DNA of 64,000 nucleotides from Lysobacterales bacterium (GCA_965212525.1 CBDBVC010000013.1:27522-91521); one strand, 5' to 3'; positions 1-64,000 are shown, counted from the first letter of the stretch. Notes: generated by a model not told the origin, from the sequence alone. Program-made: numbers and translations.

Positions 1-1814
1 GGATAAACGTGCTCGCCAAACACCTGCCAGCCGCGTAACTGTCGCTCGCGCCAGCGCAGTTCGGTGATGCGTCTGGAATTACCCAGGTCCTCATTGAAAC
101 CCTCGGCCACGTCAGCAAAATCTTCAGTATTGCGCAACAGCATGGTGTTGGCAGAAATCGAATGCTGGTCATTGATTTTCAGTCCGGCTGTCAGGAACCC
201 GCTGAGATCGATATCGCGCCGTGTGGTGAGCGATCGCTCCTCACTTTCGAGAATCAGTACGTTGTCGGTACCGGTATTGAAATCACGTCGCACTTCTTCA
301 CGGGTTTCATAGGATGAGCCGTAATCGATGGCCGCCGAAAATCCGATCAGCACATCGTTGTCGAACTGATGCCGCATGCCGCCGGAGATCCCGAAGCCAA
401 GGCCCGGATCGATCTCTTGCCGTGACGGCGTGTAAATCGCGTTCAAAGACTCACCGATGGCTTCCAGCTCTTCCGGGCTGAAGCCCTGCGGAAAGAATGG
501 ATTGGCCGGTCGCAGCTCGCGATCACCGGCAATGGCCTCGGCCAGCAAATCCGGGATGTCACGTGTACCGTCATCGTAGCCCAGATCATCGTCATCACCA
601 CCTTGATAGCTAAGTCCCTGCTTGCCGGTGGTCTGATCGTTGTACTCGCTGGACAAGGCGATGCTGAGGAAATTGGACGGCGGGATATTGCGCGTTCTGA
701 GGACCACGGCGCCGCCACCGAATTCTGCAGGAAAGTTTTCGGCATAGCCCTTCTGCACTTCGATGCTTTCGATGATTCCGGTGGGGAACAGGTCCAGCGG
801 TACTACCCGGCGGGTCGGATCCGGGCTGGGCATGTTGGCGCCATTGAGCAGGGTATTCGAATAGCGTTCTCCCAGGCCGCGAATGTAGATGAACTTGCCA
901 TCGACTAGTGTCAGACCGGTCACGCGCTTGAGTGCGCCTGCGGCATCAGAGTCACCAGACTTTGAGATCTGTTCGATGCTGAGAAAATTGGCCACCGTCG
1001 AGGTGTTCTTGCGTTCTTCCAGTACACTGGCCAGTGAACCCTCGATGAACGGTTCGATGACCACAAACTCGGGCAGCTCGGACCCGGCCGGCGTCATTTC
1101 CACGGACAGTTCACGCGTCTGGCCCTCGGCTATCAGCACACCCTCCTCGATCACCGAATTGAAGCGCGAGGACAAGGCACTCACCGAATACTCCCCCACC
1201 GGTAGTTCAATTTCAAAGCGACCGTCTTCATCGGTGATGGCACGTTCATCGGTACCGCTGATGAACACGCGTGCATTGGCAATCGGCTGACGATCCTCGG
1301 CGCTGACCAGCTGGCCACTCAGTATGCCGGTGCGCGAGGGATCGAGAAACTGCAGTTCATCGCTCTGGTTCTGTTCTGCCAGCAATGAGCGATCAACCGA
1401 CGATTCCAGATCAATTTCCGGTTCGTCGCCATCAAGCGGATCACGGGTTCTGAAACTGATGATGACCTGCTGGATTTCAGCGGCCATGACATCGGCTTCG
1501 TAGTGATACAGCGTTTGCCCGTCAACCCGAAACTCCAGCGGGTGTACGCCAGCATCGAGTCGAACCACCACATTGCCATATTCATCAGTGCTGCCCAGTT
1601 TTCGGTCTTCGGAGTATACCTGGGCGTCATCGATTGGTGCCCCCCTGAACATCAGGAAGAACGAGACCATGGCGGGTTCAGCCGCTTGAATGGCTGGAGC
1701 AGCCGCAGAAACACCGGCGTCATTTTCGCCGACATCATTCTGGCTTGCATGAGCCAGGGGCCCGGTCACCAGAAACAATCCAAGCAAGGTGTGGATGAGT
1801 AATCGTTTGATCAT
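1..1814 (-). CDS. TonB-dependent receptor with N-terminal carboxypeptidase-regulatory-like extension (runs off the left edge)
   Basis: Not in the ORF track (no stop in window). Manual translation from ATG 1814: MIKRLLIHTLLGLFLVTGPLAHA (signal peptide) ... GILSGQLVSAEDRQPIANARVFISGT...TDEDGRFEI (CarbopepD-reg-like) ... plug motif SKSGDSDAAGALKRVTGLTLVDGKFIYIRGLGERYSNTLLNG...LDLFPTGIIESIEVQKG...FGGGAV. Frame stays open to position 1. Confidence 0.92.
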   Translation of the reverse strand, partial: MIKRLLIHTLLGLFLVTGPLAHASQNDVGENDAGVSAAAPAIQAAEPAMVSFFLMFRGAPIDDAQVYSEDRKLGSTDEYGNVVVRLDAGVHPLEFRVDGQTLYHYEADVMAAEIQQVIISFRTRDPLDGDEPEIDLESSVDRSLLAEQNQSDELQFLDPSRTGILSGQLVSAEDRQPIANARVFISGTDERAITDEDGRFEIELPVGEYSVSALSSRFNSVIEEGVLIAEGQTRELSVEMTPAGSELPEFVVIEPFIEGSLASVLEERKNTSTVANFLSIEQISKSGDSDAAGALKRVTGLTLVDGKFIYIRGLGERYSNTLLNGANMPSPDPTRRVVPLDLFPTGIIESIEVQKGYAENFPAEFGGGAVVLRTRNIPPSNFLSIALSSEYNDQTTGKQGLSYQGGDDDDLGYDDGTRDIPDLLAEAIAGDRELRPANPFFPQGFSPEELEAIGESLNAIYTPSRQEIDPGLGFGISGGMRHQFDNDVLIGFSAAIDYGSSYETREEVRRDFNTGTDNVLILESEERSLTTRRDIDLSGFLTAGLKINDQHSISANTMLLRNTEDFADVAEGFNEDLGNSRRITELRWRERQLRGWQVFGEHVY

Positions 1815-1845
1815 GGGATTCCAGTTCGGAAATCAGCCCGACTAA

Positions 1846-3021
1846 CTACTGGCAGCGCCAGCTGTCGACCGTGCAATCCTCGATTGCCTTTCTGAGTTCC
1901 AGTGATTTCTTGAACAGTACCGTGTCCGAGATACCGGCCAGATACTGTTCGGATTGACTGAACTGGCCGGTCTTGAAATAGGCATAGGCCAGTGCGTATC
2001 GGATGTCATCCAGCTGATCCAGCCGGTTTCGTTTGAGGGAAACCTCCATTGAGGCAGCCTGATCATAATCACCAGTCTCCAGCAGCAGTGCCAGGCGCTG
2101 CTTGAGCTTGTCCTGCTGATCGGATACCTGGGAGTTCAACGACAGCGCCATGTAATGCTGTCCTGCGCGTCGATACAGTTCAGCCGCCTCACTGAGCAAC
2201 ACGGGGTTCAGCAGAGCAGCCTCGTGCACAATGGCTGCGGCTGAATGATAATGACCGGTATTGATATAGACGAGCGCGAGCGCCTTGGCAACCTGTTCGT
2301 TCTGCGGGTATCGAATCCTGGCCTCCTGCAGAAATTCGAGCGCGAACTGATATTGCCCGGACGCACGCAGGGCATTGCCGATGGCAATGAAATCTTCTGC
2401 ACTGGCATCGTTTTCGGCCAGGTACACTTTTCCGATTTCGGCGGCATCACTGTACAGACCGAGCTCGACGAAATAAAACAGCTTGCGACGATCAAAACTG
2501 GCATCGTCCTCGAACACCGATGACGCCTGATCGAGAACAGCAATGGCTGCTGTATAGTCAGTCAGAAACCAGTGACTTTGCGCGCGCATGTGATACCCCG
2601 ATGGAATGCGTGCAACCGCCTCGCCTGCGCGATCCAGCGATTCGAGTGCCAGTCGGTAGTCTTCCAGAGTATAGGCGGTCTGTGCCAGGTGAACATGGAT
2701 TACCGGTTCAACCTCGCCCAGCTCGATGGCCTTCAGTAACGAATCACGCGCTGCTTCATGTCGATTCAGGCGCCCGGCCAGCATACCGCTGATAACATGA
2801 AAACGCTGAACATCGACACCATCAGCCTCGAGCTCGACCTGCGCCAGCGCCACTTCAGCTCGATCCAGGTTGCCATCCCGCATCATCAGTGAGGCCAGTT
2901 CGAGATAGTCGACTTCGTTCTCATCTGCCGCCTCGTTGTTGGCATGAATCAGTGGAGCAGCACTGAATGCAAGCAATAACACCAGCAGGCGAATGAAGGA
3001 TTGACTGTCACGAAGTTTCAT
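1846..3021 (-). CDS. Periplasmic tetratricopeptide-repeat protein (TtpD-like)
   Basis: Signal peptide, repeated helical TPR-like units, directly downstream of tonB. Confidence 0.85.
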   Translation of the reverse strand: MKLRDSQSFIRLLVLLLAFSAAPLIHANNEAADENEVDYLELASLMMRDGNLDRAEVALAQVELEADGVDVQRFHVISGMLAGRLNRHEAARDSLLKAIELGEVEPVIHVHLAQTAYTLEDYRLALESLDRAGEAVARIPSGYHMRAQSHWFLTDYTAAIAVLDQASSVFEDDASFDRRKLFYFVELGLYSDAAEIGKVYLAENDASAEDFIAIGNALRASGQYQFALEFLQEARIRYPQNEQVAKALALVYINTGHYHSAAAIVHEAALLNPVLLSEAAELYRRAGQHYMALSLNSQVSDQQDKLKQRLALLLETGDYDQAASMEVSLKRNRLDQLDDIRYALAYAYFKTGQFSQSEQYLAGISDTVLFKKSLELRKAIEDCTVDSWRCQ

Positions 3022-3046
3022 GGCGTTGGATCCGGTACTTGCCTGA

Positions 3047-3691
3047 TCAACTCAGGTCAAATCGTATGCGTTGCTTGGCCCAGGACTTGACCGAGCGGCC
3101 ATCATACTGTGCCGGTTCGAACTGCCAGGCATTGATGCCCTGCAGCGCCACGTCATCGAACACACCGGCTGGCTGTGAATCCACCACCTTGACCTGTTCG
3201 ATCTCGCCGGTGATTCCAATCAGCAGCGACAGGATGACATAACCTTCCTGACCCCTGGCGCGGGCACGCGGTGGATAGATCATCGGTGCCTGATAGACCG
3301 CCTTGGGTGGCGCATCCACAGTATCGTCTGTCATGACCATGCCGGCGGAATTGCCCAGAATATCGCCATCCATGCCATTGAGATCGTCCAGTGAAAAATC
3401 GGGCAGGCCCAGATCAATACCAGCAAGTTGAGAATTCAGACCAAGCAACGGTGTGGGTGGTGCCGATCGTCGTGGCTGACGCTTAGGCCTGGGCCTGGGC
3501 CGCTCAACCTTCTGCTGTGTCTTGGGCTTGTCACGCTTGAACTGGATTTCCGTTCCCTTGTTGTCGGCATAACTGTCCGGATTGTCACTGGACTTGTTGA
3601 TCATGATCAGTGTGCCGCATACCAGGACGGTACCCAGCATCATGGATGACAACGCGGTCATCAGTCGTTTTGTTCTGACGTGTCTTTTCAT
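3047..3691 (-). CDS. tonB: Energy transducer TonB
   Basis: N-terminal TM, Pro/Arg-rich linker, C-terminal TonB domain (YPPRARARGQEGYV...VFDDVALQGINAWQFEPA). Confidence 0.92.
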   Translation of the reverse strand: MKRHVRTKRLMTALSSMMLGTVLVCGTLIMINKSSDNPDSYADNKGTEIQFKRDKPKTQQKVERPRPRPKRQPRRSAPPTPLLGLNSQLAGIDLGLPDFSLDDLNGMDGDILGNSAGMVMTDDTVDAPPKAVYQAPMIYPPRARARGQEGYVILSLLIGITGEIEQVKVVDSQPAGVFDDVALQGINAWQFEPAQYDGRSVKSWAKQRIRFDLS

Positions 3692-4101
3692 TAGCCTGCT
3701 CCTACTTCTTTCGAGGTTGCCACACCCACATCGGCCGCTCCGGCCAGACGGGCCTGGTCAACCACTTCAACCAGTTTTCCTGACGGCACATTTTCATCGG
3801 TGACCACCAGAACCGATTTCTGGGTTTTCGATTTGAGCTGATCTCGCAATCGACTCTGGATCACCCAGATCCGGATGCTTTCACCGTCCATGTACACCTC
3901 TCCGCTGTTGTCGATATAGAGTCGGATCGCCTTGGTAGAGGCCACGGTGGCCGTTGCTGCCGAGGGTCGATCCAGATCCAGCTTCAGATCCTTGACGAAG
4001 GTGGTCGACACCATGAAGAAGATCAACAGGATGAAGACCATGTCGATCAACGGCGAGATGTTCAGATCCTGAACGGTTTCCTTGCTTTCGCGATAACGCA
4101 T
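3691..4101 (-). CDS. exbD: Biopolymer transporter ExbD
   Basis: LNISPLIDMVFILLIFFMVSTTF motif. Confidence 0.95.
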   Translation of the reverse strand: MRYRESKETVQDLNISPLIDMVFILLIFFMVSTTFVKDLKLDLDRPSAATATVASTKAIRLYIDNSGEVYMDGESIRIWVIQSRLRDQLKSKTQKSVLVVTDENVPSGKLVEVVDQARLAGAADVGVATSKEVGAG

Positions 4102-4709
4102 TAACGTGCTCCTGATGGCTCATCCAGCTCGGAACACAGGATGTCCTTGAGCTGGGCCATTTCAATCTGGATGTTGCGCTGCTTTCTGTCGAGAATACCG
4201 TTGGCGATCAGCCCCGGGATCGACACAGCCAGCCCCATCTGGGTGGTGATCAGTGCCTGTGAGATGCCGCCGGCGATACCGCCTGATTGTGAAAACAGCG
4301 ACATGTCACCAAGCGACTCGAATGTTTCGATCATGCCTGAAACGGTTCCGAGCAGACCGAGCAGGGGCGCCACCAGTACGATGGTGATGATCAGCACACG
4401 ATACTTGGTGATTTCCCTTTCTTCCTCGGCAAAGGCGTCGTCGAGATAACGACGCAGGTTGTCCTTTCCCTTGCGTTGAAGCTTCATGCCCTTCTTGAGC
4501 ACTCGGGTCATGACGCCATCACCGCTGGGTTTCTTGCCCTTGAGGTGCCTGTAAACGAGGGCACGAGCACCACGCGGGGTACCGCGCTTCAGTGCGGCAT
4601 AGCGATATCCCAGTGTCCACCACAACACGATGGTCGCCAGTATCAATGGTGGCATGACGTAGCCGCCGGCACCGATGTAATAGGACAGTTGTGAGATCGC
4701 GTCGAACAT
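4101..4709 (-). CDS. exbB: MotA/TolQ/ExbB proton channel protein
   Basis: APLLGLLGTVSGMIETF ... GGISQALITTQMGLAVSIP. Confidence 0.93.
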   Translation of the reverse strand: MFDAISQLSYYIGAGGYVMPPLILATIVLWWTLGYRYAALKRGTPRGARALVYRHLKGKKPSGDGVMTRVLKKGMKLQRKGKDNLRRYLDDAFAEEEREITKYRVLIITIVLVAPLLGLLGTVSGMIETFESLGDMSLFSQSGGIAGGISQALITTQMGLAVSIPGLIANGILDRKQRNIQIEMAQLKDILCSELDEPSGAR

Positions 4710-4716
4710 GGCCCGG

Positions 4717-6129
4717 TCAGTCTTTCTTCACGTCATGGAACACGTTGATGGCGCGCAGGGCGGCCTTCTCCATATCGTCCTTGATCCGTTCGGCCCAGCC
4801 CGACAGCACGTTGCCGAACAACAGGGTCGGAATGGCCACGGCCAGTCCAATTTCAGTGGTCACCAGTGCAATCGAGATTCCACCGGACAACAGTGCCGGG
4901 TCGCCGGTGCCGAATTCGGTGATAATGTCGAAGGTCGCAATCATGCCGGTTACGGTACCGAGCAGCCCCAGCAACGGGGATACCGTCGCAATCACCAGAA
5001 TCAGGGAGCCGAAGCGGTTCAGCTGGCTTGATTCATGAAGGATGGATTCCGAGACGATGTCTTCCAGATGGTCGCGGTCCTTGTCGAGGTTACGCAATGC
5101 TGATCCCAGCACTCTCGAGTTTGAACTCTTTCTCATGCCACACAGCTTGATGGCACCGGGCACATCGCGATCTCGAATTCGCTCCACCACCTGACGAAGC
5201 AGTGATTCGGTACTGGAGCTTGCCAGTTTGAGAAACACGAATCGTAGAATAATCAGGACCAGGGCAATCATGCCGAGCACGGCAATGATCCAGGCGATGA
5301 TGCCACCGGAGGCAATCACGCCCATGATGGTCTTGCCCTGTGACTCCTCGATTGCCTTGAGTGAGGATTCGAACAGGAAGACCGGCGTGACCGTCGATGG
5401 CTGACCACTGAGCAATGCCGTGGCAGCCTGGTTGTCGGCATCGTTCCAGATCTTGAAGCGATTATCACCGGCTGGTGCCAGCACACCATTACCCTCACTG
5501 CTCTGCCCGTAGGCAGCGATGTTTCCGACACGTGTGATGCTGCCAGTCACCTCACGGCCATCAGCCAGATAGAACGAGCCATCAGTTCGTGTGATGCTCG
5601 ACTTTTCGGCAGTCAGCTCAACCGCCGCAGTGACCAGTGCCCTGACCTGTTCGATTTCCGACGCTACCGTTTCAGCCTCGTCATTCACTGGCTTCAGGTT
5701 GTATTCTTCGAGAGTAGCGCTGGCCTGGACAATGGTGGACTCTAGCAGGCCCTTGTTGTCTTCAGCCGACTCGGACGTACGCTCCACCTCATAAATGTCC
5801 TGACTGAGCCGGTCAGCCTGATTGGCCAGATCCAGCATCTCGTTTTCCAGCGCATTGATTTGCTGCTCGATCTGGCGGGATTGTGCAGCAGACTCGGTTT
5901 CGTAACTGGCAATGCGTGTGCGGATATCCTTGACCTGTGCGGTCAGGAAGGCGTATTCCTTTTCATAGGCGTTACGCAGCGCCTGTTCAGCCGCCTGTGG
6001 ATCTGCAGCCGGAACCGGTGTCGGCTCAGGCGTGGTAACGGTGGTTTCAGATGCCGTCTCATTCTCCTGGGCCTGAACAGTCCCGATCAGCAGCACACCA
6101 AGGGTTAATAGAATAAGTATGTGTTTCAT
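4717..6129 (-). CDS. Long MotA/TolQ/ExbB family protein with periplasmic coiled-coil domain (TtpC-like)
   Basis: Signal peptide, coiled coil, C-terminal PLLGLLGTVTGMIATF...GGISIALVTTEIGLAVAIP. Confidence 0.9.
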   Translation of the reverse strand: MKHILILLTLGVLLIGTVQAQENETASETTVTTPEPTPVPAADPQAAEQALRNAYEKEYAFLTAQVKDIRTRIASYETESAAQSRQIEQQINALENEMLDLANQADRLSQDIYEVERTSESAEDNKGLLESTIVQASATLEEYNLKPVNDEAETVASEIEQVRALVTAAVELTAEKSSITRTDGSFYLADGREVTGSITRVGNIAAYGQSSEGNGVLAPAGDNRFKIWNDADNQAATALLSGQPSTVTPVFLFESSLKAIEESQGKTIMGVIASGGIIAWIIAVLGMIALVLIILRFVFLKLASSSTESLLRQVVERIRDRDVPGAIKLCGMRKSSNSRVLGSALRNLDKDRDHLEDIVSESILHESSQLNRFGSLILVIATVSPLLGLLGTVTGMIATFDIITEFGTGDPALLSGGISIALVTTEIGLAVAIPTLLFGNVLSGWAERIKDDMEKAALRAINVFHDVKKD

Positions 6130-6135
6130 TGTCGT

Positions 6136-6891
6136 TTAGCTCGCTGGAATACTGATCGTACCGGGCAGCTCGAAATAGCCCTGACGTATCTGTTTCTGAA
6201 GAGAATCAAACAGCACCTTGATCTGCTCGACGGATGTGCTGTCATCGATAATCTGGTATGACCAGCCATTGTCACGACGCACGGCCTGGCCGTACTGTTC
6301 ATCGCGTGTTCTGAAATACATCATGACTGTCCCCAGTTTGGCGACGTCAGCCAGTACGCTCTGCCCATTCAGGGTGATGGTCTGGGAATAGATCGCATTT
6401 TCGCGGGTGATCCGGATCTCATCTTCGAGAAAGGCCCACAGTTCGTTCACTGCCTTCTGGGCTGTGATTTTGCGGCCCTCAAGCTTCAGCCGTGTGTCGT
6501 TGATTGCCTGGGCACGTTCAACCTGCTTGAACGGTATGCCCGTTTCGAGGTTGGCCTGGATCTGCTCAATCAGCAGCATGACATCGGGGATGAGTGTTTC
6601 CGAATCAGAACCCAATTCGGCGATACGGACACGCAGGATCTTGAGATCATTTTCCAGACCCGTGACACGCAGCCGTTCACGATCCCGATTGGCTTCCAGT
6701 TCAGCACGGCGCGTGCTCAGGTAGGCCATCTTGTTCTTGTGTTCTTCAGTCTGAATTTTCAGCTCGGACTGAAGGTCCTCAACCTGCCCACGCAGGGTGA
6801 CCAGGTTGTCAACCAGTTCTTTGATATCCTGCTGAGCAGACACAGACAGCGCCATCAGCAGCAGTGATGTACATAATAAGGTGCGGAACAT
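6136..6891 (-). CDS. DUF3450 family periplasmic coiled-coil protein (TtpB-like)
   Basis: Start at ATG 6891 (MFRTLLCTSLLLMALSVSA signal); coiled coil, IPFKQVER and KLGTVMMYFRT motifs; first gene of the TonB operon. Confidence 0.8.
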   Translation of the reverse strand: MFRTLLCTSLLLMALSVSAQQDIKELVDNLVTLRGQVEDLQSELKIQTEEHKNKMAYLSTRRAELEANRDRERLRVTGLENDLKILRVRIAELGSDSETLIPDVMLLIEQIQANLETGIPFKQVERAQAINDTRLKLEGRKITAQKAVNELWAFLEDEIRITRENAIYSQTITLNGQSVLADVAKLGTVMMYFRTRDEQYGQAVRRDNGWSYQIIDDSTSVEQIKVLFDSLQKQIRQGYFELPGTISIPAS

Positions 6892-6938
6892 CTGGGAGTA
6901 TCCCCGAGAATAAAACCCGCATAGTTTAAAAACCCTTT

Positions 6939-6956
6939 GTGACAGAAAAATTACAA
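6939..6956 (-). promoter_or_regulatory. Putative Pho box upstream of the TonB operon
   Basis: Minus strand reads TTGTAAT-TTTT-CTGTCAC, close to the PhoB consensus CTGTCAT-N4-CTGTCAY. Confidence 0.65.
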
Positions 6957-7062
6957 AGACCGGTGGGATCAAGGCAGTCTTATCCGTATTGCGGAAAGCT
7001 GCAGCCTTTGTATTTCATGATCTGACGCTGGCTGGCTGGGAATATATGCACGCGCGATCCTG

Positions 7063-7102
7063 CTGTCATCAAACCTTAACACCGCAGTCATCGAACTGAA
7101 AT
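7063..7102 (+). promoter_or_regulatory. Putative four-unit Pho box upstream of the secreted protein
   Basis: CTGTCAT-CAAA-CCTTAAC-ACCG-CAGTCAT-CGAA-CTGAAAT: four heptamers at exact 11-bp period. Confidence 0.75.
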
Positions 7103-7161
7103 ATTCGCTCTGTACAGTGCAGCGACTTTACATGAACCCCACTGAGAACAGGTGTTAAATT

Positions 7162-8919
7162 ATGAACGTTAAGACGACTGCCCGCACTGTACTGGCGGTA
7201 TCGGTACTGGGCGCATCCTCCATGGTTGGCGCCATCAATATTGATGAAGTATTTGAAGGCCAGTGGTTCCAGACTGGCTCCAGCCGAGGCTGGGAACTGG
7301 ATTACATCAAGACTGGCCCGGAACGTGGCCTGATGTTTCTGACCGGATTCGTCTATGGTGATGACGGCAACCCGCTGTGGGTGGTAGGACAGGACGAGGT
7401 GGTTCCCGGTGACACCACACTGGACTTTGATCTGCTGACTGTCACAGGTGGCATCTTCGGCCCCGGACCCAGCACCACCACCAACGCCGTTTTCGGCAAC
7501 ATGACCATGACGGTCAACGATTGCAATAACATCGACGTCAGCATCACCAACATCAACAGCCCGTTTGTTGCACAGTCCGAGTCCTCATTTTCACTGGAGC
7601 CCTTCGACACCATCGGCGGTACACCTCGTGATGCTTCGGTGTGCGCTTACCAGGTGCCATTCACTGCCTGTCCATCGTTTGCAACAGATGGCCCGACACC
7701 TCGTTCCTGTGTCCTGCAGGGTACGCTGAGCGGCAACATGACACTGACCAACAACACCACCTGGCTGCTCAATGGTGGTGTGTTCGTGGGTGGCGACAAT
7801 ACCAATCAGGGTGTTCTGACCATTGAACCAGGCACACGCATTGTCGGCCTGTCAGGTAACGACTTCCTGTCTGTCCAGCGTGGATCACAGATTATTGCAG
7901 ACGGTTCACCAAAAGCACCGATTGTGTTCACGGGCCCGTTCCCGGCAGGCGACCCGCAAGCAGGCGCCGGTAACTGGGGCGGCCTGGTCATCAATGGCAA
8001 TGCACCGATCAATATCTGCGACGAAAGCGTTCCCTTCGCCATGTGTGAAGATATCGGCGAAGGTGGTTCAGGAAACTTCGGTGGCGACAATCCCAACGAT
8101 TCCAGTGGCATCCTGCGCTATGTCCGCGTCCAGTTCGGTGGCTTCCGCATCAACGACGAAGACGAACTGAACGGTATTGCCTTCCAGGCGGTCGGTGACG
8201 GTACTGTTGTCGATTTCGTACAGGTTCACGCCAATGAAGACGACGGTGTCGAGTTCTTTGGCGGCACAGTGAATGCCAGGCACATCGTGCTGACGGGCAT
8301 CAAGGATGACAGCCTGGACTGGACACACGGCTGGGACGGTTCGCTGCAGTACCTGCTCGTGAAGCAGGACGCCAACGCCGCCAATGACAAGGAACGCGGC
8401 ATCGAAGCAGACAACTTCGAAGACAACAACGACGCCACTCCACGCTCGCAGCCAAGGATTGCCAATGCGACCTTCATTGGCGGCCCGTCCGACAACAAGA
8501 CCACCACCGGCATGGTGTTGCGTCGCGGCACCGGGCTGAACATCACCAATTCGGTCGTCACCGGGTTCGAGCGTTGCCTGGACATCGACAGCAGTGCGAC
8601 ATTCAATGCAGCCGGATCAATCGGCAGCCTGAGTGGCACACTGACGATGGAAAACACGGTCATCAGCTGTGACACCAACTTCGATGAAGAAGCCGAAGAC
8701 GGTTTTGCCGTCAGCGATTTCTTCAACAATCAGGCGGGCAACGAAGTGACCAACCCGGGTCTGAACAACATCTACCCACCCGCCGGTGCTTCCTATCTCA
8801 ACGGCAAGGTGATGGACTTCAGCATCTTCGGTGACTTTTTCGACAAGGTCGAATACTCGGGTGCATTCAGTGGCCAGGGAACAGCCTGGACCAACGGCTG
8901 GACCGAGTTCCTCGACTGA
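7162..8919 (+). CDS. Secreted acidic protein: N-terminal beta-rich domain plus beta-helix-like domain
   Basis: Signal peptide; LTIEPGT, NWGGLVING, SSGILRYVRVQFGG, ELNGIAF, DDGVEFFGG, DDSLDWTHGW, GIEADN, C-terminal WTNGWT. Confidence 0.85.
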   Translation: MNVKTTARTVLAVSVLGASSMVGAINIDEVFEGQWFQTGSSRGWELDYIKTGPERGLMFLTGFVYGDDGNPLWVVGQDEVVPGDTTLDFDLLTVTGGIFGPGPSTTTNAVFGNMTMTVNDCNNIDVSITNINSPFVAQSESSFSLEPFDTIGGTPRDASVCAYQVPFTACPSFATDGPTPRSCVLQGTLSGNMTLTNNTTWLLNGGVFVGGDNTNQGVLTIEPGTRIVGLSGNDFLSVQRGSQIIADGSPKAPIVFTGPFPAGDPQAGAGNWGGLVINGNAPINICDESVPFAMCEDIGEGGSGNFGGDNPNDSSGILRYVRVQFGGFRINDEDELNGIAFQAVGDGTVVDFVQVHANEDDGVEFFGGTVNARHIVLTGIKDDSLDWTHGWDGSLQYLLVKQDANAANDKERGIEADNFEDNNDATPRSQPRIANATFIGGPSDNKTTTGMVLRRGTGLNITNSVVTGFERCLDIDSSATFNAAGSIGSLSGTLTMENTVISCDTNFDEEAEDGFAVSDFFNNQAGNEVTNPGLNNIYPPAGASYLNGKVMDFSIFGDFFDKVEYSGAFSGQGTAWTNGWTEFLD

Positions 8920-8942
8920 TCTGAAACACGATTGGCACAAGC

Positions 8943-8972
8943 AAGGGCGCGTCTTCTGACGCGCCTTTTTTT
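8943..8972 (+). terminator. Rho-independent terminator
   Basis: AAGGGCGCGTC-TTCT-GACGCGCCTTT followed by a T run. Confidence 0.85.
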
Positions 8973-8995
8973 ATTTCAGTTTACAGGTGTGCGCT

Positions 8996-9844
8996 TCAAC
9001 CCAGGATTTGCTGCCGCATGAACTCAGGCAATTGCTGACTGGCTTTGTGTATGGCCGCATTGTAGTAACGGTTTTCGAGTTCGTCTCCAAGTTCATGACA
9101 GGGGTATTCGGAAAACGAATTCTGCCTGCCAGCCAGGGTTACGCACCACCAGCCTGATGGGTAACAGGGTTGTGGGAACAGAAAATGCCGTACGCTGTCG
9201 AAACCGGCTTCCTTCAGGCGATCCCTGAGGTCGCTCAGCAGCGACTGGTGCAGCAACGGTGATTCACTCTGCATGCCCAGCACACCACCGGACGCGATGG
9301 CTTGATGACAGGCCCTGAAAAAGTCAGTGGATACCAGGCCTTCAGCCATGTCGACCGGGTCGGTGGAATCAACCAGTATCAGATCCTGTGAACCGGGCTC
9401 GCAGGTATCGATCCAGGCGAGGCCGTCCTCAAACAGCAGTTCAGCACGAGGGTCATCATTGGCGACACAGAGCTCTGGAAAGAACTGCTCACTGACACGG
9501 GTTACACGTTCATCGATTTCAATCTGTGTTGCCTGCTTCACCTGCGGATACTTCAGCACCTCTCTGAGGGTACCGCAATCGCCACCGCCGATGATGGCTA
9601 CGCGTGAAGGTACAGTGATCGAATTGATGGCAGGCTGGGCCAGCATCTCGTGGTAGATGAAGTTTTCCCGACCGGTCAGCATCCAGCAACCATCCAGCGC
9701 CATCAGATGGCCGAAATCGGTCGATTCCCAGATCTCTATCAGCTGAAAGTCCGATTGCTCCTCATGCAGTTTACGCCTGACACGAAAACCGATGGAACTG
9801 CCACTGGCATCGAACCGCTCCTCTATCCAGTCCTGTTCATTCAT
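8996..9844 (-). CDS. speE: Polyamine aminopropyltransferase (spermidine synthase)
   Basis: YHEML, IIGGGDCGTLRE, EID, LVDSTDP, YPSGWW motifs; start at ATG 9844 (MNEQDWIEE). Confidence 0.95.
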   Translation of the reverse strand: MNEQDWIEERFDASGSSIGFRVRRKLHEEQSDFQLIEIWESTDFGHLMALDGCWMLTGRENFIYHEMLAQPAINSITVPSRVAIIGGGDCGTLREVLKYPQVKQATQIEIDERVTRVSEQFFPELCVANDDPRAELLFEDGLAWIDTCEPGSQDLILVDSTDPVDMAEGLVSTDFFRACHQAIASGGVLGMQSESPLLHQSLLSDLRDRLKEAGFDSVRHFLFPQPCYPSGWWCVTLAGRQNSFSEYPCHELGDELENRYYNAAIHKASQQLPEFMRQQILG

Positions 9845-9976
9845 CACGCATGTCCGGCTCAGATAATTCGGTGTCGGATTGTATACAGTTTTATCGCCAT
9901 CTGCATGCTGAGAAGTGAAACATCCGGGTATTACACATTGGTTCACATTCCGTTAACAGATGTTGACAAAGTTCGC

Positions 9977-10005
9977 TTGAGTGTCGTCGTATCAATCTCT
10001 AGACT
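9977..10005 (+). promoter_or_regulatory. Putative sigma70 promoter for the candidate sRNA
   Basis: TTGAGT-17 bp-TAGACT. Confidence 0.5.
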
Positions 10006-10010
10006 AAAAA

Positions 10011-10150
10011 CCGTCTCCCCAACCCCCTCATCCATACGCACTCTGGGGGGACATCGCCGTATCCGCTGTGATTTCACAGCGGGTACTTTTGGCGATTCGT
10101 TTTACCTCCCTCGAATTTATGGGCCGGCAATGACCGGCCCATAGTTTTTT
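10011..10150 (+). ncRNA. Candidate small regulatory RNA with C-rich loops
   Basis: Intergenic; four consecutive stems, ACCTCCC loop, terminal GC hairpin plus T6; upstream promoter-like sequence. Confidence 0.55.
10118..10150 (+). terminator. Rho-independent terminator (T run on + strand; may also end the glmU transcript)
   Basis: TATGGGCCGG-CAATGA-CCGGCCCATA-G-TTTTTT. Confidence 0.8.
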
Positions 10151-10167
10151 GTGACACTGCCAGCAGT

Positions 10168-11538
10168 TCAGCCAGATGATTTGACAGGCTTTTGCCAGCC
10201 CGGCACTGTTTTCTGGCGGCTTCTTGACAGTGTCAGCGCGTCATCAGGAGTGTCCTTCGTGATCGTGGAGCCGGCGCCGATGACCGCATTGCGGCCAATA
10301 CTGACCGGCGCCACCAGCTGTGAATCCGAGCCGATGAAGGCACCATCACCGATCTCGGTCTGATACTTGTTGACGCCATCGTAATTGCAGGTGATGGTGC
10401 CGGCACCGATGTTGACACCATCTCCGATTCGCGCATCACCCAGGTAACTGAGATGATTGGCCTTGCTGCCGACACCCAGCGATGCTTTCTTGATCTCCAC
10501 AAAATTACCCACCCGCGTCTGCCGGGACAGACGTGTACCCGGCCTGAGTCTGGCAAAGGGGCCAATATCGCAATCACCATCGGTGACCACACCCTCGAGC
10601 ACTGAATAGGCCTGAACGCGTGTTTCTGGACCCAGAACACAGTCGGTCAGTACACAGCCGGGACCAATCCGACAGCCATCGCCCAGTGTGTTTTTGCCCT
10701 CGAAAACGGTATTGATATCGATATGCACACCCTCGCCCACGTCCATGTCGCCACGAATGTCGATTCGGGCACGGTCGGCAATCGTCACGCCCTTTTCGCA
10801 CAGGACATCGGCGGTGCGCTGCTGGTACAACCGTTCCAGAACAGACAACTGCAAGCGGTCATTGGCACCGAGGATCTCATCTGCAACGCGACATCGCACC
10901 GCCGAGACGGGCATGCCCCTGCTGCGTGCCACTTCGATCACATCGGTCAGATAGATTTCGGCGCGGTCATGATGTTCGGCGACATGCGTCAGACATTCGC
11001 TGATCACTGAAACCGGGCCTGCCATCATGCCACTGTTGACTTCCTGTATGGCCAGCTGTTGATCATCGGCATCCCTGTCTTCAACTATCTGCGTCAGTGA
11101 ATCGTTCTCATCCCGAACAATACGTCCATAGCCACCCGGATCCTGCAGGTTGGCCGTGAGAATGGCAGGTCCCTCCTGCGAGGCATCAATCAACCGCTTC
11201 AGGCTATCGAGTTCCAGCAGGGGTGTATCGCCTAACAGCACCAGTATTCGGGCATTCGCTTCGATATCGGGACATGCCTGCATCACTGCGTGGCCGGTTC
11301 CAAGTTGCTGTTGCTGATCAACCCAGTTGACGTCGTAATCTGAAAATTGCTGCTTGACCAGATGCGATTTGTGGCCAATCACCACATGAATGCATTCAGG
11401 TTCTGTCCGGGCCGCCAGCTCGAGTACGTGCTGCAGCATTGGGCGCCCGGCAACTTGTTGCAGGACCTTGGGTAAATCCGATTGCATGCGCTTGCCCTGA
11501 CCGGCTGCCAGGATGACGATGTGTAGGGGTTTTGGCAT
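10168..11538 (-). CDS. glmU: Bifunctional UDP-GlcNAc pyrophosphorylase / glucosamine-1-phosphate N-acetyltransferase
   Basis: ILAAGQGKRM...LPKVL, QLGTGHAV, hexapeptide repeats, HLSYLGD, GAGTITCNYDG. Confidence 0.98.
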   Translation of the reverse strand: MPKPLHIVILAAGQGKRMQSDLPKVLQQVAGRPMLQHVLELAARTEPECIHVVIGHKSHLVKQQFSDYDVNWVDQQQQLGTGHAVMQACPDIEANARILVLLGDTPLLELDSLKRLIDASQEGPAILTANLQDPGGYGRIVRDENDSLTQIVEDRDADDQQLAIQEVNSGMMAGPVSVISECLTHVAEHHDRAEIYLTDVIEVARSRGMPVSAVRCRVADEILGANDRLQLSVLERLYQQRTADVLCEKGVTIADRARIDIRGDMDVGEGVHIDINTVFEGKNTLGDGCRIGPGCVLTDCVLGPETRVQAYSVLEGVVTDGDCDIGPFARLRPGTRLSRQTRVGNFVEIKKASLGVGSKANHLSYLGDARIGDGVNIGAGTITCNYDGVNKYQTEIGDGAFIGSDSQLVAPVSIGRNAVIGAGSTITKDTPDDALTLSRSRQKTVPGWQKPVKSSG

Positions 11539-11921
11539 GATATCGCCTGTCGATTTGTACAGCTCAAGTCTAGCATAGACGCCGCTGCGAGCCCGATCGT
11601 GAAGCGATGTTCAATTCGCTCAGTGGCACTGCCATCATACCGACAGGTGACTGACCGCACTGGGACACGACAATGGCATGACGTGTTCGGGTTTCATAGG
11701 GTAAAGGTCAGATGACAGTCTTATTGGAGGGAATGCTGAAGATGAAGCAAGGCAATTTGCCGTCCTTGGCATTCCACATGGGAGGGATCCTTTCCACTTT
11801 CCTCTGCTTGCTGCGGGAGTATTATCTCCAATCAAGCCGCTGTACCATAAGGTCGATCTGTCCTGTCAGCGTGTAGGAAAATTGCCATAGCCCGTGTAGG
11901 GCACCAACATGGGAGCCACAT

Positions 11922-12362
11922 TTGATTTCTCTGTTACAGCGAGTGACGCATGCCTGCGTGCATATCAATGATGAAAAGGTTGCGCGTATCGGTCAGGGCC
12001 TGCTGGTGCTGAACGGTTTCGAGCCGGACGATGATGAGCGTGTGCTCAGACGAATGCTTGAGCGCCTGCTGGCCTATCGTGTATTTCCCGATGATGCTGG
12101 CAGGATGAACCGGTCTCTGCTGGATATATCCGGTGAATTGCTGCTGGTGCCGCAGTTCACCCTGGCAGCCGATACTCGAAGTGGTAATCGACCCGGTTTC
12201 TCAACGGCCGCTGCACCCGAATTGGGTCAGAGGCTGTTCGAAAGATTCCTTGCCATCGCCAGACAGGAATTGCCGGAAATTCAGTGCGGCAAATTTGGTG
12301 CCGACATGCAGGTCAGCTTGACGAATGATGGGCCGGTGACGTTTTGGTTACACGTCCACTGA
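11922..12362 (+). CDS. dtd: D-aminoacyl-tRNA deacylase
   Basis: LLQRV, VPQFTL, FGADMQVSLTNDGPVT. Confidence 0.96.
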   Translation: MISLLQRVTHACVHINDEKVARIGQGLLVLNGFEPDDDERVLRRMLERLLAYRVFPDDAGRMNRSLLDISGELLLVPQFTLAADTRSGNRPGFSTAAAPELGQRLFERFLAIARQELPEIQCGKFGADMQVSLTNDGPVTFWLHVH

Positions 12363-13401
12363 GTTCATAGGCCTTGTGCATGAACTCGGCAATGATGGCT
12401 TCTCCCGTGGTGCCATCGGAGGGTTCTTCACCATAGACTTCCCGCATGTGATCACAGAGGCTGGTCAGCAGGGGAGCATTCTCTTCCTTCAGCGGCCCGA
12501 GAATGGTCTGGCCTATCTTCGAATCGAACTGGTGCAGCGTGAAGAAATAGCCTTCCTGCCCGTTGGTGAGAAAACCGAGCGCCGGTTTGGCCGATTCGAC
12601 ACCCAGGTCGCGCTTGCAGCGGTATTCGATTTCCTTGCATAGACGAACCGCACTCTTGGTGAACCTCAGGAACGGTTCGGCCACATTGGCCGTATCCAGA
12701 TCCGATGCGATCAGCGTCAGTCGAGCACGACGCTTGAGGACGGGATCTTCGCGCCAGTCGGGGCTCTCCCTGTCCATGGCCTGCACCAGAATCGGTGCCA
12801 TCGCACCACAGGAGGAGGCAGCCTCGGGTGGTGAAATGTTGGGATTATTCTTGGGCTGCACGTTGAAGGTCGAGCCGGCGATCATCATCTCCAGGTCATC
12901 ATAAACGTCATGATGCTCTTCACGATCAAAGCCCGCGATATCGAGAATTCGATGAGCCTCGTGAATACTGGCCTGTTCGTTGGCACCGATGACGGCATCG
13001 TGATCGGGCACCTCGCGCTGACGCAGGTCATGCATCGCTGCAAACATGGTGAGCATGACCCAGTCCAGCGGTGGCAGCACATCCGGACTTGAATTCTCAC
13101 ACAGATAATCGATGCGATCGGACAGGATCTCGACCACATGGGTTTCATTATGATAATGGTGCAGGTCTTCGCCCCAGCTGCCGTATCGTCTTGCCATCCT
13201 GGCATAGCTGATGATCAGTGCTACTTCAGTCCTGTCGAGAAAATCGTCATGCTCGTGCCCGAATGTGGCAACAAACTTGTCCCGGCGCTGCTTCAGATAA
13301 CGAAGGAATGCCGGATCATTTTCAGATAACAGTCCACGCGCTGTCCTGATATTGGCAACTTCGAGCTCGATACTGTCAGGCGTGCTTCGCTGGTTAGACA
13401 T
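12313..13401 (-). CDS. HD-superfamily metal-dependent phosphohydrolase (PDEase-like motifs)
   Basis: YHNETH, AAMHDL, ASDLD motifs; 3' end overlaps dtd by 50 bp. Confidence 0.7.
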   Translation of the reverse strand: MSNQRSTPDSIELEVANIRTARGLLSENDPAFLRYLKQRRDKFVATFGHEHDDFLDRTEVALIISYARMARRYGSWGEDLHHYHNETHVVEILSDRIDYLCENSSPDVLPPLDWVMLTMFAAMHDLRQREVPDHDAVIGANEQASIHEAHRILDIAGFDREEHHDVYDDLEMMIAGSTFNVQPKNNPNISPPEAASSCGAMAPILVQAMDRESPDWREDPVLKRRARLTLIASDLDTANVAEPFLRFTKSAVRLCKEIEYRCKRDLGVESAKPALGFLTNGQEGYFFTLHQFDSKIGQTILGPLKEENAPLLTSLCDHMREVYGEEPSDGTTGEAIIAEFMHKAYELSGRVTKTSPAHHSSS

Positions 13402-13514
13402 TAAGTGTTTGTTATTTCAGATCGCCGTTGCGCTGCGACCCGTTCCCCTGCATGTCATTGATAAATAAACCCTACACGTTCGCGACGCAAACGTCCATAG
13501 TTCTGCACCCGAGA

Positions 13515-14144
13515 TCATCCCCCGCTGCGTGTGTTTGCTGTCCGGTTGGCATTGGTTCCGGGAAATGCCAGCGACGAACCTGCATTGACGGCTGAATTAC
13601 CTGGTGCATTCGGGTTCTGGATCGATTGCTGTTTCATGTGAAAGGTCACCGGTCCGGCACTCGCCAGAATGATCCCTTTCGAATCCACGATCTCCATGAT
13701 CAGCTGGTGTTCTCCGCGAAAGATGTCCGTGAGCTCGGCCACAAAACTGGTTTCCTGGGTCTGCAGTTCACCATCAATATAGAAGCGAACCGAATCACCA
13801 CGTCGCAAGGTCTGGTCAGACTGTGCAGCTGCAGTCAGTTTGCCACCGGTACCCCAGAGGTTTTCATCCTCGGTCGGTGAGGTGATGATGAAATTGCTGT
13901 AAAGCTCAATGTCTTCAAGCGGTTGTGGATCCGGCTGGACAGGCGCCTCTGGCTGAATTGGCTTGAATGCTTCAACCACCGTAATGGGTGCAAGCTCGAG
14001 CGGTTCAGCATTTTCGTTGGGCGGCTGATCGGTGTACACGACATTGCCGTTCTCGTCGTAGGTCTTGTAAATATCCTGTGCGACAGTGACTGCAGAGGTA
14101 AAGACACTGGTAGCCAGGATGGAGAACATGGTCAATCGCAACAT
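13515..14144 (-). CDS. DUF4124 domain-containing exported protein
   Basis: Signal peptide then IYKTYDENGNVVYTDQPP; C-terminal Ig-like segment (FRGEHQL). Confidence 0.85.
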   Translation of the reverse strand: MLRLTMFSILATSVFTSAVTVAQDIYKTYDENGNVVYTDQPPNENAEPLELAPITVVEAFKPIQPEAPVQPDPQPLEDIELYSNFIITSPTEDENLWGTGGKLTAAAQSDQTLRRGDSVRFYIDGELQTQETSFVAELTDIFRGEHQLIMEIVDSKGIILASAGPVTFHMKQQSIQNPNAPGNSAVNAGSSLAFPGTNANRTANTRSGG

Positions 14145-14220
14145 GGGCGAATGCTCCGGATACAATCTCTTTTCATTGTAGCAGCTGCCGTGAAGCAAGC
14201 GAAGCCGTTGAAATAAGGAC

Positions 14221-14253
14221 AAAAAAAGCCGGTGTCATGTCGACACCGGCTTT
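14221..14253 (-). terminator. Rho-independent terminator of glnA
   Basis: GCCGGTGTC/GACACCGGC stem with T7 on the minus strand. Confidence 0.85.
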
Positions 14254-14270
14254 CTGGTCCAGCAATCGCC

Positions 14271-15680
14271 TTACAGCGAGTAGTACATGTCGAATTCGAC
14301 CGGATGCGTGGTCATCCTGAATCGTGTCACCTCGTCCATCTTGAGGGCGATGTAGGCATCGATCAGGTCATCGGACATGACGCCGCCCACCTTGAGGAAT
14401 TCACGGTCAGAATCCAGCGCTTCAAGCGCCTGATCCAGTGAGTGACAGACTGTCGGAATGTTCTTCTCTTCTTCCGGTGGCAGATCATAGAGATCCTTGT
14501 CCATGGGTGCACCCGGGTCAATCTTGTTTCGGATGCCGTCAAGACCGGCCATCATCATGGCGACGAAGGTGAAATACGGGTTGCCGGTTGAATCACCAAA
14601 GCGAATTTCAATCCGTCGTGCCTTAGGACTCTCGACAAACGGGATGCGGCAAGAGGCTGAACGGTTGCGGGCAGAATAGGCCAGCAGCACGGGTGCTTCG
14701 AAGCCTGGCACCAGACGCTTGTAACTGTTGGTGGATGCATTGGCAAAGGCATTGATTGCCCGTGCATGCTTGAAGATGCCTCCGATATAATGCAGTGCCG
14801 TCTCGGAAAGCCCGCCGTAGCCTTCACCGCTGAACAGATTGTTGCCTTCCTTGGACAGCGACTGGTGAACGTGCATTCCGCTGCCGTTGTCACCGACGAC
14901 CGGCTTCGGCATGAAGGTGGCGGTCTTGCCATAGGCATGGGCCACATTCTGTACCACGTACTTGAGCGTCAGTACCTCATCGGCCTTCTTCAGCAGGGTG
15001 TTGAATCGTGTGCCGATTTCACACTGGCCAGCGGTTGCCACCTCGTGGTGATGCACCTCGACGGGCAGCCCCATGGCTTCCATGGTGGTACACATGGCAG
15101 AACGAAGGTCATGCAGGGAATCCACAGGTGGTACGGGAAAATAACCACCCTTGACGCCCGGGCGATGACCCACATTGCCATGATCGTATTTTGTATTGGT
15201 GTTCCAGGCCGCTTCTTCCGAATCGATGCGGTAGGAATTACCCTTCATGTCATCTGTCCAGCGGACATTGTCGAAGACGAAGAATTCAGGCTCGGGACCG
15301 AAAAATGCAGTATCAGCCAGTCCGGTGGAAAGCAGGTACTCCTGAGCGCGTCGCGCAGTCGAGCGCGGGCAACGGTCATAGCCTTCCATGGTGTTGGGTT
15401 CGAGAACATCACAGCGAATGTTCAGTGTCAGCTCTTCGGCAAATGGGTCCAGTACGGCCGTCTCGGGGTCTGGCATCAGGATCATGTCCGATTCATTGAT
15501 CCCCTTCCAGCCGGATATCGATGAACCGTCGAACATCTTGCCATCTTCGAACAGGGATTCATCAACTACAGAGGCAGGTACGGTGACGTGCTGCTCCTTG
15601 CCAAGGGTGTCGCAAAAACGAAGATCGACGAAACGTATCTCATCATCCTCGATGCGCTTCAGTATCGTATCAGCAGGCAT
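14271..15680 (-). CDS. glnA: Glutamine synthetase type I
   Basis: FDGSSI, HHHEVA, ATFMPKP...[17 protein letters not shown], adenylylation site DLYDLP. Confidence 0.99.
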
Positions 15681-15807
15681 TGTGGTCGCTTCCTATGAGA
15701 GATTTTGAACGGAGCTGTGAGTATATCGAAATGATGCCAAAAGGACAGAAGAGAATTAGAGCAATCCATCTAATTTCTGCCTCTGGACAGGCATCATTGC
15801 GGCGGCT

Positions 15808-16452
15808 TCAGCCCCGGTTTGCAGCCAGTTCGTCGAGATCCGGATGCAGTGAATATCGTACTGACAATGTTGCCTGGTCAATGATGTGATCGGTGATTGC
15901 CGAAGCCACATCTGCCGATGTGAAGACTTCGGGCAGATCCAGACGCTCGACATCGAGGGCATACACCGTGAAATGATAATGGTGCATGCGTTCATCGTTC
16001 CAGGGTGGGCAGGGCCCATCGTATCCATGGTACTGACCCGCCATCTCGCCACCGGCAAAGAAACCGGTGTAATCATTCAGCCCCTGACGGCTGCCGGCCG
16101 GACCCGGCGGATTCTGCTTTCCGCCTACAGTCACCTCAGCAGAACAGGCCTTTTCTTCCAGCTGTCGTGTATCAGAGGGAATATTGATCATCGACCAGTG
16201 ACAGAAATCACAGCGAGGCAGGTCGACAGGGATCATCTCCTGTTCGGTATTGACCAGTTCCGGCACAGTAGGCACATCCGGATCGATACAGAGCAACGCA
16301 AAGGATTTGGTGCCGTCCGGTACATCCTGCCATTCAAGCTGTGGGCTGACATTGTCAGACAGCGCCATGTGGTTGTCTGCATCAATACGGCCGAATGCGT
16401 ATCTTGCCAGCATGAACCTGCCATTCTCTATACTGATGGAAGTCAGCTTCAT
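15808..16452 (-). CDS. YbhB/YbcL family Raf kinase inhibitor-like (PEBP) protein
   Basis: SP.L.W, DPDVP, HW, YDGPCPP, HHYHFTVYALD. Confidence 0.93.
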   Translation of the reverse strand: MKLTSISIENGRFMLARYAFGRIDADNHMALSDNVSPQLEWQDVPDGTKSFALLCIDPDVPTVPELVNTEQEMIPVDLPRCDFCHWSMINIPSDTRQLEEKACSAEVTVGGKQNPPGPAGSRQGLNDYTGFFAGGEMAGQYHGYDGPCPPWNDERMHHYHFTVYALDVERLDLPEVFTSADVASAITDHIIDQATLSVRYSLHPDLDELAANRG

Positions 16453-16482
16453 GGACTGATTACCTCTGCGTCATGTTGATTG

Positions 16483-18561
16483 TCAATGGATGCTCGTTGC
16501 ATCACCATCTGCCGGGTTCATCAGTGCCGGATAGTGGCTGTGATGTCCCGTCGGATAATAAGCCATCAGATTCCCGGTGCCCGCCAGTCGTGTCTGCATG
16601 TCCACCGAAAGGTCATCATAGGTAATCTGATGTTCACCCAGCAGGGCATCCAGCGAATTCAGCGCGTTCTGAAGATCGTCAATACAATTGATTTCTACCA
16701 CGTTCAGACCAGCCCGGCTTCTTGCCAGTTCCAGCTGACTGTTGAATCCGGCAGTTGCGGCTTCGCTCAGGACATAGCCCTGCTGCCAGCCACACAGTTT
16801 GCCATGCAGCAACAGATCCTCGGCTTCACGATTGACCACCAGCAATGTTGCCTGTGGAAACACTCGTGCAATTGTTGCCACATCGAACTGTTCAACCGGC
16901 AGGTAATCAAGACCGATCACACGATCAGCCACTTTTTCACGCTGCCGCTGCCAGCTGTTCCAGTACTGACGTCGCGCACTGTGGACATCGTCATCGGTCA
17001 TCGATCCCAGTTCGTCATGACCGGGACTGTGCTGCAGGATGTCGTTGCGATCAGCCTGTGCGAAGAAACGGTCATCTATCACCTCGATGCTGGCCTGCTC
17101 ATCCATCGAGCTGGCCAGCTCGGAAACGCCACTGCCTGGCAGGCCGACCAGAAAGACAGGATCACCACGATCATCATCGGGTGTCTGCGTTGGCCACTCT
17201 TTCAGCAGATCAGCGCTGGCGCTGGCAGGTATCCTGATCTCGGCAATTGGATAAGTGGCCATCTCGGCTATTGACTGGGCAGCCGCATCGTAATCGCCGG
17301 CGGCATCGTATGCACGCGCTTTCATGCCGTTGATATGTATCCGGCTGGTGTCATCGTGACTCTGTTCGATGCGGTTGAGATAGTCGATAGATGCATCACT
17401 CTGTCCCATTGCCATGGACAGGCTGGCCAGCGCATACAGCGCAGCGTCCGGGTTACTGATGACTTCGAGCGAAGATTCCAGCAATGCAATGGCATCGTCC
17501 TCCCTGCCCTGCATTTCGCGCAATTGTGCAAGACTCAGCACAGTCTGTGTATCGGCAGGGTTGGCGGCATGCACGGCTTCAAGGTAATCTTCCGCCTCAT
17601 TGGTTGAACCCACCTCCAGCAGGGCACGCCCAAGCTTGGCATGGATGCGTCCAACGGGAGAATTATCATCAATCAATGCCTGATAGCACTGGATTGCCGT
17701 GGTCGCATCCGACAGGGCCAGCAGGCTGTCAGCCAGTTTTTCAATCACCAGTGGGTGACCTCGCTGAATCGTCAGCGCCTGCTGGAAATGTCGGCTGGCA
17801 CCCGCAAAGTCGCCGTCGACCACGTCCGCATCACCCAGGCCCACCTGTGCCTCGAAATGCTCCGGCTGATCCGACAGGATGGCATTGAACATCTCCCTCG
17901 CCTCAGACGTCCGGCCGCCTGCCAGCACCGACTGTGCCAGCAGGGTTTTGAGTTTGACCGATTCGGGTCGTTGCGCCAGACACTTGTTGAAACATTCCTC
18001 GGCGAACGCAGGCGTTCCCTTGTAGAGAAATGCTTCACCGAGTGACGCCAGTGGGGCAAGCTCGTTTGGCGATCTGTCCAGCGCATCCTGGAAATGCGTG
18101 ATGGCGCGATCAACGTTACCCTTCGCAAGACGCACATTGCCCAGGTTGGTCATGGCCTGAATCGATTCGGGCTCCAGCCTGATTGCTGTCGAGAGGTTTT
18201 TTTCGGCACTGTCCAGATCACCGCTGAGATACTGCAGATAACCCAGGGTATTGTGTGCCTGTGGCAGGTTGGGGTTCAGCTCCAGTGCACGGCTCATGCT
18301 GCCCAGGGCATCTTCCAGCATGCCCGAGCGGTGCTCGATGGAGGCCAGTGTGGCATAGAATGCGGCGGCATTGGCCTGCAGACCGATGGCCTTCTTCACC
18401 GTGGTTCTGGCGTCGTCGAGCTCCCCCTGTTCCATCCGTGTGATCGCCAGCAGATGCAGGATTTCTATGTTATCCGGTTCCTGATCCAGCATTTTTCGAT
18501 ACAGTGACTCTGCACCCGCAAAATCACCGGTCCGGTGTTTGTCCATCGCTTCTTCAAGCAC
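16483..18561 (-). CDS. TPR protein with degenerate C-terminal sulfotransferase-like domain
   Basis: Many TPR units; PVFLVGLPGSGVS resembles the sulfotransferase P.F.VG.PRSGTT loop. Confidence 0.8.
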   Translation of the reverse strand: MLEEAMDKHRTGDFAGAESLYRKMLDQEPDNIEILHLLAITRMEQGELDDARTTVKKAIGLQANAAAFYATLASIEHRSGMLEDALGSMSRALELNPNLPQAHNTLGYLQYLSGDLDSAEKNLSTAIRLEPESIQAMTNLGNVRLAKGNVDRAITHFQDALDRSPNELAPLASLGEAFLYKGTPAFAEECFNKCLAQRPESVKLKTLLAQSVLAGGRTSEAREMFNAILSDQPEHFEAQVGLGDADVVDGDFAGASRHFQQALTIQRGHPLVIEKLADSLLALSDATTAIQCYQALIDDNSPVGRIHAKLGRALLEVGSTNEAEDYLEAVHAANPADTQTVLSLAQLREMQGREDDAIALLESSLEVISNPDAALYALASLSMAMGQSDASIDYLNRIEQSHDDTSRIHINGMKARAYDAAGDYDAAAQSIAEMATYPIAEIRIPASASADLLKEWPTQTPDDDRGDPVFLVGLPGSGVSELASSMDEQASIEVIDDRFFAQADRNDILQHSPGHDELGSMTDDDVHSARRQYWNSWQRQREKVADRVIGLDYLPVEQFDVATIARVFPQATLLVVNREAEDLLLHGKLCGWQQGYVLSEAATAGFNSQLELARSRAGLNVVEINCIDDLQNALNSLDALLGEHQITYDDLSVDMQTRLAGTGNLMAYYPTGHHSHYPALMNPADGDATSIH

Positions 18562-18564
18562 GAT

Positions 18565-19554
18565 TTACTCCCGATTCTTTCTGATGTTCTGATTGATCCG
18601 GTCATTGATCAGGCGTGTCACCCAGGAGGGGCCCATCAGCTGATCAATCATGCCACAATGCCCGCCCTGTTCATTGATGATCAGTTGGGTACTTTCCGGC
18701 AAGACCAGTTCGTGAAAATCTTCTACGGGAATCACCGGGTCATCTTCACAGGCCACAATGGTGGCGTCTATTGCCAATTCTGACAGGTAGTCACCCCGGA
18801 TGGCATAGCCAGCGAAATAATCGTCAACTTTGGCAAACTCGGTGTATTCCTTCACCAGATATGCTGTCATATCTTCCAATCGCAAGCCCTTCAGGGGTGC
18901 GTTGACATATTGATCGGGAAACAGCTGTTTCTTCTTCTTGAGTGAACCGCGCCATTTCATCAGGAAATAGGCTTCATAATGCCATGATGCGGATTCAATC
19001 GCCCGCAGGCTCTTTTGCGGATCGATCACGGGGCAGACACCGAAAACATGTTTTACATTGTCCATGTCGTGCTCCAGGTTTCGTGCCACTCGCAAGGCAA
19101 AATTGCCTCCCAGCGAGAAGCCGGCGAGGAATACCGGCAGATGATGGTATTCCCTAATCACCTGGCTCACCACATCGACCACTTCGTCAAGCCTGCAGGA
19201 ATGAAACAGCCCTTCATTGAGATGATGGGTGGCGCCGTGGTCCCTGAAATGCAGCCGGAATATGCTGAGGCCCGATTGCCAGAGGGTGGCCGACAGATCC
19301 AGCAGATAAGTCGAATCAACCGACCCTTCCCAGCCATGAAACAGTATAGCGAGCCCGCGAGCATCCGGATTGAGTGTGAAGTGTCCCTGCAGCCTGGCGC
19401 CGTCCGATGCGGTCAGAATACGCTCGACGGTACATTGCTGAACATCATTGATCCAGCGACGAAACTTGCGCTTGCGCAGGCCTGCACTGGCCAGATACGA
19501 CTGGACGTGCGTATTGCCGAGCAGGCCGGCTGCCCTGAAGGACGGTTCATTCAT
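18565..19554 (-). CDS. YheT-like alpha/beta hydrolase
   Basis: HGWEGS, RDHG, GFSLGGN nucleophile, DDPVIP, GGHCG. Confidence 0.9.
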   Translation of the reverse strand: MNEPSFRAAGLLGNTHVQSYLASAGLRKRKFRRWINDVQQCTVERILTASDGARLQGHFTLNPDARGLAILFHGWEGSVDSTYLLDLSATLWQSGLSIFRLHFRDHGATHHLNEGLFHSCRLDEVVDVVSQVIREYHHLPVFLAGFSLGGNFALRVARNLEHDMDNVKHVFGVCPVIDPQKSLRAIESASWHYEAYFLMKWRGSLKKKKQLFPDQYVNAPLKGLRLEDMTAYLVKEYTEFAKVDDYFAGYAIRGDYLSELAIDATIVACEDDPVIPVEDFHELVLPESTQLIINEQGGHCGMIDQLMGPSWVTRLINDRINQNIRKNRE

Positions 19555-20290
19555 ATTCGGTCATGACCTCGACCACCCGGTCTCGTGCCAGTGAGGCGAT
19601 CTCCCGCCGCCCCTTGTCCACCGGGTTGATGCTTTGCAGCAAATGTACTTCACAATGAACCTTCGGGCCACCCAGAAGGCGGAAAAAATTCCCCACGAAC
19701 GATTCGCCGGGCCTGAAAGCAATGTCTGCTTCCCTGCCCTCACTATCAAGAAACCGGATCGCTACCGGCTGAACCGGTATGGCCAGGTCCTTGGCAGGCT
19801 GAAGCAGCCGGCCGTGAAACGGCAACACCTTGCCGCCATGACCTGCCCTGCCCTCGGCAAATATCGCCACCGCCCGTTTCAGCGACAGGCGCTCGGCAAT
19901 GGCGCTGGTAACCTGGGCCCTGGAATCGTGTGATCCGCGCTGATGGAAGATGGTGCCACCGGCACGTGCCATGTAACCCACCAGAGGCCAGTTGTTGATC
20001 TCGGCCTTGGCAATGAATCCGACGCCGTGTACGGCGTGAATCGCGGCGATATCCAGCCAGGAGACATGGTTGGCCAGCAACACCACGGGATCGGGCTCAA
20101 TCGCACCTCTCTGGTGCATGCGAATGCCGAATACACGCAGCAGGTTTCGTGACCACCAGTTAACCACCCGATGATAGGCAGGCCGGGTCTTGTCGCCGAT
20201 GACTGCAATGCGGATCAGTGTATAACTGAGACCAAAAACCGTATACAGCAGGGCGAAGGGCAAGCGGTACAAATAACGTATGTATCTCAT
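19547..20290 (-). CDS. Lysophospholipid acyltransferase (PlsC family)
   Basis: NHVSWLDI, FIAKAE, FAEG motifs. Confidence 0.92.
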   Translation of the reverse strand: MRYIRYLYRLPFALLYTVFGLSYTLIRIAVIGDKTRPAYHRVVNWWSRNLLRVFGIRMHQRGAIEPDPVVLLANHVSWLDIAAIHAVHGVGFIAKAEINNWPLVGYMARAGGTIFHQRGSHDSRAQVTSAIAERLSLKRAVAIFAEGRAGHGGKVLPFHGRLLQPAKDLAIPVQPVAIRFLDSEGREADIAFRPGESFVGNFFRLLGGPKVHCEVHLLQSINPVDKGRREIASLARDRVVEVMTEYE

Positions 20291-20414
20291 GGATGCATCA
20301 TTATTGTTGTTTTTCTAGAGTCTTCAGCCTATTTTCGCATTCCCTGACTAGCGATTCCACAATGCCATACGCAGATATCGGCCTCTGTTTTCAGGACTGG
20401 GGACATTCGTGGGT

Positions 20415-21413
20415 TCAGCCCAGTCGCTCCAGTTGCTCGTGCAGGCTGGCGACATGGCCCTCGAAGTAACGGGCATCACCGAACCAGGGGAAACTGCGTG
20501 GAAAGGCCGGATCCTGCCAGCGCCTGGCCAGCCAGGCGGCATGATCGAGAATTCTCAAGACTCTCAGCGGTTCGATCAGCGCCAGCTCGGCCGGATCGAA
20601 CAGACAGAAATTCTCATAACCTTCGATCAGCACCTCGAGCTGACGTGACTGTTCATCAGGATCGCCGTCCAGCAGCATCCAGAAATCGTGCACTGCCATG
20701 CCGGTAACACAGTCATCAAGATCGACAAAATGCGGACCGTCATCGGTCCACAGCACATTGCCACGATGACAATCCCCATGGATGGCACCCTGCTGCCAGT
20801 GGTAAGCAGAAAATACTGGCTCGATGCGACCCAGCAACTCGTCAACCAGAGCCGTGTACTGGTCACGGCAGTGATCTGGCATCAACTCGAACTCCGCGAC
20901 GAACCGGCAATTGGCACGAGTGCGGTCAAGATCAAGCAGCCGCTGCCTGTGTTCAAAGTGTACGTTTCTTCCAATCAGGTGCATGCGACCGAGCAATCGG
21001 CCCAGCCAGGCGATATTGTTTTCACTTTCCAGCACAGGTTCCCGACCGCCCTGTCGTGGAAACAGCGCAAAACGGTAGCCGCTGAATTCAAACAGCGTGC
21101 GGCCATCTCGTTCAATCGGTGGCACGACCGGAATATCGGCATCGGCAAGCTCACGCGAGAACCGGTGTTCCTCGATGATTGCCTCATCGGTCCAGCGTCC
21201 CGGTCGGTAGAATTTGGCGACCATGGGCTGATCTTCCTCGATTCCGACCTGATAGACACGATTCTCGTAACTGTTCAGCGCCAGCAGGCGGCCATCGCAC
21301 CAGAATCCAAGCTCCTCGATGGCATCGAGGATCAGATCCGGCGAAAGATCGGCATACGGCAGTTCCTCAGTCCTGATCGACACGCCGCCCTGTTGGTCGC
21401 CTGCGTCGTTCAC
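20415..21413 (-). CDS. srkA: Stress response Ser/Thr kinase SrkA (YihE/RdoA)
   Basis: LNSYENRVY, KFYRPGRW, HGDCHRGN, ARRWQDPAFPRSFPWF. Confidence 0.95.
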   Translation of the reverse strand: MNDAGDQQGGVSIRTEELPYADLSPDLILDAIEELGFWCDGRLLALNSYENRVYQVGIEEDQPMVAKFYRPGRWTDEAIIEEHRFSRELADADIPVVPPIERDGRTLFEFSGYRFALFPRQGGREPVLESENNIAWLGRLLGRMHLIGRNVHFEHRQRLLDLDRTRANCRFVAEFELMPDHCRDQYTALVDELLGRIEPVFSAYHWQQGAIHGDCHRGNVLWTDDGPHFVDLDDCVTGMAVHDFWMLLDGDPDEQSRQLEVLIEGYENFCLFDPAELALIEPLRVLRILDHAAWLARRWQDPAFPRSFPWFGDARYFEGHVASLHEQLERLG

Positions 21414-21850
21414 CGCTCGAGAATTCCGGCGGTCATGCGTGAGATACAGGTTAGCTTGCCTCGCTCGTCAACGATCCTGACCTCCCAGACATGCGTGGTT
21501 CGACCCAGATGAATCGGCCTAGCCGTACCGGTGACGTGGCCGCTGCGAACCGAACGGATGTGGTTGGCATTGATCTCCACACCCACGGCATAGGTCTTGC
21601 TGGTGTCGATCACCATGTTGGCACAGAAGCTGGCCAGGGTTTCTGCCAGCGCCACATTGGCACCGCCATGCAGAATGCCCATGGGCTGATGGGTGCGATG
21701 ATCAACCGGCATGCGGCCGGTCAGGTAATCATCTCCGATTTCGGTGATCTCGATGCTCAGATGTGCCACAAGGGTATTGTCTGTGACGGCCTTGAAGCTG
21801 GATAATGTCGGCTGTTGCCGCCATATCGGTTTTGAATTGGACGTTGACAC
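21410..21850 (-). CDS. Hotdog-fold thioesterase (MenI/EntH/YdiI family)
   Basis: MPVDHRTHQPMGILHGGA..LAET, GVEINANH; GTG start at 21850 preceded by GGAGG. Confidence 0.92.
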   Translation of the reverse strand: MSTSNSKPIWRQQPTLSSFKAVTDNTLVAHLSIEITEIGDDYLTGRMPVDHRTHQPMGILHGGANVALAETLASFCANMVIDTSKTYAVGVEINANHIRSVRSGHVTGTARPIHLGRTTHVWEVRIVDERGKLTCISRMTAGILER

Positions 21851-21975
21851 CAGTTGCCTCCATGATTGGTCAAGCTCGCCTTGCGTGCGTGGCAACGCAA
21901 TGGCAACGTTGACAGTACCATATTTGCATCGCCACAATCGCCTGGCGCACATCAGATCGGGGATCCGAAACAACA

Positions 21976-23070
21976 GTGAATCACAAGATAACCAACCGGG
22001 CTACCGGCAGCATCTTCGAGTCGAATGACGGTGAAGCCATGCTGGACGCAGCCCACCGCCAGGATTTGCATTTCAATTACAGCTGCCTCAATGGCACCTG
22101 TGGTTCGTGCATGGCCGATCTGGTTGAAGGCGTGGTTGATTATCCGAAAATGCCGCCCGATGCGCTCAGTGAGGATGAACAGGCACACCGGAAGATCCTG
22201 CTGTGCCAGGCCGTTGCCTGTAGTGACTGCACCATTATCGCCCGTGAACCGGCGGCACTGAAGGACATCAAGACCACCATCACGGCAGCACGCGTGAGGG
22301 ATATTTCCTTTCCAGATCGGGATGTGGCTCTGATTCATCTGCAACTGCCCAACTCGTCCAGACCCCGGTTTCTGGCCGGGCAGTACATCGAGGTCATACT
22401 CGACAATGGCAAGCGGCGTGCCTTTTCGATTGCCAATGCCCCCGAGATTGATGGCCCGATCGAGCTGCATATCAGACATGTACCGGGTGGCGGTTTCACC
22501 GACTATGTCTTCAACGAACTCAAGCCTGGCCTGGTGGTGCAGATTGAAATACCGCTGGGCACCTTCTTTCTGCGTGAGCAGTCTGCAAGACCCGTCATCT
22601 TTGTTGCCGGTGGTACCGGCTTTGCCCCGATCAAGGCCATCATGGAACACCTGCTGGCACTGCAACAGGACAATGACAGCAAGCGGCAGGTTCATCTGTA
22701 CTGGGGCTCGCAGTCGCGAGCGGGACTCTACATGCATGATGTCGCCACGCACTGGGCAGACCAGAATGAAAACATCGGCTATACACCGGTGATCAGCAAT
22801 GAAGATGTTACGGCAGATCAATACTTCCGAACCGGATTTGTTCACCAGGCCGTGATCGAGGATCATCCTGACCTGTCTAATCACGATGTCTACATGAGCG
22901 GCCCGCCGCCACTGATCGATGCGGCTCGCAAGCTGTTTGCCCGACACGGCCTGCCGCGACGTCATCTGTACTATGATTCGTTCGAGTTTGCCGCCGATAT
23001 CATGGCAATCCGGGCTGCGCACCCGGAACTGGAATCACATTTCATCTACCCGGACGAGCCAGTCGAATGA
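21976..23070 (+). CDS. 2Fe-2S ferredoxin / FAD / NAD(P)H oxidoreductase (CDP-6-deoxy-delta-3,4-glucoseen reductase-like)
   Basis: SCLNGTCGSC...LLCQ, RAFSIA, AGGTGFAP, YMSGPP. Confidence 0.9.
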   Translation: MNHKITNRATGSIFESNDGEAMLDAAHRQDLHFNYSCLNGTCGSCMADLVEGVVDYPKMPPDALSEDEQAHRKILLCQAVACSDCTIIAREPAALKDIKTTITAARVRDISFPDRDVALIHLQLPNSSRPRFLAGQYIEVILDNGKRRAFSIANAPEIDGPIELHIRHVPGGGFTDYVFNELKPGLVVQIEIPLGTFFLREQSARPVIFVAGGTGFAPIKAIMEHLLALQQDNDSKRQVHLYWGSQSRAGLYMHDVATHWADQNENIGYTPVISNEDVTADQYFRTGFVHQAVIEDHPDLSNHDVYMSGPPPLIDAARKLFARHGLPRRHLYYDSFEFAADIMAIRAAHPELESHFIYPDEPVE

Positions 23071-23828
23071 GACTATATGAAGAACAGGTGGAACAGTTTC
23101 ATCAGGATGGTTTCCTGATCCTCAGGCAAGTCATTGACGCCGCACTGGTCTCGCGCCTGCTTGATACAACGCGTAACCATGTCAATGCACGGATTGAACC
23201 ATTCGAACTCGAGGCATCGCTGCCCTACCCGAATTCACCGGACTCGGAAGATTCGCCCGGGGGTGACACCATACGTCGTCTGCTTCAAGCCTTCGACCGT
23301 GATCCAGTTTACCGTGAATGGGCCACCTCACCCGATCTGGTCAGCGTGCTGCACCAGCTGTTCGGCAATGACGCGCTCAGGCTTACCCGTGCTCATCACA
23401 ACTGCATCATGACCAAGCGACCCGAATACTCCTCGGATACCTTATGGCACCGCGATACCCGCTACTGGAATTTCAGTGACAATCACCTCATCAATGCCTG
23501 GCTGCCACTGGTCTCCGAATGCAAGATCAACGGCGGCCTGAAAATCATACCGGGTTCCTGGCAGGTCGAACTGGATGACCGGCAACTGGATGACGAGAAG
23601 TTTCTGCGTTCGGACCTGAATCACAATCGCGTGCTGATAGATGCCGCCGTCCAGGTCGATCTCGACCCGGGCGACCTGCTTCTGTTCCACGCCCGCTCGC
23701 TTCATGCCGCATCCCGCAACCATACCGATACCACCAAATACTCGGTGGTGTTCAGCTACCATGGTAACAGCACCACACCCGTAGCAGACAGCAACAGTGA
23801 ACGGATCGAGGAAATCGCTCTGGACTGA
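23067..23828 (+). CDS. Phytanoyl-CoA dioxygenase (PhyH) family Fe(II)/2OG dioxygenase
   Basis: FHQDGF, WHRD, PGS, GDLLLFH..SLHAASRN; ATGA overlap with the upstream gene. Confidence 0.9.
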   Translation: MRLYEEQVEQFHQDGFLILRQVIDAALVSRLLDTTRNHVNARIEPFELEASLPYPNSPDSEDSPGGDTIRRLLQAFDRDPVYREWATSPDLVSVLHQLFGNDALRLTRAHHNCIMTKRPEYSSDTLWHRDTRYWNFSDNHLINAWLPLVSECKINGGLKIIPGSWQVELDDRQLDDEKFLRSDLNHNRVLIDAAVQVDLDPGDLLLFHARSLHAASRNHTDTTKYSVVFSYHGNSTTPVADSNSERIEEIALD

Positions 23829-23966
23829 AGTGTACAGACCGGGTGCATACAGTGCCCGATGATGACGCTGTTGACAGAAATCGAGATCGCACTGTGATCA
23901 AATCGATCATGTGCGGTCTATTGAGTCGAACTTAAACACAACCGTTTGCATGAGGAAGCTGAGATA

Positions 23967-24437
23967 ATGAAGAAATTTCTACTGTTACTGATCAGTCATG
24001 GTGCAGTCGCCTTTGCCGGCTTTGCTGCAGGAATCTATTTTCTGCCGATTCTGACAGCCCCTGATTCGCCCTCTCAGGCAGCATTATCCGATGTATCGGA
24101 TCAGGCGCGTTACACGGCCGAATTCACTCGCGATCTGGCAGGCAGTGATTTTCTGCACTGGGGCGAGGGTACGGTCTCGATCAGCGACACGGCCGTCGCA
24201 CTGGATGGCAAACTGGCACCCGGACCGGATTACAAGCTCTATCTGTCGCCAACCTTCGTCGAGGACGAAGCCGGCTTTGAAGCCGCACGAGCCTCCATGG
24301 TACAGGTGGGCAATGTCAGCACCTTCGAGAATTTCATGGTGTCGCTGCCTGGCAATGTTGAGCCTTCGGCCTACACCACGGTGATCGTCTGGTGTGAGGC
24401 TTTTGGTGAGTTCATCACCTCAGCGGCCTATCGCTGA
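23967..24437 (+). CDS. DM13 domain-containing protein
   Basis: N-terminal TM; HWGEG, PGPDYKLYLS, VWCEAF. Confidence 0.88.
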   Translation: MKKFLLLLISHGAVAFAGFAAGIYFLPILTAPDSPSQAALSDVSDQARYTAEFTRDLAGSDFLHWGEGTVSISDTAVALDGKLAPGPDYKLYLSPTFVEDEAGFEAARASMVQVGNVSTFENFMVSLPGNVEPSAYTTVIVWCEAFGEFITSAAYR

Positions 24438-24451
24438 TGCTGACAACGATT

Positions 24452-26449
24452 TCATTGCACAAACGGCTTGATGCCCAAGGCAGTGTAGAGCGCGGAAGCG
24501 TCATAACGTTTTCCACCCTTGATGGACCATACCACCCGACGGATTGCTGAAATGTCCTCCAGCGGGTTGCCATCAACCAGGATCAGCTCGGCCTGCTTGC
24601 CGACTTCTATCGACCCGGTTTCATCAGCTGCACCGGCCACTTCAGCCGACTCGATGGTGGCAATTCTGATCACGTCCTCGTTGCTGATCCCGGCCTTGAC
24701 GTAGAGCTCCAGTTCACGGTGCAGGGTAAATCCGGCAATGGCATCTGTCCCGGCCACCAGCTGAACGCCGCTGTGATGCAGCATGCCGATCATGTCGAGC
24801 AGCGCCTGCGCTGAAGCCACATACTGCGTCGCGTTACTGTCATCGATTTCCAGATCCGCGCCGAGAAATCCACGTCTCACATTGGCCGGCATGTGGTCGG
24901 CGACAGCGGCATAGCCCGGATCGATTTCTCCCGCCCGGTTGAGGAACATGCTGTGGAAGATGGTAACCGTCGGATCTACCACGGTACCCTGCTTTCTGAG
25001 CAGGGCAATGAAATCCCTCACGGCATCGGATTCAAGATCGAGTGTAGCGGCCTTTTCACCCACCAGCGTGAAGCGTACCGGCGTGCGTGTATCATCCTCG
25101 GGGCCGGCCAGAAAATTCAGAAACAGCATGTTGATGTGCTGGATTTCATCATAGCCATCCCGCACGGCCTGCTCGGCCGTCATGTAGGACGGAATATGAC
25201 CACTGAGTTTCATGCCGTGGCTATGGATTCGCTCGGCAATCGGCTTGACCCAGTCAGGCGTGATCGACGAGTAGATCTTGATCTGTGGATAGCCCTGCCC
25301 GGCATACCAGTCGACATAACCGAGCGCATCCTCCAGCGTTTCGGCAATATTACCGGTCGGTGCCGAATACTCGCTCTTCTGGTCGATGAAACCGGCCTTG
25401 TAAATGCGTGGCCCGATGACATCGCCCGAGTCAAAGGCCGCGACCACCTTCATCAGGTCATCATGATTGTTGGCCAGATCTCGCACACTGGTGACGCCTG
25501 CGGCCATGTGCAACAATCCCGACCCCATGCCCATATGAGTATGCATGTCCCACAAGCCGGGCATCAGCGTCCTGCCACCCGCATCTATCACCCGGTCTGC
25601 TTCCTGTTTCCTTGCCTTGCGGCCGATGGCGACAATCCTGCCATCTTCGATCAGAACGGCCGATTTCTTCAGCTTGCCCTTGTCCACGTTCAGCAGGTTC
25701 ACGTTGTCGATCAGTGTGGTGCCTGTCAGCGACTCAGTCAGATCTGCAGCCAGTTGCTTGTGAAATTCCTCTGATGCAGCGTCCTGAATCTCCTGCAGCT
25801 GGTCGATTACACCAGCCCAGCCCACGGGGGTCATACCCATCCAGCCGTAGGCCACGGCAAACAGTTCGTTGTCGCTGTCCATCCACAGGTAGTTTGGCGT
25901 AAAACCCATACCGGTTACGGCCATCAGCCGGACTTCGTGCTCTGTCTCACCATTGCTGACGGTAGTTCGTTGCACCTCGCGAACCGTCGCGGTACCCGAA
26001 GGCAGCAGATCGATCATCTGTTCGGGCTGTGCCAGCGCCGAACGCACCAGGATGGCCAGTGTCTCGGGTGTCATGTTGGCGGCCACATAGGCGGCCGGTG
26101 AGCTCACCCTGACTGATCCCGATTCCTCAGCCGATTGCCAGCTCGCGTTCTGCCCGTCCAGGGTATAGACCTCGCCCACGTTCGCACCCATGTAACTGTT
26201 GCCACTGACACGGTATTCGCGCATCAGCCCGTCACTGTTCAGCTGTATCGTTTCGGTAGTCTTCGGGCCACGCCCCCTGTCGTTGAAACCGAACTGGATC
26301 GATATGCTGCCATCATCCTGGCGCGTCACAATCTGTTCACCGGATTTCTTGCCCAGCGTGAGCCAGTCATAACTGATGACGGTTTCGGCATTTGCCATGC
26401 TGCAGATCATCAATACGGCAAGCAGAATGATTGTTATTGATGGTTTCAT
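24452..26449 (-). CDS. Exported amidohydrolase family protein
   Basis: Signal peptide; LMPGLWDMHTH, GVTSVRD, IKIY, AGTD, GSIEVGK. Confidence 0.92.
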   Translation of the reverse strand: MKPSITIILLAVLMICSMANAETVISYDWLTLGKKSGEQIVTRQDDGSISIQFGFNDRGRGPKTTETIQLNSDGLMREYRVSGNSYMGANVGEVYTLDGQNASWQSAEESGSVRVSSPAAYVAANMTPETLAILVRSALAQPEQMIDLLPSGTATVREVQRTTVSNGETEHEVRLMAVTGMGFTPNYLWMDSDNELFAVAYGWMGMTPVGWAGVIDQLQEIQDAASEEFHKQLAADLTESLTGTTLIDNVNLLNVDKGKLKKSAVLIEDGRIVAIGRKARKQEADRVIDAGGRTLMPGLWDMHTHMGMGSGLLHMAAGVTSVRDLANNHDDLMKVVAAFDSGDVIGPRIYKAGFIDQKSEYSAPTGNIAETLEDALGYVDWYAGQGYPQIKIYSSITPDWVKPIAERIHSHGMKLSGHIPSYMTAEQAVRDGYDEIQHINMLFLNFLAGPEDDTRTPVRFTLVGEKAATLDLESDAVRDFIALLRKQGTVVDPTVTIFHSMFLNRAGEIDPGYAAVADHMPANVRRGFLGADLEIDDSNATQYVASAQALLDMIGMLHHSGVQLVAGTDAIAGFTLHRELELYVKAGISNEDVIRIATIESAEVAGAADETGSIEVGKQAELILVDGNPLEDISAIRRVVWSIKGGKRYDASALYTALGIKPFVQ

Positions 26450-26736
26450 GATCGATTTCCTGTACGGGCAATGACCCCTGTCGGGCACTGTGAACTGAAC
26501 ACTGTGCACACTATACCCTTAACCGTGCGATCTGCATCGATCAATTGTCTCCTGCCTGTCCTGTCATCGTGTGCCGATCACATCGTTTCCCGTCAACCAT
26601 CCCGTCATCGGCTCAACCTGCCGCAGAGCAGACGACATCGTTCATGAATCGCTGTCTAATCGACAACCCCGGCCAGACCGGCACTGGCAGGTGACAGCCT
26701 GGCCCGGGCAATCCCGTCAACGGAGTGGAGTAGACC

Positions 26737-28182
26737 ATGATACGAATTTCCCGATTTGCGCTGCTTTTGCTGCTGATTTCCGGCACCGCGATATCATCAA
26801 ACCTGACTCAGCAGAGTGTCGAAAAGGCAACGGAAGTGATTACTGCCGCGGTTGAGGCGTACGGTGGCCAGGACCGACTGCACGGGCTCAACACACTCAT
26901 CATCGAACACGAAACAATCAATGTGGCCGTGAACCAGAGTCGCAAACCCGAGCCACCCTGGGATCGCAATACCAGCAGCGGCATCAGTGCCGTTGATTTC
27001 GAGCATGAAGTGTTCTATACCCGCAACAGCGGCTCTGGTGGTGGCTTCGAAAATGACAATGCCACACTCATCAATGGCGATGACAGCTTCCAGTTCAACT
27101 TCCGGGCCAACACAGCTGCACCAGTAGCCCAGCCCGATTTTGACAATGCGTCCGGCCCGTTCATGCGAGTAACGCCGGCACTGCTGGTCAAACTTGCCAG
27201 TGAACGCGTGCACACGGCACATTATCTGGGAAGCACCACGATTGATGGCAATGCCCACGATGTGATTACCTTCGCCATGGAAGTGGGTCCCGCAATCAGC
27301 CTGTATTTTGATCAGGCCAGCCACCTGCTCAACAAATCGGAGCGTATGTTCGTTCCCTTCGGTCTGGTTGAATACCGATTCACCGATTACGAATCTATCG
27401 ACGGCATCCCGTTCAACAAGACATTCAATCTGTTCGTGAACGGTGACAACAACATGATTCGCACCAACCACATCACACGGGTGAACAGTCCACTCGAGTC
27501 ATTCACCAGCGTGCCAGAAGATCTCAGCCACATACCTGCCATCGAACCCGATCCGCTGACTCGACAACAGATCGCTGACGGCGTCTACCTGATCGGAGGC
27601 AGTGGTACCTATGCCCTGTTCATCGACATGCAGGACTACGTCATTGCAGTAGGGGGCACGGCGGGCATCCCCGATCGTATCGCCTCGTTGCGTGAGGTTG
27701 TCGGCGACAAGCCGGTACGCTACGGCATACTGACTCACCATCACAGTGATCATGTGCTGGGTGTTGCCGCTTATGCGGCCGAAGGTGCCACGGTTGTGGC
27801 GGCACAGGCACATGCTGGCGTGGTTCGCGAAGCCGCAGGAGATGAGCCGCTTAAACTGGAGACAGTCAGCGAACGACGGGTGATTCGCAGTGGTGATCGC
27901 GAGGTACATATCATCGATGTCGGGCCTACCGCACACACCGAGCACCTGCTGGTCACCTACCTGCCAGACGAGGGGATCATCTTCGAGGCTGATCATTTTT
28001 CCATGCCACGTTCAGGTCCCGTACCGCCGGCTGTCACCACCACTCGCAATTTTGCGAATGGCCTCAAGGCCAATGGAATCGAACCCAGGATCATTGCCTC
28101 GGCACACAGCCCGAGGACCGGTTCCATGGCCGATCTTGAAGAAGCCATTCGCAAGGCCCGACAACTGACGTCCATGCGATAA
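26737..28182 (+). CDS. Exported MBL-fold metallo-hydrolase
   Basis: Signal peptide; THHHSDH, AHT, FEAD, SAH. Confidence 0.88.
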   Translation: MIRISRFALLLLLISGTAISSNLTQQSVEKATEVITAAVEAYGGQDRLHGLNTLIIEHETINVAVNQSRKPEPPWDRNTSSGISAVDFEHEVFYTRNSGSGGGFENDNATLINGDDSFQFNFRANTAAPVAQPDFDNASGPFMRVTPALLVKLASERVHTAHYLGSTTIDGNAHDVITFAMEVGPAISLYFDQASHLLNKSERMFVPFGLVEYRFTDYESIDGIPFNKTFNLFVNGDNNMIRTNHITRVNSPLESFTSVPEDLSHIPAIEPDPLTRQQIADGVYLIGGSGTYALFIDMQDYVIAVGGTAGIPDRIASLREVVGDKPVRYGILTHHHSDHVLGVAAYAAEGATVVAAQAHAGVVREAAGDEPLKLETVSERRVIRSGDREVHIIDVGPTAHTEHLLVTYLPDEGIIFEADHFSMPRSGPVPPAVTTTRNFANGLKANGIEPRIIASAHSPRTGSMADLEEAIRKARQLTSMR

Positions 28183-28191
28183 GGTTCCCCC

Positions 28192-28379
28192 GTGTCCGGG
28201 CTCCAGCGTGCCCTTTCCCTGATTGATTGGGGCCCGGACACACCTTTCTGTTCTGCGCCAGAGTTCCAGACCTGGTCAGTCAATCTGCCCTCATCACAGC
28301 AGAACTGGCGTAGGAACCCACTTTGCAGAAACCACCCGGATGCCTCGTTGTTCTCCATTATCCGGGTGGTTTCCTTTTT
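28192..28379 (+). ncRNA. Candidate structured RNA / 3' UTR: three stem-loops ending in a terminator
   Basis: Stems 28192-28241, 28250-28317 and 28328-28373 (14-bp perfect) plus T run. Confidence 0.4.
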
Positions 28380-28446
28380 CTGACTCCAAATCAATCACTC
28401 ATCTATCAATGGTCACCGTTGACAGCGGATTAAGTTTGACTAATAA

Positions 28447-28458
28447 TTGACATATCAA
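28447..28458. promoter_or_regulatory. Putative MarR-type operator
   Basis: Near-palindrome TTGACATATCAA in an AT-rich stretch about 20 bp upstream of the MarR gene. Confidence 0.45.
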
Positions 28459-28478
28459 ATAAATATCAAGTACAAATC

Positions 28479-28919
28479 ATGAACCCTGTCAAGAATACCC
28501 GTTGCATGAATCTGGTGATGGCACTGTCATCACTCCACAGCCATCTGGTCAGACGAGTTGACGGTCGACTCAGTATCCATGGTATCAGTTTCGCTGAATA
28601 CCGTTTACTGACCAGTCTTTACCAGGCACCAAACCGATCCATGCGCCGGGTAGATCTGGCTGCCAGTATCGGCCTGACGGCTTCGGGTGTGACGCGCATG
28701 CTGGCACCGATGATGAAGATTGGTCTGGTTGAAAAAATGAGCAATCCAAGAGATGCCCGGGTGAGCCTGGTCAGACTCTCCGATGCTGGTGAGAAACTCT
28801 ACAGGGATGCCGCGACCAGCTTCGGTGAATGTGCCGAATCACTGCTGCATTCCCTGACCAGCAACCAGCTGGATCAGTTCCTGAAACTGGCCGAATCGCT
28901 GGGCCCGGACAGCCCATAG
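28479..28919 (+). CDS. MarR family transcriptional regulator
   Basis: DLA..IGLTASGVTRML...GLVEK..NPRDARVSLV.L winged-helix pattern. Confidence 0.92.
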   Translation: MNPVKNTRCMNLVMALSSLHSHLVRRVDGRLSIHGISFAEYRLLTSLYQAPNRSMRRVDLAASIGLTASGVTRMLAPMMKIGLVEKMSNPRDARVSLVRLSDAGEKLYRDAATSFGECAESLLHSLTSNQLDQFLKLAESLGPDSP

Positions 28920-29026
28920 TCCGCTTCACTGTTCTGTCAGCAGCGTCAGGAGATCTGTACAGGTGTAACTTTCTGCAATTCTGAACGTATTCATTGCAAG
29001 GACTTCAGCAACGAAAGGAATTCGTC

Positions 29027-29779
29027 ATGAAACACACCGCACTGAAGAAACACACCCTTCGCTTCATCGGCCTGGCCGGACTGCTGCTGTTCGGCACGCT
29101 GTTTGTCTTCACCTTTTCCATTCCAGACTGGGTGGAAACTGCCGCCCAGTCCTTTATCGAAGCCGAGGTGGAAAAACAGATCGACGAACGGATCGATGCC
29201 CTTGGCCCTGGCGAAGGCGACGGCGCACTGACGCGTCTTGCCAGTGCCCTCGTTGCCCGCAACGAGGACCGCATCGAGGCCTACAAGGCAACACTGAAAG
29301 CACGGGCTCATGAACAACTGGCCGATGCCCTGACCAGGATTCGCGACCGGGAATGCGACTGTCGTGAGCAGGTTGCCGAGATTCTCAGCACAGGGTTCAA
29401 GTTCAACATCGCCCTGTTGCAGCAGGCCAATGACAAGCTCGTCACCTTCATTCAGACCAGCTACATGGAAGTTGCCAGTAATCTGAAACGGGATATTCGC
29501 ATCTTCACGGCCAGTAATGCAGTGGTGTACCTGATGCTGTTACTGGCTTCGCTGTCAAGGCGCGATGCCGTGTCACAACTGTTTCTGCCCGGATCACTGC
29601 TGGCCATATCCACAGTGATCTGTTCGTGGTTCTATATCTTCAACCAGAACTGGCTGTTTACCATCATTTACAATGACTACACCGGCTATGCCTATATCGG
29701 CTTTCTCAGTCTGTGCTTCGGCTTTCTGTGTGACATCGTGTTCAATCGTGGACGCGTGACGCAGACAATACTGGGATAG
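29027..29779 (+). CDS. Hypothetical membrane protein
   Basis: AAGGA RBS, N-terminal TM, helical periplasmic part with CDC, three C-terminal TMs. Confidence 0.75.
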   Translation: MKHTALKKHTLRFIGLAGLLLFGTLFVFTFSIPDWVETAAQSFIEAEVEKQIDERIDALGPGEGDGALTRLASALVARNEDRIEAYKATLKARAHEQLADALTRIRDRECDCREQVAEILSTGFKFNIALLQQANDKLVTFIQTSYMEVASNLKRDIRIFTASNAVVYLMLLLASLSRRDAVSQLFLPGSLLAISTVICSWFYIFNQNWLFTIIYNDYTGYAYIGFLSLCFGFLCDIVFNRGRVTQTILG

Positions 29780-29850
29780 TGTCATCACCGAGCAACCAGC
29801 GGAATCAGATTCCTGTCTCAGGTCTTGCACAAGGCCGTCCATTGACTGGT

Positions 29851-30816
29851 TTACTGATTCGGATTGAGTTGCAACCATCGAGAATGGATCAGGCGAGCCA
29901 CCATCAGGTCCAGATGTGCCCCGCCACCATTCTTGAAGACGGTGATGTCATCAGCATGCTGTCGACCCATCGATACTGATTCGGAGGCCAGCAGATCGTA
30001 CAGATCGTGTATCTGCGTCTCACTGCTGATAACACCCTCACGCAGTGGATGGATCAACTCTCCGATGTGACTGACTGTGGTGTCCACGCAGTCAACGAAA
30101 ATGCGTCCGGTGCGCATCAGCTCGTCATCGGCCTCCCTCATGTCGGGTGCGTGGGCACCAACCAGATCCACATGGGTACCCGGACTCACCAAGGCACCCT
30201 CCAGAACCGGACGTGTTGAGCCGGTGGCACAACAGACGATATCCGATACTGCAACAGCACCTGCCGCGTCTGAGCTTGCGGAAACCTCAGTTGAGTTGAG
30301 CCTCATCCTTTCAGCCAGGGCACTGGCACTGTCCGGCTTACGCGAACAGATGATGACCCTTTCGATGGTCTGAAAACAGGCGAGATAGGCCTCGACCAAA
30401 GAACTGGCAACCGTGCCGGAACCGATGACGGTGATGCATTTCGGGTCCGGATTGGCCAGCAGTTGAGCTCCCAGTACGGAATCGGCCGCGGTCTTCCACC
30501 AGGTCAGCCAGGCGCCGTCCATCAGGGCCAGTACACGGCCATCGGCATCATCGAACAGCACATAAACACCCTGTACCGTGGGCGCAGGTGGAGACGAGCT
30601 GCGGTTGTCCGGGTGGATGGTGACGGCTTTGACACCGCTACCCAGCCCCGCTATCGCGCAGGCCCGTGTCAGCAGGTTGTTGCCGCCATAATCGATCAGC
30701 AGATCCCGGGGCCTGACGCGCCCCAGTCGGTGGCCTTGGCGCAACGCCGCGATCACATCTGGCCAGTCGAAGGCCTTTTCCATATTGTCTGCGCTGAGGA
30801 ATGGCGGCTGTGTCAT
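29851..30816 (-). CDS. Ornithine cyclodeaminase family protein, likely delta1-pyrroline-2-carboxylate reductase
   Basis: GVKAVT, LT..KTAADS, GSG, CAT, HVDLVGA, VFKNGGGAHLDL; coupled to the upstream proline racemase homolog. Confidence 0.85.
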   Translation of the reverse strand: MTQPPFLSADNMEKAFDWPDVIAALRQGHRLGRVRPRDLLIDYGGNNLLTRACAIAGLGSGVKAVTIHPDNRSSSPPAPTVQGVYVLFDDADGRVLALMDGAWLTWWKTAADSVLGAQLLANPDPKCITVIGSGTVASSLVEAYLACFQTIERVIICSRKPDSASALAERMRLNSTEVSASSDAAGAVAVSDIVCCATGSTRPVLEGALVSPGTHVDLVGAHAPDMREADDELMRTGRIFVDCVDTTVSHIGELIHPLREGVISSETQIHDLYDLLASESVSMGRQHADDITVFKNGGGAHLDLMVARLIHSRWLQLNPNQ

Positions 30817-31850
30817 GGCGTGTTCATGCGTGGCCAGGTGTCGCTCAGACGGTACCCTGTCGGCCACGGGTCGGTCTCATCCAGTATCAGTTCGGTGCGC
30901 CCGGTAATCCAGGCACGGCCCGTCACCGTCGGTATCACGGCCGGACAGCCTTCAATCTGAGTGATGGCTTGTATGCTTGCCCTGAATTCGGAGCCGATGA
31001 CTGAACGAAAGATGATCTCATCACCGATACCAATCTCTCCGCGTGCATGCATCAGTGCCAGACGCGCCGAAGCACCGGTACCGGTCGGTGAGCGATCGAG
31101 TTTCCCAGGCTTGATAGCCACTGCATGAGTCGATGTGAGCCCCTCAGCACTCCCGGTCACGGGCCCTGCGAACAGACAGAAGGTAATCTCGTTCATGCCT
31201 TCGAGTGTGGGGTGCCTGAAACCGATCTGCTGCTGTGCAGTGGTGGCGATCTGCATGCCCATGCGTGTCAGCACATGTGCCTCGGCAGCTTCCAGCCTGA
31301 CCCCGAGCTGCTCGGCATCGACAATGACGAAACTGTCGCCACCAAAGACCACAGTACAGGTCACTGAACGGCCATCATCGAGTACGATTTCGGTATCCGC
31401 AGTCGCCACGAATGAAGGCAGGTTGGTGAGTGTCACTGCCATCACTCTGCCCTGCCTGCATTGCGCAGTCACTTCAACCAGGCCACCAGGCATCTCCAGC
31501 GTGAGGCGTGTTTCAGGCTCTGACATCGGCAGGATACCGGTCTCCAGCAAGACGGTAGTGACACAGATGGTATTGGAACCGGACATGGGCGGTACGGTCT
31601 CCGGCTCCATGATGATACAGCCCATGTCGGCTGCAGGGTTCACAGGCGGCACCAGCAGATTGACATGCCGGAACACGCCGCCGCGTGGCTCGTTCAGGAG
31701 AAAGTCCTTGAGTCTGCCGTCTTCAGCGATATATCGGGATTGCTCCCACACGCTATCGCCTGGTGGCGGTTCTACGCCCGATACCACCACATCGCCGACT
31801 TCTCCCTCGGCATGGCAACCCACGATTCTGATCGTTTTGTCTGTCTTCAT
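30813..31850 (-). CDS. Proline racemase family protein, likely trans-3-hydroxy-L-proline dehydratase
   Basis: HAEGE, EPRG, MSGSN and DRSPTGTG (Ser/Thr catalytic pair). Confidence 0.85.
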   Translation of the reverse strand: MKTDKTIRIVGCHAEGEVGDVVVSGVEPPPGDSVWEQSRYIAEDGRLKDFLLNEPRGGVFRHVNLLVPPVNPAADMGCIIMEPETVPPMSGSNTICVTTVLLETGILPMSEPETRLTLEMPGGLVEVTAQCRQGRVMAVTLTNLPSFVATADTEIVLDDGRSVTCTVVFGGDSFVIVDAEQLGVRLEAAEAHVLTRMGMQIATTAQQQIGFRHPTLEGMNEITFCLFAGPVTGSAEGLTSTHAVAIKPGKLDRSPTGTGASARLALMHARGEIGIGDEIIFRSVIGSEFRASIQAITQIEGCPAVIPTVTGRAWITGRTELILDETDPWPTGYRLSDTWPRMNTP

Positions 31851-31983
31851 GGTGCGTTGATAACTGCAATTGTCAGTCAGGCCGAGGTCATTGCAACACA
31901 AACGAACCATCAGGCCCATCATCATTCAGACAATCTATTGTTGAATCTCAATTGATAGAAAGTCATCACAAGGGTGGGAGTAA

Positions 31984-32003
31984 AGTGTGACGAATTTCAC
32001 ACT
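31984..32003. promoter_or_regulatory. CRP/Clp/Vfr-type binding site
   Basis: AGTGTGA-CGAATT-TCACACT, a perfect TGTGA-N6-TCACA core between divergent genes. Confidence 0.7.
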
Positions 32004-32077
32004 ATTTAATACACAGTCTGTCGTTTTGAGTGTTTTGACACGACACCGGAACAGGTGAAATCTCAGGGGAGGGAACC

Positions 32078-33547
32078 ATGAAGCACGTTAAATTCCTGGT
32101 TGGCATTTTGACACTGACACTGCTCACTGCCTGCATCAACAAGCCCATCAAGTGCACAGGTGAGGATGAAGACTGTCAGTTGGAACAGCATATGCTGATG
32201 GTGGGTGATGACGGTAATCTTGGGTCCGTGATCGAATTGTCACAGCTGAAACGCCGGAACGAAATGAGCCGGGACAGCTACCTCAGATCGAACGAGAGTG
32301 AACGCCTGAATGACATCGTTACCGGATTGAAAACCCACATGCGAGATTGCAAGCGATCGCTTGATACACCTGAACGGTGTCGAATTCAGGTTTACATTCA
32401 CGGCGGCCTGCAACATCGGCGCAACAGTGTGATCAAGGCTGCCGATCTGATTGCCGCGGGTGAGATGAGCAAAGGCGGCTATCCGATTTTCGTCAACTGG
32501 CGGTCGGGGCCATTCGATACCTACGGCGATCACCTGACACGAGTTCGTCAGGGCACAATCAGCAAGTCTGCCAAATGGTTTTCTTGGCTGTATCTTCTGA
32601 CTGACGCTGGCAAGGCCGTGGTTGGTGCACCCCAATCGTGGCTGGTTCAGGGCAAGCACTCGATTGATTCCATCGTAAAGAAACGACTCAGAACCGTTGA
32701 CGGTGATCGTGAATTATTGCCCGAGTTCGTCACCATCGTCGATGCCGATCAGCAGTATGACTGCAATTCCGATCGAGGCTCCAGAAACAAGCGAAAGGCC
32801 TTGTGGGCGCTGACCATTCCATCGAAACTGATCACGGCACCGATCGTGACCGAGTTTGGCCAGGGTGCCTGGGATGTGATGCGTCGTCGAACGCACACAT
32901 TGTTCTGGACAACCGATGAGTTGCAACGCCTGAACTCAGACAACAATGGCAGTGGCGATGAGCTGATCTGTAAACCCAATGACATCGGTGATGGCGGATT
33001 GAGCCGTCTGCTCGAGAACCTGATTGAACTTGACGATGAGTATGTTTTCTCGATCACCCTGATCGGACACAGCATGGGCGCGATCGTCGCCAACCGGATC
33101 ATCGAGCGAGCGCCACAGCTCGATTTCGATAAAATCGTCCACATGGCTTCGGCCGACAGCATCGAAAGCACCTGGGAAAACACGATTCATTATCTGATCA
33201 ACAAAGAACAGATCAGTGAGTACAACGGTGACCGGGTGGAACCCCAGTTCTACAACCTGATGTTGCATTCGGACAACGAAAACCGGGAGCTTCATCTCTC
33301 GGGTCTGGCACCCAGTGGCAGCCTGCTGGCCTGGATAGACAATATGTACACGATCCCGCCATCAATATGGGCAAGAACATCCGGGCGCTGGTCGAATGTT
33401 CGCAATGTGGTCCATCTGGTGCCACCAGAGATTGTGGACCGGGTACATTTCACTATTTTCTCGAGAGACCAGCCCGGACAGCCTCAGGAGCATGGCGATT
33501 TCGACGAATGCGATTTCTGGCAAGAGAAGTTCTGGACAGGACAGTAG
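32078..33547 (+). CDS. Lipoprotein with alpha/beta hydrolase fold
   Basis: Lipobox LLTAC; YIHGG, NW.SG, LIGHSMGA nucleophile elbow, C-terminal HGDF. Confidence 0.8.
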   Translation: MKHVKFLVGILTLTLLTACINKPIKCTGEDEDCQLEQHMLMVGDDGNLGSVIELSQLKRRNEMSRDSYLRSNESERLNDIVTGLKTHMRDCKRSLDTPERCRIQVYIHGGLQHRRNSVIKAADLIAAGEMSKGGYPIFVNWRSGPFDTYGDHLTRVRQGTISKSAKWFSWLYLLTDAGKAVVGAPQSWLVQGKHSIDSIVKKRLRTVDGDRELLPEFVTIVDADQQYDCNSDRGSRNKRKALWALTIPSKLITAPIVTEFGQGAWDVMRRRTHTLFWTTDELQRLNSDNNGSGDELICKPNDIGDGGLSRLLENLIELDDEYVFSITLIGHSMGAIVANRIIERAPQLDFDKIVHMASADSIESTWENTIHYLINKEQISEYNGDRVEPQFYNLMLHSDNENRELHLSGLAPSGSLLAWIDNMYTIPPSIWARTSGRWSNVRNVVHLVPPEIVDRVHFTIFSRDQPGQPQEHGDFDECDFWQEKFWTGQ

Positions 33548-33586
33548 ACGCAGTTATCCTTCAAACGCCAACAAATGCAGCCTGAC

Positions 33587-34456
33587 TCAGTAGTGTGCCA
33601 GTACTGGTCTCAGTTCATCGGCCAGAAACCGGCTGAACTGAAGCACGCGGTTGACACGTCTCAGTTCCGGATGCATCAGCAGCCACACGGCAACCGGGCC
33701 GATCTCGACACCAGCTGGAAATTCCGCAAGGTCCGCCTCGTTCTCTCCCATAAAACGTGGCAACCTGCCAATACCGATCCCCTGCCTGATGGCATCGACC
33801 GTTAACAGGACATCGTTACAGCGCATTTTCAGATCCAGGTCACTGAATGTTTCGGCCAGCCAGCTGGGGTGAGTGTCATGATTCATCTCACCGATCCATC
33901 TGAGTGGTTCTGCGCCTGGTTTGGCAAGCCAGGATTCGACCATATCCCGGCGACCGTATACGGCTACCCGAGCCTGTCCCAGCTGTCGGCCAATCAGGTT
34001 TTCCGGTGGGGTGCTGAGTGAAAATCGGATAGCCACATCAGCTTCACGCTGGGTCAGGTTGTACAAATTATTGGAGGCGTCTATCCACAGCTCGATCCCG
34101 GGGTGCCGTCTCAGGAATTTTTCGAAGATCGGCGTCAGCAGATACGGCATCATCGCCTGGATCGTTGTCACGCGGATCGGGCCTGTCAGTGCCACATCAC
34201 TGTCGGCCAGATCTGCGTCGATCAACAAGGCTTCCTGTTCGATGCGCTCCGCCCTGAGAAACAGGTCAGTGCCTGCTTCTGTCAGCTCATATCCACGCTT
34301 GAGGCGATCGAACAGCCTCACGCCAATGTCCTGCTCGAAGCTGTTGATACGCCTGGATACAGTAGACTGATTGACTGCAAGGGTCGTCGACGCACCACTG
34401 ACACTGCGTGCCCGGGCCACGGCCAGAAAAAATCTCAGATCATCCCAATTATGCAT
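33587..34456 (-). CDS. LysR family transcriptional regulator
   Basis: WDDLRFFLAVAR...NQSTVSRRI...LFDR; READVAIR. Confidence 0.95.
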   Translation of the reverse strand: MHNWDDLRFFLAVARARSVSGASTTLAVNQSTVSRRINSFEQDIGVRLFDRLKRGYELTEAGTDLFLRAERIEQEALLIDADLADSDVALTGPIRVTTIQAMMPYLLTPIFEKFLRRHPGIELWIDASNNLYNLTQREADVAIRFSLSTPPENLIGRQLGQARVAVYGRRDMVESWLAKPGAEPLRWIGEMNHDTHPSWLAETFSDLDLKMRCNDVLLTVDAIRQGIGIGRLPRFMGENEADLAEFPAGVEIGPVAVWLLMHPELRRVNRVLQFSRFLADELRPVLAHY

Positions 34457-34578
34457 ATTCGCATACCTTGTATTTTTTTATTTGCATATAAATGCATATA
34501 TGCAGTCATTATATTGTCTGTGAACAAGGCGATACAAGTCGTCCGATTGAGGGGACAGACAGACAAGAGGAATTGACC

Positions 34579-35106
34579 ATGAAACGCAACCCATTACCCG
34601 GTGAACACAGTTTTTCCAGTCAGAAGATCATTCAGGCCCCGGCCGAAGCTGTTTGGCAGGTGCTGGCCGACTTTTCGGTGGCCGATACCTGGGCACCACA
34701 GGTGACACAATCCTATTCACTGACTGAACACGATCGTGGCCTCGGCGCAGGACGCCATTGTGACATCAAGGGCTTTGGCAGTATCCAGGAAACCATCACC
34801 GACTGGCAGGAGGGCCGTAGCCTGACCTATGACGTCACACCGCTGGGACCAATCGCGGTCGCCTGGAGCCGCTGGTCCGTCAGGCCCATCGATGCGGACA
34901 GCTGTCAGCTGATCATTGATTTTTCCTACAATACCCGTTACGGATTGTTTGGCAGGCTGATGAATACCCTGGTCATGAAGCGCAAGCTGAACAAAGCCAT
35001 CCCGCAAGGGCTGGATGCGATGAAAACTCGTGTTGAAACCGGCAAGCTGATCCGGCCGCGTCGTTCATTACCCAACGAGCCGCACCTTCTGTCATCTGCC
35101 CTCTAG
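34579..35106 (+). CDS. SRPBCC (polyketide cyclase/dehydrase) family protein
   Basis: IQAPAEAVWQVLADF...W.P; AGAGGA RBS; divergent from the LysR gene. Confidence 0.88.
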   Translation: MKRNPLPGEHSFSSQKIIQAPAEAVWQVLADFSVADTWAPQVTQSYSLTEHDRGLGAGRHCDIKGFGSIQETITDWQEGRSLTYDVTPLGPIAVAWSRWSVRPIDADSCQLIIDFSYNTRYGLFGRLMNTLVMKRKLNKAIPQGLDAMKTRVETGKLIRPRRSLPNEPHLLSSAL

Positions 35107-35147
35107 GCATCACCTTGTCGTGCAACATGCGGCAGTCTCGGGCTAAT

Positions 35148-35179
35148 TCATGGTGCCTGTCACCTTGCAGGCACCATGA
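35148..35179. terminator. Hairpin between convergent genes (probable terminator)
   Basis: TCATGGTGCCTG/CAGGCACCATGA 12-bp inverted repeat. Confidence 0.55.
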
Positions 35180-35197
35180 TCCCTCAATCGAGAACGA

Positions 35198-36394
35198 TCA
35201 AGAGCCAGAGACACCAAGTATGGTGCGGTCCCGACCCTGATCCTTGGCCCGATACAGCGCCTGGTCTGCAGCGTGGATAAGTTCAGCAGCATCGGGGATG
35301 TCGGCGAATACAGACACACAACCGATACTGACCGTCACATCAATGGCAAGCCCATCAATTTCATAGGCCGATTCGGACACTGCCAGACGCACCCGCTCGG
35401 ATAGCGACTGCACGGCAGAGGCGTCCAGGCCCGGAAAGAGCATGAGGAATTCTTCACCACCGTAGCGGCCCATGCTGTCACTCATGCGGATTTGTGACTT
35501 GATCCGGCCCACGGTTTCGACCAGGACAGCATCACCGGTCAGATGACCTCGACGGTCATTGATCTGCTTGAAATGATCAATATCGAGCATGGCGACAGCC
35601 AGATGCCTTTTTTCCGATGCGGCCACAGAGATTTCATGCTCGAGTTGTTGCAGTATGGCTCGACGATTGGCAACACCGGTCAGATCATCGTGCATGGCCA
35701 GAACACGATAATGACTCTTCGCCTCGATCAGATCCGTGTTGGCCTGTTGCAGGCGTTTGCGATTGCGCTCCATGGTGCGATAAACCAGTTGTCGCACGTA
35801 TTCCACGTACAGCGACATGAAGAAAATGGTCATGTAGGCTGCAGTGAAGCGGGCGATGAATCCGCCGGAAAATTCCGGACTGGTCGATATCGTTTCCGGC
35901 ATCAGCATGAAATAGAGCCAGGCTGCCAGCACCATCAGACTGTACAGCAAGCCTTCGGCAATGCCGACAATAAAGAAACAGAATGCCGGGTAGGTGAATA
36001 CCCACAGCGCGCGGTAACCGTGATGCTCACCCAACGAGGCGAAATACATGAACATGCCGCCACAGATCAGTGCCGTCAGCCGATAGAAGAACATGCCATT
36101 AACCCGACCGCGGATCAGCAGCAGACTGGTCAGCCAGTAGGCTGCAACCAGCAGATCGATGATACCTTCGCGCCTGGGACCGTTGATCAGATGGTAGCTG
36201 CCGAAGGACAACAGCATCAGGACCACGACCAGAGCCATACCGCCGTACAGCAGCCGCTTGCGTTCCTCCTCGAATCGCAGTGGCTGACTGCTCAGCAGAG
36301 TGACCATTTTTGTCCAGCGTCTGCCACGAGGGATCACCTGCATCGGCAAGGATTCCCGAGCAGGTCCTGGCGTATCTTTTTCACCCTGGCCCAT
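35198..36394 (-). CDS. Membrane-bound diguanylate cyclase (GGDEF)
   Basis: Multiple TMs; DDLTGVANRR, DIDHFKQIND..GH, RMSD I-site, RYGGEEF; start codon uncertain. Confidence 0.92.
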   Translation of the reverse strand: MGQGEKDTPGPARESLPMQVIPRGRRWTKMVTLLSSQPLRFEEERKRLLYGGMALVVVLMLLSFGSYHLINGPRREGIIDLLVAAYWLTSLLLIRGRVNGMFFYRLTALICGGMFMYFASLGEHHGYRALWVFTYPAFCFFIVGIAEGLLYSLMVLAAWLYFMLMPETISTSPEFSGGFIARFTAAYMTIFFMSLYVEYVRQLVYRTMERNRKRLQQANTDLIEAKSHYRVLAMHDDLTGVANRRAILQQLEHEISVAASEKRHLAVAMLDIDHFKQINDRRGHLTGDAVLVETVGRIKSQIRMSDSMGRYGGEEFLMLFPGLDASAVQSLSERVRLAVSESAYEIDGLAIDVTVSIGCVSVFADIPDAAELIHAADQALYRAKDQGRDRTILGVSGS

Positions 36395-36471
36395 GACACT
36401 AAGCATAGCAGGGGCTCAGGAATTATTGTGAACGGCTGGAACTGGACACTGAGGCAGTCACGATCAGGCAA

Positions 36472-36951
36472 TCAGAGCAGTCGGGAAACCCGTTCAAGGC
36501 TACCCGCCGGCCAGTATCTGTCACGATTGTAGTAGCGGGGCACAACAGGCACATCATCGGTCAACATTATCCAGGGCTGCTTTGATTCAGTGAAAATATG
36601 GATATCCGGCGGCATCAGATCAGGCTCATCCAGGGTGCCGACACGAATGAATGCGATGCCGCGACCGGCACCGGCATAATGACTCCACAGGGCAATGCTG
36701 CATTGCGGGCAGCGAACAAAGGTCTGCCCCTTGCCGCTGTTGGTTGGCACAGTCACCTCAATCGGCTCCCCTTCAATCAGGCTGAGTCGCTCGGTTTCGA
36801 TCAGTGCATTGAGAGCAAAAGCAGCCCCTGTTTCACGCTGACACCATCGGCAATGGCAACAATGCACGAACAGTGGCTCCGTGCTGACCTCATACCTGAC
36901 CGCGCCGCAGTCACAACCACCCGCAACAGGGTATCCGGGATTGCCTGTCAT
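36472..36951 (-). CDS. GFA (glutathione-dependent formaldehyde-activating) family protein
   Basis: GGCDCGAVRY, CHCRWCQR, RCPQC, PDIHIF. Confidence 0.92.
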   Translation of the reverse strand: MTGNPGYPVAGGCDCGAVRYEVSTEPLFVHCCHCRWCQRETGAAFALNALIETERLSLIEGEPIEVTVPTNSGKGQTFVRCPQCSIALWSHYAGAGRGIAFIRVGTLDEPDLMPPDIHIFTESKQPWIMLTDDVPVVPRYYNRDRYWPAGSLERVSRLL

Positions 36952-37014
36952 TGGCTGACTCCTTCAACACGCATGTGCCATGAAGTGATCGAGCCTGTCC
37001 AATCGCATACCAAT

Positions 37015-37028
37015 CTGACCTGCATCAA
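37015..37028. promoter_or_regulatory. Putative FNR/FixK-type box
   Basis: CTGAC-CTGC-ATCAA versus consensus TTGAT-N4-ATCAA, about 60 bp upstream of the operon. Confidence 0.5.
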
Positions 37029-37087
37029 CAACCACTCATCGAAAATTGATTACACTTGAAATGATAGCAAAGATGAGGGTCTTGACG

Positions 37088-37474
37088 ATGCAACCACGTT
37101 TTTCCTTCAGCGGGATCGAAAATGAACTGGTTCACTGGTTCAGAAATCGACTTAATCAATCCGAATCGGATGCTGATGTCCGCAAATGCTTCTTTCAGCT
37201 GTGCCGACGCTATTTCAGGGAAGTTTTCGCAGGTCAGATCGAACTTGAGTTCAATGACATTTCACTCGTCGATAAAGCGCCCTGGTATGACATCCGCAGC
37301 TCGATCTCCCGTTCAAGTGCTTACGAGGAAGCCACGGGCAACAGCGACTTTCTGGACATTCTCGAGCGATTCGCCAGACAGGCCGCTCATCATCTGTGTC
37401 ACCAGAAAAAGAACCCGGCCAAATCCGAGTCGAATTTCAACCGCAAGCCAGGTAATGGGCCACAAGTCCGATGA
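37088..37474 (+). CDS. Hypothetical cytoplasmic protein
   Basis: ATG preceded by GAGGG; ATGA overlap with the ABC ATPase gene. Confidence 0.7.
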
Positions 37475-38193
37475 GCTCGGTCACCACCAACCTCCCGGCC
37501 CTGTCCGGCCAGGCTCTGACCAAGGTCTATCACACCGGAGAAATCGACGTATGGGCACTGAAGGGGGTCGACTTTGAATTGTATCCGCACGAGATGGTGG
37601 TTCTGCTGGGCGCTTCGGGCTCGGGCAAATCGACCCTGCTCAATATTCTCGGCGGACTGGATCTGCCCAGCTCCGGCCGCGTCATGCATGGCGAAGTTGA
37701 CCTGAGCTCTGCTGATGACAGGACACTGACTCAGTTCAGGCGTGACCATGTCGGATTCGTGTTCCAGTTCTACAACCTGATTCCCTCCCTCACTGCACGG
37801 GAAAACGTTGCCCTGGTCACTGAGATCGCACCCCGGCCAATCGCGCCGGAGGAAGCCCTGTCCCTGGTGGGGCTGGCTGATCGCATGGATCATTTCCCGG
37901 CTCAGCTGTCGGGCGGTGAACAGCAGAGGGTGGCCATCGCCCGGGCCATCGCCAAACAGCCCGAGATCCTGCTGTGCGATGAACCGACAGGTGCTCTGGA
38001 TGTGGAAACCGGCATACTGGTTCTGGAAGCCATCGAGACCATCAACCGGGAACTGGGAACAACCACGGCGGTAATCACTCACAACACCGTGGTTGGTGAA
38101 ATGGCAGACCGGGTGGTCAGGATTTCGGGTGGCCAGATTTCCGATATCAGAGTCAATGCGAAACGTATTCCGGCACGAGATCTCGAGTGGTAG
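37471..38193 (+). CDS. ABC transporter ATP-binding protein (LolD/MacB type)
   Basis: [33 protein letters not shown]. Confidence 0.96.
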
Positions 38194-38196
38194 CTG

Positions 38197-40563
38197 ATGA
38201 GCCCGCTGAACAGAAAGCTGTTGCGGGAATTGTGGCGATTGCGCGGACAGGTCATGGCCATCGCCCTTGTCATTGCATCGGGTGTTGCGACACTGGTGAT
38301 GTCCCTGTCGACGATCGATGCTCTCGAGGAAACCACCAAGGCATATTATGAGCGCTACCGGTTTGCCGATGTCTTTGCCCGTGTCAAGCGGGCCCCGGAG
38401 TCGCTGGCCCGACAGATTTCCGAACTTGATGGCGTGCAATCGGTGCAGACCAGGATCAGCGAATTTGCAACGGTGGACATTACTGGTTTCGATGAACCGG
38501 TCATCGGCCAGATTGTCTCGGTCCCCGAACACAAGCAGCCAAATCTGAATCAGTTGCAGATCCGAAGCGGCCGCTGGCTGTCCGCCAGCGGAACCCATGA
38601 GGTCATACTCAATGAACCGTTTGCACAGGCCCATGGCCTGTCACCGGGTGACTCCCTGCACGTGATCATGAACGGCAGAAAACAGCAACTGACTGTGGTG
38701 GCGACAGCACTCTGTCCCGAATTCATCTATTCGCTAGGTCCCGGCGCGATGCTTCCGGACGACAAGCGTTACGGCATCATGTGGGCCGGACGTGACATGC
38801 TGGCGGCGAGTTTCGATCTGGATGCCTCGTTCAATGATCTGGCACTCACGCTGACACGGGATGCTCCGGTGGAATCGGTACTGGCACAACTGGATCTATT
38901 GCTCGAGCGATACGGTGGCATCAGCGCCATCGACAGAGCCGATCAGCTCTCCAACTGGTTCGTGATGAACGAGATCGATCAGCAACGCACCATGTCGTTC
39001 ATTCTGCCCGGCCTTTTCCTGATCGTTGCCGTGTTTCTGACTCACCTGGTTCTGACTCGATTGATTGCGACTGAACGCACCGAAATTGGTCTGCTCAAGG
39101 CCTTCGGATATGGCAGAACTGCGATTGGCTGGCACTACTGCAAGATGGTCATGCTGATTGCTCTGATCGGCATCTTCCTGGGCTGGATCATCGGTGCCGT
39201 GTTTGGTCGTTACAACGCACAGATGTATGCGGATCTTTTTCGTTACCCGCTGCTCATCTTCAGGCCGCAGGCTGACACGTTTATGATGGCAGCAATGATC
39301 AGTCTGATCGCTGCACTTGCCGGCGCACTGACAGCGGTGCGATCAGCAATCAAGTTACCACCAGCCGAATCCATGAGACCACCCTCACCACCGGTCTACA
39401 CCCAGGATTTCCTGTCCAGGTCACGCTTGCTGAAGAAACTGGACCAGCCCACGCGCATTGCACTGCGCCAGATCGGTCGCTGGCCGCTCAGGTCCCTGAT
39501 GACCAGTACCGGCATCGCACTGGCCGTCGGGCTGGTAGTGATGACCCTGCAGTGGAACGATTCACTGAGTTACATGGCTCGTGTGGCATTCCACGAGGCG
39601 CAGCGTCAGAATGTCACTCTCGGCCTGACTCACAATCTGGCTGTCGAGGCGATCAACGATGTCAGACATCTGCCCGGCGTGATGATGGCAGAGCCGGCCA
39701 GGATCGCCAGTGCCGATTTCGAAAACGGAGAACACACTCACCGCGGTGCCATTACCGCAATCACCACCGACAGTATCCTGCAACCGGTCTACGATACCGA
39801 GACTCAGCAAACACTACCCGTACCACAGGCAGGTCTGGTGATGGCAACAGCACTGGCCAGCAAGCTGAACCTGTCGGTTGGAGATCAGGTCGAGGTTGAA
39901 GTGCTGGAAGGACGGCGTCCGGTGGTGAGCCTGCCCGTGGTTCGGCTGTTCAATACCGATCTGGGTATGCCCGCGTTCATGAACATCAGCGCCATGGATC
40001 GATTGATGCAGGAGCGACCCGGCATGAATTTCATCCATTTGCTGGTGGATGAAAACCAGCAGGCTGACCTGTATCGTGAACTGAAATCTGTACCGACCGT
40101 ATCCGCTGTGATGGTCAAGCAGGCCGCATTCGACTCCTTTCATGACACGCTGATCGCGCACCTGATGGTCTTTATCACCATGTTCTCGATCCTGGCCGCA
40201 TTACTGGGATTCGGAGTGGCCTACAACAGCGCACGCATTGCATTGTCTGAGCGAGGCCGTGAACTCGCCACCCTGCGGGTGCTTGGCTTCACCCGGGGGG
40301 AAATCTCCTATGTGCTGCTCGGTGAAGTGATCATTCTCATACTGCTGGGCCTGCCACTGGGATGCCTGGCCGGCTGGGGACTGGTACTGGCCATGTCCGT
40401 GGCATTCGACACCGAGCTGTTTCGAATACCTCTGGTCCTCGAACAATCCACATTCGCCGCATCTGTCGTCATCATACTGGTGTCGACCTTGCTGTCTTCA
40501 CTGCTGGTCAGGCGACGGGTCAACCGTCTCAACCTGATCAATGTTCTGAAAACACGGGAATAA
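38197..40563 (+). CDS. ABC transporter permease (duplicated MacB/FtsX domains)
   Basis: Two halves with ERTEIGLLKAFGY and ERGRELATLRVLGF. Confidence 0.93.
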   Translation: MSPLNRKLLRELWRLRGQVMAIALVIASGVATLVMSLSTIDALEETTKAYYERYRFADVFARVKRAPESLARQISELDGVQSVQTRISEFATVDITGFDEPVIGQIVSVPEHKQPNLNQLQIRSGRWLSASGTHEVILNEPFAQAHGLSPGDSLHVIMNGRKQQLTVVATALCPEFIYSLGPGAMLPDDKRYGIMWAGRDMLAASFDLDASFNDLALTLTRDAPVESVLAQLDLLLERYGGISAIDRADQLSNWFVMNEIDQQRTMSFILPGLFLIVAVFLTHLVLTRLIATERTEIGLLKAFGYGRTAIGWHYCKMVMLIALIGIFLGWIIGAVFGRYNAQMYADLFRYPLLIFRPQADTFMMAAMISLIAALAGALTAVRSAIKLPPAESMRPPSPPVYTQDFLSRSRLLKKLDQPTRIALRQIGRWPLRSLMTSTGIALAVGLVVMTLQWNDSLSYMARVAFHEAQRQNVTLGLTHNLAVEAINDVRHLPGVMMAEPARIASADFENGEHTHRGAITAITTDSILQPVYDTETQQTLPVPQAGLVMATALASKLNLSVGDQVEVEVLEGRRPVVSLPVVRLFNTDLGMPAFMNISAMDRLMQERPGMNFIHLLVDENQQADLYRELKSVPTVSAVMVKQAAFDSFHDTLIAHLMVFITMFSILAALLGFGVAYNSARIALSERGRELATLRVLGFTRGEISYVLLGEVIILILLGLPLGCLAGWGLVLAMSVAFDTELFRIPLVLEQSTFAASVVIILVSTLLSSLLVRRRVNRLNLINVLKTRE

Positions 40564-40567
40564 TACG

Positions 40568-41782
40568 ATGACTGTCACTCTCAAGCGTGTTGTATTCTGG
40601 AGTGTGTTCACAGCCTTGCTGCTGATTGCACTCGTCTATGCATTCTGGCCCAAGCCAGTTCTCATGGATGTGACTGAAGCCATGAAGCAGGATCTTATGG
40701 TCAGTATCCGCGAAGAGGGTAAGACCCGCGTCCATGATGTGTTCACACTGTCGGCGCCCGTCACCGGACGCCTCAGACGAATCACTCTCGAGGTTGGCGA
40801 TTCCGTCACGCGATCGGAGACCATTGCTGCTGAAATCGAGCCCATTGATCCATCATTTCTGGATCCGCGCAGTGAAGCCCAGGCGAGGGCCGACATACAG
40901 ACTGCGCAGTCTGCCATCGACGTGGCACGTGCTGAAGTCAGCCAGGCACAGGCAGAACTGGATTTTGCCCGGGCTGAGCTGGACAGAATGCGGGAACTTC
41001 GATTGAACAGCACGGTATCACGGCGGGAGCTGGACAATGCCGAGCGCCTGTTCACTACCCGCCGCGCTGCCCTTGCCACGGCCGAGGCTGCACTGCAGAT
41101 GCGAACCTTCGAATTTGAACGTGTGCAGGCCCAGATGCTTTCACCGACCCAGACACAGGCCCTGCATGGCTCCTGTGAGTGTCTCAATATCACTGCTCCC
41201 ATCAACGGTCACGTCCTGAGTGTGCTGCATCGTAATGAAGGCGTGGTGACGGCCGGCACACCACTGCTCGAGATCGGCGATCCGGAGAACCTTGAGATTG
41301 TAGTCGAACTGCTCTCGACCGATGCAGTACGGGTTGAACCGGGCCAGACGGTGCTGATCACGAACTGGGGGCAGGATGATCCACTGGCCGGCCGTGTCAA
41401 CCGGGTTGAGCCTATCGGATTTACCAAGGTTTCCGCATTGGGAATCGAGGAACAACGTGTCAATGTACTCGTCGATCTGGTGACACCCAGGGAACGCTGG
41501 GCACGCCTGGGTCACGGTTATCAGCTGGACGTCGATATCGTGTTGTGGCAGGGCCAGGATGTGCTCGCCATTCCGCTGACCGCACTGGTCAGGGATGGAG
41601 ATCACTGGGCCGTGTATCAGCTTATCGAGACGCGTGCACGCAAGACACGTGTCACACTGGGTCGTCAGAATCCGCTCAGGGCCGAGATAACCGCTGGTCT
41701 TGAACCCGGCAGCATCATCATTACCCATCCCAATGACGCCGTACATGACGGTGCCCGGGTTGAAGCCAGGTCAATGCTCTAA
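40568..41782 (+). CDS. HlyD/RND family periplasmic adaptor subunit
   Basis: TM anchor, APVTG lipoyl half, coiled coil, SALGIEEQRVNV. Confidence 0.93.
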   Translation: MTVTLKRVVFWSVFTALLLIALVYAFWPKPVLMDVTEAMKQDLMVSIREEGKTRVHDVFTLSAPVTGRLRRITLEVGDSVTRSETIAAEIEPIDPSFLDPRSEAQARADIQTAQSAIDVARAEVSQAQAELDFARAELDRMRELRLNSTVSRRELDNAERLFTTRRAALATAEAALQMRTFEFERVQAQMLSPTQTQALHGSCECLNITAPINGHVLSVLHRNEGVVTAGTPLLEIGDPENLEIVVELLSTDAVRVEPGQTVLITNWGQDDPLAGRVNRVEPIGFTKVSALGIEEQRVNVLVDLVTPRERWARLGHGYQLDVDIVLWQGQDVLAIPLTALVRDGDHWAVYQLIETRARKTRVTLGRQNPLRAEITAGLEPGSIIITHPNDAVHDGARVEARSML

Positions 41783-41893
41783 GACGACAGCCTGTCGCCG
41801 CCAGTGGTTATTTACAGTCAGCAGCCTGGAGGCTGTGCAATTGATATTACTCTTTGATGGTCGGCGAGTTACTGTCAGGTCGTCGGGGAACAA

Positions 41894-42106
41894 TCAGTCC
41901 CAGTCTCCCTCGGCAAGTTTCTGCTGAATGGATTCCAGTTGCTTCGCCGTCACCCGTTCAATCTCGGCCAGGGTTTCGGCATTTTCAAGCTCGATGGCCT
42001 GTTCGGAGGAGTCGGCAGACAACCCACGACGGTAGTCCCTGCGAATGGCATTCAGCCTGGCCTCCAGCTCATCTCGCTCCCTGATCAGTGACTCGCGGGT
42101 GCTCAT
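41894..42106 (-). CDS. Small DksA/TraR-like coiled-coil protein lacking the zinc finger (70 aa)
   Basis: MSTRESL...ELEARLNAIRRD...ADSSEQAIELEN.E.L.....L..I; ATGA overlap with the USP stop codon. Confidence 0.65.
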   Translation of the reverse strand: MSTRESLIRERDELEARLNAIRRDYRRGLSADSSEQAIELENAETLAEIERVTAKQLESIQQKLAEGDWD

Positions 42107-42540
42107 GGAACGATGACAACAGGGCAATCGGCTTCATGAACCAGCGCACTGGCAACACCACCGAACAGGACGCGCTTGAGTGTCGACAGACCACGCCGAC
42201 CGACGACGATGGCTGCAGCATCAGAATCTGCGGCGACCTTGGCAATCACCTCGGCCGGATGACCAAAATCGATCACCACATCCACATCCTGATCGTCACG
42301 ATTGAGCTTCTCCAGAATGGGTGGGAACAGCTTTTCACGGTCTGCCCTGATCTGCTCACGCGATTCGCGTGCCTGGTTTTCATTCTCTTCAAGCGTCTGC
42401 AGTTCAAACGGTGACCATTCGATGACATGCACCAGTGACAACCTGGCGTCGTATCTGTCGGCCATGTCACAGGCGAAGTCCAGCGCTACACGGCTCTGAT
42501 CGCTTCCGTCATAACCTACGATGATCGTGTTCTTTGACAT
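42103..42540 (-). CDS. Universal stress protein
   Basis: IIVGYDGS, IVVGRRGLS...LFGGVA..LV....CPVVIV. Confidence 0.95.
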   Translation of the reverse strand: MSKNTIIVGYDGSDQSRVALDFACDMADRYDARLSLVHVIEWSPFELQTLEENENQARESREQIRADREKLFPPILEKLNRDDQDVDVVIDFGHPAEVIAKVAADSDAAAIVVGRRGLSTLKRVLFGGVASALVHEADCPVVIVP

Positions 42541-42570
42541 GAATGTCTCCTTAGTGAAGTCCTGCAGTTA

Positions 42571-43518
42571 CTATAACAGAGCGATACCAGCCGTACTCGG
42601 CAAACGCGGATCGAACTGGGCCGGCTTGGCGATCAGCACATCGCAGCTGACATGGTCCAGCACCTGTTCTGCCGTGCTGCCGATCAGCATTCTCGCCAGG
42701 GCAGAACGGGCCACGGCCCCCATCACCAGCAGATCAATGTCATTATCTGCCACGTGTTCGATGATCAGCTCAGCCGGGTTTCCGTTGAGTACCGTGATGT
42801 CACCCCGACTGCAATCCAGATCGGAAGAGAGCTCATTGATTCTCTGGCGGTGAACCTCAATCGATGATTCCTGTGCCGTGGCGTTGTAGGCCACCAGTGG
42901 CTCCGTAATGGTGGCCGGAACGATGACCGGTGGCACCACATTGATGATCTCGAGCTCGGCATCGAATTGCCTGGCGAAGACTTCGGCCAGATTCAGTATC
43001 CTGTGATCAAGATCGGCCGGTTTGTCGTCAACATGAAGCGGGTCAACCGCTGCCAGTATTCTGCGGTACTGCTTGTTGGCACCCTTGCGTACCAGCCATA
43101 ACGGCTTCGGACAATGCCGGATCAGCTCCCAGTCATCGTTGCCCAGGGCCATGCGTTGCCAGCGCGTCTGCGGCCGGGTCTGTGCAATGACCAGCTCTGC
43201 CCTGGTTTGCTGTGCAACACCGATCAGTGCCTGCCAGCCATCATCTGACCAGACAATGTGGCTCTCGGTGGGTGAGTTGAATGTATCGGCAATTTCATCC
43301 AGCTGGGTTCGATGCGATTGCAGCAACAACTCCCTGGCCTCGGCCAGCAACTTGTCACCCGGTGCATCCTCATCGATGATCTTGCGGTGATAAAGATTGT
43401 TGAACAAATGCAACCGGCTGGAATCCCCGCAAACTTGACTGGCCGCATCGATCACCGGCTGGCTGTCACCGTCAGGATCGTCAATATCCATTAGTATGTT
43501 GTTGAATGTGCTGTCCAT
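42571..43518 (-). CDS. Tandem-domain universal stress protein (UspE-like)
   Basis: DWELIRHCPKPLWLV, ILAAVDP, DLLVMGAVARS...IGSTAE. Confidence 0.92.
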   Translation of the reverse strand: MDSTFNNILMDIDDPDGDSQPVIDAASQVCGDSSRLHLFNNLYHRKIIDEDAPGDKLLAEARELLLQSHRTQLDEIADTFNSPTESHIVWSDDGWQALIGVAQQTRAELVIAQTRPQTRWQRMALGNDDWELIRHCPKPLWLVRKGANKQYRRILAAVDPLHVDDKPADLDHRILNLAEVFARQFDAELEIINVVPPVIVPATITEPLVAYNATAQESSIEVHRQRINELSSDLDCSRGDITVLNGNPAELIIEHVADNDIDLLVMGAVARSALARMLIGSTAEQVLDHVSCDVLIAKPAQFDPRLPSTAGIALL

Positions 43519-43649
43519 ACGCCCTGTCTGACCGTGTCGATGACAATGTGCTGTAGAGTGGCTTGTTGTTTGCATCTAGTGCGAATAATCTATGAGTGCT
43601 CGATTACGCTGTAGTCGGGCTAGTACCTAGGAACCTTCGGAATCTACCT

Positions 43650-44807
43650 ATGCCGGAAAGCAAGGACAGATCACTGTCGCTCAAGAACGCAGGACAACCA
43701 CTGCTCGATGCACTCGTCTCGGCCGCCGTCGACGGTATTGTCGTGATCGATGACCAGGGCCGGATCCTGCTGTTCAATACCGGTGCGGAGGCCCTGTTCG
43801 GGTATACCGAAGCGGATGTTCTGGGCAGTAATGTCAATGTCCTGATGCCCGAGCCCTATCACTCGGCTCACGACGGCTACATGCACAGTTATAACCGGAC
43901 TGGCAGGAAACGAATCATCGGCATCGGCCGGGAAGTCAGCGGAATCAAGAGCAACGGTGAAGAGTTTCCCCTGGATCTGTCGGTGGGTGAAGCACAGTTT
44001 GACGGCCGCAGATTGTTTATCGGCATTCTGCGTGACCTGAGTCAGCGCAGTCATCTGGAAGCCATGCTTCGAAGTGAGCGAAAGCAGGTACAGCAACTGG
44101 AACGGTCACTGGCCCATGTGCACCGCGCCAGTACACTGGGTGAAATGGCAGCTGGTATCGCTCATGAAATCAATCAGCCCCTGGCGGCAATCTCTACCTA
44201 TGCCGATGCCGGCATCCGACTGATCAATAACGAATCCACCGATATCGATCGTATCGGCTATGCGCTGGACCAGATTGGCCAACAGGCCAGGCGAGCCGGA
44301 GAAGTGGTCAGACGCATGCGTGGCCTGGCCAGACAGGAAGAGGTGTCTCGTGAACCCAACGACATCAACAATCTGATTCTGGATCTGCTGGAACTGGCCA
44401 AACTGGAAGCCCGCGACCTGGACGCGCCCATCAATCTCGAGCTCGAGGAATCCTTGCCACAGGTTCTGGTCGATGCCGTACAGATTCAGCAGGTGCTGCT
44501 CAATCTTATTCGCAATGCACTTGAGGCCATGGTCAAGCGCAGCCAGGCATCCCGGGGGGTGCTGATCAGAACCCGCATGGATGAGAAGGGCTTGATCGAG
44601 ACCACGGTCGCCGATCACGGCATGGGCATTGACGAATCACGGGTGGATTCGATTTTCAATCCATTTGAATCAAGCAAACCCACCGGCATGGGTATTGGCC
44701 TGTCGATCTGCAAGACAATCATCAGCAGTCATGGCGGCAAATTATGGTATGAACCGAATGAGGGGGGTGGAAGCCAATTCAAATTTACGGTAGAAACAGT
44801 CAACTGA
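43650..44807 (+). CDS. fixL: PAS sensor histidine kinase, FixL-like
   Basis: Heme-PAS signature NVNVLMPEPYHSAHDGY...RIIGIGREV; AHEINQPL; QIQQVLLNLIRNA; GMGIGLSIC. Confidence 0.88.
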   Translation: MPESKDRSLSLKNAGQPLLDALVSAAVDGIVVIDDQGRILLFNTGAEALFGYTEADVLGSNVNVLMPEPYHSAHDGYMHSYNRTGRKRIIGIGREVSGIKSNGEEFPLDLSVGEAQFDGRRLFIGILRDLSQRSHLEAMLRSERKQVQQLERSLAHVHRASTLGEMAAGIAHEINQPLAAISTYADAGIRLINNESTDIDRIGYALDQIGQQARRAGEVVRRMRGLARQEEVSREPNDINNLILDLLELAKLEARDLDAPINLELEESLPQVLVDAVQIQQVLLNLIRNALEAMVKRSQASRGVLIRTRMDEKGLIETTVADHGMGIDESRVDSIFNPFESSKPTGMGIGLSICKTIISSHGGKLWYEPNEGGGSQFKFTVETVN

Positions 44808-44837
44808 AGCGGAAAGCCGGCATCGGAATCCTGAACC

Positions 44838-45455
44838 ATGAATCAGAAAATCTATATCGTTGATGATGACAGCGGCGTCCGCAACGCACTCTCGTTTCTG
44901 CTTGATTCGGTCAATCTCGAATCGCAGGCACACGAATCTGCTCAATCATTTCTTGATGACTATGACGGATCACCCGGTGTACTGGTACTGGATGTGAGGA
45001 TGCCGGGCATGAGCGGGCTTGAACTGCAGGAGCTACTCAATGAAAAACAGTTCACCGAGCTGTCCATCATTTTCATCTCGGGTCACGGCGACATCCCCAT
45101 GGCAGTCGAGGCGCTGAAACACGGCGCCGTCGATTTCATCACCAAACCATTCCGTGATCAGGAACTGCTCGATCGTATCCACGATGCCCTCGACCAGAAC
45201 GAAGCGGATCAGGAACAGAAATCGGAAATCAGGGACATTCAATCCAGACTGGATTCACTGTCACCACGGGAAACGGAAGTGATGGAGATGGTTGCCGATG
45301 GCAAGGCCAACAAGGTGATCGCATTTGACCTGGGCATCAGTCAGCGCACCGTCGAAATTCACCGGGCACACGTTATGGAGAAAATGCAGATCCGGTCACT
45401 GGCTCAGCTGGTGAGATCACTTCATGCGGCCGGATATTTCGACAAGCAGGTCTGA
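44838..45455 (+). CDS. fixJ: LuxR-type response regulator, FixJ-like
   Basis: VDDD, DVRMPGMSG, SGHGDIPMAV, NKVIAFDLGISQRTVEIHRAHVMEKM. Confidence 0.9.
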   Translation: MNQKIYIVDDDSGVRNALSFLLDSVNLESQAHESAQSFLDDYDGSPGVLVLDVRMPGMSGLELQELLNEKQFTELSIIFISGHGDIPMAVEALKHGAVDFITKPFRDQELLDRIHDALDQNEADQEQKSEIRDIQSRLDSLSPRETEVMEMVADGKANKVIAFDLGISQRTVEIHRAHVMEKMQIRSLAQLVRSLHAAGYFDKQV

Positions 45456-45502
45456 CAGACGGGAACAGCGGCGTCGAATCCGCTGCTCCAGACTCAGCCT
45501 GA

Positions 45503-45922
45503 TCAGCTCACATCGATCGATATGGACGATGGCTCCTGCCTGTCGGCCTTTGGCAGACGAACCGTCAGCACACCCTCATCCTGCGATGCGCTGATTTCCT
45601 GCTCGTTGACATCCTACGGCAGCGCAAAACTGCGAGTGAACTTGCCATAGAACTTTTCTATCCGATGCTGTTTCTCGGACTGGTCTTCGGTTCTTGATCT
45701 GCGTTCACCCGACAGGGTAATGACACCGTTGTGAACCGACAGCTCGATGTCTTCCTTTTTCACTTCCGGCAGGTCGGCGCGGATCACGTATTCAGACTCG
45801 GTTTCACTGATATCGGCCGCCGGCTGCCAGTCCAGGCTGCCGGAGTTCTGTGAAGGCAACAGGTTGCGTCGTTTCAGCAATGAATCAAATTCGGTAAACG
45901 GGTTCCAGGTCATCAGGTTCAT
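45503..45922 (-). pseudogene. Hsp20/alpha-crystallin small heat shock protein interrupted by an in-frame TAG
   Basis: ...YGKFTRSFALP*DVNEQEISASQDEGVLTVRLPK...IDVS*; TAG at 45614-45616, natural TGA at 45503-45505. Confidence 0.85.
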
Positions 45923-46038
45923 GGTGTTCTCCTCATCCAGTTCAGGCAGACCGGCAACCAGTCTGCATACCATGACACCAGTATCTGGTCTGGCAGCGAT
46001 TTCCTCAATCGTGACAAATCGAAAACGCGTTTCGGGAA

Positions 46039-46641
46039 CTACCTAGCGGGCGACGCTGGTGACTGCACGAGCCTCGCCTCAGTATCGCTGGCCTGGTGAT
46101 TGACCATGATCAGCTTCGAGACTTCAAAGCCGGCCTGACCGGCCTTATCGAGCAGCCCGGAAAGCACGCCCTGATCAAGTTCGGGCTGTCGGGCCAAAAT
46201 CCACAGGTAATCCCTGTCCGGTCCGGCGATCATGGCATACCGGTATTGTTCCCGGTCGAGTTCGATGATGTTGTAGCCGCCGTAGAACGGGCCGAAGAAG
46301 GAGACCTTCAATTGGCCCTGATCCGGTGAATCGACGAAATAGGCCTTGCCTTCGGATTCTTTCCAGATCTGCCTGATCGTGTCGTAACCCCGATTGATTA
46401 CCGTGATGCCGCCATCATCGCGTTTGCTGTAGGTTGCCGTGACCTGATCCAGATCCCGCTCGAATCTGTGATCCAGTCGCGCAATCTCGTACCAGGTTCC
46501 CAGATAGCGATCGACTTCGAAGTCATCCACAACCGTCAGGCCCCTGGGAACACCTACTGAACAACTGCCCAGTGCCGCAACCAGCATGAAGGAGATAGCG
46601 ATCAGCAGGATCAGTGAGCCCACCTGTTTTATCAGGATCAT
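46039..46641 (-). CDS. blc: Outer-membrane lipocalin lipoprotein
   Basis: Lipobox LGSC; RYLGTWYEIARLD, LKVSFFGPFYGGY, YLWILAR. Confidence 0.93.
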   Translation of the reverse strand: MILIKQVGSLILLIAISFMLVAALGSCSVGVPRGLTVVDDFEVDRYLGTWYEIARLDHRFERDLDQVTATYSKRDDGGITVINRGYDTIRQIWKESEGKAYFVDSPDQGQLKVSFFGPFYGGYNIIELDREQYRYAMIAGPDRDYLWILARQPELDQGVLSGLLDKAGQAGFEVSKLIMVNHQASDTEARLVQSPASPAR

Positions 46642-46922
46642 GAATCGACCACCTTGACACCCTTCCAGAATGCAACCCGGTTGCGGATATGCTCGGCTGC
46701 ATCCATCGGTTCCGGGTAATACCAGGCCGCATCCACATTGGTTTCGCCATTCACGCTGAGGGAATAATAGCTGGCCTGCCCCTTCCAGCCACAGAAGGTA
46801 TGGGTATCGCTATCCACCAGCAATGCACGGTTCACCGACTCCACCGGGAAATAGGCATTGCCCTCAACTTCAACGATATCATCGCTTTCGGCGATAACCT
46901 CGGAATTCCAGATTGCTTTCAT
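46638..46922 (-). CDS. DUF427 domain-containing protein
   Basis: VIAES...VEGNAYFP, CGWKGQASYY, AAWYYP, VAFW. Confidence 0.92.
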   Translation of the reverse strand: MKAIWNSEVIAESDDIVEVEGNAYFPVESVNRALLVDSDTHTFCGWKGQASYYSLSVNGETNVDAAWYYPEPMDAAEHIRNRVAFWKGVKVVDS

Positions 46923-46995
46923 CAGGGAGACTCCTGTTTATGATGTCAGTATTGTGACAGAAGAACGTCAATGAGGGGTGAAGCTTGCAGACAGC

Positions 46996-47778
46996 TCAGT
47001 TGAACTTCAGATCAAGTGTGACCGGGGCATGATCCGAAGGTCGCTCATCGGCTCGGGGGCCGACATCAATGCCGGCACCGGCGATCTTCTCGCGCAGCGA
47101 TTCACTGGCGAGGATCAGATCAATTCGCAGGCCCATGCCGCGCTGAAACATGGCCCCTCGAAAATCCCACCAGGAGTATTGCCCGGCCGCATCATGGCAG
47201 TGCCGAAAGCTGTCCATCAGCCCGAGGTTCATCATGGCTGCCAGCGCAGCTCTTTCAGCCTCACTGCACAGTATCCTGCCGCGCCATCGATCAGGATCGT
47301 AAACATCAACATCTGACGGCGCGATGTTGAAATCTCCCATCACCAGCACGTGCTGATGAGTTTTCATCTCTTGTGCCACGAATGCAGTGACGGAAGTGAG
47401 CCAGTCGAGCTTGCGCTGATAATGCGGGCTGTCGACATCGCGCCCATTGATGACGTACAGATTGATCAGCCGCAAGGGCCCGTCTTCGGTCTCTGCCGTG
47501 GCAGCCAGCAGCCGTTTTTCTGACGGATCAACGCCATCAGCATCGGTGATGACATCGGTGAGTTCACGGCTGGAGACAAACGCCACACCGTTGTAGGTTT
47601 TCTGCCCGGACTTGACGACATGATAACCCTGCTGGATAAAGGCCTGCTGCGGAAAGGCATCGTCTGTGACCTTGGTTTCCTGAAGCGCCAGCACATCGCA
47701 GGATTCATCCTGCATCCATGCCAGCACCTGATCCTGGCGCACTCGGATCGAGTTGACGTTCCAGCTGGCCAGCCTCAT
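46996..47778 (-). CDS. xthA: Exodeoxyribonuclease III
   Basis: WNVNS, LQETK, YNGVA, GDFNIAP, GLRID, SDHAPV. Confidence 0.95.
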   Translation of the reverse strand: MRLASWNVNSIRVRQDQVLAWMQDESCDVLALQETKVTDDAFPQQAFIQQGYHVVKSGQKTYNGVAFVSSRELTDVITDADGVDPSEKRLLAATAETEDGPLRLINLYVINGRDVDSPHYQRKLDWLTSVTAFVAQEMKTHQHVLVMGDFNIAPSDVDVYDPDRWRGRILCSEAERAALAAMMNLGLMDSFRHCHDAAGQYSWWDFRGAMFQRGMGLRIDLILASESLREKIAGAGIDVGPRADERPSDHAPVTLDLKFN

Positions 47779-49820
47779 ATGCCGTAGGATTTAAGCAGTG
47801 GACCGATTTCAGGCTCACGCCCGCGAAATGCCCTGAACGATTGTGCTGCTGGTCTTGACCCGCCCATGGCCAGCACTTCCCTGCGAAAACTCTGTCCGGT
47901 CTGCTTGTTGAAGATACCCTCCTGCTCGAAGCGGGAGAAGGCATCGGCAGCCAGTTGCTCGGCCCACAGGTAGGCATAATAGCCCGCTGCATAACCACCG
48001 GCGAACAGGTGGCCGAACCCGTTGAGAAAACGGTTGAATTCCGGATAATCCACCACGGCAATTTCAGCCCTGACCTGATCGACAATATCGAGCAGATTGC
48101 CTGCAGACTCATGACGGGCGGCATGCAGGCGGAAATCCATCACACCGAATTCGATCTGCCGAAGCAGAAACAGGCCGGACTGGAAATGGCGCGCATTCAG
48201 CATGCGCTCGAACAGGGCATCAGGCAGCGGTTCGTCATTATCAAGATGCCGGCTGAACTGCTTGATGGCCTGCTGCTGCCAGCACCAGTTTTCGAGAAAC
48301 TGACTGGGCAATTCGACCGCATCCCATTCCACATTGGCTATACCGCCCACCGAAGGATAGGGTACCTGGGTCAGCATGTGATGCAGTGAATGGCCGAATT
48401 CATGAAACAGCGTGGTCAGTTCCTGGTGATTGAGCAGCGAAGGCGATTGATCGGTTGCTGCAGCAAAATTGCAGTTCAGATAGGCCACCGGCAGCTGTGA
48501 TGAATCAAGGCCATGTCGCAGCGAACGACAGTCGGCCATCCATGCGCCACCGCGTTTCCCCTTGCGGGCAAACAGGTCGCTGTAGAATCCGGCGATCTGT
48601 TGATTGTCATTGTCGTACACTCGGTAATATCTGGCATCCGGATGCCACACCGGTACGCTTTCATCCGGCTCGAACCGGATATCGAACAGTGTCGATGCCA
48701 CATCGAACAGCCCTTTCACGGCCTGTTCGACCGGAAAATAGGGGCGAATCTCCTCATCGCTGACCTGGAACCGGTGTTGTCTCAGCTGCTCGGCGTAATA
48801 GGGCAGATCCCAGGGCGCCAGTGGTTCTCCGGCATCATGGCCGCGGTCCCGGGCAAAACGTGTCAGTTCATCGAGCTCCTCGATCGCCCGGTCGCGGGCA
48901 CGTGCGGCCAGTTCCAGCAGAAACGATTCAACCTGCGACTGCGAGCTGGCCATCTTGGTCTCGAGTGAATAGTCAATATAGGATTCGAATCCCAGCAACG
49001 AGGCCAGCTCCTGCCTCAGCGGCAGTATCTGTTCGATCAGCGCGGCATTGTCCCACTGACCGGCATGCGGCCCCTGATCAGATGCACGCGTGCAATAGGC
49101 CGTATACAGCGTTTCTCGCAATTTTCGATCGCTGGCATAGGTGATGACCGCCTGGTAGCTTGGGAATTCCAGATTGATCAGATAACCGGACTTGTCGTAC
49201 TGGCTGGCCAGAGCGGCCGCCATGTCAACAGAGCGCTCTGGCAGGCCATCAAGCGCTGCGCTGTCTTCAAAGTGCAGCTGCCAGGCATCCGTGGCATCCT
49301 GCAGGTTCTGCTGGAATGCAGTGCTCAGCGTCGTCAGCTCACGCACAAGCTCACCAAAACGCTGCTGCTGTGCCGGCGGCAGATCGATACCACTGAGTCT
49401 GAACTCACGCAAGGCGCGATCTATCACGCTACGCCGGGGCTGATCCCAGTCGGCATAGTCGGCTGACTCTTTCAGCCGGGTGAAGGCCCTGAATCGTTGC
49501 GGATCCTGATCGAGCGCCGTTGAAAAATCAGTGATCAGCACCACCGCTTCGGCATAGACCTCGCGCCATTCAGGGCTGTCCATGACCGAGTGCAGGTGAG
49601 ATGCCGGCGAGAAAGCATCATCGATCTCGGCCAGCAATGCCTCTTCCACTGCGATGAAACTGTCCCAGCTGACAGATTCCGGATCGGCCAGAACGGGCGA
49701 CATCGTACTGTGATAACGTTCGATCAACTCGTTCAGCGCCGGTATCACATGGTCAGGCTGTATCTGATCAAATGATGGCAGTGGTTGTTTGTCCAGCAAC
49801 GGGTTTGCGTTAGTATCCAA
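47775..49820 (-). CDS. prlC: Oligopeptidase A (M3 peptidase)
   Basis: KRGGAWM, LFHEFGHSLH, VELPSQ, GYAAGYY.Y.WAE. Confidence 0.96.
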   Translation of the reverse strand: MDTNANPLLDKQPLPSFDQIQPDHVIPALNELIERYHSTMSPVLADPESVSWDSFIAVEEALLAEIDDAFSPASHLHSVMDSPEWREVYAEAVVLITDFSTALDQDPQRFRAFTRLKESADYADWDQPRRSVIDRALREFRLSGIDLPPAQQQRFGELVRELTTLSTAFQQNLQDATDAWQLHFEDSAALDGLPERSVDMAAALASQYDKSGYLINLEFPSYQAVITYASDRKLRETLYTAYCTRASDQGPHAGQWDNAALIEQILPLRQELASLLGFESYIDYSLETKMASSQSQVESFLLELAARARDRAIEELDELTRFARDRGHDAGEPLAPWDLPYYAEQLRQHRFQVSDEEIRPYFPVEQAVKGLFDVASTLFDIRFEPDESVPVWHPDARYYRVYDNDNQQIAGFYSDLFARKGKRGGAWMADCRSLRHGLDSSQLPVAYLNCNFAAATDQSPSLLNHQELTTLFHEFGHSLHHMLTQVPYPSVGGIANVEWDAVELPSQFLENWCWQQQAIKQFSRHLDNDEPLPDALFERMLNARHFQSGLFLLRQIEFGVMDFRLHAARHESAGNLLDIVDQVRAEIAVVDYPEFNRFLNGFGHLFAGGYAAGYYAYLWAEQLAADAFSRFEQEGIFNKQTGQSFRREVLAMGGSRPAAQSFRAFRGREPEIGPLLKSYGI

Positions 49821-49853
49821 GATATCTCAATCCTCCGGTAACACGGTCTCATC

Positions 49854-50258
49854 ATGAACCTCAACCAGATTACCCTGCCTGCACTGGACATAGAAGCATC
49901 CAGTCGTTTTTATCGATCACTCGGCCTGAACCAGATTGTCAAATCGCCTCATTACGCCCGATTTGAGTCACCCGAGGGTGACGCCACCTTCTCCATACAC
50001 CAGCATGACAGGCCTGGTGGAGATACCGGTGTGGTGGTGTACTTCGAATGTCACCATCTGGATCAGACTGTTGATCGTCTGGCCGCGTCAGGACTGAACT
50101 TCGAGCAGCCACCCGAAGACACGCGCTGGCTGTGGCGCGAGGCCAGACTCAAGGATCCTTCAGGTAACACCATCTGTCTCTATCATGCCGGCGAAAACCG
50201 CAAATACCCACCCTGGCGGATCGATGCAACTGAACAGGCCCCGGAAGCAGAGTCATGA
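49854..50258 (+). CDS. VOC/glyoxalase family protein
   Basis: LNQITL, FY..LG, WLWREARLKDPSGN. Confidence 0.9.
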   Translation: MNLNQITLPALDIEASSRFYRSLGLNQIVKSPHYARFESPEGDATFSIHQHDRPGGDTGVVVYFECHHLDQTVDRLAASGLNFEQPPEDTRWLWREARLKDPSGNTICLYHAGENRKYPPWRIDATEQAPEAES

Positions 50259-50785
50259 GTATTCGAGCCTATCGCGATATCCTGCCCAGAATCGATGACT
50301 CGGCATGGGTCGATCCGGATGCCGTCATCATTGGTGATGTCGAGATTGGCCCCGATGCCTCGGTGTGGCCCGGTGCCGTGATACGGGGTGATGTCAACGT
50401 CATCCGCATCGGCGCTGCCAGCAACATCCAGGACAATGCTGTTCTGCACGTGACACACGATGGCAAATACACCCCCGGCGGCATACCGCTACTGATCGGC
50501 GATGGCGTGACTGTCGGTCATAGCGCCGTGCTACATGCCTGCACCGTGGGTGATCACAGCCTGATCGGCATGGGCGCTGTGGTACTGGATGGTGCCGAAG
50601 TGGGTGATCACGTGCTGGTGGCCGCTGGTGCCGTGGTATCACCTGGCAAGGTGTTACCCCCGGGAACACTGTGGCGCGGCAACCCGGCCAGGGAAGCCCG
50701 TAGTCTCAGTGACAGTGAAATTCAGATGCTGGAATATTCGGCCAGAAACTATGTCAGCCTGAAAAACGACTACATGGACAGTGCT

Positions 50786-50794
<9 letters not shown>
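50255..50794 (+). CDS. Gamma carbonic anhydrase family protein (YrdA-like)
   Basis: IRGDVN.IRIG..SNIQD..VLH, TVGH...LH hexapeptide repeats. Confidence 0.95.
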
Positions 50795-52704
<1,910 letters not shown>

Positions 52705-52722
52705 CTAGTTGAAGGGGAAATC

Positions 52723-55308
52723 GTGGCAGGAATACTGATCATCGAGCAGTCATCGACCTTGTCGAACCTGCTGCTGCGTGCACTCAATGCCGGCGGACAC
52801 AAGACGACGACCGTGATCACCGCATACGATGAGGCGCTCAAGCTGCTCGAGGACAATTACGCCGCCGGGCACCCCTATCACGCCATCGTCATCGGCATAC
52901 CCGAATCATCCGACAGCCCGATCAAGCCGATACTCGGGTTTCTGCACAACAACCCCGATGCATCCGATACACCGGTCATGATGCTGTTCCATGAACACTC
53001 CGCCTCTCTCGATGCCTGGATGAATCAGCGTGGATCGAGCCAGGCCATTCCCTGGAAGCAGTTCGCAACTCTGCCACAACATATACCACACGAAGCCGAA
53101 GTGATCGAGGCACCAATCACCCCGACATTCAGCAGTGGCAACAGCTCGGTCAACGTGCTGTTCATCGACGACTCCCAGAGCGCCCGATACGTTTACTCAC
53201 GTCTGCTTGAATCCATGGGCTTTCCGGTCAAGCTTGCCAATGACCTGAAACAGGCAGAGACCATGGCCAGTGAGGAAAAATTCGATCTGATCATCATTGA
53301 CTATTATCTGCCGGACGGTACCGGTGATGAGCTGTGTGCCAAACTGAACACCGATTCACCAAACGGTCCGATGCTGGCCATCATCACCGGCAGTTACAAG
53401 GAAGACATCATCAAGAACTGTCTGCAGGCGGGGGCTACGGACTGCATCTTCAAGAACGAAGCCAAGGAACTTTTCATCACCCGTATATCATCGCTGGCAA
53501 ATAGCATTCAGACAAGACGCTCGATTGAAGCCGAACGGTCACGACTGGAAGGCATCCTGGGTTCTGTCGGCGACGGTGTCTATGGCGTCGACGAGACTGG
53601 CAGAATCACGTTCATGAATCCGGTTGGCAGTGAAATTCTGGGTTATCCGTCGCGACACGAACTGACCGGTCAGCTGGCTCAGTCAGCGCTGCACAATGAT
53701 CTCGATGAATCGGATCCCACCATCGCCACACTGCAGCGCAGCTATCGCACCGGTGAGACACTGACCGCCCACGAGACCGTGTTTCGAAACAGCGATGGCA
53801 TGTCAATCCCGATTGAATGCACCGTGTTCCCGCTATCTATCGAATCCGTACGACAGGGTTCTGTGGTGGTCTTCCGCGACATTTCCGAGCGCAAGACAGT
53901 CGAGCAGCTACAGTGGGAACTGACCCATGATTCCCTGACCAGCCTGCTGAACAAGCGACAGTTCATCACTCAACTTGAATCTGCAATGACCGTCCTGGAT
54001 GGTTCTGATGCACACCACGCACTATTGTGGATCGATATTGACCGTTTCGAGGAAGTGATTGATTCAACCAGCCTGATGGAGGCTGACCGGATTCTTGTGG
54101 ATGTTGCCGGGAAACTGTCTTCTCAACTGAGAGAACATGACGAGGTGGCCCGTTTTGGCGGGGATACTTTCGTCATGATGCTATCCAACGTGCAACTGGC
54201 CAACCTGTTTACTGCAGCCGAGAAGTGCCGCGCCACCATCGCTGAAATCGAATATGCGGAGAATGGTGATACCCGACACGTGGCCGCATCCATCGGCGTT
54301 GCCATAATCGGCGGAAACTCCACTTCCTCCGAATACGCCCTGCAACAGGCAACCGAGGCCTGTGACACAGCCAAGAAAAAGGGCCGTGACCAGACCTACA
54401 TCTATATTCCCGAAGAAGATTCACAGACCACACAGAAACTCGAGGATGGCTGGTACGATCGATTCAAGAGTGCACTCAGGAAAGATGGCTTCACCATGCT
54501 GGTTCAGCCGATTGTCAGGACTGAGCACACACCGACCGGCTGGAAACGTGAACACCCCGGTCAGTTGCAGATCCCGGAATACAGAAACGGCAATGGTAAT
54601 GGCTCCGGACCCTCAGAGCTGATATTCGAAGTACTGATCCGCATGCACTCGGAAGACAATGAATGGATCTCGCCCAGTGTGTTTGTTCCGCTGGCCGAGC
54701 GAGTGCAGATGATCCAGGAAATTGATCAGTGGGTCATTCGTCACGCGCTCGAGTATCTGGAGGGTGTTCAGCACGATGACTACCATGTCAACCTGACGCT
54801 GAATCTGTCAAACCTGACCTTGCAGGACCCGGCCAGTCTTGATGCGATTTCCGAACTGATTTCGGAACACAGACCTGCACTGGCCAGGCAACTGATCTTC
54901 GAGATTACCGAAACTGCAGAAATCGAGAGTCTGCACAATGCCAGGCGCTTCATTACCGAAATCAAGAAACTTGGCTGCCGCTTCGCGCTGGATGATTTTG
55001 GTACCGGGTTCTCGTCATTCTCGCACCTGAAACACCTGGCCGTGGATTACATCAAGATAGATGGCATGTTCATCCAGTCGATGGTGCACAACGAGGTGGA
55101 TCGGACCATGGTCAATTCGATTACCAACATGGCACATTCACTGGGGCTGCTGACGATTGGTGAGCATATCGATTCCTCCATGATTCTGGAAGCAGCGCGA
55201 GAGTCTCAGGTGGATTATGTGCAGGGCAACTTTTTTGGTCAGCCCGTGAGTCTCGACCAGCTGAATCTGAATGACCTGATCGCACCGGTGGACGTCAAGA
55301 CCGGCTGA
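52723..55308 (+). CDS. Receiver-receiver-PAS-GGDEF-EAL protein, probably a c-di-GMP phosphodiesterase
   Basis: GTG start after GAAGGGGA; FIDDS...DYYLPD receiver; PAS; degenerate GGDTF; EVLIR, FEITE, DDFGTGFSS, IKIDG. Confidence 0.9.
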   Translation: MAGILIIEQSSTLSNLLLRALNAGGHKTTTVITAYDEALKLLEDNYAAGHPYHAIVIGIPESSDSPIKPILGFLHNNPDASDTPVMMLFHEHSASLDAWMNQRGSSQAIPWKQFATLPQHIPHEAEVIEAPITPTFSSGNSSVNVLFIDDSQSARYVYSRLLESMGFPVKLANDLKQAETMASEEKFDLIIIDYYLPDGTGDELCAKLNTDSPNGPMLAIITGSYKEDIIKNCLQAGATDCIFKNEAKELFITRISSLANSIQTRRSIEAERSRLEGILGSVGDGVYGVDETGRITFMNPVGSEILGYPSRHELTGQLAQSALHNDLDESDPTIATLQRSYRTGETLTAHETVFRNSDGMSIPIECTVFPLSIESVRQGSVVVFRDISERKTVEQLQWELTHDSLTSLLNKRQFITQLESAMTVLDGSDAHHALLWIDIDRFEEVIDSTSLMEADRILVDVAGKLSSQLREHDEVARFGGDTFVMMLSNVQLANLFTAAEKCRATIAEIEYAENGDTRHVAASIGVAIIGGNSTSSEYALQQATEACDTAKKKGRDQTYIYIPEEDSQTTQKLEDGWYDRFKSALRKDGFTMLVQPIVRTEHTPTGWKREHPGQLQIPEYRNGNGNGSGPSELIFEVLIRMHSEDNEWISPSVFVPLAERVQMIQEIDQWVIRHALEYLEGVQHDDYHVNLTLNLSNLTLQDPASLDAISELISEHRPALARQLIFEITETAEIESLHNARRFITEIKKLGCRFALDDFGTGFSSFSHLKHLAVDYIKIDGMFIQSMVHNEVDRTMVNSITNMAHSLGLLTIGEHIDSSMILEAARESQVDYVQGNFFGQPVSLDQLNLNDLIAPVDVKTG

Positions 55309-55340
55309 TCTCCTGCACGCTTGCCCCGAGGGCAGCCAGG

Positions 55341-55973
55341 TCAGATCGCATACCAGTCCGCAAGTGTCTTCATGACCGCGTCCTTGCCATTACCGCTCTT
55401 GCCTGAAAACACGATCACCTCGGCATGCACATTGATCGATGCCAGCTGTTTTTCAACTTTCCTGGCCTGTTGCAGCGCCGGACCGCGCTTGAGTTTGTCC
55501 GATTTGGTCATCAGGAGCGCACAGGGCAACCCCGCCTGATTGGCCCAGGACAGCATCTGCTCGTCGAATGGTTTCAACGGGTGCCGGATGTCTGCAATCA
55601 GCAACATGCCCTTGAGACACTCGCGTTGCTGAAGGTAGGCCCCCATGGTCTGCTGCCAGTGTTGCTGCAGCTTTTGCGATACCTTGGCATACCCGTATCC
55701 GGGCAGGTCGATCAGGCGCCGCGACTCATCCAGTGTGAAACAGACGATCTGTTGCGTGCGGCCCGGGGTCTTGCTGGTTCGAGCGAGTGATTTCTGACGC
55801 GTCAGCAAATTGATGGCTGTGGATTTTCCGGCATTGGAACGTCCGGCGACTGCCACCTCGATACCTGCATCCGGCGGCAGCTGGCGCATCTGGTGTGCGC
55901 TTGTCAAATACACGGCCCGCGCCAGCAATGCGGCAATATCACGGCTGCGCCGCTGTTGTGCACCATCTGTCAT
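55341..55973 (-). CDS. engB: Ribosome biogenesis GTPase YihA/YsxC
   Basis: GRSNAGKS, SKTPGRT, DLPGYG, TKSDK. Confidence 0.97.
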   Translation of the reverse strand: MTDGAQQRRSRDIAALLARAVYLTSAHQMRQLPPDAGIEVAVAGRSNAGKSTAINLLTRQKSLARTSKTPGRTQQIVCFTLDESRRLIDLPGYGYAKVSQKLQQHWQQTMGAYLQQRECLKGMLLIADIRHPLKPFDEQMLSWANQAGLPCALLMTKSDKLKRGPALQQARKVEKQLASINVHAEVIVFSGKSGNGKDAVMKTLADWYAI

Positions 55974-56051
55974 CTAAATGTTCGATTCGTATTACGGAAC
56001 ATGGCATAATAACCAGTCTCGATTTATAAAAATACTCCAGGAGCAGAAAAC

Positions 56052-56669
56052 ATGAAAAACCGGTGGCATGCCTTCATCATTGGCATGGCCCTGTGTGCGG
56101 TCACGGGTCAGGTTCTGGCGGATGCTGAAGCAGGTGCACGCAAGGCGATCACCTGTGTTGCCTGTCATGGCGAAGATGGAAACGGCGTCAACAATCCGAT
56201 CTGGCCCAAACTGGCCGGACAGCACAGCGATTACACGGCGCGTCAACTCGAACTGTTCCGATCAGGCGAGCGTGAGAACGCCGTCATGAACGGCATGGCT
56301 GCTGCGCTGACGGATGAAGACATCGCAGACCTGGCCGATTTCTACTCGACACAGCAAATCACGCATGAATCGGCCGATCCCGCCGCTGTGGAAACAGCTC
56401 GCAAGCTATACAAGGCTGGCGATTCCGACCGTGACATCGCAGCCTGTTCCGGTTGCCATGGCCCCTCAGGCCTGGGTATCCCCGGTGCCGGCTATCCCAG
56501 TCTCGGAGGCCAGTACAGGGACTATCTGGTTGCCACACTCAAGGCTTTCCGTTCGGGTACAAGCTGGGGCAGTGACAAGACAGCCAACATCAACATGAGC
56601 ATGGTTGCCGAGCGCCTTACCGATGCCGAAATCGAAGCGCTGGCCTCCTATATTTCAGGCCTTCACTAG
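56052..56669 (+). CDS. Diheme cytochrome c4
   Basis: Signal peptide; CVACH and CSGCH heme motifs; P.LAGQ. Confidence 0.95.
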   Translation: MKNRWHAFIIGMALCAVTGQVLADAEAGARKAITCVACHGEDGNGVNNPIWPKLAGQHSDYTARQLELFRSGERENAVMNGMAAALTDEDIADLADFYSTQQITHESADPAAVETARKLYKAGDSDRDIAACSGCHGPSGLGIPGAGYPSLGGQYRDYLVATLKAFRSGTSWGSDKTANINMSMVAERLTDAEIEALASYISGLH

Positions 56670-56836
56670 AACCTGATCACCGACTCACTGTCATGCGTCA
56701 TGCACGCATGACAGTGCCCGAATCAAATCGCATCACCACTGATCTGAAACTTTTCGGATCAGTGCCTGTCTGAACAAACCAGATCAAAACAAACACCCTG
56801 AATCCATCGCGCGATTCACTCAAGGGGGAGTGACAA

Positions 56837-57490
56837 ATGAAATCAATCATCAGCCTGTTTGTGCTGTGCCTGGTCAGCGCTGGCGTTCATGCGCAATCTT
56901 CACAGAGCACTGCATCGTTCATCGAAGGCAAACACTACCGGGTTCTGCCACAGCAGCAACCCACCACCACCGAGACTGCCATCGAAGTGGTTGAGGCGTT
57001 CAGCTACATGTGCCCGCACTGTTTCACCTTCCAGCCACATCTGCATGGCTGGCTTCAGTCACAGCAGGATGTCGAGCTGGTCAGAATGCCGGTCGCTCTG
57101 GGTCACATCAAATGGCTGAGTACAGCCAAGGCCTATTATGTTGCCGAAGCCATGGGCATACTGGATCAGACACACATGCCCATGTTCGAGACCATTCACC
57201 GACTGCGCACTGATCTTTCAGATCCCGGAAAACAGGCCGAATTCTTCAAGACCTATGGCATCACTGCTGAAGACTACAACAAGGCACTGACCTCTTTTGC
57301 CGTCGATACACGCATCAAGCGCAGCCGCGCCATGGCCCGCAATTACCAGATCAGTGGCACACCCACCGTCATCATCAATGGCAGGTACATCACCTCGCCG
57401 CTGATGGCCGGAAGCATGGAAAATGCGGTCGAGGTCATTGACATGCTGGTCAACATGGAACGTGACCGACTGGCGGTGTCACAGAATTGA
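56837..57490 (+). CDS. dsbA: Thiol:disulfide interchange protein DsbA (copy 1)
   Basis: Signal peptide; FSYMCPHC; GTP cis-Pro loop, INGRY. Confidence 0.9.
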   Translation: MKSIISLFVLCLVSAGVHAQSSQSTASFIEGKHYRVLPQQQPTTTETAIEVVEAFSYMCPHCFTFQPHLHGWLQSQQDVELVRMPVALGHIKWLSTAKAYYVAEAMGILDQTHMPMFETIHRLRTDLSDPGKQAEFFKTYGITAEDYNKALTSFAVDTRIKRSRAMARNYQISGTPTVIINGRYITSPLMAGSMENAVEVIDMLVNMERDRLAVSQN

Positions 57491-57605
57491 TTGCATGAAT
57501 CCAGACTCCGCCATGATGCTGCCCGGGGCTCTATTCAGGCAGCATTCATGACTGATTCTGGTACAATAAACCCATATCCAAACCATTAGTGGAGTTCTAG
57601 TTCAA

Positions 57606-58289
57606 ATGAAACGACTGACTGTTTTCTTCAGCCTGCTGACGCTGTCCATGATATTCGGCAATGCCCAGGCACAGTTGATGCCCGAGCCCGAATTCAAGGC
57701 AGGTGTTCACTATCAGATCATCAATCCACCCCAGCCCACCAATGATGCGTCCAAGATCGAGGTGGTCGAGGTCTTCAGTTACGTCTGCCCGCACTGCAGA
57801 AACTTCCAGCCGTTCATCGAACCCTGGGCCAAGACGCTCTCCGATGATGTACTGTTCCGCCGACAGCCCGCTGTATTCGGTCGCCCCCAGTGGGAAACCC
57901 TGGCACGCGCCTACTACACTGTGGATGCCCTGGGTGATATCGAACAGGCGCATCAGGCCGTGTTCGATGCCCTGCATGTGGAACGAAAGAACCTCACCAC
58001 CGACAATGCACTGGCTGACTTTTTCACCGATTACGGTATCAGCCGCGAAGACTACCTGAAGACGGCCAAATCATTTGCCATCGAAACCAAGATCAAGCGT
58101 GGCATCACCCTGACCAAGAACTACGGTGTACGGGGAACGCCATCGATCATCGTCAATGGCAAGTACATCACCACCGGCACCATGGCCGGCACGCTGCCGA
58201 AAACCATCGAGGTGGTTGATTTTCTTGTCAACCTCGAGCGAAGTAACGCCGCGGCCTCTGAAGGCAGTGACAGCTCGACTGGCGACTGA
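57606..58289 (+). CDS. dsbA: Thiol:disulfide interchange protein DsbA (copy 2)
   Basis: Signal peptide; FSYVCPHC; GTP, VNGKY. Confidence 0.92.
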   Translation: MKRLTVFFSLLTLSMIFGNAQAQLMPEPEFKAGVHYQIINPPQPTNDASKIEVVEVFSYVCPHCRNFQPFIEPWAKTLSDDVLFRRQPAVFGRPQWETLARAYYTVDALGDIEQAHQAVFDALHVERKNLTTDNALADFFTDYGISREDYLKTAKSFAIETKIKRGITLTKNYGVRGTPSIIVNGKYITTGTMAGTLPKTIEVVDFLVNLERSNAAASEGSDSSTGD

Positions 58290-58310
58290 CCTGCAAGCGA
58301 CTGAAAACGG

Positions 58311-58373
58311 AGGCTGTTGATTGCCGGGGGGCAACAGAAAGTTCGCCCCCTTGTGTCATCAGCCTTTTTTTTT
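58311..58373 (+). terminator. Long hairpin plus T run after the second dsbA
   Basis: AGGCTG...GGGGG..AAC/GTT..CCCCC...CAGCCT followed by a long T run. Confidence 0.65.
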
Positions 58374-58417
58374 GGTACATTGAAAAGTCTATCAACCGGG
58401 GTAACCACTCAACAGAC

Positions 58418-59186
58418 ATGTTGATTGACTCGTATGACAATCGCAGGCTCGACCAGGTCAGGTTTCTGACGTTCAATATCCAGGCGGGCACCACCACGGA
58501 CAATTACCGCGACTATGTCACCAAGAGCTGGAAACACGTGCTGCCCCATGCCGAGCGCAATCGCAACCTCGCCGCCATTGCCAACCTGATCAGGGAATTC
58601 GATATTGTCGGCCTGCAGGAAATGGACAACGGCAGCTTTCGTTCCGGCTTTCTCAACCAGTCTCAGTATCTGGCAGAAAAAGCCAGATTTCCCTACTGGA
58701 GCAGCCAGGCCAATCGCAAGGTAGGCAAGATTGCAGCCAGCAGCAATGCCCTGCTTAGCCGATTCAAGCCGGAAGAGGTGCACGACCACAAGTTACCGGG
58801 ACGGATTTCCGGACGAGGTGCACTGGTAGCCCGATACGGCACCGGAGAGGATGCCCCTGTATGTCATTGTCTCTCACCTGTCCCTGGGAAAGCGCTCCCG
58901 TGCCATGCAACTGGATTACCTGCTGGACATCATGCAGGGCAAGAAAAATATCGTGTTGCTGGGTGATCTGAATGCACAGTCGAAAATGCCCGAAATCCAG
59001 CGCTTCCTGGATCAGTCCGGTCTCGAGGCTGCCGACTGTGATTCACACACCTTTCCGAGCTGGAACCCCCAGCGCAGCATCGATTACATTCTCACCTCAC
59101 CAACTCTGAAAGCCATCGATGTCGATGTGATCAATATCGAATTGTCCGACCATCTGCCCGTGGCTACAACCATCGTCAAGGTTTGA
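58418..59186 (+). pseudogene. Endonuclease/exonuclease/phosphatase family protein with a frameshift near 58855
   Basis: N half (LTFNIQ, VGLQE, NALLSR, RGAL) in ORF 58418-58966; C half (SHLSLG, LGDLN, TFPSW, IDYI, SDHLPV) in ORF 58851-59186. Confidence 0.85.
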
Positions 59187-59349
59187 GCAAGCTCAGACAT
59201 TGAACACCGTTTGCCGCTGATTGTCGTATATCTTCAAGACATTCACACAGCAGTCATCACAGGATTGGCAAGGTCCGCTGCAACCCTTTTCGCAGCGCGC
59301 TTGTCAATCTGGCGAATTGCCGCTGACAAAATTCGAGTGAAAATAAAAT

Positions 59350-60003
59350 ATGGCACCACAACCGAAAATGCGACGAACATGCAATTACCAGCATCTGATG
59401 ATGCTACTGATCCTGTTGCCACTGGGCGCTGTGGCCAAACGCGAATACCCCTTGTGGCTGCTCACACAGATGCCCGACATGATGCACATGCGTGCTGCCT
59501 ACAACCACTACGATGATGGTTTTCCGGTGGCCGCTATCGAGAAATTCGTGCTGGCCTCGCGCTACGGCAACCTGCGTTCGCGTGTCGAAATCGGGCGCAT
59601 GTACATGGAAGGCGATGGAGTCGAACAGAATATGGCTATGGCCTACGCCTGGTTTGCACTGGCCGAGATGACCAAGGAAACGCCCTGGCGCAACAGTCGA
59701 AGTCCGCGTGAGCAACTGCAAGAACACCTGACTGAAAAACAGCGTTCTGAGGCAGCGACACTGTTGTCATCACTGGTGGTTGAGCACGGACCGGAGAAGG
59801 TCACCAAACGCATACTGTCCTGGCTTCGACGGGAAAAGCACAAACACCGTGCCCAGTTCAGCCTGATCTCTGTCGGCGGCACCACTGTCACGCGTGATCA
59901 GTTCTTCAGACAGTTGCGCCGTTATGTGGTTGAGGTCTACCTGCCCGATACTGAAGTGCGCCTGCAAGAGCTTGAAATCATCGAGGATGAGCTGGACAAT
60001 TGA
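59350..60003 (+). CDS. Sel1-like repeat exported protein
   Basis: IGRMYMEGDGVEQNMAMAYAWFALA Sel1 unit; hydrophobic leader; start codon uncertain. Confidence 0.75.
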   Translation: MAPQPKMRRTCNYQHLMMLLILLPLGAVAKREYPLWLLTQMPDMMHMRAAYNHYDDGFPVAAIEKFVLASRYGNLRSRVEIGRMYMEGDGVEQNMAMAYAWFALAEMTKETPWRNSRSPREQLQEHLTEKQRSEAATLLSSLVVEHGPEKVTKRILSWLRREKHKHRAQFSLISVGGTTVTRDQFFRQLRRYVVEVYLPDTEVRLQELEIIEDELDN

Positions 60004-60112
60004 ATTATTTGAAACGAAAAGCATCGTAGTCAGGTCTAATTCGATAGCAACCCCCTCCGTATCGGGGAAGACAATGACATGCCACAAGCTGCGAACGAGG
60101 ACAATCGTGACA

Positions 60113-60601
60113 ATGACAAACACGGCGAACACCGGAAGAATCAGAATCATACTGCTTGCTATGGTCGGCTCACTTCTGCTGACTGCCTGCACTTCGCAGG
60201 GCGGACCGAAGGCCGGCCAGCGTTATGCCATACTTCAGACGGGCGACAGCCGTCTGGCTCAACAGATATTCCCTGTCGAGATTTACAACATCGATGGCGA
60301 GGAACAGAACACCGGCTTTGTCGACAACAACAACCTCAATCGTATCCGTGTACAGCGCCCGATTCGTCATATAGAACCCGGCCTGCATACCATCAAGGCC
60401 CGAGCCGTGGTTGACCGCCGTTACGTTCCGGGACTGACGCGTGATCTTTCCAGTGGAAAAATCAAGCCACTCACCCATCGCTTCATGTCCGGCAAGCGCT
60501 ATTTCATTGGCCTCAAGGCCGACAGTGCGCGCTCTGCAGACTGGGAACTGGTGATCTGGAAAGAGGAAGCTGTGGAACAGGGACTGGTTGATCTGGATTG
60601 A
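60113..60601 (+). CDS. Hypothetical lipoprotein
   Basis: GAGGA RBS; lipobox LLTAC; IDG...IEPGLHT...GKRYFI beta-rich domain. Confidence 0.75.
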   Translation: MTNTANTGRIRIILLAMVGSLLLTACTSQGGPKAGQRYAILQTGDSRLAQQIFPVEIYNIDGEEQNTGFVDNNNLNRIRVQRPIRHIEPGLHTIKARAVVDRRYVPGLTRDLSSGKIKPLTHRFMSGKRYFIGLKADSARSADWELVIWKEEAVEQGLVDLD

Positions 60602-60636
60602 GACTTTCGATGCCGGGAACATTGCCCGGCTGACTG

Positions 60637-61782
60637 TCAGAGAAATCGCTCGGTGATCTCGTTGAGAAAGTTTCTGCCCCGAATGCTGGTTCGTATGGCG
60701 CCATTCTCATGTTCGAGCATGTCATCTTCGAGCAGCGCCCTCCACGGTTGACAGTCCGGATCCAGAGACAGGCCGGTACGTTGCTCGAACAGAGCAGTGT
60801 CAAAGCCGTCATTGAGCCTCAACGCATTGAGTACAAACTCGAAACGCAAGTCATCTTCTGACAACAGACGTGTCTCGACGGTCCGCTCGGAAGCACTGGC
60901 CTGTAGCCAGCGAGCCGGATGCCGCTGCTTCAGGGTTCGCCTGATGCACTGTTCGGCACCCGAGGTGATCTTGCCATGTGCGCCGGCACCAATGCCCAGA
61001 TAATCACCGAATTGCCAGTAGTTCAGATTGTGACGACAGACATCATCGGCCGATGCGTACGCCGAAACCTCGTATTGAACAAACCCGGCCTGCTCGATCA
61101 GCTGCTGACATGCTTCCTGGCTGATCCAGGCCTCATCATGCTGCGGCAGCACCGGTGGTCTGGCATGAAACAGGGTGTTGGGTTCGATAGTCAGTTGATA
61201 GTGGGACAGATGTGACACAGGCAGTGACAGGGCACGACGAACATCATCGCAGGCCTGCTCGACTGACTGACCCGGCAGGGCATACATCAGGTCGATATTG
61301 ATCCGCTCGAAACCACCTTCTCTGGCCCTGTTCACGGCAAGTTCGGCCTCATCTGCCGAGTGAATCCTGCCGATCTTTGACAACAGTGCATCATTGAAGC
61401 TCTGCACACCGATAGACAAGCGGTTGATGCCGGCCGAATGAAACTCGTCCATGGGTGCGTACTCAAGCGTGCCCGGATTCGCTTCCATTGTGATTTCGGC
61501 CTCCGGTTTCAGCGGCAGCCGGGCACGAACACCCGACAGCAGACGGTCCATGGCCGTTGGTGAAAAAAGACTGGGCGTGCCGCCGCCCATGAAGACGGTC
61601 GAAACGGTCCGCCCCCAGACCAGCGGCAGATCTGATTCCAGATCATCGAGCAGCGCGTCAATGTATTCCTTCTCGGGGATCTCTCCCTTGAGCTGGTGTG
61701 AATTGAAATCACAATAGGGACACTTTCTGACACACCAGGGGAAATGGATATACAGGCCGAGCGGTGGGGGCATCAGTTGCAT
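60637..61782 (-). CDS. hemW: Radical SAM family heme chaperone HemW (YggW)
   Basis: YIHFPWCVRKCPYCDFN, GGGTPS, HNLNYW. Confidence 0.95.
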   Translation of the reverse strand: MQLMPPPLGLYIHFPWCVRKCPYCDFNSHQLKGEIPEKEYIDALLDDLESDLPLVWGRTVSTVFMGGGTPSLFSPTAMDRLLSGVRARLPLKPEAEITMEANPGTLEYAPMDEFHSAGINRLSIGVQSFNDALLSKIGRIHSADEAELAVNRAREGGFERINIDLMYALPGQSVEQACDDVRRALSLPVSHLSHYQLTIEPNTLFHARPPVLPQHDEAWISQEACQQLIEQAGFVQYEVSAYASADDVCRHNLNYWQFGDYLGIGAGAHGKITSGAEQCIRRTLKQRHPARWLQASASERTVETRLLSEDDLRFEFVLNALRLNDGFDTALFEQRTGLSLDPDCQPWRALLEDDMLEHENGAIRTSIRGRNFLNEITERFL

Positions 61783-61799
61783 GGCAGTCAGCTGGAGTT

Positions 61800-62399
61800 T
61801 CAGACCCGTTGATGTTCGATCTGCTCGAGCAGCAAATCTATGGCCTGGCCTCTGTGCGACAGGCGATTCTTGGTGTCGGCATCCAGCTCGGCGCTGGTAC
61901 AGCCGAGTTCTGAAAGATGGAACAGCGGATCATAGCCAAATCCGCCCTGGCCGGATGCCTGTGTCACGATCTCACCATGCCACTGGGCCTGAACCGTCAA
62001 CGGTAGCGGGTCGGTGTGACTGGCGATGAGCACCAGGACACAGCAGAAGCTGGCTCTACGATCCTCGATGCCATTCATCGCCTGCAACAGGCGACGGTTA
62101 TTGGCGGCGTCATCACTGGGTTCACCAGCATACCGAGCCGACCGGACCCCCGGATCGCCAGCCAGTGCTTCAACCCTCAGACCCGAGTCGTCTGCCAGCA
62201 CCGGATAATCGCATACCGCAGCCACCGCACGGGCCTTCAGAATGGCGTTTTCGATGAATGTGCTGCCCGTTTCTTCCACCTCACCGTCGAAAAATTCGGT
62301 CTGAGGCAGCAGCGTGATACCGGCCGGTTCAAGCCGCTGACGGAACTCCCTGATCTTGCCGGCATTGCCTGAAGCCAGTACCCAGGTGGTCTTACTCAT
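61800..62399 (-). CDS. rdgB: Non-canonical purine NTP pyrophosphatase RdgB
   Basis: [31 protein letters not shown]. Confidence 0.97.
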
Positions 62400-63108
62400 C
62401 TAGCGAGGCCTGCTGAGCCTTGATCAGTTCGCCAATGCCCTTGTCTGCCAGTGCGATCAGTCGATCCAGCTCGTCACGATGGAAGGCATGGCCCTCGGCC
62501 GTTCCCTGGATTTCGATGAATGCACCGGCATCATTCATGACCACATTCATGTCCGTCTCCGCGTTGGAGTCCTCGGCATAGTCCAGGTCGAGTACCGGCT
62601 CATCGCCGAATATGCCAACCGAAACGGCAGCAACTGATCCGTGAATCGGATTGCTCTTGATCTTGCCTTCCCGAACCATCCAGCGTGTGGCATCCACCAG
62701 CGCAACAAAGGCACCGGTGATGGCCGCAGTACGCGTGCCGCCATCGGCCTGCAACACATCACAATCAACCGTGATACTGTGATCTGCAATCGCTTCCAGA
62801 TCGACCACGGCACGCAGCGAGCGCGCAATCAGCCGCTGGATTTCAAGTGTTCGCCCCCCCTGTTTACCGCGCGAAGCCTCACGCTGAACACGGGTATGGG
62901 TGGAACGGGGCAACAGGCTGTATTCGGCAGTTACCCAGCCCTTGCCTGAGCCACGCAGGAACGGTGGCACCCGTTCTTCGACACTGGCATTGCACAGTAC
63001 ACGGGTATTACCGCAACTGATCAGTACCGAGCCTTCGGCATGCATGGTGAAATTGCGCTCGATGCTGATCGCTCTGAGTTCATCTGGCTGTCGTCCGCTG
63101 GGCCGCAT
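62392..63108 (-). CDS. rph: Ribonuclease PH
   Basis: [41 protein letters not shown]. Confidence 0.98.
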
Positions 63109-63234
63109 TCTGTTTCCTTCCTGTTGTGGTGCCGGGTGAGTGACCGCAACGCGCTGTGACCGGGCACAGGCTGTTATCGATCTCGGGTGACTGTTACCAT
63201 AGCAGCATGACAACTGCACAGGCCGTGTCTTGAC

Positions 63235-64000
63235 ATGATATTCAGCATGACTGCGTTTGCCGCAGCCAGCAAAAACACACCATGGGGTATTCTAAGCCTA
63301 GAAGTTCGCAGTGTTAACCACCGATTCCTCGAAATGTCGCTGAAACTGCCGGATGAACTGCGTCAGCTTGATCCGGCAATACGTCAGGCGGTCAAGGCAG
63401 AGCTCGCGCGGGGCAAACTCGATATCAGCCTGAAGTTCTCGCGACTGGCCGCAGAAGAGAATCAGAACCTGAGTCTGAACAAGTCACTGGCTGCCAGTCT
63501 CAATGCGCTGGCAGAGAATGCACGCGAACTGTTTCCCGACAGTCGTACGCCGAGCCTGACCGACTGGCTGCAGTGGCCCGGACTGGTGGAAGAACCGACG
63601 ATAGACATGGAGCAGCTTGGCGATGCCGTACTGGAAACTGTGGGCAAGGCCATCGGCGATCTGAAGGCCATGCGCCAGCGGGAAGGTGGCCAGCTCGAAT
63701 CCATGATCGCTGAGCGGCTCGATGAAGTCGCGACACTGGCCGATGAGGTCACCGGACTGTTGCCTGAACTGAGGCAGCTGCAGAAAGCACGACTGGATGA
63801 CAAGGTCAGCACACTGGCGTCCAGGGTTGACCCGGACCGGCTTGAACAGGAGCTGGCCATCGTGCTGCAGAAACTGGATATCGATGAGGAAATAGACCGA
63901 TTGCGGGCTCATCTGGTCGAGATCAGACGCACACTGGAACTGGACAAGCCCGTCGGGCGTCGGCTCGATTTCCTGATGCAGGAACTGCACCGCGAGGCCA
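63235..64000 (+). CDS. yicC: YicC/YloC family endoribonuclease (runs off the right edge)
   Basis: Not in the ORF track; manual translation MIFSMTAFA...[11 protein letters not shown]...RGKLD...[11 protein letters not shown]...[15 protein letters not shown]. Confidence 0.95.

Follow-up and report, generated by a model that had tools for sequence, protein, structure and literature searches.

A TonB3-type motor and receptor operon and a secreted beta-helix protein gene diverge from predicted Pho-box promoters in a Lysobacterales bacterium

At the start of a 64,000-nucleotide stretch of DNA from a Lysobacterales bacterium (the window), a seven-gene operon and a single gene for a secreted protein are transcribed divergently from a 270 bp gap (6892-7161). 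We regard it as probable that both transcription units are activated by PhoB and together scavenge a phosphorus-containing compound across the outer membrane. A self-contained, PhoB-induced importer had been proposed in a sequence-only reading of the locus, and this proposal is supported by the analysis presented here, in which gene content, quality of the regulatory sites, conservation of the promoter architecture, conservation of the gene partnership and family membership were computed; induction and PhoB binding are predicted from the DNA.

All seven genes of the operon, which had been recognised before, lie on the minus strand and were identified by their Pfam domains. The first encodes a TtpB-like DUF3450 protein (6136..6891; DUF3450, E 2e-23). 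It is followed by a TtpC-like long ExbB paralog of 470 aa with a C-terminal MotA_ExbB domain at residues 335-454 (4717..6129), ExbB (4101..4709; MotA_ExbB, E 1e-26), ExbD (3691..4101; ExbD, E 1e-28), TonB (3047..3691; TonB_C, E 4e-20) and a TtpD-like TPR protein (1846..3021; TPR_2, TPR_8 and TPR_19), which occupies the last motor-gene slot as ttpD does. A TTG at 6972, given by an ORF lister as the start of the DUF3450 gene, is spurious, the true ATG being at 6891. The last gene encodes a TonB-dependent receptor, of which the N-terminal 604 aa with the CarboxypepD_reg and Plug domains are present (1..1814); it is truncated at the window start, and the complete gene encodes 1067 aa (L001:111-3314) and extends ~1.39 kb past that point. 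In the full-length receptor a long N-terminal extension, including CarboxypepD_reg at residues 165-241, precedes the Plug domain (270-359), and the C-terminal barrel (741-1067) matches TIGR01782 with 203 bits, a score under the subfamily cut-off. The plug followed by a large beta-barrel identifies the protein as a TonB-dependent transporter (TBDT). Distances between the genes range from -1 to 31 bp, with the ExbD gene overlapping both of its neighbours by 1 base and the TPR and receptor genes lying 31 bp apart.

The gene order DUF3450, long ExbB, ExbB, ExbD, TonB and TPR, assigned by Pfam, is that of a TonB2/TonB3-type motor, and the TtpB-TtpC-ExbB-ExbD-TonB-TtpD architecture suggested earlier agrees with the description of the Vibrio systems. 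The Vibrio vulnificus TonB3 system is described in PMC6957404 as a non-iron system with the genes ttpB3-ttpC3-exbB3-exbD3-tonB3-ttpD3 and an outer-membrane receptor gene. By domains and order, both loci combine six motor components and a receptor gene in one operon, although the receptor gene is the first in the account of the Vibrio operon and the last here, and what PMC6957404 relates of TonB3 includes neither a phosphate link nor a beta-helix partner. Motor order and domain content are likewise identical to those given for Vibrio TonB2 (ttpB2-ttpC2-exbB2-exbD2-tonB2-ttpD2), which is presented there as Fur-regulated, as serving many siderophore receptors and as encoded without a receptor gene (PMC6957404). 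Unlike TonB2, the operon studied here has predicted Pho boxes, a dedicated receptor and no Fur-like site. A receptor gene inside the operon and no sign of iron regulation place it in the TonB3 subtype; a Fur box, which together with iron regulation marks TonB2, was not found at the operon. A second, TonB2-like TtpB-TtpC-ExbB-ExbD-TonB-TPR operon is present elsewhere in the genome (on C43), and no Pho box was found upstream of it (best dimer 5.6 with the own-genome matrix described below).

On the plus strand, the divergent gene (7162..8919) encodes the secreted protein P0001 of 585 aa. Behind it (8943..8968) is a hairpin that resembles an intrinsic terminator, its 11-bp stem including 7 GC pairs and a run of T following. 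The acidic secreted protein noted earlier at this position is a real ORF with a Sec signal peptide; the mature pI is 4.05, and the protein has 73 acidic residues to 24 basic ones, along with 8 Cys. An AlphaFold model (pLDDT 92, pTM 0.90) comprises the signal peptide (1-24), a lipocalin-like beta-barrel (~25-160) and a right-handed parallel beta-helix (~165-570). P0001 and all 120 homologs among those listed carry PF28492 (Beta_helix_4) in the precomputed Pfam annotation, and the Atlas cluster of P0001 is annotated with PF28492 throughout (100%, score 0.99). Its membership in the ElpS/FII/BT4056 family had been missed by the sequence-only reading. Two acidic motifs, DDGxExFGG and DDSxD, are invariant. 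In structural comparisons, residues 165-570 matched NosD, tailspikes, AlgE4, AlgG and PL6 lyases with Z scores of 21-23. These fold matches are generic, with NosD, tailspikes, epimerases and lyases tied.

No lipobox was found in P0001, whose signal-peptide cleavage site has no Cys in its vicinity, whereas 12/13 long homologs possess one. Of the 53 sequences in the P0001 clade, only 7 fit a lipobox pattern, a loose one, and their Cys is placed within the signal peptide, before an A-x-A site. In the predicted model, the lipocalin-like domain stands in place of the lipid anchor. Since P0001 lacks a lipobox, it could be periplasmic, and the module might then still be PhoB-controlled, with the beta-helix protein handling cargo after import or assisting the periplasmic N-terminal domains of the transporter instead of capturing substrate at the surface or outside the cell. 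The type I signal peptide, the scarcity of lipobox-like patterns in the clade and the long extension of the receptor ahead of its plug are consistent with such a location, as is the periplasmic beta-helix protein NosD, a tied top structural match (Z 23.0, rmsd 3.5 over 281 residues); the tie, however, includes many unrelated beta-helices. Moreover, the characterised relatives ElpS (PMC2996285) and FII (PMC8115612) are described in these sources as surface-exposed or released, and the genome encodes two type II secretion systems, as indicated by two GspD genes over the cut-off. We judge a periplasmic role to be somewhat unlikely.

The secreted protein had been proposed as a partner of the receptor, and a comparison of neighbourhoods across genomes bore this out. 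A receptor homolog was located within 9 kb of a beta-helix homolog in 64/76 loci from several phyla, and motor genes accompany 22-23 of the 76 beta-helix loci, again spread over several phyla. Judged by this conserved co-location, P0001 is a genuine partner of the receptor, which it may contact physically. With phoB present no more than 9 kb from a family member in 20/76 loci, the link to phosphate regulation has independent support; all six of the six phoB genes tested exceed the PhoB cut-off. In Alteromonas macleodii, phoBR-pstS directly precedes the entire module, in the order phoB-phoR-pstS-...-beta-helix-receptor-DUF3450-ExbB-ExbB-ExbD-TonB-TPR.

Pairing of a beta-helix protein with a TonB-dependent transporter is already known from Caulobacter and Flavobacterium. 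ElpS (CC0170) of Caulobacter crescentus is reported to adjoin the receptor CC0171, to be a proteinase K-sensitive lipoprotein of ~490 aa that is released by proteolysis, and to be made only under phosphate starvation and not under iron depletion; CC0171 is reported there as constitutively expressed and purified ElpS as devoid of phosphatase activity (Le Blastier et al., 2010; PMC2996285). Like ElpS as described there, P0001 is an extracytoplasmic PF28492 protein encoded beside a TonB-dependent receptor. It shares 38-39% identity (E 1e-52 to 1e-55) with Caulobacter-type lipoproteins that adjoin a receptor and a gsp cluster, and 34% over 432 residues (E 7e-59) with one of them, the relatives compared being LALAGC-lipobox proteins of Caulobacter spp. 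beside receptor and gsp genes and not surely C. crescentus ElpS itself. In contrast to the lipoprotein ElpS, P0001 lacks a lipobox and carries an additional lipocalin-like domain at its N-terminus, and the Caulobacter locus, which contains type II secretion genes, is without a dedicated TonB motor of the kind present here.

In Flavobacterium johnsoniae, the TBDT Fjoh_0545 and the FII lipoprotein Fjoh_0546, which is abundant in the exoproteome, are reported to be strongly induced by Pi depletion only and not by N or Fe limitation (PMC8115612), and homologs of BT4055 and BT4056 are stated to be adjacent in 621 genera (bioRxiv 10.1101/2023.03.17.533168). As these accounts present them, the FII and BT4056/BT4055 'lid' pairs resemble the locus in joining a pectin-lyase-fold protein to a TBDT with CarboxypepD_reg and Plug domains; the pair belongs to a phoBR-linked cluster and is induced by Pi depletion only (PMC8115612; bioRxiv 10.1101/2023.03.17.533168). 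P0001 also matches Bacteroidales proteins encoded beside a receptor, for example in Parabacteroides distasonis (32.5% over residues 168-583, E 3e-42). The FII and BT4056 partners are surface lipoproteins of Bacteroidota, whereas P0001 is non-lipidated, and the TtpB/TtpC/TtpD motor found at the locus does not feature in what these sources report on the pairs. Neither the dedicated TonB3-type motor nor the module of eight genes as a whole appears to have been described.

For an importer in the Pho regulon, phosphorus acquisition is the simplest reading. Alternatively, a PhoB-controlled module could act without importing phosphorus, with P0001 serving as a polysaccharide-active enzyme or enzyme activator and the transporter taking up a carbon compound, a metal or a signal in a general starvation response. 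The structural neighbours of P0001 are all carbohydrate-active beta-helix proteins or tailspikes, the DDGxExFGG and DDSxD motifs could form a glycosidase- or lyase-type site or a metal site, and ElpS overproduction is reported to have raised phosphatase activity only indirectly, with no change in cellular phosphate detected (PMC2996285). However, Pho boxes, and phoBR or pstS in the vicinity, recur in distant lineages, and the F. johnsoniae homologs, as reported in PMC8115612, answer to Pi and not to N or Fe limitation, which makes this explanation improbable.

To characterise the promoters of the divergent gap, a scoring matrix was built from nine heptamers of the phoB, oprP, pstS and phoX promoters of the same genome, and at least two 7-bp direct repeats with an 11-bp period, resembling the organism's own Pho-regulon heptamers, were taken to define a Pho box. 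The repeats noted earlier, with their 11-bp period, were confirmed and conform to this definition. The plus array (7063-7102) consists of CTGTCAT, CCTTAAC, CAGTCAT and CTGAAAT, separated by caaa, accg and cgaa, and the minus site (6956-6939) of TTGTAAT and CTGTCAC, separated by tttt. A PhoB matrix scan of the genome, suggested at the outset as a check, placed both sites at the very top. With this matrix, whose training sites were picked by eye and steered by a consensus, the minus dimer scored 18.75, a value reached by 10 of 9,021,148 genome positions, and the four-heptamer plus array scored 19.9 and ranked fourth, with only 3 of 9,018,420 positions higher. These three are two registers of a single C51 site and the oprP promoter. 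Taken in pairs, the plus heptamers are weak (genome ranks of about 1,000 to 17,000; the second heptamer scores -1.4), and the case for the plus promoter therefore relies on the sum over four heptamers and on conservation. Also picked by the scan were two genes of a kind typical of the Pho regulon, one for an extracellular nuclease and the other a second TBDT-like gene.

As defined in E. coli, the Pho box sits 10 bp 5' of the -10 hexamer and replaces the -35 element. At both sites exactly 10 bp separate the last heptamer from the -10 element, the same spacing as in the genome's own pstS, oprP and phoX promoters. The predicted promoter of the beta-helix gene (7063..7118, plus strand) thus ends in TACAGT (7113-7118), and that of the motor and receptor operon (6923..6956, minus strand) in TAAACT (6928-6923). 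No Fur-box-like sequence had been apparent in the gap, and indeed the closest match to a Fur consensus reached only 11/19 there, a level common genome-wide (24,470 positions).

Conservation of the repeats in orthologous promoters had been set as a test beforehand, and 29 loci of the same order were compared with 180 coding windows as a control. The plus array scored at least 12 in 26/29 loci and in 0/180 control windows, and its architecture, with TAnnnT at +10 bp, was retained in 28/29. On the minus strand, the best dimer reached at least 15 in 12/29 loci, and a dimer followed by TAnnnT at +10 bp was found in 21/29. The DUF3450 gene is divergent from the P0001 homolog in 25 of the 29. Among 73 more distant loci, an upstream dimer of at least 15 occurred in 21, compared with 0/218 control windows. 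The reading of the repeats as Pho boxes is supported by these data, and PhoB would be expected to bind them and to induce both transcripts in the Lysobacterales host. In a PhoB-model search of the genome, the best match adjoins phoR and pst and falls just below the cut-off (289.8 vs 296.2). That the heptamers are chance matches or sites of another OmpR-family regulator, and the operon an ordinary iron-type TonB2 system, is very improbable, for although that search returned 62 OmpR-family matches, none over the cut-off, and TonB2-type systems are described as classically Fur-regulated (PMC6957404), both sites hold genome-top ranks with the organism's own Pho-regulon matrix, the architecture is kept in 26-28 of the 29 orthologous promoters against none of the controls, phoB adjoins the module in other genomes, and neither a Fur-like site in the gap nor a Pho box at the paralogous C43 motor operon was found.

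From these results we infer PhoB binding, induction, the location of the partner, its contact with the transporter and phosphorus in the cargo. Under phosphate starvation, phosphorylated PhoB would occupy both Pho-box promoters in the gap. Leftward, this would switch on the six-part TonB motor (TtpB/DUF3450, TtpC, ExbB, ExbD, TonB and TtpD/TPR) together with its own transporter, and rightward the monocistronic gene for the very acidic, secreted ElpS/Beta_helix_4 protein. Carrying a lipocalin-like N-terminal domain and no lipid anchor, the partner would probably leave the periplasm via one of the two type II secretion systems and act as an accessory of the transporter in substrate capture or processing, while the motor would energise import through the dedicated transporter.

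A wider reading, which we offer only tentatively as a whole, is that the eight genes constitute a single mobile module under PhoB control, spread over Gamma- and Betaproteobacteria, Bdellovibrionota-like lineages, Planctomycetota and Spirochaetota, in which TonB3-type motors energise phosphorus scavenging and not iron uptake, a polyanionic organophosphate polymer or a metal-phosphate complex is bound in the acidic beta-helix groove, and the lipocalin-like domain took over anchoring from the lipid tail.

In starved Caulobacter and Flavobacterium, phosphate-starvation-induced TBDTs that have ElpS-type partners rank among the most abundant proteins. The locus indicates that such a receptor/beta-helix pair can be accompanied by a six-part TonB motor of its own under shared predicted PhoB control, which gives the orphan TonB3 motor type, with DUF3450/TtpB, TtpC and TtpD, a testable function outside iron uptake. 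Conservation of the promoter architecture is sufficient for it to mark the Pho regulon in uncultured marine Gammaproteobacteria, and purification for ligand screening and structural work should be easier with this soluble form of the partner, which is not lipidated. Should the cargo be an organic or polymeric pool of phosphorus, the module would bear on marine phosphorus cycling.

The repeats that the sequence-only reading had placed in the 270-bp gap between the motor operon and the divergent gene for the secreted protein P0001 were found at exactly those positions. For scoring, a Pho-box matrix was trained on nine heptamers from the phoB, oprP, pstS and phoX promoters of the source genome, each of which carries two or three heptamers with an 11-bp period; in the pstS, oprP and phoX promoters the heptamers are followed, after exactly 10 bp, by a -10 hexamer. 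In this genome phoB (contig C1, 72354-73028, minus strand) adjoins phoR and the pst operon, genes for an OprP-like porin and PstS both lie upstream of pstCAB-phoU, and phoX is found on contig C37. The PhoB protein scores 289.8 bits, just below the TIGR02154 cut-off of 296.2.

When the genome was scanned with this matrix, both sites of the gap were obtained at genome-top scores. The minus-strand site facing the motor operon, TTGTAAT-tttt-CTGTCAC, scored 18.75, a value reached by only 10 of 9,021,148 genome positions; four of these ten are intergenic, and two of the four are training sites. The plus-strand array facing P0001 scored 19.9 over its four heptamers and is exceeded at 3 of 9,018,420 positions, which correspond to two registers of one site on contig C51 and the oprP promoter. 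Hexamers resembling a -10 element follow exactly 10 bp after both sites (TAAACT at 6928-6923, minus strand; TACAGT at 7113-7118, plus strand). The plus heptamers are weak pairwise, with the second scoring -1.4, and the putative Pho box of this promoter stands on its summed four-heptamer score and its conservation, a point that weighs against reading the locus as a PhoB-activated divergon. The earlier statement that no Fur-box-like sequence is apparent in the gap was upheld, as the top match agreed with a Fur consensus at 11/19 positions, a level reached by 24,470 genome positions. A sigma-70-like match facing the motor operon (7041-7069, minus strand; ATGACA, 17 nt, TATATT; 10/12) has a -35 that overlaps the first plus-strand heptamer; it may be due to chance, since two matches were present in the region with 1.1 expected.

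Elsewhere in the genome, high-scoring Pho-box dimers were detected at C38:12938 (plus strand) and C54:19517 (minus strand), upstream of genes for an extracellular nuclease of 1027 aa (Endonuclease_1 and LTD domains) and a TBDT-like outer-membrane protein of 1040 aa (CarboxypepD_reg and OMP_b-brl_4). Both are likely further members of the Pho regulon, and in F. johnsoniae extracellular nucleases and TBDT-like proteins are described as classes that respond to Pi depletion by induction (PMC8115612). The best Pho-box array of the genome, five heptamers with an 11-bp period and a four-heptamer score of 26.4, is situated at C51:5955-6005 (plus strand) before a 129-aa glyoxalase-family ORF (C51:6054-6443). 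Within the window, a further Pho-box-like dimer, CTGTCAC-aata-CTGACAT, at about 46943-46960 on the minus strand (C13:74481) matches a simple consensus at 12/14 positions.

Conservation of the repeats in orthologous promoters, proposed earlier as a test, was then evident. Of 201 genomes sampled from the same order, 125 have a P0001 homolog, and 29 orthologous loci (40-68% identity to P0001) were compared, with the -10 hexamer left out of array selection. DUF3450 is divergent from the P0001 homolog in 25 of the 29. An array score of at least 12 was reached in 26/29 loci versus 0/180 coding windows of the same size from the same loci, and the arrangement of four heptamers, 10 bp and TAnnnT was present in 28/29 promoters facing the homolog; most of the orthologs share the weak second heptamer. 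On the motor-facing strand the top dimer scored at least 15 in 12/29 loci, and this top dimer was followed by TAnnnT at +10 bp in 21/29. Among 73 more distant loci, for which gene starts were crudely called, a dimer of at least 15 was located within 300 bp upstream in 21, compared with 0/218 control windows.

Pfam analysis bore out all seven genes of the minus strand, which encode a DUF3450 protein (TtpB; 6136-6891), a protein of 470 aa that has MotA_ExbB as its C-terminal domain (4717-6129), ExbB (4101-4709), ExbD (3691-4101), TonB (3047-3691), a TPR protein (1846-3021) and a TonB-dependent receptor (CarboxypepD_reg and Plug domains; 3-1814) that is truncated where the window begins. The complete receptor gene (L001:111-3314) encodes 1067 aa. 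The DUF3450 gene starts with ATG at 6891; a TTG start at 6972 in the ORF listing is spurious. As the intergenic gaps measure only -1 to 31 bp, the arrangement fits a single operon. Gene order and domains match the motor layout described for Vibrio TonB2/TonB3, as had been claimed, and the receptor gene inside the operon is a feature of TonB3 in the same account (PMC6957404). TonB3 is described there as not iron-regulated and of unknown function (PMC6957404). A second operon of the order TtpB-TtpC-ExbB-ExbD-TonB-TPR is present at C43:205940-211109 and represents a distant paralog, with ExbD 34% identical and TtpB and TPR without a blastp match. Its six-gene run contains no receptor gene, and neither a Pho box (top dimer score 5.6) nor a clear Fur-like site was found for it.

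P0001 is encoded at 7162-8919 on the plus strand, followed by a strong terminator-like hairpin at 8943-8968 (plus strand). The protein of 585 aa carries a Sec signal peptide without a lipobox, and its mature form has a pI of 4.05 and 8 Cys. Sequence searches against a Pfam copy without the PF28492 model, NCBIfam and PDB sequences gave no match. More than 3,000 homologs were obtained; among the matches listed, PF28492 was present on 120/120 and every source-named homolog was called 'hypothetical protein', while the Atlas name of PF28492 is Beta_helix_4, 'pectate-lyase like beta helix'. A single-sequence AlphaFold model (pLDDT 35) was unusable and was replaced by a confident one from a 66-sequence alignment (pLDDT 92, pTM 0.90). 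In this model residues 165-570 are predicted to form a right-handed beta-helix, with tied Z scores of 21-23 to NosD, phage tailspikes, AlgE4, AlgG and PL6 lyases, and residues ~25-160 a lipocalin-like barrel, with Foldseek probability 1.0 to nitrophorins and retinol-binding protein. Foldseek matches against the PDB were weak and generic for both folds (best E 1.7e-4), and a specific enzyme family could not be assigned. Among the invariant residues are DDGxExFGG, DDSxD and an E-x-D-N motif, which lie on successive coils; three Cys pairs are conserved as well. The lipocalin-like domain is specific to the clade of P0001, and in many other homologs the alignable part begins only at about residue 165.

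As judged from the literature, the family of P0001 is that of Caulobacter ElpS, F. johnsoniae FI/FII/FIII and Bacteroides BT4056/BT4055. ElpS is reported to be made only under phosphate starvation and to be present on the surface and later released, and elpS has as neighbours the receptor gene CC0171 and a cluster for type II secretion (PMC2996285). The phoBR cluster of F. johnsoniae contains Fjoh_0546, described as induced only by Pi depletion, beside the TBDT gene Fjoh_0545 (PMC8115612). BT4056/BT4055 were proposed to act as 'lids' of the transporter, and adjacent pairs of their homologs are reported from 621 genera (bioRxiv 10.1101/2023.03.17.533168). Against reading the present locus as a PhoB-activated divergon, the ElpS study reports CC0171 as constitutive and purified ElpS as lacking phosphatase activity (PMC2996285).

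For the sequence comparison, Caulobacter-type lipoproteins stood in for C. crescentus ElpS itself. A family profile search matched 151/201 genomes from the order to which Maricaulis salignorans belongs. Lipoproteins of ~490 aa from seven loci of this order showed 34-39% identity to P0001 (E 1e-45 to 1e-55); a receptor gene is adjacent in 7/7 loci, and a gsp cluster lies alongside in the 4 inspected closely. Relatives of these lipoproteins carry PF28492 and are from named Caulobacter, Phenylobacterium and Brevundimonas, one of them being 34% identical to P0001 over 432 residues (E 7e-59). P0001 also matches receptor-adjoining proteins in Bacteroidales. A search for C. crescentus ElpS by two published features, the lipobox LAGC at 17-20 and Asn38, gave no matching protein when residues were counted from the listed starts; LAGC occurred within the first 45 residues in 19/120 matches listed, mostly inside a LALAGC lipobox. 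One listed protein, P0210, might fit, but only if its start lies three codons later. Another, P0178, listed with PF28492 and a PstS-like domain, was rejected as a domain fusion: its gene call joins an incomplete PstS-like piece to an entire ElpS-like preprotein with a signal peptide of its own, an artefact of gene calling or at most evidence of adjacency. P0001 and its clade differ from the Caulobacter-type, Flavobacterium and Bacteroides relatives in not being lipoproteins. Two GspD genes in the genome represent a possible export route; despite these, the missing lipobox allows a periplasmic P0001, a further point against the divergon reading.

Neighbourhoods of receptor and beta-helix homologs, a comparison suggested by the sequence-only reading, were surveyed in 76 loci with a family member. 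The receptor has a homolog in 64/76, and a gene resembling phoB, with an identity of 43% or more to PhoB of the source genome, lies within 9 kb in 20/76; all six phoB-like genes tested passed the PhoB equivalog cut-off and both weaker matches failed it. TtpC, ExbB, ExbD and TonB homologs were detected in 22-23 loci, and DUF3450 and TPR in 15-16 by tblastn, counts that are too low because an annotated DUF3450 of Alteromonas macleodii was missed. The full set of eight genes, for the most part on a single strand, was present in records labelled Marinicella, Lysobacterales, Methylothermaceae, Nitrosomonas, Bacteriovoracaceae, 'Deltaproteobacteria' and Planctomycetota, and a Spirochaetales contig has 7/8 before its end. 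One A. macleodii record is annotated, in order, with phoB, phoR, phosphate-binding protein, 2OG oxygenase, beta-helix protein, receptor, DUF3450, ExbB, ExbB, ExbD, TonB and TPR. In an A. macleodii record labelled plasmid pBGP9 (L159, NZ_OX359244.1) the family member has 1356 aa, and P0001 matches this record at three places; with phoBR and pstS present, the 'plasmid' looks chromosome-like.

The nearest relatives of P0001 (58-68% identity) come from a different family within the order, which named records label as Marinicella-like; in the family of the source genome identity is only 35-48%, and no match was obtained in the single genome sampled from the same genus, which is 92% complete. An uncultured Marinicella contig contains all eight genes at 55-90% identity. 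This distribution suggests that the module was acquired by horizontal transfer. Beyond P0001, convergent genes for a spermidine-synthase-family protein (8996-9946, minus strand) and a GlmU-like protein (10168-11538, minus strand) seem unrelated to the module.

The pairing of an ElpS-type protein with a transporter, controlled by phosphate, is already known. Matches to ElpS in PMC12872454 and PMC7748154 were to journal DOIs rather than to the protein, and PMC2536512 contained no information on this locus. Among the literature matches listed (titles, abstracts and term counts), none tied DUF3450/TtpB or TonB3 to phosphate starvation or ElpS-type proteins, and a TonB3-type motor coupled in as one PhoB-controlled module, a conserved back-to-back Pho-box architecture and a non-lipidated ElpS-type form with a lipocalin-like domain were likewise absent. 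The quality of the sites, the conserved architecture and partnership and the family membership were established computationally. PhoB binding, induction, the partner's location and its contact with the transporter are inferred, as is the kind of cargo. In the best-supported reading, which we consider quite probable, the locus is a PhoB-activated divergon, one arm of which would provide a dedicated motor and transporter and the other, through P0001, an extracytoplasmic partner.
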